Both the position numbers and the translations under genes were made by a program. Below the pieces are notes generated by a model. That model did no database searches. It had not been told where the DNA came from and saw nothing but the letters and a program-made list of their open reading frames with translations. 64,000 bases of DNA, taken from Orbicella franksi (taxonomy: Eukaryota). The stretch is from positions 744,001 to 808,000 of the forward strand of contig OZ116703.1 of the NCBI GenBank assembly GCA_964199315.1, written 5' to 3'. Shown here in pieces: positions 1 through 64,000 of this stretch (position 1 is the stretch's first letter; every line of letters starts with the position of its first letter).

Positions 1-748
1 AGGCTGCATGTGAAACTGAGTTATAATATTATTAGGTCTCAAACGAGTGGGTTTGTTTGATGACTAGTTGGTGCGGTAAATCAAGGAAAATTTTCCATTA
101 GCAGAAATTCCTCGCATACGGCCGGTGCGCCTGAAATTTGAATTGACCAATCAGGATTTAGCAGGGGGAAAACTGTCCTGACGTCAATGTATGTTAACAG
201 GAAAGGCATTGAAGTTGAGCAACTTTTCTCACTGCAGACGGCATCGAATATTCACGTCAAGGAATTTTTAATTCCAAAAACCATCTCAGACTGTAAAAAA
301 TGAAAAATAAGAAACATTTATTGTCTCGAAGCTTAAAATTTGGCGCCAAAAATTGGTCGTCTGCGTCCGACAACTCGATTCGCTAGTCACTCGTCGAGTG
401 TCGCCAGGTAGGATAATAGTTGTGTTATTTTGAACGAAATATCTTATTCCTCTTGAAATTAAACACGGATCTCTCCAGTAAGTATTAGAAGAGCCAAAGC
501 AACTTATATAAGCATTGTCTTTATTTTTATCATGATTGTCTTCGAAACAAAACTTTCATCATGTCGTTCTGGTAGGACAGTTCGGTTTTGACTGCCGCTC
601 ATTCTGCGTGTACGACCACCGTATGCAAGGTTTGGCGTGCTTAAGTAAAAGCAACGTTCTCAAGAGCGGTAAGAGTGCTTTGCGGTCTTAAAAGAAATAA
701 TTTCGTTAAATTGAAAAAGACTACCAATTAACCGAAAAAATTGAAAGC

Positions 749-3700
749 ATGGTTAAATTTGGGTAAGAGTAAGACAGTAAACTGGGTAAGATTAAGACAT
801 ATACTGTAAATATCTTCTGTCATTTATCACAGGAAGCTCGATCCGCCAGAAGAAGAGCCAAGTGGTAAGTTAGTTTGGCTATTTCTTAAGCTCTCTGTTA
901 TTTTACATCAAAATAGTAAGCTATGCGTTAGAGGTTAGCGGGCATCACGGCTGATTCTTTTTTTCCAGTTGTTCGCACATCTCGTAAAGTCTATAATTAG
1001 ATCAGTTTTTTTTTTTATCAAACATAATAAGGTCCATTGTTTTCAAAAACTATTATTATAAGGAAATTAAATTATTGATTTTTCTGACCACACTTATTCC
1101 CTCTGAATTGCCATTGTGGATAAAATCCTGGTGTGTGACCATTCAAATGAAAGTTGTTGGGCAGTATTGTCATTTGGTAATGTTTCTTATACTGGACAAG
1201 GTAATTCTAACTTTTTCAGTCTTTGCATATAACTCTAGTTTGTGAAAATTCAAATAAAAGCTATTGAGCAGTATTGCACTCTGAAAGGTGTTTGTGACTG
1301 TAAGTCCATTTCAGTTTACTTTTAATTTCCCCAATGGCTTTTTTAACTTCTCTTAAATCGTTTCCTAATTAAATTCCTTTTAAAGGGCAAAAAGTACAGG
1401 ATGCTTTTTCCTCGGAAAATGAAAGCAACGAAAAGACAACGACAAGCTGTAACGTGCCAAATCACCACAAGAAAATAAAATGGAACTTTAAGCTGGTCCG
1501 CCCTGAAGTCCTCAAATGCTATCGGAGGATCGTTGATGGGTTGAATCGCGCTGGACCAGAACGAAAAAGAAGCGATGAGAATGAAACCGTACCACTACAG
1601 CAAAATGATCTGACTTCGAGGGAGGAGAAAAAGGAAAGTGCTTTCGGGCCAAAGAGAAAGCTGGACCCCGATAGTGTTAAAAATTGTGTGAAGGAGTCAA
1701 CTTCAGCAGCATGTGTGCTGCCAACGAGCTGTTCCAAATTCCTGACCATTTCTCACGAGAAGTTAGAACCTTCCAAAGGTAAGACTGAAAAAAGGAGATG
1801 ATATAAATAGACAATAGCTCCTTACGTACTTCTTTCACTCTAATGAGATCTTCGTTAGAGAAACGAAAGATTCCAGTTACTCGACTGTTATTCTCCTAAA
1901 ACTGATTTTCAAAGTAATATGCAGCTCTTACAAAAGTAGCTAAAAACGTACTCCGATCACGCGCCGTAAATTCCTCAAGGTTCCCCAACCTTTTGCAAAT
2001 ATCTTCTGCATGTCTTCGATCATTTTTTGCATATATATTACCTGAACTTCCGAGAACTCCAAAAATTACCGATAAAGATTCAAAGACGTTTCAACTCTCC
2101 AAAATTGGGCAACCCAGTTACCTCTTGGAATGAATGAGTGAAACGAGTGCAATGACGGTTTGGCCGTTACCATGGTAATAGTCCGCAATAAAGAATCCCG
2201 ACCGAGAAGTAGCCAATCAAACGACTCACTTCACGTGCATTAACTGCTAAGTCAATGTTTTTGAATTCACTTCCCTTCAGAAATCAAGAACGGATGCACC
2301 ATGAATAATCATGCACCAACGCAGCAAAATAAGCTTGAGCGTTTGATTCTAGATACTCCAACTAAAGAGAAACTGCATCACGTAAGTCTCACAGATTTCA
2401 AGTAACTTACAACAATTTTTTAGTCAGTTAAGTTTGACGTCATGAAATGATAAAAAATTATGTCCTTGTTTGTGTTCAAAACTTGTTTTCGACAGCGACC
2501 TTGGTTATGAAGAACACAATAGAGTTCGATTTGACAAGCTGTTTCTTGCTTGTCTGTGTACGTCAGATAGCGCAGTCCAGTGAATATGTTTATTCGCATA
2601 ATCATGTTTATAGAGCATTTTCACTAACGTAGCCAGCACCTATGCAAATTTACTGGAACAAACAAGTCTTTGCATAAGAAAAGAGTTCAACACCCACAGG
2701 ATTGGTTTGGTACACCAACATGGCCGCCGTTTCATTGTTTAGAACACCAAAATGGCTGCCGTGATGTCATGTGAAAACGCTCTATATCTGGTCTTATTAT
2801 ATGCCTAGCTCCGCGGTTGTTAAGAAGAAGAAAATCCCACCCTGCGAATAGCCCGCTCGGCATTCCTTACTGTGTCCCGCAAGAAAATGGTGTTCTTAGG
2901 AATAAAATGAATTCTTTATCGAGGAGTCGTGTTTGGTTTATTGACCTCCCAAGCAGCTTAAGGCCTGGGTCAGGAATGTAGAGTAGAATGATGGTTGGGC
3001 AGCTATATCTCTTGTTATGTTTGGTTTCTAACGCTAAAATTTCCCTGATTATAAAACTAGGCGTCCTGCCTTGCCTTAACATACTATTTTGATCAAGTGA
3101 TCATTTTGCTAAAATTTGTAATTCGGCGAATTGGTGGCGTAAACGTTTGATGTGATCTCCTTTGATTTCGTTTTTAGAAGATATAAATGATCAAAAGTCG
3201 AATTTTGTTGAAAATAACGACTTTTCACCCCACAACATTTTTCTGCGGAAAGAGGGACCGTCATTTCAAACGTTAGAAGATGGAAAACGCGTTTTTGTTG
3301 GATGATATTACTAAAAATAATGGCTAGTTTCGCCTAAACGTCACGATGCCACGTGACCTGTCAAAAGCAAAAATTTTACTTTGAAATGATCAGGACGTTA
3401 AAACCTACCTGTGCCCTAAATTTTTCCATTTTATCATTCTTCAATAGGAAATAAGAAAAATAATCAAAGATCATACAAGAGAGGCGATGGACAGAGCTGA
3501 AAGCTTGAAGTCTCGTATATCCACCCTAGAAAGTGAAAACCGTTGGTTAAAACATAGAGTCACTCTCTTGTGGGGCGCTCTTAGGAAACAACTCACTCGT
3601 CGAAAGCAAAATAAGGTCAGTCATTTACCTACTATTTGTTTTGAAACCAGCGTTGTCAACTTGCAAAGTTGATTGCTAATGGCCATTGCTCTGGTAGCGA

Positions 3701-6700
3701 TGATAATAATTTGCATATTTTATGCCCAACTTTATTTATGTTAACCTAGTTCACAGCATTAATCATCACAGTTTTCCAGTTATAAACTAGCATTAATCAG
3801 GAAATGAAATAACTTAATAGGAACACGACGCGAAAGGCGAATAGTAATTCGATTCAGCTCTCCTTTTACCTTCCTAATATTATATTTGATTTCTATAGGT
3901 TCCTACAACAGCATTAATAAGCTCCAAACTACAAGAAAAGCCACAAGTTAAGTCAGATGAGAGTGGATGTCTGGAAGCGTTGCTGCAGCCACAACTGCAC
4001 TCTAAAACTGCAATTGGAAATAAAACAAAAGATGGATCATCTAATTCTCTCCAAAGGTCTGTCACCACTGACACCAACTATTCCTTGCCCTTTGATAGTG
4101 AAGCAGGTGATGAGACTCATGAGAAGGATAAAGCACTCCCAGTTGTTGGATCTGATCCAAAAATACGACCACCACATAATACTATAATCGCTTCAGTGGA
4201 GCACAGCATCACCAATGATCGGACCACAAAATCAGTCAGCACAGGTTCCAGTGGTCCCATCGCATCCATCGGCCAAGACACAACGCTTGCCTCTATTTAT
4301 CGTCCAAAACACGCTCAAACGTTGTCCAAAAGCCCAGTTCAAACTGGATTTGGACCACCAACAAAAACAGCCTTACACAATCCAGTTTTGTCTCCAGTTG
4401 TTACTTTGCATCATAAAGGAATTAATGTACCCTCCAATGGTAAAAATTCAAATTCTGCACCAAATCCCGTCTCCCTTCTTTGTCAAGTCTTGGACGAAAT
4501 CCTCGCCAGTTCTGCAAAAGAAGTCCCAAATCAGTGTACTTTAAACCCGTTGTGTAGACTTGAAGCCGCCACACTACCCAAAAACGTCTACAAGCCTCTT
4601 ACACATACCGCCACAGGAATAATGACGTCCCAAACAACCCATCCTGAAAACAAAGAGGTCTTATGTAAGCAGCACTATTCTGACCAAAATAAGAAGATAT
4701 CCATGAATTTGTCTTCCACCCAAACTGAAAAAACCTGTCAAGGCGACAACAAAACGTTATTGGCTAAGCACACAGCAGCGGGATACCTTTCTCCAATTTC
4801 ACTTGATCAAGAGACATCTAAAGTAGAAAGCAAGCACAGAGAATTATTGGGAAGTACTTGGATTGTAGAGAATGAAAGAAAAAAAGAGGCATCACTTCTT
4901 ACCAACGACGGTACGTGTTACTACATAACCCATGCAGATACTCAGTTAACGGATTGTCAACCACAATCAAATATCGCAACCGTGGCCAGTCCAGTTAGCT
5001 CTTATTCACAGCTACCAAAATCGATTCCTGAGAATCCATCGGTTTTGGGCAGTTCTGGCCAGTCAGTAGGCCTACTGAATGGCACTAACACGCTAGCGCA
5101 AGCTGCAGGGCTTGGCAGTAAAACTACGGACCCAATCCTCTCTCCAGAGAAGTCCAGTAAAACTCCGCCACTGGGTAGAACACTTGGTGAGAGCTACAAG
5201 ATTCACACCCGCGATCTGAGCCACCAAGGTCTCAATAACCACGCTTTAGAAGGATATTGCGTGAACTCCCAGTCACAAACTTCTCAAAGAAGTTTTATTT
5301 CTCAGCCTGAGGAACCCCAGAGGCATAAACACGTCGTTGGGCAACATGTTCCTAGCAAGGAACCTCTAAAAGGACAGTGTACAAATGTAATTACGAGACA
5401 TGTCGATGAACACCAAAAGTCACTCAAAGTTAGAAACCAAAAATTGGACAAAACGGAACTGTTGAACCCTCCAGAGCACGTAAACAGTCTTTCCCTCCAG
5501 TACGAGGAACGAGCGACTCACTCACAGCAAGATAATAGTGTTTCCGTAAATGAACGTCTCTGTAACGGCGATCAAGATTTAGCTTCGGTTTCTCAAACCA
5601 AACTCAAGGCGATGCCTTATCAAGCTAATCCAGAAGAGGGTGATAATTCCCTTTCACCTCCCAGATTTTACAATAGTCGAGAGTGCCAAGAACACACACT
5701 GAGGCAAGCCCAAAACACTACCTTGGCTCTAAACCATGCCATTTCCAAACCTAGGTTCTTGCCCTATCCACCAATAAGACCTAAAGAACAGCAGACCCCT
5801 TTCGTTCCAGTAAGATCCAATATCCAATACGTTACCAAAGTGAACAAGCAACAATCGCCAAAGTCAGATGGATTGCCACGACTAACATCACCACTCAATG
5901 GTGATGCATTCAGGTGGCCGCACATCGAGGAAAAGTCTACAAAGAGTGGCAATAAGGAATTCTCTGACCAATTACCAAAATTTTCATGTCCTCCAAGTGA
6001 TGTCCGGCTACATAGCCCTTGTTCTTCCAGCACCAATACGTCATCGAAGTACAACAAAGAAAGTCTTCTGTTTCACCTTCTTCACTCCGATCGCGTGCCA
6101 TACATTCCACATTATTTCCCGACGCGCAATCTTCAGACTGTTAATGCGGCCAATCTTCCAAATAAGAGCTCTGAAACATGCAGACGGTATGTTTACTTAC
6201 AGCCAAAACGTTATGTTCAGAACAGTATACAAAATCTACAAGAGTCATCCTTGTGCAATAGCGATAAAATAAAAAGTGAAGGTATAGCATTACCCTGTAA
6301 GCCGGTTTTGACGGTCGGAGAAGGTTCTTTTAACAGTGCATCCTTCCATCCGACTTCAAACCCGAGCCCACGAATAGAACTATCACATCCATGTCAGCGG
6401 TACATCACTCAACTGAGGAACTCCCCTCACCAATTATCTCACGACAATCCCATCTACGCAACTGCTAAACTACCATCGTATGCAGAAAGTGAATCACTCG
6501 AGCTAAGGAACAGTTCACAGCAAGGTTTGAAATTTCCAAGCCCGTATAGCTCGATGAAACGGCAAGAGACCTGTCAACGAGAGGGTTATGACGCGCATGA
6601 AATGCATCTTCAAACGTCACTCTCAGAACACAAAAAAGATAACGACAATCTACCACAGTACCAACGACCGCATCTTGTCCAGTACCACCACAAAAAAATC

Positions 6701-6847
6701 ACCAGTAAAAGACAAGAACACCTCAATGAAGAGTGGTTAAAATCTTGTTCAGGTACTCCGATACCTGTATCAGAGCCGTCTGAAAATCGTCATCCACCTT
6801 GCACAGCTGTGAGCGGTGAGCCACAGAAACAGAAACAAGTATCTTAA
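749..6847 (+). CDS. Gene 1: ATF7IP-like paralogue with coiled coil and long disordered region, no FN3 domain (about 1218 aa)
   Basis: Exons 749-762, 833-864, 1386-1778, 2281-2381, 3448-3615 and 3899-6847 all have GT/AG boundaries and join in frame (phases 2,1,1,0,0). Exon 5 encodes EIRKIIKDHTREAMDRAESLKSRISTLESENRWLKHRVTLLWGALRKQLTRRKQNK, homologous to the coiled-coil exon of gene 3. The final exon contains the 955-aa ORF. The start exon (MVKFG) is the least certain part. Confidence 0.75.
2609..2786. mobile_element. MITE with short TIRs in gene 1 intron 4
   Basis: Starts TATAGAGCATTTTCAC and ends GTGAAAACGCTCTATA (inverted repeats). No coding capacity. Confidence 0.75.
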
Positions 6848-8071
6848 AAGAAAAGTACCATAAATGATAAATGTATTTCCTTGGCAGGCAGCCAACTTAA
6901 ATCAACGTGACATTTCAAGTTCTGAATGGCAGCTGTTCAGAACCAGTCTATGTCATTAAAATGGAGTCTTTTCAATGCATTTACGAGTCTTCTCACTTTT
7001 ACCCAGGACTAAATTTTAATAATATTCACTCGCTAGAAATTAAATTTCACATAATAAATATGAAAGCTGAAGATTATATTGGACTTTTTTAGAATTAAGA
7101 TTTAAACTTGGCTTTTTAACATAAGAAATAGCGAAAAAACTGTTGAATATGCAGTTTAATAATTTAACTTGTATTATTAATTAACGGCTACGTTTGAAAA
7201 TAACGAATAACGTTGATAGTCCTTCTTCGGGTTAACAATGTCACATCAATAACAATGAAGACATAATAAGAGCTGAGTTTGCCACATTAAAATTATATTT
7301 TGTGAAGTTTCTTTTGACATACTGATTCTATAACCTCACCATTTCCAGAGGTGGGATAAGAGAGTGTGAAACCGGGAACTTAGCATCAGAATCGCCAATC
7401 TCATTTCTTCGGTAAAAGAACAACCCGTTTTCAGAGCTAACATTGAAAAGCAATATCCCCAATTTGTCAAGCATAATATACCTTACCCTAGCACACCTAA
7501 TGTGTGCTTTTACTGACTTCATGAGGGTGTGTTATCACTAACTTCATCTTTCAAGTACGATAATTCATTGCGGACACAATTATGATTACGTATACCTCTT
7601 TCATCAGCCAGATGGTTATTTAAATACTTAATATGTTAAACCTCCATAAAAATGTTTGCTACCATTGTATTGCGTTGGTTAGGCAGAATATTTATTCAGA
7701 ATATGATATTCATTCTCCCTGTATATTTTGTTAGCTCGCATTTGCATTTTTTCCTTGGCAGACTGTACTGAGGCAAAATGAATTGGGCAGGGGTCTCTGC
7801 ATTTAAGGCTACTCCTAGAATAATCTTAGTAAAACTTGGCTCCCTCCGACCCCAGGATTGAAGATATGCATAATTGGATGGTTGGCATAGGTATGCTGGT
7901 TATGATCCTGTGTCATGTTTTGACTGGACATTTCTTGGCCCCTATATTTTTGCCTCTTGGGCTTATCGCCAAGCTCCTTGATATTTTTCCTCCTGAGAAT
8001 CATAGATACAAATGATACAATTTCGTGATTGACTACCCTGCATGATAATGAAATTTGTTTTCTATCCCCTC

Positions 8072-11000
8072 TTATGTTAAATTAAATTGTCTATACGGTG
8101 AGAGAAGTTTTCGTTTTCGGGGGTGGGATAGCTGAAGTTCCTTCATTTGTCTTATAGGATAATGCTGAAGATGTGAACTACTAAGATGCGCAGTACTCGA
8201 TGTATATCCAACTGGAGTGTATTGTTTATCAACAGGCGAATGACAGCCTGGGAAATATGGCAGGTTTTGCAACACGTTATCATCATGATTTGGAAGAATG
8301 TCTCTGTCCGTAACACGCATGCAAATGTCAGGAGCATTGTTCATTCCCATTCTGTTGGGATCATCGGAGACCCAATTGCAGTCCGATTGGAGAGTCCAAA
8401 CTCTCCTTGATTGATTCTGAAATATTTCTAATTGTTGTGTCTGCACGCTATCACAATATGTACGCGATTCTAACAGCTGACCATCTTGACTTGTATCGAA
8501 AGAGGTTTCCAGCTCTTGTTCTTTGATATCAGATATTGTTTGGGGGCGTTCTGGCTCAGTTAAATAACTAACAAATGTTCGGAGGTCACTGTTTTCAGAG
8601 GTTGTAGAAGGCGTCAACAGCGAAGAGGTTGATCCAGGTAGATCCAAGGCCTCTACGTCATATGATTTGTGCCTCGTTTGGATTTTGTGATCTTTGTGAC
8701 GCCACTGTTGAGCGTTTCTTGTTTTTTCTGTTGAGTAGCTTCTATTTCCTGGTGGTTCTGAATGATTATGGCTTGTATACAATCGTTCACGAGAAGGAAC
8801 TGAACTACCTACATGTAATGAACTCGAAAGGGTCGTCATTGCCTGCACAGTAGCCACAGGAAGCGTCCTGCTTTGTGGAGTCTTGTCAGCGACTTTTATT
8901 GCACCTGGGTGGAAGAGTGGTCTTGACTTTCGCTCATGTGTGTAACTAGGATTTTGTCGACTAGAGTTATTTGTACAGATTTTCTCGGCTGATGATCCAT
9001 TGGAAGGGCCTACATTTTGGTGTGGTTCGTTGCGCTCATAAAAGCTCTTTGAGAAGTTCGATGGCGAAGTTTGAAGAGGAGCACCCTTCACGCCAAAATG
9101 TTCTTGGCCCAAGGATTTTCCATTTGAAGGTGCGATTAAAGAATTTGAGTTATGCCTACCAGCCGTAAAATCTCGAGACGAAATAAAGCTAGAAGATGTA
9201 GGCACAGTAGAGGGACTTTGACCACAACCCTGCAGAGAGGAAAGAGTGCTGGGTGTATTCGTTACTTGTGACGATTCGGTGCTGATGTGCATATTTTGAA
9301 TAACAAATGAGTCACTGGCTGGCCTAGGTTTCACGGGGCTGCTATCCCTCACAATTCCTCCATTAAGTGACGAAGGATTACGGGAAGGGGTACCGGGTGG
9401 ATGTCCGTGCTTATTAAGGTCACATTGCTGGTGAGAGGGAAAACAAGCCGACGCATTCGTGACTTGTGATTTCTGTGATGGCCTCTGGGTGCTAAGCAAC
9501 CTCCGGATACTGAATGGACCACTATCTGATGCAGGTCTTACGGGGTCATCAACCGTTAAGAAGATCTTCATTGTCGACGCATGTCTAGAAGGGGTATCAT
9601 GCAGGCCATCTTTACGATTGCAAAACCCATCTTTAATTAGGTGTGGGACGCTTCTCGTTACATTAGGTTTCTTATATTTATTTGGCGGTGGAAGAAGTGA
9701 GGTCGAGTTTGTTTTATCTCCAAAAGCATCCTGTAACTTCATGGGATTTTTAGGAAGCTGACTTGCTGATCTTCCCCTTTCAATCCCATCGTTAAAAATA
9801 GATGGGACAGTTGTAATTGCTGAGGCCGTAGAAGATAACTTGTGAAAAGCTTCGTTTTGCACCAATACTTCGTCCCTCCGAGTTGTGGTCTCTTTAGAAG
9901 CTACTGATCCAAGGGATGGGTAACAATGGACAGATGCTGAATTTGGTTTTACAGCTATTGGAGTTTTCGCAGTTGGCCTGGAGGTGTGATTTACGCTTGT
10001 GTGACGGTGTACATCCTCCTTGGGTTCGGAACTCCGTGTCTCATTATTCAGAGTGTTGATCTCTTTTGAGGTCAGTGATCCAGAAGTTGCTATACAATAA
10101 GCTGATATAGAGCTTGTATTTCCTTCAATACGGGTTCCAATAGCTTCACGGGTAACATTTTCTTTCCTTATGTAACTGAATGCCTGGTTGGTGGATTTGG
10201 AAAGCCACGTCTGGTCATTCTGTGCCGTGATATCCCCGGGGAATGCATTTTGATACATAGTACTTTTCGGTATTTCCTCTGTATGAGAGGCTGAACTTTG
10301 AGGGTGGAGACTATTCCCCATCTTTTTTTGGTCAGGATTGACTTTGTCTTTGGAATTCCGTTGGGCAAGGTCCTCAGTAGATGTTTCGTTTACTTCAGTA
10401 GCAACACGGCTTTTAACGGAGGTTTCTTGGTTGGCCGTCAGGTGCACAAACTGTCTTTTCTTTGATCCATCCTGGGGAACCCCTGGTAATGTGATCAGTG
10501 TTGGCATAGCTGCATCTCCATTCAGTGAAACAGGCCTAAAAACCTACCAAGGTATAGGAAAAGAACAGGTACATCAATGGTTTTAACTTTTTCACATTTT
10601 TTAGATGGAGATAGATGGAGATATTTCGCTCACAAACTTCGCTCACAAACAAGTGATGTCGTAGGAGAAAATTTGCACAAAGGAGGGAAGCATGTTAATG
10701 TATACAGCGTAGAGGATTGTGGGATATCTATTGTTATTCATTCGGTACTTAGAATAGATAGACCTTATTTACCCTCGGTATTACACGAGGTTTACTAGGC
10801 TTCAGCGTATACTGCTAATGATTCGAGAAAATAGATAAATAACAGCAATAACTTTATTCCAGTGGCCACTTCCAAGCATGGTATTAGCGATACAATAAAT
10901 AACAAGCAGATAAAAATCTAAGATGCCAGTAGGTTATATCATGCCTCTGGTAACCTGTCTCGTCACGAAAATGACCATGACTTGTTCACCGATGATTAGG

Positions 11001-14000
11001 CAGTTTTTGTTGCCATTAATGCAGCACTCTTTGAAAAATATATTATTGATATTATTGATTCATTAAAGTAAAAGTGATGAAAACGGTTGCCAGCCACCTT
11101 CATGTAGTGCCGTTCGAGAATGACAAGTATTTAACAACTTTTAAAAACTATAGAGAGAATAATGTCTGTACTCAGAGCGCAATTTCAAATCATAAAAGTG
11201 GGATATTTTGTTGGGATATACCGAACTTCGTCAGCCACAATACAAATTTGAATGTTAAGAAGGGTGATATATTCATTACGGTCTCGAGGGAGCTAAGATG
11301 GTGTCATAGATGTTGGCTAATTCGAAGCCACTGTCTCTGTTCAAAGAGGGCTTACATAATCGGTCTCAATTGCCTCCCTTACGCGACGTTTGAAAGTGTT
11401 GCTTTCCGTGGCAAGAAATTTTGTTTTGCTAGAATCCACTGGATTTCCCGTGAGCTGGCAATGTTTATGAACAGCTGACGAATTCCTGGAAAGATGTTCC
11501 TTTAGTCGAATTTCTAACTGAACGAGAAGTTTCGCCAACATATTCTTTGTCACATTGTTCGCAATGGATGTGACAGACTGTTCCACACTTTTTAAGGTTT
11601 TCTGATTTATCTTTAACACGAACCAATTGCGATCTTAAGGAATTGAAAGGCTTGTGGACAAATGTGACCTCGTGTGATTTAAATGCTCATTGTAGGCGTT
11701 CCGAATTAAAAGTGCCCTTGATGTGTGGCACTGCGGCATATATTCTCTACTCGTTAACAGTTTCCTCGGACTCTCTCAAACCAGATCCAGTGTTCGGTAC
11801 TGTTAGCATCCAATCATGATAGTTGTTGGCTTTCGAGGCTTGCTTAACGTTTTGAATTTCCTTTACTTTGTCAACTTCTTCGCACACCAAGGTCTGAGCT
11901 CGAAGTAGCAGAGCGTTAACTACAGATCTTTTATGTTGTAGATGGTGGTTAAAATGGAAATTCAGGTATTGATCAGTATGAGTCGGTTTCCGGTATACGG
12001 TGACCTTCGTTGAGCCATCTTCGGTCACGTGTAAGCAGGTGTCAAGAAATGGAATTCTACCGTTCTTTTCTTCCTCCGAAGTGAACTGAACGTGTGGATT
12101 AGTGGCATTGAGATGATCGGAAAATGAGCTCACTGCGTATTCATGAATTTTGGTCATCGTGTCATCAACACATCGATAGCACCCCTCCAAACTAGAGCGA
12201 GAGTTATCGATATTATCAAGCTTTTTTATATCTCTATTTTATCACAAAGGTTGTAATTTGAAGTGGTAAAACAATATTGCAACCCTCTGAATCAACTACC
12301 GAATGCTTGAAAACCAATACATTACTACGTACAACTCTCATGTTGACTTGTGTTCCACGTGACACTTTCAGATCATTTTCCTGAAGATGAGAAAAGCAAA
12401 AATTAAAATTAAAAATACCAAGTAATGAACGCAATCCGAAAGAGTAATATTAACGACTTTGTTGGCATTTTTAGCTAGTTAACTTAGATGCGAACAACCA
12501 GCCGCTGCTCCTAGTGGAAGACTTATAAAGATTGGGAAGAGCGGCTACTTTAGCCACTGGGTGTCAATAATTACAGAAAAAACAACCCTACAATGTAAGC
12601 TTACCAAAGCCATATTGACTTGTGTTTCGCGTGCTATCATCTGCGAAGTTTTCTATTGGATAACGAAAGCAAAACATGTATTCCTAATTAATACCTATTG
12701 ATAGATTAGCTTTTATTAGTTCTATTATGTGCTGTGTGTGGATTTGGTGAGAATCACTTAGATAAAGAATCTCATGATACGCCCAGGTTCACTTCTCATT
12801 AAATTGTCAAATTAGCTTTTGGCGCACGTTAGCGTCTAGTTTAAACTTTGATTGGCTAACATTACTTTCTGGTAGAAGGGCTGGGATGTGCGACGGTTTC
12901 TCAGTTTAAGTCACGGTGTTTCCAGGCCCAACAGGATTTTTATGGTTTTGGTATCTCTATAACATATAAAAAATATTCTGACAAAAAATTGGATTCCGAC
13001 GCATTTTCGCCCTAAAATCGAACTTGAAAGTTGCCCCTTCGGCCACGCCCAATGAAATTGACCGCGTAATGAAAGATTGGTGACGAGTGAAGTCACTTCA
13101 GGATCGTCTCGAAGATTCCTGTTTTTATCTTGCTTGCTTGACGACCGCAGTACTTCGTCATTTTCGGTTTGTTTTTGCTAAATGCGGTCCAACCCCTCGA
13201 CATTAGTGAAACAACAGTGACATAAACTGGTGGGATTTGGCGCCTCCTCACGTGACGTCACGACCCATTCAGGAGCCCTAGACTCAAGGTAAAAAAGCGA
13301 AAAAGCGTCTGAATCCAATTTGTTTTTTCTTAGAATACTTTTTGACTCATTATAGATACCAGCACTACAAAACCCTGTTGACAGTACAGACACTTTAAGC
13401 TAGCCTTGGTTTTTATTTTTGGGTAAGATTTCGAATTCATTGTCGACCTGTTTTCATTTGCAGTGCCATAGCTAGCATGTTTTAAATTTGTTACTATTCA
13501 GACTAGTTTTTGGCCTGCAATTCTTTATTGCCCGATGAATTAACTATAAAATACTTGCCAGCTTGTGTCGATGAATGACATCCTGTAGGGTTTTATCCAG
13601 AGTGCAAGCAAACTGTCGAAGCTCCTTGTTCTCTCTCTCCAGTTGATTCATTTTGCTCTTCATTTTAACCATGTGTTGCGACAAAATCCTCTGAAAAGCT
13701 GCACCCGATTGTTTGAGTTCCCTCCTTAATGCCTACGAAGTGTCAGTCTGTTAGAAGTTTATTTTCCAACCCCTTACCCGGGTCTCTTTTCTACCTAATC
13801 CTGAGAACGTGACAGGTACGAGAAGGGGGCCCACTCCCAGGAAAATTGGGTGGAAGTGTGCGGATCGCTTCCCAAACCTCTTACATTATTTAAAAACAAA
13901 ATCTATTATTTTCCTACCCTATTAAATCAATACCCTGTTCCAGACCTGTCTTATAATTAGCTACCTAGTTCAGACCGATGTTAAAGGCATAGTAAAGGGG

Positions 14001-17000
14001 TTTTGTTGATGCTGTTACCGACAATGATGAAAAAGTAGTTTCTTCTAAAAGAAACATACCGAATTCGAGACTAGAGTGCAAAACCCATACCCTATTTGAG
14101 AGCAAAATGGCCAAAATCGCTACTCTATTTCTGACCAAAAAGGCTGAAAAACCATAACCTTTGGGGCCCTACATAAATGTGGAGCCCAGATAAGGGAGTA
14201 ACCACCGGAGAAGGGGGCCCTTACAGTTCAACGAGTAAAACTAATGTTTCAATAACTTCCGTTACCTTTCCATGAGGAAAACATAACGAAACCCATCGTT
14301 CATAGAATATCTTATTCATCTGCTACCGACATCTGATGAATGACAAAAGGCAAGATGAAAAGCTCCAAAAGCCCAAAGGACTTCAAGGTTTCACACATCC
14401 AATTCCGATATATATGGCGCAAACTTTCACAGGGAAGGGGAATTGAAAGAACCTGTTGTTGCTGACTGAAAAGGAATCAAGTACTCTACTGACCTGTCTA
14501 GGACCTGTACCGTTCATGTGGTTCTCTCCATTTAATTCCTCTTGGGGTATACGTGAGGCCTGATAACTAATGTCTTCGGCAAAATGAGTTCGTACACCGG
14601 ATTCCATGGCTTTGAATTAGAAGGAGAAACTCATTATTCTTAAATCCAAGGAACACAGTTTGCATGAACTAACCCAAACACTATAAAAATGGATTATCGC
14701 TTAGCGGTTATTTCTATGATCGTTCTAGGTAAATCTAATCTGTTAGTTAATCGAAATTTGAGACAATTGAAGTTATACTACATGTTGAGTTTTAACAATC
14801 CCTAACCAACTCATATGCAAGGAACCTACCCGCTTGTAAAGGCCATTCATAGATTTTTCTGCAAGAAAAGGAAGTCTTAAAACTCAAAAAAAAAAATGGT
14901 AAAGAATATAAGCTTGAATCTAACAGACAATTGACGAAAAAGTATAAGTCTTTCCATAAAATCAGACGTGCCCATTGTAACAAAACAATGTGGTTAAAAT
15001 TAGGCTAAATACCACACATTTGGAAAACTTATTAATTCTTCTTAGCCTCTCTTTACCTGTTTACGTAACAAAAACAAATAAACTGGTCATTTCACGTTCA
15101 CAGCGCCTAAAAGATGAATTTGAGCCCTGTTGTACAAGTAAACCGGGAATCAGCAGTTTTTTCGCGTACCTGAGCGCGACTGTATCTAATTGTCGAGAGT
15201 CGAGAGTCCAGTGTAAGATGTCGAGAGTCGAGGGTAACATGTCGAGGGTCGAGCGTAACTTTAAAAATATATTAAAATAAAGTGAAAAATAAAAAAAAAA
15301 TAAAAATAAAAATATAGTATATATGAAATAAATTGCTGAAGAAATCAAGACAGAATTTTCTTTCGCCAGCTTTTCTTTTTTTTTTTGAAGTAAAGCGTTG
15401 CGTGACACGGCCAAATGATTTCTCGCTCCTTATAGTCTTGGGCGGTGATACCAACAGCGCTGTCTGTACTGTCAAGCAAACGTAAACTCTTATTAGAGGA
15501 AACATGCAAGCTAATTTTCATTTCTCGATATTCACGCTTATTATCTCCAATTAATTATTATCCAATTAATCAATTATTTAGCCTCCTCTGGTCTAGAGGA
15601 GGTACCTAAGAAATTGTTACTAATTTTTCGTTTTGTTGTAATGGAACATTAAGAATTGAAATCTGCGTGACATCAGTAACAAGGTCTGTCACCGAGTAGT
15701 CACGCGACGTTTAATGACGTTTTTCTTGATGTGTGATTTTTCCCTATTTTTTTAGGAAGGCCATTAAGAATTCGATAAAAAGCAACAGAATGAACGCTAA
15801 AACGGCTACTGTTACACCCTGCTCTAGAGCTTCCAATAAATGCCAAATAAACTAGAGAGAACTGTTTGAAAGTATCCAATGTTATCTTGGGCAGTCCATG
15901 AACAAACAGGAAGGCATTGAAGGCTAAGATAAGATAACAGACATGCCATCCCCTATTCTTTAGTACGTCACATAACCCTATTTCAATCCACTATGTTTAC
16001 GTTAATTTTGTTTGCTTGGCGAGTATTAGAACAAGGCATGAAAACAATGAAAACAAAGATAGTTAGTGGTTTATAATAATGTTCTACAGTCGTAAAGGGA
16101 GATAATAAGCGTGAATATCGAGAAATGAAAATTAGCGTGCATGTTTCCTCTGGTAAGAGTTTACGTTTGCGTGACAGTACAGACAGCGCTGTTGGTATCA
16201 CCGCCCAAGAAACGCAACGCTTTACTCAAAAAAAAGAAAAGCTGGCGAAAGAAAATTCTGTCTTGATTTCTTCAGCAATTTATTTCATGTAAATTGTATT
16301 TTTATTTTTATTTTTATTTTTTATTTTTTATTTTATTTTAATATATTTTTTAAGTTACCCTCGACCCTCGACACGTGACCCTCGACTCTCGACATTTTAC
16401 CCTCGACTCTCGACTCTCCACAATTAGTTACACTCCCTGAGCGCTTTGTTTACAACACATGATGACTGTATGCCATACCGTGGAACCCCGTTAATCCGAT
16501 CACCAAGGGCCACAACAATCTAGCCGTATTAGCGGAGTAGCAGTATTAACGGGGGTTCTTTCACTGAGCTTTTGATCGGGCCAGAATTAAGTGGCCGTAA
16601 TAACGAGGTGGCTGTATGAACGGCTGGCCGTAAAGCAGGGTCCATGGTATTACTATTCCAATTATTTTGCAAACAAAATCCTATTTTCAAATTATCAGAT
16701 TATTACATCTATTTGTAATTGGACGCCTACGCTAATCCCACGTCGAAGTACGTGTACTTTTAGTCCTGCAATGGTTCGTTCTAAATGTTTCCCTACTGTT
16801 TATAACACATGGACAATACTGTTGACATTTTCGCTCCGGTGGAGTTCTTGTCAGTATTGATACGATTAATTAGTAATAATTGGGCCTCGTGTCGTACAAT
16901 TCAGAGAGTAGTTGTGCTTGTATTTTCAAGTCGGCATCGCGCTTTGCGCTCGTCCGATTTAATCACTCCCCCTGTACTCCATAAATTGTACTCCGCAAGG

Positions 17001-17115
17001 TCCCGTTAAAATTACCAGTTAATAACATTTCAAAACATTTTTTTGAAACAAACATTACGTGCTGATACGGAGTACTGACTTACCGTCCCTTTGGATGTCT
17101 TTCTGCCTCGTCCAT
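8072..17115 (-). CDS. Gene 2: ATF7IP-like paralogue with coiled coil and long disordered region, no FN3 domain (about 940 aa)
   Basis: Exons 17115-17084 (MDEAERHPKGR), 14858-14830, 14609-14494, 13732-13559 (ALRRELKQSGAAFQRILSQHMVKMKSKMNQLERENKELRQFACTLDKTLQDVIHRHKL, GC donor) and 10543-8072 (contains the 811-aa ORF). Phases are 2,1,0,0. Exon lengths of 32, 29 and 174 nt equal those of gene 3. Confidence 0.8.
11190..12195 (-). mobile_element. 5'-truncated, degenerate Penelope-like retroelement (RT C-terminus, thumb and GIY-YIG endonuclease) in gene 2 intron 4
   Basis: Translation gives YRCVDD (RYVDD-like), IPFLD, VYRKPTHTDQYLNF..HK.SVVNALLLRA, then CGTVCHIHCEQCDKEYVGET...RLKEH...KFLATESNTFKRRVREAIE...LNRDSGFEL. 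It has in-frame stops and frameshifts. Confidence 0.9.
11198..11238 (-). ncRNA. Degenerate minimal type I hammerhead ribozyme at the PLE 3' end
   Basis: Minus strand reads GTGG CTGACGA A GTTCGG TATAT CCCAAC AAAA TA TC CCAC: stem I GTGG/CCAC, core CUGACGA, stem II, then AAAA in place of GAAA (G12>A), and a palindromic ATAT stem III. Confidence 0.55.
13820..14208. mobile_element. MITE-like interspersed repeat in gene 2 intron 3
   Basis: Ends GGGGGCCCACTCCC ... GGGAGTAACCACCGG (degenerate TIRs), with internal CCCTATT motifs. Noncoding. Confidence 0.5.
15178..16435. mobile_element. Non-autonomous Mutator-like/foldback element with about 340-370 bp TIRs and a 9-bp TSD
   Basis: 15178-~15548 and ~16097-16435 are inverted copies (GACTGTATCTAATTG... 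/ ...CAATTAGTTACACTC). The direct repeat CCTGAGCGC lies at 15169-15177 and 16436-16444. Confidence 0.8.
16476..16649. mobile_element. MITE with TA ends (Tc1/mariner-like)
   Basis: TACCGTGGAACCCCG ... CAGGGTCCATGGTA inverted ends. Confidence 0.6.
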
Positions 17116-18444
17116 GTTAGCGCGTCTGAGTCTAACAAAAAATAACGATGAAAAACTGATTGCCAGGGAAAATGGGGCATATGTCAAGTTTCATTAACGT
17201 GAAGTAACTGGATGAGAGACTGCGCTACCTCCACGGTGATCTAGGAATATAGGGAAAAAATCCCGTCACCTTTTGAAGCACTCAGCATTAGACAGTGAAC
17301 GTAAAGTACTGAAGCGTATAACGATCTCTATCAGGGGCTTTTCTGTTTGGAACAATGCTGCCAGAAACTGGCGTTTTGTACCAGCGTTTTCTTTTTTAAT
17401 TTAACGACAGCAATTAAGGTGCGTGTTCTTCAGAGATGAATCAGTTGCCATGAAAACTTCGTGACAACGCGAGTATATTGGGCTTAAAAGTTGTTAAATT
17501 GAGACACACAGAACTCTGACACACTGTGCCGTTTTTATTCACCTGAAATCGAAGTTTCATATTTTGAGACTTTGCTGCTGATGATTTGAGCGTAATTTAT
17601 GAGCGCTCACTCAGTTACAACATAACGACCAGCTGCAAATTCATACAACTTGGAAGGCTAAATAATTACATCTTTTGAGGGAATGAATTTAAGGATTCGA
17701 AAAGGTTTTGAGATCAGTTTTCTTCTTTTATTATCATTGAAATTCCTTTGATAAAATAAAGCATAAGACGTGGTTGAAAGTTTCGTTGAGTCAAAGTGTT
17801 TGAATACTGCTCGGATTCACTGGCTCTTAATTTCATTTTAGCAAAACAACAATATTTATGTCTCTTTCAATTCCTTTTCAAAATTACAAGTTAGCACCAC
17901 AGCGCTTTCAAATAAACTGTTTATCGTTTGCTTTACTAAAAGGATTCCTCCACCATTTCACACGTACGCAAACATCTTGAATAACAAATTGTTTATGGTC
18001 CAAGCAGGTGATAATCTAATGCGATGCTATATTATTCAGCCTAAATTTTTTTTATCTCGTAACAACTGCCAAGCGTTCTCCGATATCACACGGACACCCA
18101 CACATGCTCCATATCACTCCTCCCCCGTCCCCAGAGTAAAGTAACAATCATGGAGAACACAAGGGACGAATAAAGACCCATGGATGTTAGCCAAGGTGAC
18201 TTAAACATCAGTGGTGGTTCCGTTTTACGGAAGAGCAATAAATATTCATATCTGAACTGAGAGAATCCAGACATTATTTAACTGAAACAAATTTAGGTAA
18301 ACTGGTTACACACGTTATTATGGCACTTGATCCATAGGGCATCTTGAAGAATTCAGCCTAAATATTTCAGTTAAGTTTGTACTGAGCAATTTTCCTCAAT
18401 CTTGGATATTTTAAAATAAAATTGTCTTGGAGGAACTTGCAAGA

Positions 18445-18474
<30 letters not shown>
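18445..18474. repeat. (AAT)n microsatellite
   Basis: About 10 perfect AAT units. Confidence 0.95.
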
Positions 18475-18475
<1 letters not shown>

Positions 18476-21400
18476 GGCAACGGCTAATGGCGGTAAAGTG
18501 GTAAAGTTAACGAGATGGACGTTTAAGGGGAAATGTTAGTTGTTATGGTGACGAATGAAAGTGAAAAACTTGGAAATGGACTTGCAAATTGAAACGAAAA
18601 GCAACGTTTCTCAATGGGAATTGCCCTCAAGAAATAAAATTAAACCTGCAACTTTGACGATATGAGCAGTAGTAAATTGTGAGTGTTTTCTTTGTAAGAT
18701 GTCATATTTAGGCACATACTTTTTCGCCTGTCTTCATTTCTAAGAAAATATTTTGGATATTCTATAATCTTAAAACGCAAAGTGATTAAATGTTTTGACA
18801 GGTAAAAAAAAACAACCAAGTTATTAATATCTGAAGCATTTCTAAATTAACGTTTCAGACAAGTTTCGTTTACCGACATGTAACACAAATATTGAACATT
18901 TTACCAAATCCTTTTAACTAAAGGAACTATTTTTGTCAAATATACTGCCTTTTTTTCCGTTTTTCCAATCAAAAGAATCCTTAAAAGAAATGTCTGCTAA
19001 ACAGAATATAGGTAATTATAACGAAACAAGGACCGCGATGTCTTTGAGTTCTCGAAGTGTTTTCAGTTGACTATGTTGCTCTATTCCTGTTGTCGTGACT
19101 AGGCATTGTAATTATTTGGTTTTGATTTTACGACACTAGATTGAAATCCTCTTCTTTTGTGGTAATTATTAGCGGTTAAATGATAGATATAATTCTTTTA
19201 CCGAATTTGCTCGTCTTGAAGTAGCCAAGCAACCCAGATCTCGCCGACTCGCGTTTAAGTGAAGATGACAAGTTTTCAAAGACATTTATTACAAGCTAAC
19301 AATAGAGGTTCTGTGAACGTTAGAATACAATGTTTGGCCGCCTGTTTACTCGAACAATTGAGAGAAAATTTTATTTTTTCGCATTTTTCCTTTTGTTCTC
19401 ACTTTAAAGAAAAGGGTAAAATCCGGAAGCAAAATGTTAGCTTGAAACAAATAACTATTGATTGCGAAAAAATGATCAGCTTTGTTCAGCATCTACTCAC
19501 TCGAATTAATCCAGTATAGCGTTTGTGCATCTGAATTTTGAGACTAGGCACTAAAATGGTAAGCCGACCAACAGGCCATGAACGACTGGCAAGGAAATTC
19601 TGAACAGCTTCAGAATCAACAGAGCTCACAAGACACTAAGAGCGCATGACTGGAGTGTCTGAACAATCGACATAATTTCTTCTGAATTCAGAGGTGATAC
19701 CTCAGTTCGCAATGTTTCATCACGGCGGCCATTTCAAAAGTATAGTGCTGCCAGGCTTTCAGATCTAAATTTGGCGTCTAAAAACCTTTAACGATATTCC
19801 TATGCAATTCTCAATGTCTTGCTGTCAAAAGCGTGTGTATTCCTCTTTGTTATTGACCTCTGAACGAAACCCTTCAGAATTTCCTTGCAAGATCCAGGGA
19901 CTTGATAAGTCCATTTTCAAGCTATAAAAGCCGACTTGCTCCTTTTTAGTAAAATACGTAAAATAAACTATTGGTTGGTACCTCGTTAATTTTAAAATCT
20001 TGTGCGGTGTAACGGAAATCTTTAGTCGCTTTTATAACACAGACGCGAGGTAGACTTGCCGACAGAGAAAACATTTTCAATCAGCTAAACAAACCAAATA
20101 AAATTAAATTAATTTAGCCAAGGGATAATCCCTACTAACTTTGTTATCGTGCCACACAAATGAGAGGTGAATAAGCACATTTTAAAGTAACAATTGCTCA
20201 CTTGATCGCATTGAACTAAAAGCAAACTGAAGCGTGGTTAAATCTGTATGCACAGGGCTTCCTGTTTATTCATCCTTCTTTTTTTCGTTTGTAATCCTGA
20301 AGAATCCTCCGATTTGTTTAAGCAAACATGAACGCTTTTTTCCTGACCACCAACTCATTGATAATGCAAATTTACCCGGAGCCGACCGTGTTTGATAACT
20401 GTGCAAAGTCCGCTCACTATTTTGTTCGTATCAGTTGAGAATTTGCGCTCTTGATGTCTCGCCGCATATAATCTACCGACATGTTTTTTTAGTACCAACC
20501 TCTCTTCTATGGTGAATTTGTTCAACACAAACTTTTTGTTGATTGTAGTAACTCAGCGGTACAGTTGGATAGATCGACAGAGAGCGAGCCCTTGTGGCTG
20601 TAAACTGACTTGCTAGACCAAAACAACCGCAAAGAGAATAGTGATCGTAAGAAGTTTTAAGAGGACATTTAGGTTTCTAAGGAACGGGCGCTAATAAAAA
20701 ATACAGATATCTCAAATCCTACATACACTAAAATTAGGAAGCGAAGTCTAATTCAACAAGCTCACGTTATTGACAGGTTTCAGAACACTTATTTATAAAC
20801 CATACTGAAATAGTGCTCCGGTTATGCGGTAAAACTCTTCATCACAAAAATACTTTTTTGCTTACGAAAGCCACAGAAATGAAACTGAAATATGGTGGCT
20901 TATTCTGCGTGGATAAGGTGTGGAGAAACAATTTTAACGTAATAATAAAATTTCCCTTGATTTCGATATCCTTTCAGCTGTACTTGACATCAAAACTAAG
21001 TAAAATCTGCATTTCAATAAAATGTATCAGGCTTTCTGGAAGGCACTCATACAAAACCTCGACAAAGTGAACAAGTAAGAAACTATTGCGCTAAACACAG
21101 CTAGCTATTAAGCCGCTTTCCTCAATCGTACCGCTAGGCAACGACTTTTTCCTTGAAAACTTGCATACAAAAAATCGCTCTCGACTTGCCGCCGCCGTGA
21201 ATCAAGATAATTTCGATTAATTTGAGGAGAACAATAACGTACGTTTTAAAATATAACGTTTGTACAAGGAAACCTAGACTAAAGTGACTTTTCCTGGCTG
21301 TGAATGCAGTGAAAATCCCCGGGAATCAATCTAGACAAAAAGATGTTGATTTAAGATTCTACGGAAACAAATTGTGTTAATGCGAGATAGCATCTGCCTG

Positions 21401-22265
21401 TTACGTGATTCGATTCGCTAATGTACATTCGTCTGCTATTCTGTTCTTTATCAGTAATGATAAATCGTTTCTGTGTTTTATTCAGAAACACGAATTAACG
21501 TTATTATGAGATGTGTTTATTCAATATACCTTCCATTCATTTACAACCCGCTAATGGATGCTGTTGACAACAGCATCTAATCATTCCGCGTGATATTACA
21601 GTCAATGCGGACACAGATTTTAGCCACCGAATATTCATATTCGTCGATGAAATGAAGAATCACAGAAGAGTTTCCCAGAGTTTCACAAGAACAATGATTA
21701 CGACTCCTCTTGGCCTATCTGGGAATCACTGTTACATAAGAGCCCCAGCTCTGATACAGGGTCTTACGCTGATGATCAGCTTAATTATTGAAAACTATAC
21801 TTTGGAAAGCTGATTTTTTATCTTGCGAGCTTTTAATTATTTTATTCGTTTGTCTAAAATTCATTTTAGGTTGCATTAAATTACGGAATCGAGAGAGTTC
21901 GGAGAACTGAGAAAATGTAATTCAATACAATTTATTGCCACATTTTGAAACACATTCAAAAAATTCCTGCGCTTCTCGGTAAGTATTGGTTTTGTAATAA
22001 AATAACATGATAGTCCGAGGACAAACTTGATATCGCATTCTCGATATCATTTCCATATTGAACGGATCTATATCCTGACAATTTTACTCATTGATGACAA
22101 CTTTATACTGAAATACGAAGATTGAAGAACTATATTTGTCACGGCAATAAGCCTTCGTTTAGGGGCTGCATTGAAGTCGAAGTCTGTCCTAAATATTACT
22201 CTACTATTATTACTTTTTAGTTGTAGACTTTAAGAGCCGACCTTTTCAAGCCAGTTTCACGCATA

Positions 22266-22296
22266 ACAATACAATACAATACAATACAATACAATA
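22266..22296. repeat. (ACAAT)n microsatellite
   Basis: About 6 pentamer units. Confidence 0.95.
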
Positions 22297-22479
22297 CTCT
22301 ATTTAACGAGGAACATACGCTTTGCTAAATGGTTTAGTGAAAACTGACAAAACTTTACAGATATGCCACGAAAAAAAATAAAATAAAATATATAAATAAA
22401 TAAATAGATAAAAAGATGGACCTGATTTTCTCAACTCTAGCCGGCGACCCAAAACGGATCCATTTTACAGGGAGACGAG

Positions 22480-22651
22480 AATGGGCCAATTCCGATATAT
22501 TAAAATTCTAACTTGGCTCCGAGGCTTAGGGGAATAAAACAAAAGAAATTAATTATTCATCCCTCATCCTCGATGCGATTTCTTTTGTTTCATTCCGCTA
22601 AGCCTCGGAGCCAAGTCAGAATTTTAATATATAGATCGGAATTGGCCTATT
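22480..22651. mobile_element. Palindromic MITE with about 55-bp TIRs
   Basis: AATGGGCCAATTCCGATATATTAAAATTCTAACTTGGCTCCGAGGCTTAG ... CTAAGCCTCGGAGCCAAGTCAGAATTTTAATATATAGATCGGAATTGGCCTATT. Confidence 0.8.
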
Positions 22652-23338
22652 TTACCTACTACGACATTCTTCAGCTTCATGAGAATATGCTCCTGGCTAC
22701 AAGCAAAGCAGTTTATAAGAAACTTGACAAATGCCAAAACACTGAGAATCCGGTGCTAATAACAGCCAAACGATCGAGAAACAGTAATTACAACAAGTCA
22801 TTGCTTTATGATAGTTGGGAAAGTAACTCCGTACAACTCCCCCACATCACCTGGAGGTAGGTAACGAACGTCCCCAAAGGGTGTGGTTTTGAGTCGCTTT
22901 GCCCTAAAATAGGGTCAGTAATATTTTGACCATTTTGGTCTAAGAATGGAGTTCTGTTACTGCACTCTGGTCTGCAAAATGAGTGTAGTTTTAGAAGACA
23001 TTAAATATCCTTGTTTTGTCTTTTGTTTTGAAAAATGCACCGATTTTGAATGACTTAGGCCGAAATTTTTAAAACTTCTTGCAGTGGCAGAAGATTCAGG
23101 CGCTTCGATGTTACCAGCATCTGCCGTTTTTGAAATTTCATTCAGCGGTTTGTAGTAAAAATTTCGGCCTAAGTGATTCAAAATCGGTACATTTTTATGA
23201 CAAAAAATAAGAGATATTTAGATGGTTTTCGAGGTATTTGGCAAATTTTTAATGATATTTAGGAGATTTTTTGAGAATTTCCGAAAAGATATTGAGGCGA
23301 TTTTACGCGATATTTGTTTTAGGTTTAACTTTTTTCGT

Positions 23339-23437
23339 GAATATTGTTTATTTGCGCCGTTGTAGTGTCATTTGCGGCCATTGCGCTTGGCCCTCGGTAT
23401 GTAAATGACACTGCACGGGCGCAAATAAACAATATTC
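23339..23437. repeat. About 100-bp palindromic (hairpin) element
   Basis: GAATATTGTTTATTTGCGCC..GTGTCATTT ... AAATGACAC..GGCGCAAATAAACAATATTC. Confidence 0.75.
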
Positions 23438-25681
23438 CCTCAAGAAGTCATGTTGTTCCATTATTTCAACTCGTCGGCAAACAGAGCCATTCCGCCACCT
23501 AATATGCCGTCAACGAATGAAAGAGAGTGCTCTTGTTATGAAAAATTCTTAAGCAATCTCAAAGCCATCCCCTAACGACAAGTATACGAGCTACATCGCA
23601 AAGAGATCAGAAGTGCGCTGGAACCTGAAAGACCGCATCGAAATTCCTTTGTTATATGAAACGTTTTCAATTATCTTTCATTATTTTTTATTGCCTAATC
23701 ACTTTTTAGACGGACCGGCGCCTCATGTTTAGATTCAACTGTTTTTTTTTTTTTCCAAGACTTTCAACCCTCAACCAAGAGGAAACATATTGCTTCAGAT
23801 GGACTAAAATAAACCCTGGACCTGAAACGCACTCTCCTGTAGATTCGCGCAATTCCAATGAAAAACTATAACTTGCTAGCGAGGTGTTTTAAAAATACTT
23901 TGTTATTTCTTTCTCCATATTTAATCGTCTTAAATTTGAATCCATTTTTCCGTAACTCTACAGGCGTTAGAGGAGAAACACCCTTTAAAGATAATCTTTT
24001 TTAAAACCCCTTGTGCATATTGTAAATTGTTTTGAGACCCTGGCCAAGCAAAACACTACACGACGTCATTAATAATACGACCTATACTGCATTTAAATTA
24101 AACATGACTGGGAAATAAAACTGATCAAAGCTCAGTAAGGGAAAACTACGTAAAAAAGGTTCAAAGTCCAACTCAACTGGAATTACTGACAGTTGCTGCG
24201 CTAGACTAATCTTTTCCAAAGACCCTCTCTGCATGAAAGCCGCTTCACATCACATCGGTTAGCCTATATATATCTTAGTTAGCTACTTTCACCTCAGCTC
24301 ATTGGCTTAGCTGATATATTTTTGAACAGTTTAGCACTTAGGTTCTTCAAGCAGCTTTCACTAAGACAGTGCAAAGCAAATGGAAACCAAACAAGTATGC
24401 CCGTAGCCACTTTAGACGCCTTTGGCTTGTGTGATTCTCATAGTTATACCATTTAGCTAAAGCAAATTGCTCACAGATGATATTTGAATGTCTGAGGTCT
24501 CGACTGCCGAGTCACTGTCGTTTGTGTCGAGCAACTCACCGTAAATTTAATTTAATTTAACTTGATTAGTAAATTGTGAAACTCTGAAATATTCAGCCAA
24601 CTTGACAGGAAATTCTACTTGATTCCTTAAAGCTCTCTTTCCCTTTACAAGAAAATGGAAAAAGTAAGATCACATACTTACCTCTTTTACACGTTAGTGG
24701 CTCAGTTTGTCGAACGCGGTGTTTACTTGAGCACCGGCAAAATGAGTGGGCGATGAGCGAACGTGGATAAAAAAGACGAAGACAGGTTTAACGAGATAGA
24801 CGTTTTAGGGGCCAGTTCGGTTTCTATGGTGACAATGATTAAAATAGACCCTAACTCTTCCTTAATTTAAGTCGTGTTATCTCGTTTTAAAAATAACCAA
24901 CTTGAGATGATAAGTAAAGAATCTTCACATAACGAGTGCAACAATTTAGGGTACTTTTTTCCTTATTTACATCACAATTTAGTTTTATTTGCAAAATAAA
25001 TTTAAATTGTTTTCTTGATGACTTATCGGCTAGTAACCTTAAAAAGTCGATGTGTTAAAAGCTACAGTTGTATGAATGATTTCATTTCATTTTCAAACTA
25101 CCACAGTGTAGTCAGCATAGAATCCTACTTCTAGAATGACACAAGATATCAGAAGTGGTGAATATTTAATTAAGCCTTTCAGGAATCCTGACCCGGCGGA
25201 AACTATTAGCTAAACACCTCTTTCAAATTAAAAAGCAAACAGCAAACCAACATATTGATTTCGCTGACTTACATTTTACATGCAGTTGCAGGCCTTTAAC
25301 GAAATCTTTGTTAGGAGATCTACAGTGACCGTGATCAAACTTATTACCAGCTGCAATATTTTTCCTCTTTACGAAACTAGGCAACAGAGCTTTCTCTGAG
25401 GTCTGTGTTAAATGATGAATTTCCATTTACAAGTCTTCGCAACATTAGAACGTGCTCTTATTGCGTAATATCCTCTAGTATTTATGATAGCTTTTGTTCT
25501 ATGCTTAAAATCATCAATGATGGGTTTAGGAGAGGTGTCAGCTTCGAGCATTAGTGTAACTGATATCAACTGTCGATTGCATAAATGTCTAGAACAAATT
25601 TGCATAAAGTTGCTGGCATGACTGAGTTGCTACGCCGATTTCAAATGGATCTGAGTTGTGATTCGAATCACGTACTCTTTA

Positions 25682-25967
25682 GGGACGGACCATTGTTTTT
25701 TTGGAGGGGGTATTTGGGCAATTTCCAGAAACAATTCCTGCACGGCAAAAACTGTTGAAAGTAAAATGGTGCAAGGGGAGCGATGGGAAGAAATCGAGCA
25801 AATACTTTCAGGTCCTGTTCTTTTGATGTTAAAAAAGCGTTTGCACAAGCTTTTGCCCACCAAAACAAATCATGCACAACTTAAAATTAAAGGTGAGAAA
25901 AAAAATCATGCCCCAGAAAACTGCCCACTCCCCCTACCTCCCCCCTCAAAAATTAATGACCCGTCCT
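25682..25967. mobile_element. PIF/Harbinger-type MITE (TTA TSD)
   Basis: TTA|GGGACGGACCATT ... AATGACCCGTCCT|TTA. Confidence 0.7.
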
Positions 25968-26321
25968 TTAGAGCACCATGGGAACTGCTCATCTGAAGTT
26001 TCATTCACGCCGAAGCTAAACCTTATTCAAGTTCTTTATCAGGAAAACGTTTCGCTCACTTTCTAAAAACAAAGAATTATAAATCGGTACTTTAAAAAAA
26101 GACGCAAGCCCCGTTTATTTAACATCAGGATTATCCCTACGTAAAGAAGATACTTGAAAATTCTTCTTCTGAAATTCAACCCGCTGGAAACTAACTTGTG
26201 CCCTACCACCACTTCCATAAATCTATGTTGGTCTTCTTCATCAAAATCGAGAAAATCGAGGCGAGAAGCTCTGACACAAACTAGCCACGACACAGGTCCT
26301 CACCCCTGCCGTGCACAGTTC

Positions 26322-26396
26322 ATAATAATAATAATAATAATAATAATGATGATGATGATGATGATGATGAAAATAATAATAATAATAATAATAATA
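26322..26396. repeat. Compound (AAT)n(GAT)n(AAT)n microsatellite
   Basis: Visible directly. It explains the poly-I/M and poly-Y/H ORFs in the track. Confidence 0.95.
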
Positions 26397-27478
26397 AATA
26401 TCATAGTGTCTCAGCAACGTTTGTGGTCTATTTATTAAAGTGTCAAACCATGCAGCCTGGGAGAAACCAATACTAATAAGAGGACACAAACTACTAAAAA
26501 ATACAAAACTGAGAAGACTGAAATATGTACACTAAAACTCCCTAGCTGGCTGCCAATTGACCTTGGTAGTCAGCTAGGGATTTTACCCTTGCAGAATATG
26601 AACGGGCAGAAAACTTGATAAGACGCAATCTTAGCAGGGTGTATTTTTCAGTCATGTTTCATATGTGTATATTCATTCACAGTCCAAAGACAACTTTTAG
26701 TTGCCGTTGCCGAATTTTACGATGGTGTCTTGTGTTGAATTTAGTTCATTCTAAATTCAATAAGAAATTTTAAAAAGTAGCTCATATGACTCACTTTTCA
26801 CGCCAACGCTTGTAACTTGATATTTTTGTCTTCCTTACAACGTAACATGACACCCTTGTTTTCTCGAAAACATACAGAAGATTCTTTATTTGAATCCTGA
26901 CAAACACACCAGCGTAGTTAAAAACAGCAGGAGATATCTCTTGAACCGGGCCAGGGGTAATTCCAAAAGATACGCAGTCTCACTCCAATTTTCCACTCCA
27001 TATAGAGCTACGTGGCTTTCTCGCATAGTAATGTACAAACTTTAGGTCAGTTATCTTCTTAGCATTCCATGTCCGCCGGTCAAATATGTCCACAACGGCA
27101 GAGATGAATCGATTGTTGGTCGTCGGTAAGAAATTCAATAACGCTCCAAAATCACGTGAACTACAGGTTATCACCGTTGACTGGAACTACAGTTGAACCC
27201 ACCAATTCGACCTATTTCCGGTATGCCATAATTAGGAAAATAGTAGCTACAGTAATCAAAGATTACGAGTGCGTTCGACACCGTCACTTTAATGTATACA
27301 GTCAACTCTCGCCTTGCAGACACCCCGTTGTTACGGACGCCCGCTATTACGGACAAAATCCAGATCCCTGGCGAAAGCAATAGAGGTTTAATTGTATACT
27401 TTAAGTGATTTCACTAGCTGACTTTCAACCTCTGACTATTTCTGAAATCAGCATTTTTCATCAACAACCGAGGTTTTA

Positions 27479-40540: not shown

Positions 40541-41869
40541 TAATCAGTTCCGTCTACTATTTACAAATTTGGTACGAAAACTTAACACTGCGTAATGAAA
40601 CATCACCTAACCCATCTGACACATCTTAAACGTCATTTTTTTTCTCGAGACGATGATATTTGAATGAAGTATGAACTTCTCTTTTGCCAATGATATTGAC
40701 ACTTTCTTAGCCGAAACTTTCCCCAGCTTGATTCGACGAATTGTCGAACCGTGTCATTTCCCCTCATATCTTGAGTAATATTCCGTCCATCTGGTTTCCA
40801 CCAGGGAAACCGGGTTGTTGCCAGTAATATGATCTGAACAAAAATCGCAGGCGGAGTAGTTCATAACGCTGGAAAACGGTTCAAAAAAAGTGCCAATTTC
40901 ATTGTTGGAAGATCGTTCTATTTTGGCCTTGGACCGACCTCTATGCCACGATCTTCATTTTACCAAACTTTTAATTCCCTTTTGTAGCTTGTGTTTTCGT
41001 CATCTCTCTATTTTGCAATTCTGTAGACTTGTACTTATTGTTAATTAATTAATTATTTATTTATTTATTTTCTGGCCCTAAAATTACACCGTGCACGGTG
41101 GTATTCAAGTGGTTAAGAACAAGTTGGAATATTCCAAAATGATCTCGAGTACCTTAAATCCTGTACTCTTGTAACTAGAATTTCGAAGATATCCGCTATG
41201 TATTTGTCTCTTCTTTATCTGTTCATGGCTGTCGTTAGAAAAAGGCCAACAATAGCATAGAGGCGCAAACATCACATGTTATAAGTAGTAGTGATTTTAT
41301 AGCACTATACACTTGTAATATTTGAAGAACGTCTTTTGTTGAATTGAATCTTGAAATCTTGTTTTACGCTTAATTCTGTTAGCTATCGGTTACGACAATC
41401 ATTATTGTGTTGCTGTAGGTCGGTAACACTTGAACTGAAGAGTAAGTCGTAGGTTTTATATTTACATTATATATTAGTATTTATTGAACAGATTTACTAC
41501 AGTGCATTTATTTATGAAAATCATAAAATTAAACGGAAAAAGAAACTGTTTCTTCTGTCTTTCAATTCTAGTCACTAAAGTAGCTTATGTAACCATCTCC
41601 ATCAGTGCTTTAATGCGCCGAAGGCAAAATATTAGAAAGTGCGGTCTTTTTAAATAAATGAGTTGTAGCTGTTCGGCAACTTTTCGAAGGATAAGAGAAA
41701 GTCACCAGACAGGATGCGACAACAGCTTAGCTGTTAGTGGCGAGGCACGAGGAAATTTCTCTTCACAGGAAAAAATGCTGCAGAAAAGCGGAAAAGGAAA
41801 CAAATCACGAAACCCGAAGTGGCAATCAATCTCAAGTGAAATCAATCTCCAAGTGGCCATGTAATGTTC

Positions 41870-42047
41870 TATTTATTATATAAACACCAAAAAATCCATT
41901 TCGCTCTCGCTGCGAAAGGCGCGATTTATTATGTAACCATGGCAACTGTGATCTTTGTGAAGATAACTTGTTATTTTCACTTGTAAAGATATCATGTTTT
42001 TGCGCGAAAGCTCACCTGGTATTTTATTGGTGCTTATATAATAAATA
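41870..42047. mobile_element. MITE with about 21-bp TIRs
   Basis: TATTTATTATATAAACACCAA ... TTGGTGCTTATATAATAAATA. Confidence 0.75.
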
Positions 42048-42232
42048 TTACCATTTCCGACAGGTTAAACATATGGTCATTCTATGCCAGTTTATTTACC
42101 AACGCTAAAAGATGACTCGTACGCGTGATGACAACAGACTAGCAATAAACAACACCAATCCTCCATTTAAAAATGCAAATTGTAAATTTCATCGTGAACA
42201 AATTCCCAAAGCAGCTCAGCAAAGATGAAAAG

Positions 42233-42309
42233 ATGAAAGTGAAGTATGATCATCGCAGTAAATTTTCCAATTTAAGCAACTGGAAAGAAGAAGCCTGAAA
42301 AAAAAATCA

Positions 42310-42343
<34 letters not shown>

Positions 42344-42608
42344 GATACCGGTGCGATGCTCTACCAACTGAGCTATGAAGCCACACATTGGGAGCGAGGT
42401 CAATTAATTTCTTCTTTCCAGTTGCTTAAATTGGAAAATTTACTGCGATGATCATACTTCACTTTCATCTACTACCGCAGTTCAAATATGAATTATTTCA
42501 TATATACTTCACATCATTTCACTCACGGGAAGATATGAACTCAATTAATTGACCTCGCTCCCAATGTGTGGCTTCATAGCTCAGTTGGTAGAGCATCGCA
42601 CCGGTATC

Positions 42609-42642
<34 letters not shown>

Positions 42643-42760
42643 TGATTTTTTTCAGGCTTCTTCTTTCCAGTTGCTTAAATTGGAAAATTTACTGCGATGA
42701 TCATACTTCACTTTCATCTACTACCGCAGTTCAAATATGAATTATTTCATATATACTTCA
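42233..42760. mobile_element. tRNA-derived element, family A: divergent inverted pair of tRNA-like heads (42311-42382 minus, 42570-42641 plus) with a 13-bp TSD
   Basis: Cloverleaf GGCTTCA/TGAAGCC with A box, B box and GGT in the anticodon position, but an A-C mismatch closes the anticodon stem. CAAAGATGAAAAG lies at 42220-42232 and 42761-42773. Confidence 0.8.
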
Positions 42761-44049
42761 CAAAGATGAAAAGGATATTTACGTGAAAACAACATGAAGG
42801 TGCGTGTGGTTTGAGAAAATGTCTTAATTTGGGTATATTTGAACTATCTTATTTCACGATTTACTTCTTAGATTTAGATACAGCTCAAAAGATATATCAA
42901 ACACACAACAGAGCGCTTTATCAAACGTTCAAACAGCTCTTTGAGTCCTTTTTGTAGGACGCAAAGTCAATCACGAGAGAATCACCGTCTGTCGTGATTG
43001 ACTTATTCCTGGACGTACGTTGATCGGAATAATAAAAAAATTTGAGCCAGTTCATTTTTGAAAATTGGAGTTTGTTTTTGACTTATACAACTCGGAGTAA
43101 GTTTTTTGAAACTCAGAGTTTGTGTTATTAAACTAAAGTAGAAAAATGGTGATAACGGAATCTTAAATATATTCTCCCAATAAATATACATTACATTGCT
43201 ACGTAAGACACCCTAGAAAACGGAAATATTCAGCAAAACAAGCTCATTATTCTTACATAACTTCCATTTTTAATCGAATGTATTCCGATTTCGACCATCA
43301 AACTCAATCAAAGTTCGATTGCGTTCGATTGCTCAACTTCTAATTCAAGTCTGAATGAGTCTGATTAAGTTCGCTTGATCGAACGTTCGATTTGGTTCCA
43401 GCAGTTAGATCAGAATTTTTAGAAGAACTCAGCTATCAGTTTATCTCAGATTTCATTCAAAACACGCGCCATTTCTCAATCTTGGTACAATCTTGGCCTG
43501 TAGACGGACTCGGCTAAGGTGTTGATATCCTTGTTGCCACCTAATTCAGACCATGAGATGATTTATTAGCATGGAAGGTTACAACTGATCTGTTTTTACC
43601 TACTTCCATGCAAACAATGACCAATCATCATTAACAAAGATGTAAACACCTCAATGGAGTCCCTCTATTCTCAGCTACCATATATACACCACTCAGTCCC
43701 TCTTAACTGTAGCTGTGTTCAGGGAGAAAGAGCATCCGGTACTTAATAAGCGGGACTCGCTTTCCTCTCCACTTTTCTGATATTTTCATGAGTTTCTTTC
43801 CACTGCCTTTACCTTAGACTCACTGGACAGCTTTTAATAATGAAAATGGCCGTTATACTTGCACATTCGCAAGAAATCCACCCTGTCTCTATTTCTTTTC
43901 CAAAGCTTACTGCATACGCTGATCTGCTGGCCGCTAACAGACCTCTAAAAGATCCCTGTTGACTCTATCGTGTATCGATAACATTCCTGAAAAGAAAAAG
44001 TGCAAAATCTTCTTAACCTCAATCGATAAATGATATTATTTTTGCCCTG

Positions 44050-44230
44050 GCCAATCAGAGAGTTTGTTACATTTCGGTTCGCTTGGTCAAGCTTGAGGCT
44101 CGATCCGGAGTGACGTCAAAGATCAAGAGCTGGTACCGCCCGCCACCTGTCATAACCAGCAAAAGAACATTTCCGCCATTCCTTCCATTTCAACGAGAGT
44201 TTTTCCTTTTGAAATCAGCTATATTAAAAT
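44050..44230 (+). promoter_or_regulatory. Candidate promoter of gene 4
   Basis: CCAAT at 44051, palindromic CRE TGACGTCA at 44111-44118 and TATATTAAAA at 44220. A strong donor GAG|GTAAGT follows at 44350, and an acceptor lies just upstream of the ATG exon (about 46369). Confidence 0.45.
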
Positions 44231-46397
44231 ACAGAGCCCAAAGGTCTCTCAATTTGTTCTTCAAATTTTCAGGAGTAGACTTGTTGAGTTAAAGAAGCGA
44301 TTTTTACAAAGGAGAACGCGTTGTAAGAGAAACTACGACGATTGACCGAGGTAAGTTACCAGTTGTTAATAAATTGAAGTCGAAAATTTTATGTTTGCTT
44401 TCTGGTAGCCGAGTAAAATTTGCTTTATTTTTACGATTTGAAATTGCCTTGTACTTTACTTTCCATAACTTTTAATAGCTTTTCCTCCGAAATTGTCGCC
44501 AAGACGTCTTGACTCGAAAACAACTGAAACTATCCGTCGTCGCTGTAATTTTTGAACAAAATTTCTTGGTGCGTTGAGAGCAATTGGTGTTTCATGGTGA
44601 CTTCAAAGCCTTCTTTCTCGACCACACAAGAGACTAAATTTATTACTTCAATTTTAACCTATGAGGATTCACTGGTTATCTGTAGTTATGTATAAGGAGG
44701 AAGACGTTTTTCTAGCAGGAAGATCAAGTCGTGTACTCCAGCGGGCTGTCACCAGGCAATATTAAATAACTAGCCGCTATATTAAACGTAAATCCCTGCT
44801 CAACAAATTCTAATTGATAGCGTGGTTTCCTAGACACAGTTAGATCTATGTAATATTACGTCACTCTTATGGCCGCTTGTTTAACAAACTGGAACGTCTG
44901 AACCAGTTTTTATATAAATCGCTGAAGTCTACCCAATCATAATTTTAAAACAGATATTTTAGCCATTATCATAAACTGAAGCACGAGTCGATGAACTTAA
45001 CGTTAACTTCCGTTCCTTGGTAATATTGCACAGCCCAAGTTATGAGCTGAATTCCTTCCTCAGGAAGAAGTAGTGGAAATTGAAATTTTTACTACGCTTG
45101 AAGACACCTAACGCAGAAAAACAAGTCCATTAATTCAAACGTAACTAATATAAAAATTGCAAGTTATACTTTGGTGTTGTGTTGTTTAAAATTATTCCAA
45201 CTTGATGAGTAATCTTAAGGACACTTCATATGTAGTTAAGTTTACCGGTCACAAAACACTCCCCGTAGCGGCTCCACCCTTAACAGCTTAAGGCTGCGTG
45301 AGATCGATGGACCAATCCTAGCTAATCCTCTCTGACTACGTTCCACACATGTGATGTATAGATTGAAGTAAAGTGCGAAGTCTAATTTGGAAAATTTAGT
45401 TATCGATATTGGTCTTTTTATCGGTGTTAGTGATACCCATTTAAGAAAGTATCGACGATTCGTTTTACAGCTATGCACGCAAGCTCGATATGAGTCACCA
45501 AAGTCTCACCAAAGGTTAGGATTTTAATTTAGTGAATCAGTGTAGCGGTTTATTTACCTCACGGCATGCAAGCATATACAAAAGAACTAAGGAATCCCAT
45601 CTGACCGACACGATATGTGTGAAAAACCTTCATTTTTGTAAGTCTGAACTTTATTAGGCATTGATAGAACTAATCTTTTCGACCTTTCGGGATACTCGAT
45701 AGATCACAGGAAATAAGTACTGAGTGTGTAAAGTAGCAAATTGAGCACTTGTAGCTTGATCTGCGATGTCATGGCAACAAACAACAGGTTACATAACTAT
45801 ATGCAATTTACCACCAGTCCTTGTTTATGAAAGTGTAGTTTGGGACAGACTAGCTGAGACCGTTATGAACTTCTTGAGAAACAAGGCAGTTAATGCTATC
45901 GAAAAGTAAACTCCTCGTGAAATACCGAGGCAAACAGCATGTTGGAAGTATTTAGTACTAAACCATACAGTAGGCATATATATATACAATGACATTCTGT
46001 AGTACCATCTATCTGGCTTTAGCGGTGTCGTCTTGAGTGGCTAAGATAGTATAATTGAAGCTGAATAATAGAAATATAAATTTCTATTTTTTCTTACGAA
46101 CATAGTTTTGCAATGTAGACGGGACATTTCGTTTAAGTATCGATGCTTACATGTAGGCAACACAGTGCATTACAGTTATCATGAGTTACGTTCATTACTC
46201 TGCAAATCACCATATGGTAACGTACAAAGAAAATTCATTACGTGTGTCTGGCAAAGAAGATAACGTGGAGCAAGACGTTTTGTTCCCTCCTAGGCTGATT
46301 ACCGATAAGAAAAAAAGGATCCCTTGATATGCTGAACCTGTCAAATTCAAATATTATTCTTTTTAACAGGTTAACCTCGCATGAGAAAGGTGAAGAA

Positions 46398-49300
46398 ATG
46401 AGGATACGTTTCCTTGTCTCTGTGATAGTTTGCGTTGGTTTATCGGTTGATTCAGGTAAGACTCATTATTGCATTCATACCGAAATCTTGTCAAAATTTT
46501 ATGGTTGGTATTCAGTGCATTTTTTATTTAACGAGCGTGCTTTGTATATGAGACGGTAGATAGCCAACGACGCGCGTGGCGCCTCGTTGGCTATAATCAT
46601 CTCATATCCAACAAGCACGAGTGGAATAATTGTTCAGTATTAAAAACGCGCCCAAAATATAGAAAACTAATCTAAAATAAAAATAAAAAACGCCCCAAAA
46701 AATTACGTGTACGCTTACCTCATTTGTAGAGCATGGTATAATGGCTCATGACCTACGATGGCTGAGCCAATGAAAACTCTCGAATTGCATTATCCAATGA
46801 TCCAGTTTTTATATATATTAAATTTATGGGTTGTACATCAGTGATCAAAACATACTCTCCGGTGATTTTTTTTTTTGTCCCTTGTTTGCTTGGAAAAATA
46901 TAAGAGAGACATGATGTTGATGACGGTTGGAAATTAGAAGAATATTTAGCGCTCAGCGCTAGAGAACCTATGCCAGAACGCAGCAGCAAGTGTGCTAATG
47001 TGTCATGTATTTTTTTGTTACTCACAGCTCCGCTCGATGTTCGTGTCGCAAAAGGTAAGATATCACCTATCTATGCTTTAATGTCTGGGGACCAAATCGA
47101 ATAGACTGTTTTTCTTTCCGTAGAACGTTGATTGAAATTTTTTTTTTTCATCAACATTCTCAGAGGGCTATCCACTGTCGTGCATTTTCTTCATGACTCA
47201 TCATTCTTTATTTATTCTTTGAATAATTTATTTGTTACTTAGAGCTCTCGTCAAGACTCCATAGAAGGCAGATTGCAAATCAAGGTGAGATTAAACGGGT
47301 GGTTAATCATGCGAGGGGAGGGAGAGAACCTGTTCACACGCTAGTGTTAAGTTCACACTATGACTCACCACATAGAAAAAAAGACTGAAGAGTGATAGCT
47401 TAGGGCCGAGTCCCAGCAAACACAAATAAATTCAGCGCTTTTCGTTCCACCTATTCACTTACATCTCTGACTGGTCCGACTTCGGCTTCTAATTGAACCT
47501 GGAATAAACATAAACCTTAGCGTTTCTCTCAGCGTTCCGTTTTACCATATTTGCTTCTTACGACCACTCGGATTCCAGAATAGAACCGGCAAGAAGCAAA
47601 TTTACTTCACGAATCAGTAGTGCCACTAGTTCCGCGGGTCGCGTTTGCTACGTTGATGAATAATCACATTTAGATTTTTAATAAAATTATTTCACTTTTC
47701 AGGATACCTTGGTTACCCAGGATACTCGACATCCTCATCGCAATACACTGCAAACCAAAATGGAGCGTCACAAGTAGGCTCCATACCTTCACGTAAGTAC
47801 ATGATTTAAACCGGGCGGATTATAAGTTAGTGGTAACTTTAAAGATAACATAGGTTTTCGAGAAGTTTCCAAAAGATCTTCTATTGGTTTTTGATTTGTT
47901 TTTTGCTTGTGATATTTTGGACCTCAGCAACGAATTTTGAATTTCCAATAAACCAAGCAATACTTACTGAGAATTAAAGACAAACAAACAACTTTGCATA
48001 CTTAAACAAGATAGATTTTGAAAGAATGAAAGATGCGAATGCAGCCATGACACTACTGGAAAAATGACCTGAAAAAATTTCAGGCTCTGAACGGGATTCG
48101 AACCCACGACCTTTACGTTACCGGTGTAGTGCTCTACCAACTGAGCTATCAAAGCCACATGAGAGCGGTCGTGTGTGAGTTCGGCCCTACATGTTCAGTG
48201 GACGTAATACTCGGCTCAAGCATATGAATTCCATATAGGGCCGAACTCACACACGACCGCTCTCATGTGGCTTTGATAGCTCAGATGGTAGAGCATTGCA
48301 ACGGTAACGCGAAGGTCGTGGGTTCGAATCCCGTTCAGAGCCTGAAATTTTTTCAGCTCATTTTTCCAGTAGTGTCATGGCTGCATTCCCATCTTTCATT
48401 CTTTCATTTAATTGCTACTGTTGGACATCTATTACCAAGATAGATTTTACGAACTAAACTTTTGCCTGCAACACCACGCAACTCAGAAAACTATTATAAC
48501 CATAACAGTCTATGAGAGTCCATCTAATGGGGGGCTATATTGACAAATCTCTTTGCCTTGTTCAAAACAGAAGCCTCGAATTCAGCTAGTTGGAACAGCA
48601 GTCCCCAAGCAACAGTTGCATCAACTACAACAACGGAAAGTGGACAACAGCAACTAGCAACCCAAAATGGTGCTCAAGTTGTCCCTGCGCAAGCCAACTA
48701 TTCTTCAGCCCAACCATCTTTGGCATCTGCTGACACAACATTCAGCAACGACAGTTCTTCCACACTAGAGTTTACCTCACAGCAATCATCAGTGAATTCT
48801 TATAACTCTACAGCTCCATCTTCACAAAATTCGACCGTAAATAACGGCTATCCGGTATATTACGTGTCCAATTATGAAGAGCCCAATTTGCAACAAACAA
48901 CTTCGCAGCCTATGTCAAATGCAACAGCTAATTCATCTGTTCCATCTCAAGCATCCGAAAGTAATGCAACTGAAAATGCAAATAATAACAGCTATCCAGT
49001 ATTCTATATAACCAGTCCTCCTAACGAAAAACAACAAACACCTGTTTTCAGCAACAGCTCTGCACCGCCTACTACGTCACCAGAAAGCCCATCAAGAAAT
49101 AATGGTACCTACAATTATCCAATTTATTACGTTAGCAATTATAACGAGGAAGCGCAGCAGACACCAATAACTACCACCGTTAATAGCACCAATACGTTTT
49201 CGAATACCTCGAAAGGAAATAACACGTTGAATGAACAAGCCTACAGCTATCCTGTGTATAACGTAGGCGGCCCGAAATCAGAGCAGGAAAGCACAAGCCA

Positions 49301-52191
49301 AGAATCGAAAACCAAATTTATAAATTCGCCTGTTTCTTACGAAATAATCAACAGTTCATCTGTTTCTCAAAGTAATGCATCTCAACCAAATGTTGGCAGC
49401 TCCTCCTCTGCTACAACGCTATCTAACAATACTCAGCCATCAGCAATAAGTGGTAGCTATGCCTCTTCACCCGAAGCAGCAGCTCCGTCTACCTCACAAA
49501 CAACGTCTGTGCCGGTATCACAGCCAGCAACCACTTCTTACAACTATCCTTCGGCCCCTACCTTGTACCAGATGACCAATTTAACAACTTCACCATCCAC
49601 GCCACAGCAAACATCTAACTATTACGGTTCTCCTGCAGGCCCTCCGTCTCCTGCTACATACCAAGCCTATGGAGCACCCTCGACTTCTGCATACCCAGCA
49701 CCTGCGCCTGCTCCACAACCAGCACCCAGTTATTATAGCTACCCTGCTAACCAAGCATCTGCTGCTCCTTCACCATCACCTTCACCTGCACAATCCCCTG
49801 CACAGCCCGTAGTAGCCAGCTCTTATCCTTCAACAGCTCTTTCCCCAGCTCCGACTCCATCTCCAGCGTCAGCGCCAGCACCAGCACCAGCACCACCTCC
49901 AGCTTCGGAACCTAATCGAATCTCTGGTGTATCCTCTTCTCCTCCATTCCCACCAGCATCAGCATCTTCCTCCTCTCCTGGAACTCAATCCCCGGCTAAC
50001 ACCCAAGCCTCTAGTTCTGTTGCCAAGCCATCGCCCCCATCATTGCCAGTTTTAAATTCGGAATACGAAAATGCGTCGTACATCATTGCAACGCCTCCAG
50101 ATAAAGACACAGTCCTCTTTCTCCCCTCTCCCTCGCATCCTTTCTCATCAGAAACGACCCAAGCTGAAAACTCTACTATCGTGAGTAATTCTACTCTCGC
50201 AGTGACAAACGCTTCAGCTGAAAGTAGTTCATCTCCTACAATAAATGCAACATCTCTAGTTAATGCCACTGCTCCTGAAATTACAGTACCTGCAAATGCT
50301 ACAAGTATCAAAGTCGAATCCTCAAACAGTACAATACCCGCTTCACAAGAAACAAATTCCTCCGTTGCAGTTATTCCCCAAAACATCTCTTTCCCTGGCT
50401 TGGGCTGGCTTGAGAAAAACACTACTTCTTTAAGCAACATGACTTCCCTGACTAATTCTTCATTGGAAACACCCTCTTCCACCCCTGTCCCGAAAAATCC
50501 TATCAGCTCAACGACTCCAGCACCACAGCCACCGTCAGCAACAACTGCACCAATAATCATGGTTTCACCTTTTGCTCCATCATTGGACAATACCAGTCCA
50601 GCTCCTGTAGTGCCTTCCCATTCAAATGGCACGTTAAACAATCCGCCTTCAGGATCACAGTTGAATTCTCCTCCGATAGTCATGACAAAGCCTCCTCCAT
50701 CACACCTGTCTCCGACTCCTCCACCGGCACCTGCGCCTGTCGCTCATCCTGTTCTGGTAACGACAAAACCTCCCTCAGCTGGTTTACATACCACTACCAA
50801 ACCTAAGCCGAAAGAGTGGGGCTTTGGAGACAAGTATCTAGGTAAGTAAAATCGCACATTTGTAAACTTACAAGTTTGGCACATATGTTAGACGTCACCC
50901 ATTTCTGTAACTTTCTGTAGTAATGACTCTGTACATCCCGCCCATTCCGCGTGCCCACTTATTTAAAATGATTTGTCTTGAGCAGTCCTGTTAATGCAAC
51001 ATTTTCTTTTGTTCTTTTCCCTGTCCTTTACAAAGCTTTTGTTTGAATTGTATTGTTTATCGTAAACTCTTGCAATGAGGTAGTCTTAAAAAATCGAAAA
51101 TCTGTTCATTGTGCGATGCCTGTAAGACACCTGCATCATAGAAAATACTATACAGTGTGTGTCAAATGACAGGTTAAAGTAAAAGTTAACTAACGTAATG
51201 AACCCATAGGCTGACTGCTTGTTACTCGTTTGTAACAGTTTTACCCAATTTAGTGTTAAATCTGAACATATTGATAATTTTCTCATGTATGGAACTGTTA
51301 TTTCTTGCAGCCTCTCAAAATCAACGAGCTCGTCACAGGAACGTCATATTTGATGGCATCGCGGGTGACAGTCAGTGTAAGTATTTAACCAGATCAGCTA
51401 AATAACACAGTTTCTAAACTCAAAATGTCCTGATCAGTTTTATTATCAATGAAGACAGAAACTGGGCAACCTTTAACGCGAACAAAGTTAGCCAGAGTTT
51501 CAAGAGCTTCTGGTAATTGCTACTAAGCATCTAGCATCTGTCTTCCTCGTGCCTCGTGGCACATAGGGCCTTTACAGAGGTCCTCCACTTTTCTCGGTCT
51601 GCTGCGATCGTTCTCGTTTCCTCCCATGAACTCCACCCCGCCTCTTTCCGTTCCCTTTCTAGTGTTCGTCTACACGTTGTCTTGGGCCTTCCTCATCTCC
51701 TTTTCCCTTGTGACACCCAGCTTATTGCGATGTTACAATCATTATTGCACGCGATCTGGCCTCAGGATGTGACCAATCAGTTTTCATCTACGATACATCA
51801 CTTCCTTGCTCACCGGTTTCATGCTCGCTCTTGCCAACAGTTCCTCACTACTGACATGATATAACCACTAAATTTGATACTAACTCATGAAAATGGTCGA
51901 TGCCCATTTTGGTTGAACATTGGTCCTCTTAATAAATCATAAGATTTCTGGCTAATATTATAGAAATGGATTTCAAAACGCGCTTACTATATAAATGCTG
52001 AATTGCTGAACCTTAAGTTGCCCTCTCAGACTTCACGGTGATAATTCTTTTACTATTATTTTTCTTGAAAATAACAATAATTCTTGCCTGTTTTCGTCTC
52101 CACAGCTTACAGTAATTATCAAGTTTTAAGTCAACAAGAAGTATTCTTTCCAAAACATGGAAGAAAAAGAAGAAGCCAACCTGCCACTTAA
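46398..52191 (+). CDS. Gene 4: secreted mucin-like S/T/P/N-rich protein with a C-terminal ARHRNV module (about 879 aa)
   Basis: Exons 46398-46455 (signal peptide MRIRFLVSVIVCVGLSVDS), 47028-47054, 47243-47284, 47703-47792, 48571-50841 (the 769-aa ORF), 51311-51376 and 52106-52191. All introns are phase 1 and GT-AG. The protein has many N-x-S/T sequons and APAPAP runs, and ends FFPKHGRKRRSQPAT. Confidence 0.82.
48020..48435. mobile_element. tRNA-derived element, family B: 170-bp inverted arms with tRNA-like heads (48083-48156 minus, 48269-48342 plus) and a 13-bp TSD, in gene 4 intron 4
   Basis: Arms are 48020-48189 and 48236-48405. The acceptor stem is 8 bp (GGCTTTGA/TCAGAGCC) and the loop carries GGT. 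CAAGATAGATTTT lies at 48007-48019 and 48436-48448. Confidence 0.8.
51524..51862 (-). mobile_element. 3' end of an RTE-clade LINE in gene 4 intron 6
   Basis: Minus strand translates as WVSQGKRR*GRPKTTCRRTLERERKEAGWSSWEETRTIAADREKWRTSVKALCATRHEEDR, a typical RTE ORF terminus, followed by a short tandem tail (AGATGCT)2. Confidence 0.8.
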
Positions 52192-53786
52192 ATCCTATTT
52201 TTCAAACACGCTTGATCATTTATATTCAGGTCAATGCGGGGATCGTCTCGTTCCTTGTGAGCCATTACTTTCTAAAGCCACAGAATGTATATTGATCTTT
52301 TGTAAATAGTTAATGTAACTGCAAATTATCGAGTTCAAACGTATTTTGAAGACATATAACCTTGCAGTTGAAACATTTTAACATTGTAACAGAATTTCAC
52401 AATGTTGGCTTTCCCTGTTTAAAGCAAGAAACCCTAAAGTGTGACTACGTTAATACTATCCAATCAAAAGCTAAGAAAAGCCATCGTCGGCATCTGATTG
52501 GATAGTCTACACGCATGAAAGAATTCATTAAAATTAGTCACATTTTTGGGCTCCTTGATGTAATATTTTGTTCCTGGCATCATGGATCGAAGAGGTTCAT
52601 TTCAGTCAATACTATCTTAAACTCTATGAAATCGTGAGGCTACCGTAGATGGAATTTTCAGATGATGTACATTTGAACAGTGGGTGATACGATGGTATCA
52701 AATAACGAGTTTATTTCAACAATATAGACTGTAAAAATGTTCAGAAATTGTGAAAGTGGCTTGTTGAAAATGGCGAGGTTTCAACTACAAAAACATCAGT
52801 ACACATGGCGCCTGGTGGTACAGTTATTTGTCTGGTGAACGCAACATTTGTATGAGAGCAGCAGTGTCTATTTATTCGACGTTATTTACGTTAGAACAAA
52901 ACCAAATAAATGTCATATTTTCTTCATGTTTGTCGTATAATTTCGCTTGGTACTTTTTCCGATAGAGCAGAAACTTCCTGACCCTTTCTACCCGGGACTG
53001 AATTCAAAGTCTGTAAACGTAAAGTCTTGTACACCTCACTTAATACTGTAGTATAGGCTCAATATCCCGTCCCAGAGAGCTCAGTCATTTAATTTCATCT
53101 AAACACAAATACCCCAGGCTACATGGATAGCCCAAATGAGAAAATACTGGTCCTTACATTCGGAACATTGATGTTTTAAAAGATGGACCAAAATGAATCA
53201 TTTATGATAAAATGGAACACACTACAAATAACTAACAAAATAAGGTTGTTTATTCATCTCCCACTGTCATAAATTCGATATATACAGATTTCAGATTTGA
53301 TGCGCTTGTTAAAGAGTCCATTGCTAGAACCTCAGATTAGTGGAGTCGCAACTTCTTCCTTAATGTTTTCCTTAAATAAAAAAAATAGGACAAGAATTAA
53401 AGCCAACTATAAATCCACATGATTTCTTACGAATCATATACACCTGCGCGCTGGCTAGGTTAGAGGGGACAGTCGTGCGTCAGCGGTTTCTCTTAAAAGA
53501 AACGTGTCTTACAGATTCTGACTGAAGATTACTGGGCACTAATCCATTAATGTACTCTGTTGTTTTGGCTAATCTCTTAGTAAAGTTCCCGATTTTTTTA
53601 TTAACCAATGGAAAAACACCACGAGTGCTCAAGAGTACTCCGAAAGATGCCACTTCATGATAAGACACAAACTATTGGCCTTATTCACGTCTTAAAAACA
53701 GAGATCTTCATCATCTGGTTCTAGTTCCGATGGCTGAAAAACGTACTTAATCTTTTAAGTATTTGTACAATGTATAGGCTGTATTC

Positions 53787-56700
53787 TTACTCTGTCTTCA
53801 TCTCCTGCTCTTCAGCTGATCTCTTTTTGTGATGAATTAAGATGTGCTGCCGTGTGAGCACGGGGCTACTGGAACCTACAACAAAGTTACAGCGACAAAA
53901 TCAAGTTGACACGTCAGTAAAAGAAACAACAACTTCTGAAATAACAAGCAGACAAACAACAACAACTTTCATTAAAATGCAGGACTGTCCACAAATGTTG
54001 GAGAGCTCGTGTGATAGGTTTTAACTAATGGTAGCCAAACGAACTCCGAGAATTAATCAGACAAGACAACTCCAAGGCCATAACATTTGGGATTCCAGAC
54101 TGGGTTTTCTGTTCTGCTTAAAAATTGCTGCCACTCGCTCGTACGTTTTGGTGCCTAGATGTCGTCAATGATAGTTAATTATGTTGACGGTGAGCTGTCT
54201 CGACAAGTACCACACTCTAAGATAAGAAGTTGTTTTAAGTAATTCTGGGTTACCAGACATTTCCAATTGGAAAGTTCAATTCCGTTAGGCTTGTTTTTTC
54301 CATTAGGATATTTTTCGAGTTTACTGCACTTTACAGAACTGTGTTCTTACCGTAGGGATCTCCACCAACGGAATCAAAATAAACATTTCTGTGTCTTGCA
54401 GCATAATTTAACCTGGCTAGAAAATAGAGTAACCAATTAATATTTTAAATTATTAGTAAATATAATGCAAGTAGTCATAGCGAATCCCACCAATCCGAAG
54501 GCTGGAAATTCATTGTATACATTATCTTACCCAACTTGTGCCACAGTCATGCAGTAAGGTAATTGTCAATGTTAGATTAGTGTAAGTTTCCTGCTCTGAT
54601 CAATGTGTTGCTGAGTTCATCCTGCATGTGGTTAATCATTTACTTACCAATGCTATCTCGTTTCGCGGCTGGTTGGACGGTTAGTGGACTGGATTGCACG
54701 GCTGGGTAATATTGACTGATGGCACCAGCTTAAAAGGAATGAATTTTTTGAAACATTAGCAAAATGGTTTTCCAAGCCAATGCCATATCCATTGTTTTCT
54801 ACATGGCAATATAATGTCATTGATCTAACGTATACCAGCAGGATCATCGTCTGTGGTTACTTGCTTAAACATTTTATGTCATTTGTCATTTTTTAGCTCT
54901 GAATAGGGAACAACTCCGAAACTTACCGATTGCCGCGTTTGTTGTACCTTCACCTATCCTCACCAAATCAAATGACACACAGGGCCTAGATGTCATGACT
55001 AGTAGCTACTTAAAAATCACTGTATAGAATTATGTCACGCTATTGTTAGAAAGGGAGTGCAAGTTTTGTCATATCCGAATACCAAAAAGCTATTTTTTAA
55101 AATTACTAGAGTAAGCGTTTGACCAACAGTGTAGTCCACGTGCAAATGTGAAAAAAGATGTGAGAAAAGGCATAAAAAAGTCATCTACATGAAGGTATCG
55201 CTCAGTTGCTTGTATCTGAATGGTCGAGCACAACGATTCCACAACTTTCACTATTCAGTTCAGACCTGAAACCGATCAGGCTTTTCTTGTTGATCAACAG
55301 AATTATACATTTTGTTTGTTTACTCACGTGCAGACACTAATTCAGCTTGTGGAACTGATCTTCGCTTCTTGTGAGGGACAGCAATATGTGATCGGGTAAG
55401 CACGGGACTGCTGTGACCTATTTTAATAAAGTAAACGAAAAATGCCAGTTTGAGAAGCGTTGGATAAAACTGTTAAGATAGTGTATTACGTACTATACCC
55501 TTTCCCGGGGGAAGACTTCCTTATGAAAAGGTCGGGGATGCACGTCGTCTCGCTTAGGGGTATAGATCAAGGATTCTGGTCTCACTGAGGGTATTCATGA
55601 CGAAAAACCACTATTTTAGCTGTCAAAGTATTTTTAGCGTGCACTCAACGATAAATGATAAAAACACACTCTTATTTCCGTTTCTAGGCTCGATTTCCGC
55701 CAGTCTCTCGAGTCCACTCTATTAACGCGGGCTCCTGTCCTGAACAGCGGCCTGTAATCGAGGCTTTCCCTTTTAACTGGTGTCTTTTAGGGATCAAATA
55801 AAGCTCGAGCCACACCTATGGTACAATGTGGCACAATGTGGCGCAATGAGGCACAGTGTGGCGCAATGTGGTAAAATGTGGCACAATGTGGCGCAATGTG
55901 GTACAATGTGGCGCAATGTGACACAGTGTTGCGCAGTGTGCCAAAATGTGGTACAATGTGGAACAGGGTGGCACAATGTGGCGCAATGTCGCACAATGTG
56001 GCATAATGTGGCACAATGTGGCACAATGCGGCACAATGTAGCGCAATGAGGCACAGTGTGGCGCAATGTGGTACAATGTGGCACAATGTGGCGCAATGTG
56101 GCACAATGTGGTACAATGTGGCACAATGTGGCACAGTGTGGCGCAATGTGGCACAATGTGGTACAATGTGGCACAATGTGGCACAATGTTGCGCAATGTG
56201 GCACAATGTGGCACAATGTGGCACAATGTGGTACGATGTGGCACAATGTGGCACAATGTGGTACGATGTGGCACAATGTGGTACAATGTGACGCAATGTG
56301 GTACAATGTGGCGCAATGTGGCACAGTGGGGCGCAATGTGGCACAATTTGGTACAATGTGATGCAGGGTGGCACAATGTGGCGCAATGTGGCACAATGTG
56401 GTAGAATGTGGCGCAATGTGGTACAATGTGGCGCAATGTGGTACAATGTGGTACAATGTGGCGCAATGTGGCACAGTGGGGCGCAATGTGGCACAATGTG
56501 GCGCAATGTGGCACAATTTGGTACAATGTGATGCAGGGTGGCACAATGTGGCGCAATGTGGCACAATGTGGCATAATGTGGTACAATGTGGCACAATGTG
56601 ACGCAATGTGGCGCAATGTGGCGCAGTGTGGCACAATGTGGCACAATGTGGCGCAATGAGGCACAGTGTGGCGCAATGTGGTACAATGTGGCGCAATGAG

Positions 56701-59579
56701 GCACAGTGTGGCGCAATTTGGCACAATGTGGTGCAATTTGGCACAATGTGGTACAATGTGGCGTAATGTGGCACAATGTGGCGCAATGTGGCACAATATG
56801 GTACAATGTGGCACAATTTTGCACAATGTTGCTTAATGAGGCACAGTGTGGCGCAATGAGGCACAGTGGGGCGCAATGTGGTACAATGTGGCGCAATGTG
56901 GCGCAATTTTGTGCATTATGTCACAATTTGACGAAATGTGGTGCAATGTGGGGTTTAATTCAAATTTTCCGACGGACATCCCCGACCTTTTCATATGAGA
57001 GTTTCCCCGGGACTCTTTCCTACCATACGGATCTCCTCCGACCATGTCATAATAAACATTACGGTGTCTGGCGGCATGATTCAACTGCTCTGTGAAGACA
57101 AAAGTAACACAAACAGCATCAGAAAGAATGACTTACATAAAATCTACTTGTAACCTTCGGAAAATTATTTCTAGTAATATGTACACTGTTAAAAAAAAAT
57201 ATTTATAAGTAAAATAACTGAAAAAAAAAACTATTTGAGGGCTTCCTTATCTGGAACGAGAACTTGACGAATTGTAAAATTTGGTTTTAAATATTTTTTA
57301 GTTGTTTTTTTTTCCATACGAATCGTAAGGCTGATTTTAAAAATGAAGAAAAGGATGGCTCGTATATAGCAATCAGTTCTCTGAATTATGCTCTCTATCT
57401 ATAATGGTGTAATAACATTGATCACAAAAAAAAGAAACAATAGCCACAAGTAGGCATACCAATGGTATATCTTTTATCGTCATCTGGATGTCTTCCTGCA
57501 ATAACCTGCTCTTCAAAGAAAGCTGACGGGAGCTGACTTCCAGCGACATTTTGAGCTGAACAAAGAAAACAAATTAGTAAGGCTTATCTGCAAATTATGT
57601 GCTTTTGTTATAGCAGTTTTGAGAATGGATTTTGCCAACTGCATATACGTTTTCGAAGTGTTAAATCAATAAGCTAACAAGAAAGTACAAAGAAAATTTT
57701 TGTGCGTTATTTTCGCTCAATTCATGGAAGCTCAATACACTACCTATCTACCTAACACCCTATTTCCCTCAAAACCTAACTACCTACTATACTCACGTGA
57801 TTCGGCCGGCATAAGAGATCTCCTCTTCTTGTGAGGGACAGCAATATGTGAACGCGAAAGCACGGGACTGCTGTGACCTATTTCACGGGGTGTAAAAACA
57901 AGCTATTTTAGCACAGTAATATACACACCATATCGGCTTGACCTGTGAATATATGTTGGCATGACGTATTTTCCTGTTAAGCAACCTGTCCAATTTCACT
58001 TCCCCATTCTTCCTCCATCCCACTCCTTCCCCACCCGTATTGTTCACTTTTGTTATCTTCTGTTTTATCTTTTGACTAGCCATCTATTTTGACCTATTCT
58101 ATGATTGGCTATCTAAGCAAAGCATAATGCAGCCAGTCAAGAATTTGAAATTTATATTTTTCTCACCATAAGGGTCGCCTCCAACGGTGTCGAAATAAAC
58201 GTTACGGTGTCTGGCAGCATGGTTAAGCTGTTCTGTGAGAATAAAATTACAACACCGCAAAAAAATTAAAATATATAAACATTTACTTAAAAAGCAGGGT
58301 GTGGTTAGTAAATGTTTGAAGGAAGCGAACTAATAATCACAACAGTGAGACATACCAATTGTGTATCTCTTGTCATCGTCAGGATGTCGTCCTGTTGTGA
58401 TTTGCTCCTCAAAGAAAGCTGAAGGCAGCGGATTTCCAACAGTTTGGGCTGAAAAGCAAATACACAAACACAAATTGACGATCATTATTCCCTCGTAATT
58501 CAAATGTTTCCGAATGACTTGATTGGTTTATGTAGGTGATATTGGCGAGAGACCCATTTTCGTCACTACGAGCGCATATACAGAGTAGGGACTACATAGG
58601 AGGACTGCATATGTATGTGCATAGTGTTTTCTTGTGGCACATGGTAGCCATATTAATGTACCAAAACAACGCAATTCGGCTCTCCTTTGGAAAATGAAAT
58701 TAGGGTTTTTTTGGAAACTTTTGCTGTTTCTTAAGAGCAGAACCATAGCTGAGGCTTAAACCGTATGTATAAAGGACTTCTGCCATTACATCAAAAAACC
58801 GAGCTATGCATTACTTTTCTTCCCTTTCTTTTAAGCAGATACTGCGAGATTCGAACGACTCATCTAAGTGAATGCACTTTTTCAAAGTGCTTACTTACCA
58901 GTATCAACAGGATCAGGGATTTCACTCTTCTTAAATGGATTCATTCCATTTTGTCCCGCGTATGGTATTTCCCAACCTTAAGAGAGAAACATCAAACGTG
59001 ACTCTTGTAGTCTGCAAAGCCAGCCAATTACTCGAAAGACTGTTTGGCGTCGTTTTCCAATGGAACAAACAGTTTACTAATGGTAAGTCACACTTAAGCC
59101 CTTTTTGGTGGTTATGTAACATAACAATTCTACATACCAACAGGCAATAACGGTGTAAATCAGTGACGAATTCTGGCATGGGTAAGGTACAAATCGGTGT
59201 GCTTCAAACCCTTCCCCATGTTTGATTTAACTTTATGAATCGGTAAAGGAATATAGAGTTAAACTAACCTAACATTTGCCTTCTACACTAGCGTCCGAAT
59301 TTAATCTCTCGCTCTGTTTGAGGTAAAGATAACGGCTTTTGTGTGTCGCTATTACTACCAACCTCGCTCAGCGATTCAGTCGCCTGAGTGGGGTTCCCCT
59401 TGAACACAACACAATGAACTCGGCCAGGAGTCGAACCCACTCTTTTGGTTCCTCTGGCTGTACACCGGGTTCAAAATCAGTTTAGCAAACAAACTATTAA
59501 TAATTGCCTTTTTTCAAATACCTTTGCATAAGACAACGGCTCCACACAAGATACTGATTATGGGTATCAAACTTCCCAT
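53787..59579 (-). CDS. Gene 5: secreted prohormone-like precursor with three 41-aa repeated peptides (about 287 aa)
   Basis: Exons 59579-59522 (signal MGSLIPIISILCGAVVLCK), 58976-58899, 58448-58356, 58232-58167, 57877-57797, 57555-57460, 57089-57024, 55417-55328, 54728-54648, 54416-54351 and 53875-53787. All are phase 1, GT-AG and in frame (864 nt). Repeat copies differ mainly at third codon positions. A possible extra exon lies at 54998-54927. Confidence 0.85.
55505..57011. mobile_element. hAT-type MITE (8-bp TSD) expanded by an internal satellite, in gene 5 intron 7
   Basis: TIRs are CCGGGGGAAGACTTCCTTATGAAAAGGTCGGGGATG ... CATCCCCGACCTTTTCATATGAGAGTTTCCCCGGG. Flanks are ACCCTTTC (55497-55504) and ACTCTTTC (57012-57019). 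Confidence 0.75.
55818..56950. repeat. 10-bp tandem minisatellite (GGCACAATGT)n, about 113 units
   Basis: Variants include GGCGCAATGT, GGTACAATGT and GGCACAGTGT. A higher-order block of about 160 bp is repeated around 56300-56570. Confidence 0.97.
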
Positions 59580-59950
59580 TTTGGCGAACCTGTCGACAAG
59601 GATTAATTGAGCAAAATTAAGGCGACATCCGATAGAAAATCGGGCAATTTCAGGTTTTAGTGGACAAAAATCTGGTACCAGAATAATTTTAAGTATTTTA
59701 CAGTCATTTTTAGATTTTTTTTAAAGCTAAATACATAAATAATTGCCTGAAATAACACCGAAAACAATGTCCAATGGGAACGAGAGAAAATACATTTCAA
59801 AGTTCAGAGAACTTGTGCAAACACAGGCAAAATTTCATCATCAGTTTCATTTCACCAGTACTCTTAAGTGTTTCATGTGAAGTTCAACATTCGTTTTTGA
59901 CGTTTGGCGTTGCTAGAAATGATTTTTTTTTTGAGAAGATACTTGAAACA

Positions 59951-60240
59951 ATGTGGAGTATATATGAAATAATTCATATTTGAACTGCGGTTGTAGATGA
60001 AAGTGAAGAATGATCATCTACAACCGCAGTTCAAATATGAATTATTTTATATATACTCCACATCATTTCACTCCTCACGGGAAGATATGAACTCAATTAA
60101 TTGACCTCGCTCCCAATGTGTGGCTTCATAGCTCAGTTGGTAGAGCATCGCACCGGTATTCGAGGAGGTCACGGGTTCAAATCCCCTTGAAGCCTTGATT
60201 TTTTCAGGCTTCTTCTTTCCGGCCAATTGCTTAAATTGGA

Positions 60241-60271
<31 letters not shown>

Positions 60272-60273
60272 AT
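59951..60273 (+). mobile_element. tRNA-derived element, family A: single head (60122-60194) preceded by an inverted tail fragment
   Basis: Same sequence family as 42233-42760. 59951-60018 is the reverse complement of tail sequence. The B box and acceptor region are mutated. No clear TSD. Confidence 0.8.
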
Positions 60274-62298
60274 ATTGAAAAGAGTCGTACAGAAGTTTGC
60301 AATACGATGTAAATAATCTTGGTACTAGGTTTTTGTCTACTTGTTACTCGAACCTCTGGTGGATTCCATCTTAAACGTTCCTCAAATTAAATATTTGGAA
60401 CACATATATATAATAACTTTTACATAATAACCTGCAATAACTCCGCCTTCTTCACAGGAAATTATCCCTAATACATTGAATCATCCAAACTCAGTCCAGT
60501 GCAAAAAAAAAAACATTCAGTAATCAGCTAAATCGTTCCTTGTGCAATGTCCATAAAAGTTAGCTTGAATCAACTTTAATTTCTATAAGCTTGACTCGAG
60601 CAATCGTTTAGTTAATTGCCAAAAAATCCTGCTAATAAAAACATAAATTATTTAACATCCTTGGTAACCTAACACTAATTCAACTCCTAATCGGAAAGAA
60701 ATAGAACGTAAGCTAGCTTTCTCGGAGGCCCTCCTCCTCCATAAGTTATTTTCGTCACAGAAGAGTTCTCCCGCGCTTAAGACGTTCAGATGTTCACGTG
60801 TATTGATATTTTGTGCTATGTTGTTTTTACTTGTAAAACCAAAGAGACACCAGGCAAACAGGTTGTCTTTTCATCGTGTTGTCACTGGTATTGCCAAGGA
60901 AAATCACAGCCTAAACTTTGAAGACTTCGGGCTGAATACCGAAATTTTTTCGTGCAACAAATGTTTCATATATTTGCCCATTTTCTTTCCTCTGGCACTG
61001 AAAACCTGTGAAACGAAGCTACAATTTTTCTATATTTATCACCACTCGTTGAATGATATATTTTGTCCTGAAATATTTTAAACTCGAAGTTAATCTAATC
61101 GTGCTGTTAGATTTTAAGATTTTCCAGTTTTTATATTAAGAGGAAAGTCATCAGAGTTTAAGTGCACAAGTGTGTCGCTTTTACTCTGTCTAGGTAAATG
61201 ACCACACAAATTTTGCTCTGCCTAGATAAGTAACCACAGAATTAGACGAAAATATTGCCATTTATAGCTTCATTAGTATCAGTTGATTTTGGTCCTATCT
61301 AGATATATGCTGTTATCTGAGATTTAAGAAGAGACCAAACAAAGGAACGAGCTATTCTTGGCTAAAACCAAACACAGTCCAATATCCTGTGTATTTATTT
61401 CATAATAGCAATGTTTCTAAATTTCTGACAGTCTGGTCAACATGTCTTGAATCTAAATTAAGAAACAGTTTAATTCTACCTTCTCGCTAGCCCAGATGGA
61501 AAAGCTAATCTAATTTTTTCGCTAGTTACTCACCAAATGTTCTCTTCTCCAAGCTAAAATCAGAGATTTGAAATTAATTTTGCGTTGTGTTTCACCCGAG
61601 AGTTAAATTATCCACAGCGCTGCTGCTATCCGTTGATCAACCGTATCTTCGTTGGTTTTCATCATGGTGGCTTGCCACAAGCAAGTTTTGTGATTGGTCG
61701 TTGTCTTATTCTTCTGACAAACAGGTATGACTTTTACTTATCACGCCTGATGGGTCAATAATATCAATATCCTTTTTCGAAAATGACGTGTTTATGTGTT
61801 TAGAATATCATTACCACAGAAACCGTTTAAAGCGGGTTTGTGTTTATTGATCACGAGAATGACTTTCCAGAGTTGCTGGTAACAGAGAACTTTCATTGCT
61901 TGATAGTTTATCAACGGTCGAAGTCAGATTTTTAGTTATGTTTAGTTATGGCACTCTGTACGAAGTCACACTGTCCCAACTGGCCAATCCTGAGCCAGGT
62001 CCCGGGCCTCAAGGTGGAAAACAAACGGTAACATCATACGCTGTCTAGTTGCTTCAAAGTATTGATGTCAATTCACAGTCTCGGTTGGTGTGTCTACTGT
62101 GATATCCCAATGACTCAGGCGTCCGTCTTGAAACGGAAGGAAAGTGTCAACTTTTTTAAAATTTCATAAACCATTGGTTAATGGCTATGTCACCTCAGAC
62201 TATGTTTTATATTCATTTACGTGCTAGTTTCACGTTCTTTCGGCATTTATACTTTTTGCATACGTTGCACGTTTTCCGAAAATTTTCGGAAATTTTAA

Positions 62299-62560
62299 GA
62301 TGGCTCTGAACCCCATGTACAATTGTTGCGTCTTATCCTGTTAATCAAGCTTCGATAGTAAGAAACTGCGGTCACCAAGCTCGTTTTTGAGTTATTAGCA
62401 GTTGAAGCTGAAATTAGTAGGTCATACTGTTGCTATGGCAACTTCTTGTGTCTTGCGATTGAGCAGATTTTTGATACGATGCTTGTAGGATCTACAGGTA
62501 AAGATAAATGACTCGCCAAGATGAAATTATGGAAATTGCCGAAAACTGTTTTGAGCCACC
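62299..62560. mobile_element. MITE with TTAA TSD
   Basis: TTAA|GATGGCTC ... GAGCCACC|TTAA. Confidence 0.55.
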
Positions 62561-63051
62561 TTAATTTGACCGCGTGTTGCCATGGAGACAAGCACCAGAT
62601 GTAATATTTACGAGGTCACAAAATTAGACTTCAAATTAAAGCTGATACAAACATACGTCATAAAATCAATCTTTATTTGTTATAGATAACCCCAGAATGC
62701 GGTAAAACACGATCAACTTTCTTTTAGAAATAACCTTTCGACCATCAGTGCTTTTTCACTGCGTTTTAGCATCAAAGAGCACAGTTGTATTCCATTCGAA
62801 TAGTTAATTTAACGTTAGTCTTTTTGGGAAGTGACCACCGTTGGCAAGGAAATGAACTACCTTAAATATTTACATGTGAATCACGTGATCAGTTAAGTTC
62901 AATTAAGAAAACAGCGTAAAAATCATACTTTCTCGTTATGGTTTGGAGAAATTTGTGGATTTAAGTACAGCACAACATTTGACCTCTTGATGTAAAATTG
63001 TCATCGTCACCACTTAGGTTGAGAGTCCTTGGATATATAAAAGAGTCAGAA

Positions 63052-63416
63052 GGGAGTTCACGCAACCACAACGGCGACGCCGAGGACAACTTCCATTAAA
63101 AAAATAATTCCTACTGTACTTAATGATTTCATTTGTCCCTTGGTCTGTTCATGATATTCAGTGCCCCCATTAGTGTTGAACTATCCTCAGCGCAACATCT
63201 TTATGTAAAGCTTCATTTCCAAATTCTCCGTCGTGGTTCACGTCCTCCAGAAATCGCATGGAGGTGCGTTATTTCACATTCTTCAGTCTTTCGTGGAGGA
63301 CGGCTAAGAAATGTGCCACAATTTAAAACGCACGTGCACAGCCAGTGTGTTTCTCATTAAAGACTTTGTTTGTCAAAGTTCTCGTTGTCGCTGTCGTCAT
63401 GGTTGCGTTAACTCCG
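63052..63416. mobile_element. MITE (Harbinger-like GGGAG termini)
   Basis: GGGAGTTCACGCAACCACAACGGCGAC ... GTCGCTGTCGTCATGGTTGCGTTAACTCCG. Confidence 0.7.
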
Positions 63417-63658
63417 TAGTGCCTCCTGCGTTTCATTGTTATAACGTTGTTGTTGATGTTTACTAGACTTTCTTCGGTGGCTTCAATTTTGTCATAACAT
63501 CGTCTAGTGTTTCACCTGTGTAATATGCAAAGAAGACAAAATGATTTGAAAACGAGGTACACAATTTTTAACATTTCACGATTTATTCCCCAAGTGTTTT
63601 TTTTTTTTTGTATATTACAGTGTTCTTTTGCCAATATAAGCTAAAACTACTTAATCCT

Positions 63659-63842
63659 ATAGATCCTATTCATAAATGGCTGCCAGTTTAAATTCTTTTG
63701 TATGCATTTGAATTAGCCCAACTAACCTCGTTTGACAATAAAAGTTATTTTGAATTATCAACTCAAAAACCAGGTTAGTTGGGCTAATTTTAATACCTAT
63801 AATATAATTTTTGATAGGTAGCCATTTATGAATAGGGTCTAT
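63659..63842. mobile_element. MITE with about 23-bp TIRs
   Basis: ATAGATCCTATTCATAAATGGCT ... AGCCATTTATGAATAGGGTCTAT, with inner inverted AATTAGCCCAACTAACC/GGTTAGTTGGGCTAATT. Confidence 0.75.
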
Positions 63843-64000
63843 CCTCTTCCATTCTTCATTAATTACTGAAGAAAATTTCAAAATTGTTTTTTCTTCTCTT
63901 TATCATTGTAACTAAGGTATTTCTCTAATGCCCTCTCTAACAAAATTCTATCTAATTCTACCTACTATGATCACAACATTTTTCTAAGTCATAAAGAGAG

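Follow-up and report, generated by a model that had tools for sequence, protein, structure and literature searches.

Two convergent genes of Orbicella franksi share a conserved two-exon module that probably defines a new family of secreted cnidarian peptides

Gene structure and transcription

Why should two neighbouring genes, one encoding a long Ser/Thr/Pro-rich protein and the other a protein built of repeats, carry the same small module? The question is raised by gene 4 (+ strand) and gene 5 (− strand), which lie convergent to each other in the window, that is, the whole stretch of 64,000 nucleotides of Orbicella franksi DNA analysed here. Gene 4 encodes 879 residues, and its module lies near the 3' end of the gene. 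Exon 1 (46398-46455, +) carries the ATG and a hydrophobic signal-like sequence in 58 nt and ends in phase 1 at a gt donor; the N-terminus that it encodes resembles that of the transcript-derived ortholog P0002. Exons 2-4 (47028-47054, 47243-47284 and 47703-47792, +) encode APLDVRVAK, ELSSRLHRRQIANQ and GYLGYPGY..., with a conserved RR|Q convertase-type site, and were placed by tblastn of the N-termini of P0002 and P0018; their borders are canonical (ag/gt), and the frame stays open when they are joined. The large exon (48571-50841, +), supported by its open reading frame and orthologs P0001-P0018, encodes a Ser/Thr/Pro-rich stalk of 756 residues ending in WGFGDKYL; an RNA contig covers its 3' part and then splices to 51311. 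The last coding exon (52106-52191, +; genome-wide profile E 0.06) encodes SYSNYQVLSQQEVFFPKH-G-RKRR-SQPAT and the stop, and is followed by a 3' UTR to about 52926, where a poly(A) loose end was found.

The earlier note had called gene 4 mucin-like. This holds for the composition, with 46% Ser+Thr+Pro over the 756 residues of the stalk and 33 N-x-S/T sequons in the protein, but not for the domains: there is one Cys in 879 residues, and the orthologs P0002, P0018 and P0010 gave no Pfam match at E up to 1. Thus gene 4 shares with mucins the long Ser/Thr/Pro-rich region, the many N-glycosylation sequons, the signal sequence and a small conserved C-terminal end; unlike MUC2-like mucins, the gene 4 type is without VWD, C8, TIL, cystine-knot, SEA or trefoil domains. 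A Montipora ortholog is named 'mucin-2-like', a name that reflects composition alone. The stalk measures only about 100-150 residues in the anemone orthologs, has been greatly lengthened in scleractinians, and is only 33-47% identical among orthologs (61% in the nearest match). The module exon of gene 4, compared in three corals, shows 10-11 synonymous and 0 non-synonymous differences; judged by these counts, it is under purifying selection.

Gene 5 encodes 297 residues with three modules, and 293 of the 297 are identical in Orbicella faveolata LOC110062588. Its exon 1 (59522-59579, −) contains the ATG and a signal-like sequence in 58 nt, so that the 58-nt signal exon attributed earlier to both genes was indeed found from ATG to donor in each. 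Exon 2 (58899-58976, −) encodes GWEIPYAGQNGMNPFKKSEIPDPVDT with one K-S-x-I-P motif, which is repeated many times over in medusozoan relatives. Three repeats follow on the same strand. Repeat 1 (57797-58448) consists of a spacer (58356-58448), a module (58167-58232) and a tail (57797-57877, ...VPH-KKRR-S...), an assignment based on agreement with transcript-derived orthologs, on a joined frame that stays open and on canonical ag/gt borders. Repeat 2 (55328-57555) has its spacer at 57460-57555, module at 57024-57089 and tail at 55328-55417, with a minisatellite in the intron between the module and tail exons. Repeat 3 (53791-54728), the closest to Nematostella copy 2, comprises a divergent spacer (54648-54728), a module (54351-54416) and a tail (53791-53875).

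Both genes are transcribed and spliced in coral RNA runs, and reads and contigs include the module exons of gene 4 and of gene 5 repeats 2 and 3, joined as predicted. In gene 4, joints 50837/50840 to 51310 and 51376 to 52106 were observed in contigs or raw reads, the module exon being spliced in run X2; the second joint corrects the earlier note by placing the start of the exon after 51376 at 52106. In gene 5, joints 55328 to 54728, 54648 to 54416 and 54349 to 53873 were observed in the same way. All three joints of repeat 3 are present in raw reads of X24 and in contigs of X2, and a loose end at 55418 continues into the exon at 57024 in 29 reads. A further joint, supported by 27 X24 reads and a single X2 contig, skips 53371-53790. 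The TAA at 53787-53789, formerly read as the stop of gene 5, therefore lies within a GTAAG donor, and a last coding exon (53337-53370, −; ..KTLRKKLRLH, stop) had been missed. It adds 11 residues, so that the protein ends in ...EKTLRKKLRLH, and it matches the C-termini of P0100 and P0117.

The module in the window and in the genome

The 22-codon module exon occurs in four copies in the window, the gene 4 copy being at 51311-51376 (+; ASQNQRARHRNVIFDGIAGDSQ, with amino acids identical in two other corals), and has the consensus xxxNxxARHRNVxFDxxGGDxx. It can be seen that, first, all four exons measure 66 nt, are in phase 1-1 and have ag/gt borders. Secondly, N4, A7, R8, H9, R10, N11, V12, D15, G19 and D20 are invariant. 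When a profile of the four exons was run against the 497-Mb genome, these four alone were found (E 8e-15 to 4e-12), the next match having E 0.7. A broader profile of 54 positions found exactly eight places in the whole genome at E<0.2, namely the four module exons and the four exons following them. The four ARHRNV exons described in the earlier note are thus, together with their partner exons, the sole matches in the genome. The claim that the next exon is related too is borne out by a shared pattern (V-L-S/T-x-Q/S, a hydrophobic run and a basic cluster) and by the recovery of all four in the 54-position profile, but the resemblance is weaker when that exon is taken alone (E 0.006-0.16 genome-wide).

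The full module therefore comprises about 45 residues (22 + about 24), encoded by two phase-1 exons: a predicted helix (..I..LN.AARHRNV), Y/I-F-D..GGD(PYG), ..VLS.Q and a short hydrophobic stretch. AlphaFold2 gave a helix and two strands for the module with low confidence (pLDDT 64.6), and a single long helix for the gene 4 tail, also with low confidence (pLDDT 53.8). Neither model is certain enough to support a fold search.

Homology and distribution

Could so short a module be shared by chance, or by recent local copying of exons without shared function? Several results refute this. In addition to the genome-wide statistics, profiles in a database search matched in both directions: stalk-type proteins were recovered with a profile of the repeat type at E 2e-7 to 0.025, and repeat-type proteins with one of the stalk type at E 1e-20 to 6e-5 (Z = 1e6 in both cases). 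Both gene types have the same two-exon module structure and phase, and the exon borders are kept in anemone and octocoral. Within the window the module copies differ from one another by 10-14 synonymous changes. In a tree, the modules of the stalk type fall into a single clade, supported at 100/100 and set on a long branch; the sharing is therefore not a recent copy, and the split between the two types is deep. The shortness of the module (22 + about 24 residues) would speak for chance or recent copying, which we regard as hardly credible. The module that the earlier note proposed to be common to both genes is homologous.

Relatives were found in Orbicella, Pocillopora, Montipora, Oculina, Desmophyllum, Acropora, Nematostella, Actinia, Exaiptasia, Dendronephthya, Xenia, Rhopilema, Sanderia and Hydractinia. 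Every family match with a named source is cnidarian, and the proteins are called 'uncharacterized' or 'hypothetical'. The repeat type was found in scleractinians, anemones, octocorals, scyphozoans and a hydrozoan, and the stalk type in scleractinians and anemones. A stalk-type search from the module of the short stalk-type protein P0030 returned the query itself only, and no stalk-type gene was found within 10 kb of the octocoral gene. About 20 module positions are nearly fixed from hydrozoans to reef corals. The module turned out far more conserved and widespread than could have been known from the window.

The two genes are convergent neighbours in two other coral loci (L006 and L007) and in Nematostella (L008); in Desmophyllum the pair has adjacent locus tags, and in Actinia both genes are on one scaffold. 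Taken together, these data show that the two genes are old, physically linked paralogues of a secreted protein family, the named members of which are all cnidarian. Since the module extends across corals, anemones, soft corals and jellyfish, it probably defines a new family of secreted cnidarian peptides.

Known families and literature

The module had not been recognised by the earlier note, and it was found in no known family in the Pfam and PDB searches or in the literature searched. Nothing above noise came out of Pfam for full-length proteins, for single exons or for 26 isolated modules; none of the 26 matched a family at E up to 10, CRF being among those covered, and a PDB sequence search with module profile A7 gave no match at E up to 10. 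A full-text search of the literature for motif strings, LOC ids and locus tags found no description of the module, and its sequence is absent from the supplements of Hayakawa 2019 and Koch & Grimmelikhuijzen 2020. The UniRef name of the Pocillopora ortholog, Zasp-like motif protein, was rejected, P0104 matching no Pfam family at E up to 1. One ortholog, P0019, bears the precomputed label 'PF27337.1', which its close orthologs do not bear.

The CRF, urocortin and DH44 hormones (about 41 residues) are of a length similar to that of the module peptide. Their C-terminal pattern, ..A-A-x-N-R-x-x-F/L-x-D-x-V/I, resembles AARHRNVYFDTV. In the module, unlike in these hormones, the motif is internal and not at the amidated end. 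This likeness was dropped because of the PDB result just given; the same held for Pfam.

Processing of the products

Both proteins begin with a hydrophobic signal-like sequence (MGSLIPIISILCGAVVLCK and MRIRFLVSVIVCVGLSV), as read from the sequence, and would be of the secreted type claimed before. A basic cluster follows every internal module copy among the 26 aligned modules of relatives, and is present in both genes of the window. In gene 5, each of the three modules has KR before and KKRR or KKR after it, a pattern present in all anthozoan orthologs; the upstream dibasic site is often missing in medusozoan copies and there is none in gene 4. The stretch before the upstream KR (GGRHP.DDKR) is itself conserved among relatives, which is unusual for a spacer. 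In gene 4 (KH-G-RKRR), as in both copies of the anemone and octocoral relatives, the basic cluster is preceded by a Gly, and in some scleractinian gene 5 copies by a Gly with one intervening residue; none precedes the clusters of gene 5 in the window (VPH-KKRR) or those of medusozoan copies.

The best explanation, and the most likely reading, though we give it only about an even chance, is that the two genes encode convertase-processed secreted peptides, with the module in a free and a stalk-borne form. Both products would enter the secretory pathway and be cut at the basic clusters by furin- or prohormone-convertase-type enzymes. Each released fragment would then end with one module, gene 5 giving three and gene 4 one. 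Should the conserved upstream KR be cut as well, each gene 5 fragment would be a peptide of 41 residues. In gene 4, the N-terminal part would form a heavily glycosylated stalk of 750 residues, and the protein may be trimmed at RLHRR|Q and at FFPKH-G-RKRR, where the Gly before RKRR suggests C-terminal amidation. The least certain part is that the module may be what a common partner, such as a receptor or binding protein, recognises, in which case the locus would supply a single secreted signal in two forms, free and stalk-borne.

Two Nematostella fragments recorded in PMC11087051 (Supplementary file 1, sheet 'Poor', where they are graded poor) start at the predicted signal-peptide cut and end exactly before G-KR, and they run through the upstream KR uncut. 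The 41-residue peptide is thus unproven, because the mass-spectrometry record is graded poor and the upstream KR is uncut in it. The precursor was not matched among the authors' proneuropeptides (Supplementary file 2).

The same fragments bear on another possibility, namely that the proteins stay uncut and the module is where proteins bind one another in mucus or extracellular matrix. The three modules of gene 5 would then cross-link the end module of gene 4, somewhat like the small partner proteins of mucins, and the basic clusters would bind acidic glycans instead of being cleaved. Such a role would suit the composition of gene 4 and its longer stalk in scleractinians, the multivalency of gene 5, the conserved sequence around an upstream KR that is uncut in Nematostella, the tight linkage of the two genes, which fits joint use, and the medusozoan relatives, which are long, repeat-rich and disordered-looking. 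However, in many lineages a Gly precedes the basic cluster, which marks amidated peptides and not matrix proteins, and the Nematostella fragments end exactly at G-KR. Moreover, in the part of the Nematostella matrisome supplements (PMC12549020) that was covered, the motifs of neither gene were found, nor any of our guessed NV2 ids, which may not correspond; no guessed NV2 ids, which may likewise be wrong, were found in the part of the Nematostella cell atlas supplements (PMC10946136) covered. On this evidence structural assembly seems rather unlikely.

The module may instead act as a sorting or packaging tag, which directs or condenses cargo in regulated secretory granules and has no role after release. 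Carboxypeptidase E and PC1/3 reach granules by means of an amphipathic helix at the C-terminus; here the module closes each predicted fragment at its C-terminal end, regardless of the N-terminal cargo, and a helix is predicted at its start in the low-confidence model. It is difficult to see, however, what a three-fold tag with almost no cargo, as in gene 5, would serve, and the very strict conservation of about 20 particular residues between hydrozoans and corals is more than amphipathicity requires. We consider this improbable.

Antimicrobial peptides also come from multi-copy precursors with dibasic sites, and the gene 5 polyprotein might release His-rich antimicrobial or metal-binding peptides into mucus, beside gene 4. 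Five of the 41 residues between basic sites are His, and in adult coral RNA (the unselected run X24) gene 5 is several-fold deeper than gene 4. But the peptide is near neutral and not cationic-amphipathic, and defence peptides usually evolve fast, whereas the module has hardly changed among the cnidarian classes sampled. Host defence appears more improbable still.

Proposed function and closest known systems

If the processed-peptide reading is carried further, the ARHRNV module might be the active part of a long pan-cnidarian peptide signal, undescribed so far and older than the anthozoan-medusozoan split, made in free and glycoprotein-borne forms by a tail-to-tail pair kept since the ancestor of anemones and stony corals, and acting on one orphan receptor. 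We put this forward tentatively, as a possible but doubtful extension. To our knowledge, conservation between anthozoans and medusozoans is uncommon among cnidarian signalling peptides, and in the known cases it is confined to three or four residues at the C-terminus. In every genome the module still goes by 'uncharacterized'; no model of it exists in the Pfam copy searched, nor does it appear in the neuropeptide catalogues searched. Should it prove a ligand, receptor deorphanisation would gain a new, long and testable peptide, and the case would be unusual in that one peptide is produced both on its own and as the end part of a large glycoprotein; should it be an assembly module, it would have a bearing on the way coral mucus or matrix is built. 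The tail-to-tail pair can be tested directly in Nematostella (LOC116606012 and LOC116606013), with knock-outs and cell atlases.

Gene 4 may be likened to the granins, which are likewise large, hydrophilic and secreted, carry convertase-type sites towards either end and have a C-terminal peptide that is conserved. No relation to them was found in sequence, and, unlike in granins, no dibasic site lies between the gene 4 stalk and the module. A complex prediction for the gene 4 tail with the gene 5 module, made with Desmophyllum sequences only, scored 0.00 and counts neither way. Language-model features placed multi-copy neuropeptide precursors nearest (score 0.81), which is a lead only. With the multi-copy preprohormones (cnidarian GLWamide and RFamide, arthropod tachykinin and allatostatin) the family shares a signal sequence, tandem copies with spacers, di- to tetrabasic sites after each copy, with Gly before the site in many orthologs, and the lack of cysteines outside the signal sequence. 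It differs from them in that the conserved unit has 41-45 residues or more, as against 4-15, in that conservation covers the full length of the module in the cnidarian classes sampled, and in that one paralogue bears the module on a 750-residue, putatively glycosylated stalk with no dibasic site in front.

The shared module and its exons

The earlier note had proposed that gene 4 and gene 5 share 66-nt, phase 1-1 exons encoding one peptide module. In a six-frame scan of the window RH[RK]N[VIL] occurred four times, always within the 22-residue units encoded by 51311-51376 in gene 4 (+ strand) and by 58167-58232, 57024-57089 and 54351-54416 in gene 5 (repeats 1, 2 and 3, − strand). All four exons are 66 nt long, with ag/gt borders and phase 1-1, and the units align without gaps, ten positions being invariant. 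When a profile of the four units was searched against the whole 497-Mb assembly in six frames, the same four exons alone were returned (E 8e-15 to 4e-12; best further candidate, E 0.7). A 54-position multi-species profile found eight places at E<0.2 in this assembly, namely the four module exons and the exon after each of them, and all remaining matches lay above E 2.8. Therefore, the sharing of the module exons is confirmed with small corrections, and the weaker relatedness of the following (tail) exon also holds.

Two architectures of one family

Among 1.84 billion representative proteins, a 48-position profile spanning module and tail gave 64 matches, 14 of them below 1e-10. Family matches with a named source were all cnidarian and were all named 'uncharacterized' or 'hypothetical'. 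Two architectures can be distinguished. Repeat-type proteins, of which gene 5 encodes one, contain two or three modules and are found in scleractinians (Orbicella, Pocillopora, Montipora, Oculina, Desmophyllum), anemones (Nematostella LOC116606013, Actinia, Exaiptasia), octocorals (Dendronephthya, Xenia) and, as longer proteins of 300-580 residues, in the scyphozoans Rhopilema and Sanderia and the hydrozoan Hydractinia. In the stalk type, represented here by gene 4, a single module follows [WY]GFxDKYL; these proteins comprise 750-880 residues in scleractinians, 193 in Nematostella (LOC116606012) and 238 in Actinia.

A module profile built from the repeat type only detected the stalk-type proteins and a stalk-type profile detected the repeat type, which upholds the view that the module is common to both genes; against 2853 ORF pieces of the window, the correct exons were the only matches of these type-specific profiles. 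A maximum-likelihood tree united the stalk-type modules in a single clade (100/100) subtended by a long branch, and hence the types represent old paralogues rather than a recent exon transfer. The family had no match in the copy of Pfam searched and the module none among PDB chains, in agreement with the earlier placing of the module outside known families. What the two genes share is an ancient, undescribed module.

Among known kinds of protein, multi-copy preprohormones come closest. Language-model features also point to them, although at a score, 0.81, to which shuffled proteins rise in one third of cases. Unlike in such precursors, however, the unit is longer and conserved over its full length, and a stalk-borne paralogue exists. 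Gene 4 was rejected as a mucin in the domain sense, the likeness being one of composition (46% Ser+Thr+Pro). A suspected likeness of the module to the ends of CRF-type hormones found no statistical support, and the Pfam search did not reproduce the label 'Zasp-like motif' that UniRef gives to the Pocillopora ortholog. A scleractinian gene 5 ortholog (P0019) carries the precomputed Pfam label PF27337.1, an accession absent from the copy searched; the label is missing from its 85%-identical relatives.

The longer medusozoan proteins have in addition PYLG(G/Q)(D/N)L, an AYAEGYKAA helix and many [KR]-S-x-[IV]-P motifs. In P0022, P0027, P0029, P0031, P0056 and P0064 the last motif occurs 8-15 times, in contrast to the single KKSEIP of gene 5 (exon 58899-58976), and PYLG(G/Q)(D/N)L stands at two places, immediately behind the signal sequence and behind an internal RHRRS. 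A short Cys cluster was seen in the C-terminal region of the repeat-type proteins P0026, P0028 and P0102 (Nematostella CKGCCC, Exaiptasia CCCVNGKC, Desmophyllum CHGCCC), at the extreme C-terminus in Nematostella and Exaiptasia; gene 5 of the window lacks it.

Gene models and transcripts

Exons were joined through canonical splice sites. Gene 4 has seven coding exons (46398-52191) for 879 residues: the N-terminus is hydrophobic and is followed by a short pro-region with RLHRR|Q at its end, a stalk of 756 residues (46% Ser+Thr+Pro, 33 N-x-S/T sequons) ending in WGFGDKYL, the module and ...FFPKH-G-RKRR-SQPAT. Gene 5 has twelve (59579 down to 53337) for 297 residues, 293 of which are identical in Orbicella faveolata LOC110062588; a signal-like start and one KKSEIP-motif exon precede three exon triplets of spacer, module and tail.

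Splice joints were seen in Logan contigs from a poly(A) metatranscriptome (X2) and in raw reads from an RNA run of 2026 (X24). For gene 4 these were 50837/50840 to 51310 and 51376 to 52106, the transcript ending in poly(A) near 52926; for gene 5 they were 55328 to 54728, 54648 to 54416 and 54349 to 53873, with a loose end at 55418 running into the 57024 exon. The reads also removed 53371-53790 from gene 5, leading to a last exon at 53337-53370; the TAA first read as its stop is part of the GTAAG donor of this overlooked intron. If the depth at 53200-53399 represents the gene 5 3' UTR, the 3' ends of the two genes lie about 300 bases apart. Reads support gene 4 towards its 3' end, from 49800 onward, and the last five gene 5 coding exons; the other exons are based on splice sites, open frame and identity with transcript-derived orthologs.

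A further RNA run (X1) gave one unspliced contig, 51255-51592, covering the gene 4 module exon and 200 bases of the next intron, which is pre-mRNA, a retained intron or library DNA. Within the large exon of gene 4, a 30-nt stretch at 49873-49903 had much deeper RNA matches (up to ~1700 in X2; 26 reads in X24), brief and with unrelated sequence on either side, probably a short word in common with an abundant other transcript.

Putative processing signals

Among 26 aligned modules, a Lys/Arg run follows every internal copy. The modules without it, three medusozoan ones and that of the Nematostella stalk type, are all protein-terminal and mostly end in KKH. In anthozoans KR or KK lies three residues ahead of the module exon, and close to the N-terminus of gene 4 an RR|Q or KR|Q is conserved. 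In every coral gene 4 seen, and in each of the two copies of anemone and octocoral relatives, the residue just before the downstream basic cluster is Gly; some gene 5 copies of scleractinians have Gly one residue further ahead (PGHKKKR). Where Gly stands ahead of a basic site, the peptidylglycine amidating enzyme typically turns it into a C-terminal amide. Two fragments of the Nematostella repeat-type protein appear in the poor-identification sheet of Supplementary file 1 of Thiel et al. 2024 (PMC11087051), running from the signal-peptide cut to just before G-KR, with the upstream KR read through uncut. This precursor is not among the proneuropeptides listed there.

Taken together, these signals and fragments suggest that the family most likely consists of convertase-cut proteins, each released piece ending in one module. 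Convertases would cut so that every fragment carries one module at its end, behind an N-terminal part that may be as short as a spacer of 30 residues or as long as a glycosylated stalk of 750; in gene 5 an additional cut at the upstream KR, if made, would yield 41-residue peptides. Because the module is so extremely conserved, we infer that it may be a recognition element for one partner. The earlier interpretation thus has partial support, and its ideas of free peptides from gene 5 and display by gene 4 are plausible proposals. In low-confidence structure models the module was a helix plus hairpin (pLDDT 64.6), and the gene 4 tail a single helix.

Constraint, copy history and linkage

Between the window and two other scleractinian loci (L006, L007), the gene 4 module exon shows 10-11 synonymous and no non-synonymous differences; the flanking introns look unrelated by eye, and the stalks are only 33-47% identical (61% in the nearest match). 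Within the window, 10-14 synonymous changes separate the three gene 5 copies, which marks their triplication as old. Copy 3 is closest to Nematostella copy 2 and copy 1 to Nematostella copy 1, which, on counts within the 66-nt exon only, suggests a two-copy ancestor and one later duplication. The module exon borders (ag|G...TAY|gt) are identical across scleractinians, Nematostella and the octocoral Dendronephthya.

The orthologs are convergent neighbours in L006 and L007, and in Nematostella (173-aa gene on +, 193-aa gene on −, 556 bases between); they have adjacent locus tags in Desmophyllum and lie on a single 219-kb scaffold in Actinia. Anemones and stony corals split hundreds of millions of years ago, and a tail-to-tail pair kept since then suggests shared constraint, for example common regulation. 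The upstream neighbour, at 37283-40540 (+), is an open frame of 1085 codons that contains, at 37440-37941, a 57-nt tandem repeat. The gene in the same place in L006 and L007 bears Pfam fn3_4 (PF16794); synteny therefore extends beyond the pair.

In gene 5, a 1.1-kb minisatellite (55819-56951) of ~110 units of about 10 nt, TGGCACAATG, occupies part of the intron that separates the module and tail exons of repeat 2. Inverted repeats of 39 nt lie on either side of it (55509-55547 and 56970-57008, 82% complementary), and the whole of 55509-57008 resembles a transposon-like insertion carrying a satellite inside it. RNA contigs accumulate at 55400-55600, their loose ends being unrelated.

Follow-up and report, generated by a model that had tools for sequence, protein, structure and literature searches.

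Peptide hormones of the CRH/DH44, calcitonin/DH31 and PTH types measure 30-46 aa and are ligands of secretin-class receptors. The precursors of arminin and damicornin run from a signal peptide through an anionic pro-region to KR and the peptide. The classical signal for amidation is a glycine with basic residues after it, and amidation is common, although not obligatory, in multi-copy peptide precursors. Cnidarian neuropeptides of about 4-15 aa, among them GLWamide, RFamide and HIRamide, are encoded in multi-copy preprohormones with a signal peptide, similar peptide copies, acidic spacers and basic sites, and conservation is concentrated in the peptides (Koch & Grimmelikhuijzen 2020, PMC7523074; PMC11087051). 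The window analysed here, a 64,000-nt stretch of the Orbicella franksi genome, holds a minus-strand gene that shares this layout, and sea anemone and octocoral members of its family carry Gly-Lys/Arg as well. Unlike the known cnidarian neuropeptides, the peptides of what we call the LNxAARHRNVY family are 35-43 aa long, are present in only 2-3 copies and, in stony corals, lack the amidation signal. Their N-terminal site is a canonical KR, as opposed to the acidic or X-Pro sites described as common in cnidarians in section 5 of PMC11087051. In length class, N-terminal helical propensity, predicted amidation in some lineages and predicted convertase release, the peptides may be likened to the bilaterian long hormones, although the precursor is multi-copy and the profile search showed no similarity in sequence, its named matches all being cnidarian. 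The precursor also resembles granin, 7B2 and proSAAS in being acidic, disordered, Cys-poor and rich in basic cleavage sites, and its PY-x-GQ…KK↓S-x-I-P motif (the arrow marks the cut) may recall the 7B2 C-terminal peptide. Unlike granin and 7B2, however, ten family members had no Pfam match at E ≤ 1, Secretogranin_V included.

The gene is spliced and expressed, as raw reads from poly-A RNA-seq (X24) and a transcript contig of 1088 nt (X9) show; the RNA libraries were made from whole colonies. An earlier note on this DNA had predicted 11 exons within 53787-59579, encoding three 41-aa peptides on the minus strand. The peptides are encoded as written, and every predicted joint was found in the reads and contig: 59522>58976, 58899>58448, 58356>58232, 58167>57877, 57797>57555, 57460>57089, 57024>55417, 55328>54728, 54648>54416 and 54351>53875. 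Each of these is crossed by 20-52 reads and has CT..AC ends, equivalent to GT..AG on the minus strand, and all joints of the 11 exons are in phase 1. The complete transcript has 13 exons, arranged as follows.

61534..61642 (start approximate), minus strand: 5' non-coding first exon (5' UTR); donor GTGAGT after 61534, joins 59589
59522..59589, minus strand: 10 nt of 5' UTR, ATG (59579-59577) and signal peptide; joint 59520/58974 in 36 reads
58899..58976, minus strand: N-terminal pro-region exon with the IPYAGQN motif and FKK-SEIP; RNA joints
58356..58448, minus strand: unit 1 spacer exon, acidic pro-region PLPSAFFEEQITTGRHPDDD, KR, YTI; sequence and RNA joints
58167..58232, minus strand: unit 1 core exon EQLNHAARHRNVYFDTVGGDPY, 66 nt, phase 1 on both sides; sequence and RNA joints
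57797..57877, minus strand: unit 1 C-terminal exon, end of peptide 1 (57831), KKRR (57830-57819), start of spacer 2; sequence and RNA joints
57460..57555, minus strand: unit 2 spacer exon, …FFEEQVIAGRHPDDD-KR-YTI; sequence and RNA joints
57024..57089, minus strand: unit 2 core exon, 66 nt; sequence and RNA joints
55418..57023, minus strand: intron with a transposon-like insert, in which inverted repeats of ~43 bp enclose a 10-bp minisatellite (~55820-56940), outside the coding unit
55328..55417, minus strand: unit 2 C-terminal exon, end of peptide 2 (55371), KKRR, spacer; direct joint to 54728, 39 reads
54648..54728, minus strand: unit 3 spacer exon, type B, …QYYPAVQSSPLTVQPAA-KR-DSI; sequence and RNA joints
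54351..54416, minus strand: unit 3 core exon ARLNYAARHRNVYFDSVGGDPY, 66 nt; sequence and RNA joints
53791..53875, minus strand: unit 3 C-terminal exon, end of peptide 3 (53829), KKR, SAEEQEMKTE; spliced onward to 53370
53236..53370, minus strand: last exon, KTLRKKLRLH tail, stop (53339-53337), 3' UTR, AATAAA (53254-53249); 29 reads joined at 53370

The RNA revised the gene at both ends. The TAA at 53789-53787, previously taken as the stop, falls inside a splice donor (GTAAGA); 53791 is the last position of the exon, which is joined to 53370 (24 X24 reads and an X9 contig depart from the genomic sequence at 53790 and resume at 53369), and this adds KTLRKKLRLH before the true stop. The transcript ends at about 53236-53258. 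Upstream, 47 X24 reads and an X9 contig extend from 59590 to 61535-61564, and the 5' UTRs of the orthologous transcripts L002-L006 map at 61642-61532, placing an additional non-coding exon there; an in-frame stop precedes the ATG in the 5' UTR. A candidate twelfth exon, 27 nt, in frame and with GT-AG ends (54953-54927), was rejected as it is skipped in the RNA.

The encoded protein has 297 aa and consists of a hydrophobic signal sequence, acidic spacers alternating with three copies of a ~41-aa module, and a short conserved basic tail. The signal sequence, recognised by eye and by hydropathy, is MGS followed by a hydrophobic core of 15 residues (residues 4-18, with a mean Kyte-Doolittle hydropathy of 2.79). 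KR precedes each module, and KKRR, KKRR and KKR follow copies 1-3; this bears out the earlier proposal of a secretory polyprotein with Cys-free 41-aa peptides between basic sites, which arose when a set of three exons was triplicated. Peptide 1 begins at 58365, its first three residues (YTI) coming from the unit 1 spacer exon, and the precursor carries two type A peptides and one of type B. The module consensus is xxI-x-x-LN-x-AARHRNVY-x-D-x-VGGDPYG-x-SS-x-VL-S/T-R-x-HI…. A transcript-derived orthologue, P0074, also of 297 aa, is collinear with the window protein from end to end at ~94% identity (estimated from per-region identities), and P0075 and P0058 are likewise full-length, transcript-derived and of the same architecture. 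In coral orthologues the IPYAGQN motif, which resembles MPYLGQNLD of the medusozoan long forms, is kept, and the basic tail recurs in orthologues as TLKKKLRL; orthologues in other coral genomes are labelled hypothetical or uncharacterized protein.

Selection acts on the peptides, and far more strongly on the module than on the spacers. Units 1 and 2 are separated by 17.5 synonymous and 4.5 non-synonymous changes (dS 1.06, dN 0.043, omega 0.04), and no pair of introns could be aligned, in agreement with the earlier claim of purifying selection on copies that differ mainly at synonymous sites. Against unit 3, synonymous sites are saturated and dN is 0.20. Between species, omega is 0.010, 0.046 and 0.052 for peptide codons and 0.118, 0.170 and 0.224 for spacers, and spacer codons overall evolve 3-12 times faster than peptide codons.

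The core exon encodes the most conserved part of the family, and a 23-position profile of it, run against 1.84 billion representatives, gave 56 matches, 29 with E ≤ 1e-10. All 56 are annotated 'uncharacterized', and those with a named source are without exception cnidarian: Nematostella, Exaiptasia, Actinia, Dendronephthya, Xenia, Hydractinia, Hydra, Rhopilema, Sanderia, Pocillopora, Montipora, Oculina and Desmophyllum. Judged by these matches, the family spans corals, sea anemones, soft corals and jellyfish, and the gene is no orphan. The motif N-x-A-A-R-H-R-N-V-Y-x-D-x-x-G-G-D is present in all three window copies, and conservation within it falls on N, A, R, H, R, N, V, Y, D, G and D; across 46 copies, N, A and R never vary, and at least 90% keep A, R, H, N, V, Y, D, G and D. 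The Nematostella locus (L011) keeps the module, the basic sites on either side of it, the intron positions and the three-exon layout; there, as in the window gene, the 66-nt core exon is in phase 1 at both ends and the tail has an exon of its own. Neither ten family members nor the window exons matched any Pfam model at the gathering score, and a precomputed label, PF27337 YorF, was rejected as it was marked 'faint' and had no gathering-score match. No described protein family, Pfam model, name or paper covering the LNxAARHRNVY family was found. The family thus appears undescribed and is a promising candidate for a new family of peptide signals; the window gene, as a member of this pan-cnidarian group, is no lineage oddity.

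We consider it probable that the gene encodes a secreted prepropeptide precursor processed by convertases, with extracellular signalling, as a neuropeptide or hormone-like peptide, its likeliest role. The signal peptide would be removed in the ER, subtilisin-like proprotein convertases would cut after KR and at the multibasic sites, a carboxypeptidase would trim the basic residues, and three peptides would be secreted to act as an extracellular signal on a putative receptor. A dibasic pair occupies a fixed position before the module in 34/34 anthozoan copies (and in only 4/14 copies of the medusozoan long forms), and a basic cluster follows it in all 48 of the 48 copies examined. Glycine precedes the C-side basic run in 10/10 actiniarian and octocoral copies and in 0/24 scleractinian copies; homologous peptides of sea anemones and octocorals would thus also be amidated, the glycine having presumably been lost in stony corals, and the description of the peptides as non-amidated stands for stony corals but fails for the other two groups. 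AlphaFold2, run on the 46-copy alignment, found no fold and only a low-confidence N-terminal helix (pLDDT 59), as expected of a free peptide and not of a domain. Almost every language-model neighbour of the precursor is a neuropeptide precursor with several copies (tachykinin, allatostatin, PBAN, pro-TRH and FMRFamide-related), although the scores are weak, at ~0.8.

It is also conceivable, if unlikely, that cutting occurs only at multibasic furin-type sites (H-K-K-R-R↓S and similar), with KR a conserved part of N-terminally extended products of ~75-95 aa in coral and 62-63 aa in Nematostella that include GGRHPxDDKR. Acidic residues at P3-P5 disfavour furin-type cleavage, which counts towards such longer products. 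The GGRHPxDD stretch just before KR is as strongly conserved as the module across hexacorals, and the predicted helix passes through the KR site. Thiel et al. 2024 (PMC11087051) list peptides of the Nematostella homologue among their LC-MS/MS identifications (Supplementary file 1), and in the part of the table covered the entries are solely long forms: both start at the predicted signal-peptide cut and end exactly before GKR, as the products of a processed precursor would, and, at 62-63 aa, are uncut at DDKR↓YTI. Both, however, stand in the sheet rated 'Poor', and the homologue, present in the mass-spectrometry table only, is missing from the curated 33 proneuropeptides of Supplementary file 2. 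Type-B and octocoral units retain KR or KK without the GGRHP stretch, leaving the dibasic pair as the common denominator, and the faster evolution of whole-spacer codons also speaks against spacer sequence as part of the product.

The module is found in a second gene of the window, convergent with the peptide-precursor gene, the 3' ends lying ~310 bp apart.

48540..50841, plus strand: large Ser/Thr/Pro-rich (mucin-like) exon ending …KEWGFGDKYL; RNA
51311..51376, plus strand: 66-nt exon, phase 1 on both sides, with the diverged module core ASQNQRARHRNVIFDGIAGDSQ; RNA joints 50839>51309 and 51376>52106
52106..52926, plus strand: last exon, module C-part SYSNYQVLSQQEVFFPKH, GRKRR, SQPAT, stop, 3' UTR; RNA

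The module lies at the C-terminus of this mucin-like protein, where it is apparently uncut on its N-side, so that it can work within a large protein. Orthologous C-termini were found in P0043, P0044 and P0048, and Nematostella L011 likewise has a convergent neighbour with a diverged module (16338-19903, minus strand). This pairing, kept from corals to Nematostella, would suit a module that is no signal at all but helps extracellular secretions such as mucus or matrix to bind or assemble, and of which the precursor delivers several copies; the medusozoan members, which are long, rich in Gln and Pro and carry [KR]-S-x-I-P motifs repeatedly, would fit this too. We regard such a role as improbable: strict flanking convertase sites and Gly amidation signals in two anthozoan orders typify released peptides and not matrix proteins, and neither a predicted fold nor a Pfam structural domain speaks for a structural element. 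The earlier suggestion of antimicrobial or His-based metal-binding effectors is very unlikely despite the arminin- and damicornin-like order of signal peptide, anionic pro-region, KR and peptide and the 4-5 His of each coral peptide, because the peptides are multi-copy, Cys-free, hydrophilic (GRAVY about -0.5) and near-neutral (+0.2, +0.2 and +1.1 at pH 7; -0.1 to +4.1 among homologues) instead of amphipathic and cationic, and His, ranging from 0 to 5 across the family, is not conserved.

If the peptides are released signals, as we favour, the gene may tentatively be placed in an ancient cnidarian peptide-hormone system older than the anthozoan-medusozoan split, with ligands of 35-43 aa that were ancestrally amidated, types A and B on each precursor, orphan receptors, and a genomic pairing with a mucin-like gene that reuses the module. 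In that case all major cnidarian classes would share a long-peptide signalling family, the first of its kind, and its peptides would be natural candidate ligands for those cnidarian receptors that did not respond to short amidated peptides.

The three 41-aa peptides listed in the earlier note are encoded on the minus strand, each spread across three small exons, and anchoring on GT-AG borders yields an open reading frame in which every intron is in phase 1. Around the exons of the precursor gene, stop-free genomic readings extend to at most 99 aa, which does not suffice to reach full-length relatives. Of the words sampled from the stretch, public coral RNA runs contained fractions of 0.14-0.37, the exon share of the stretch being 0.15. 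Splicing was checked by placing raw poly-A RNA-seq reads (run X24) and transcript contigs (set X9) on 53700-59650; another public run, X22, contained no reads of the precursor gene of this organism. Reads and contigs supported every predicted joint, at 20-52 reads each and with CT..AC ends corresponding to GT..AG on the minus strand. These joints agree with the eleven exons that the earlier note had placed within 53787-59579. A 27-nt in-frame GT-AG candidate exon between units 2 and 3 (54953-54927) has a good acceptor (gatag) and donor (gtaagt) and is unused in the RNA examined; it is bypassed by 39 reads joining 55328 to 54728, and the count of eleven is therefore correct. The proposed TAA stop (53789-53787) did not survive, being part of a donor, GTAAGA. 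It was ruled out by loose read ends revealing onward splicing: 24 reads and one contig depart from the genome at 53790 and resume in letters mapping at 53369. With this last exon and an upstream non-coding exon, the precursor gene therefore comprises 13 exons and encodes 297 aa.

Terminal exons of the precursor gene
Ends 61534 (donor GTGAGT), minus strand: non-coding first exon, reached by 47 reads that run on upstream of 59590
From 53370, minus strand: last exon, adding KTLRKKLRLH, with a stop codon at 53339-53337 and AATAAA at 53254-53249

Orthologous transcripts have 5' UTRs that map at 61642-61532. P0074, a 297-aa protein from an independent assembly of a close relative's transcripts, is collinear with the precursor from first to last residue, and likewise lacks the 27-nt exon and carries the C-terminal tail. 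The 5' part of L001, an orthologous transcript contig, maps to 60389-60684 (87% identity) and not to 61642-61534, and the contig also extends beyond the acceptor at 59590; it reflects either an alternative start or incomplete splicing. In both the coral (53785-53790, GTAAGA) and the Nematostella locus L011 (~15500-15510, GTGAGT), the last intron has a donor that contains an in-frame stop codon. Were this intron retained, the protein would lose nothing but the conserved basic tail, and the stop may mark a conserved alternative isoform or be a coincidence. One precursor intron (55418-57023) carries a transposon-like insert in which ~43 bp inverted repeats flank a 10-bp minisatellite (unit ggcacaatgt, ~110 copies, 55820-56940), with very high word depth at 55491-55689. 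Contigs of RNA library X2 connect both flanks of the insert with differing inner letters, so additional copies exist in the genome.

The protein opens with a signal sequence made up of MGS and a hydrophobic core of 15 residues. A pro-region containing IPYAGQN and FKK-SEIP leads into three units, all of which run from an acidic spacer through KR and the 41-aa peptide to KKRR, shortened to KKR in unit 3. A short acidic stretch and a basic tail close the protein. Every unit is encoded by an exon triplet: the first exon carries the spacer and ends three residues after KR, the second is the 66-nt core exon and the third covers the C-terminal part (93/66/81 nt in unit 1, 96/66/90 in unit 2 and 81/66/85 in unit 3). 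The precursor may also carry a 7B2-like motif. In several homologues (P0002, P0003, P0073, P0076) the TL-K/R-KKLRL tail is followed by a Cys cluster (…CKGCCC, …NCCCVNGKC, …CSKCCC, …CHGCCC); the window protein has no such cluster and is otherwise Cys-free downstream of the signal peptide.

Units 1 and 2 are separated by 17.5 synonymous and 4.5 non-synonymous differences (dS 1.06, dN 0.043, omega 0.04), both differ from unit 3 by saturated synonymous sites and a dN of 0.20, and no intron of the gene aligns with any other. It follows that the units duplicated long ago and that the peptide sequence is constrained, which bears out the purifying selection that the earlier note had read from mostly synonymous copy differences and unalignable introns, and had proposed to check by dN/dS among the repeats. 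Compared with the orthologous transcripts P0074, P0075 and P0058, omega was 0.010, 0.046 and 0.052 for peptide codons and 0.118, 0.170 and 0.224 for spacer codons, a contrast to be read with the caveat that GGRHPxDD, just upstream of KR in type-A units, is also strongly conserved.

A 23-position search profile, built from the precursor's three core exons plus a related one in the window, returned 56 matches at E<=0.001 and 29 at E<=1e-10 among 1.84 billion representatives. Holders were named through cluster look-ups and two further searches, and the database orthologues P0074 and P0058, near-identical to the precursor, were used for follow-on searching.

Named holders of the family
Stony corals: Pocillopora, Montipora, Oculina, Desmophyllum
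Sea anemones: Nematostella (LOC116606013), Exaiptasia, Actinia
Octocorals: Dendronephthya, Xenia
Hydrozoans: Hydractinia, Hydra (LOC100204652)
Scyphozoans: Rhopilema, Sanderia

All named relatives are labelled "uncharacterized" or "hypothetical", and none of the names from the profile matches, look-ups and two further searches is non-cnidarian. Anthozoan members are 173-297 aa long with 2-3 units. Medusozoan members are Gln/Pro-rich proteins of 300-580 aa with one or two modules and the further conserved pieces PYLGxDL, AKAYAEGYKAAI and RSRMPYLGQNLDALGIVRA; the Hydra member has lost the N-terminal half of the module. Two unit types, A (GGRHPxDDKR-YTI…) and B (KR-D-x-IA-x-LNY…), are common to anemones and robust-clade corals, and the A/B split therefore predates the anemone-coral divergence. 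A Pfam scan of the precursor exons and ten family members found no matching model, a precomputed PF27337 label proved to be only a "faint" YorF match, and a searchable set of 8.4 million papers and preprints, along with the supplements of PMC12225738, contained nothing relevant on the family's peptides, genes or predicted amides.

The precursor is probably a convertase-processed secretory propeptide of a new pan-cnidarian family, most likely delivering signalling peptides. The dibasic pair before the module occupies the same position in 34 of 34 anthozoan copies and in only 4 of 14 medusozoan ones, and all 48 copies examined have a basic cluster after the module, mostly 38-43 residues from the presumed start. 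Gly followed by basic residues is the classical amidation signal. It is found in all ten actiniarian and octocoral copies (e.g. …SSR-GKR, …HRH-GR, …LTF-GRKKR) and in none of the 24 scleractinian copies, so that the earlier description of the peptides as non-amidated fits stony corals and fails for anemones and octocorals; judged from these sequences, the lack of the signal is probably a derived feature of stony corals. Nearly all language-model neighbours of the precursor are multi-copy neuropeptide precursors, a likeness that serves as a lead only, its scores (~0.8) being reached by one third of shuffled proteins.

That the KR site is left uncut, giving longer products, appears unlikely, with some indication in its favor from mass spectrometry. 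Two peptides of NVEC200_005559, the Nematostella precursor, appear in the accessible part of the LC-MS/MS table of Thiel et al. 2024 (PMC11087051). They are 62-63 aa long, start at the signal-peptide cut, end just before GKR, with both ends in every entry listed, and are uncut between DDKR and YTI; the sheet rates them "Poor". That study's list of 33 proneuropeptides does not include this precursor, and its other supplementary files lack it too.

A convergent plus-strand gene ends ~310 bp from the 3' end of the precursor gene, and three of its exons are joined by RNA contigs.

Exons of the convergent neighbour
Ends 50841, plus strand: large Ser/Thr/Pro-rich (mucin-like) exon
51311-51376, plus strand: 66-nt phase-1/phase-1 exon, encoding ASQNQRARHRNVIFDGIAGDSQ
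From 52106, plus strand: last exon, encoding SYSNYQVLSQQEVFFPKH-GRKRR-SQPAT

The encoded segments are the same module as that of the precursor, with identical intron positions, and the neighbour's coral orthologues (P0043, P0044, P0048) are among the profile matches. The arrangement is conserved in Nematostella. There, the precursor gene has a matching layout, with a spacer exon ending in phase 1 after KR plus three residues, then a 66-nt core exon, and with the C-terminal part and the tail on one exon each, and it too has a convergent neighbour with a diverged module in a 66-nt exon. The Nematostella neighbour (L011 16338-19903) encodes only 193 aa and ends …EISFPEN without the coral GRKRR site, so corals may be alone in having the C-terminal cleavage/amidation signal and the large mucin-like expansion. 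It is rather improbable that the precursor's module acts, as in the neighbour gene, as part of a secreted material and not as a free signal. Within the mucin-like exon of the window, a 30-nt island (49873-49903) flanked by loose read ends, with read depth far above that around it, is a short stretch common to some abundant unrelated transcript. Just upstream of that exon, 47964-48443 has the look of two tRNA-like SINE elements arranged head to head: ORFs mirrored between the two strands (MALIAQ-L/M-VEH…GSNPVQSLKFFQ) occur together with very high RNA word depth and with "opposite strands" joints at 48233/48437.

Antimicrobial or metal-binding peptides, as the earlier note had offered, are very unlikely, since the coral peptides are near-neutral (charge +0.2, +0.2 and +1.1) and hydrophilic, and His varies from 0 to 5 per homologous peptide, which argues against a conserved role of either kind. 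AlphaFold2, run with a 46-copy alignment, returned a pLDDT of 59 and one low-confidence helix, which starts just ahead of KR and reaches …LNHAAR, with coil beyond; the module is predicted to be a flexible peptide and not a domain.

To our knowledge, cnidarian peptide signalling is known almost exclusively from very short amidated peptides, and the majority of cnidarian peptide receptors are still orphan. The family spans corals to jellyfish, with canonical convertase sites, amidation signals in two orders, a conserved gene structure and neighbourhood, and tight selection on peptides of 35-43 aa, all without a name, a Pfam model or a mention in the searchable literature. It stands out for how widely it occurs in Cnidaria, for the unusual length of its peptides, for the conserved gene pair and for having gone entirely undescribed. 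The pair is also a clear example of a two-exon peptide module common to prohormone-like and mucin-like genes. The peptides are candidates for synthesis and use in receptor screens, and LOC116606013 / NVEC200_005559 is a knock-out target in Nematostella.
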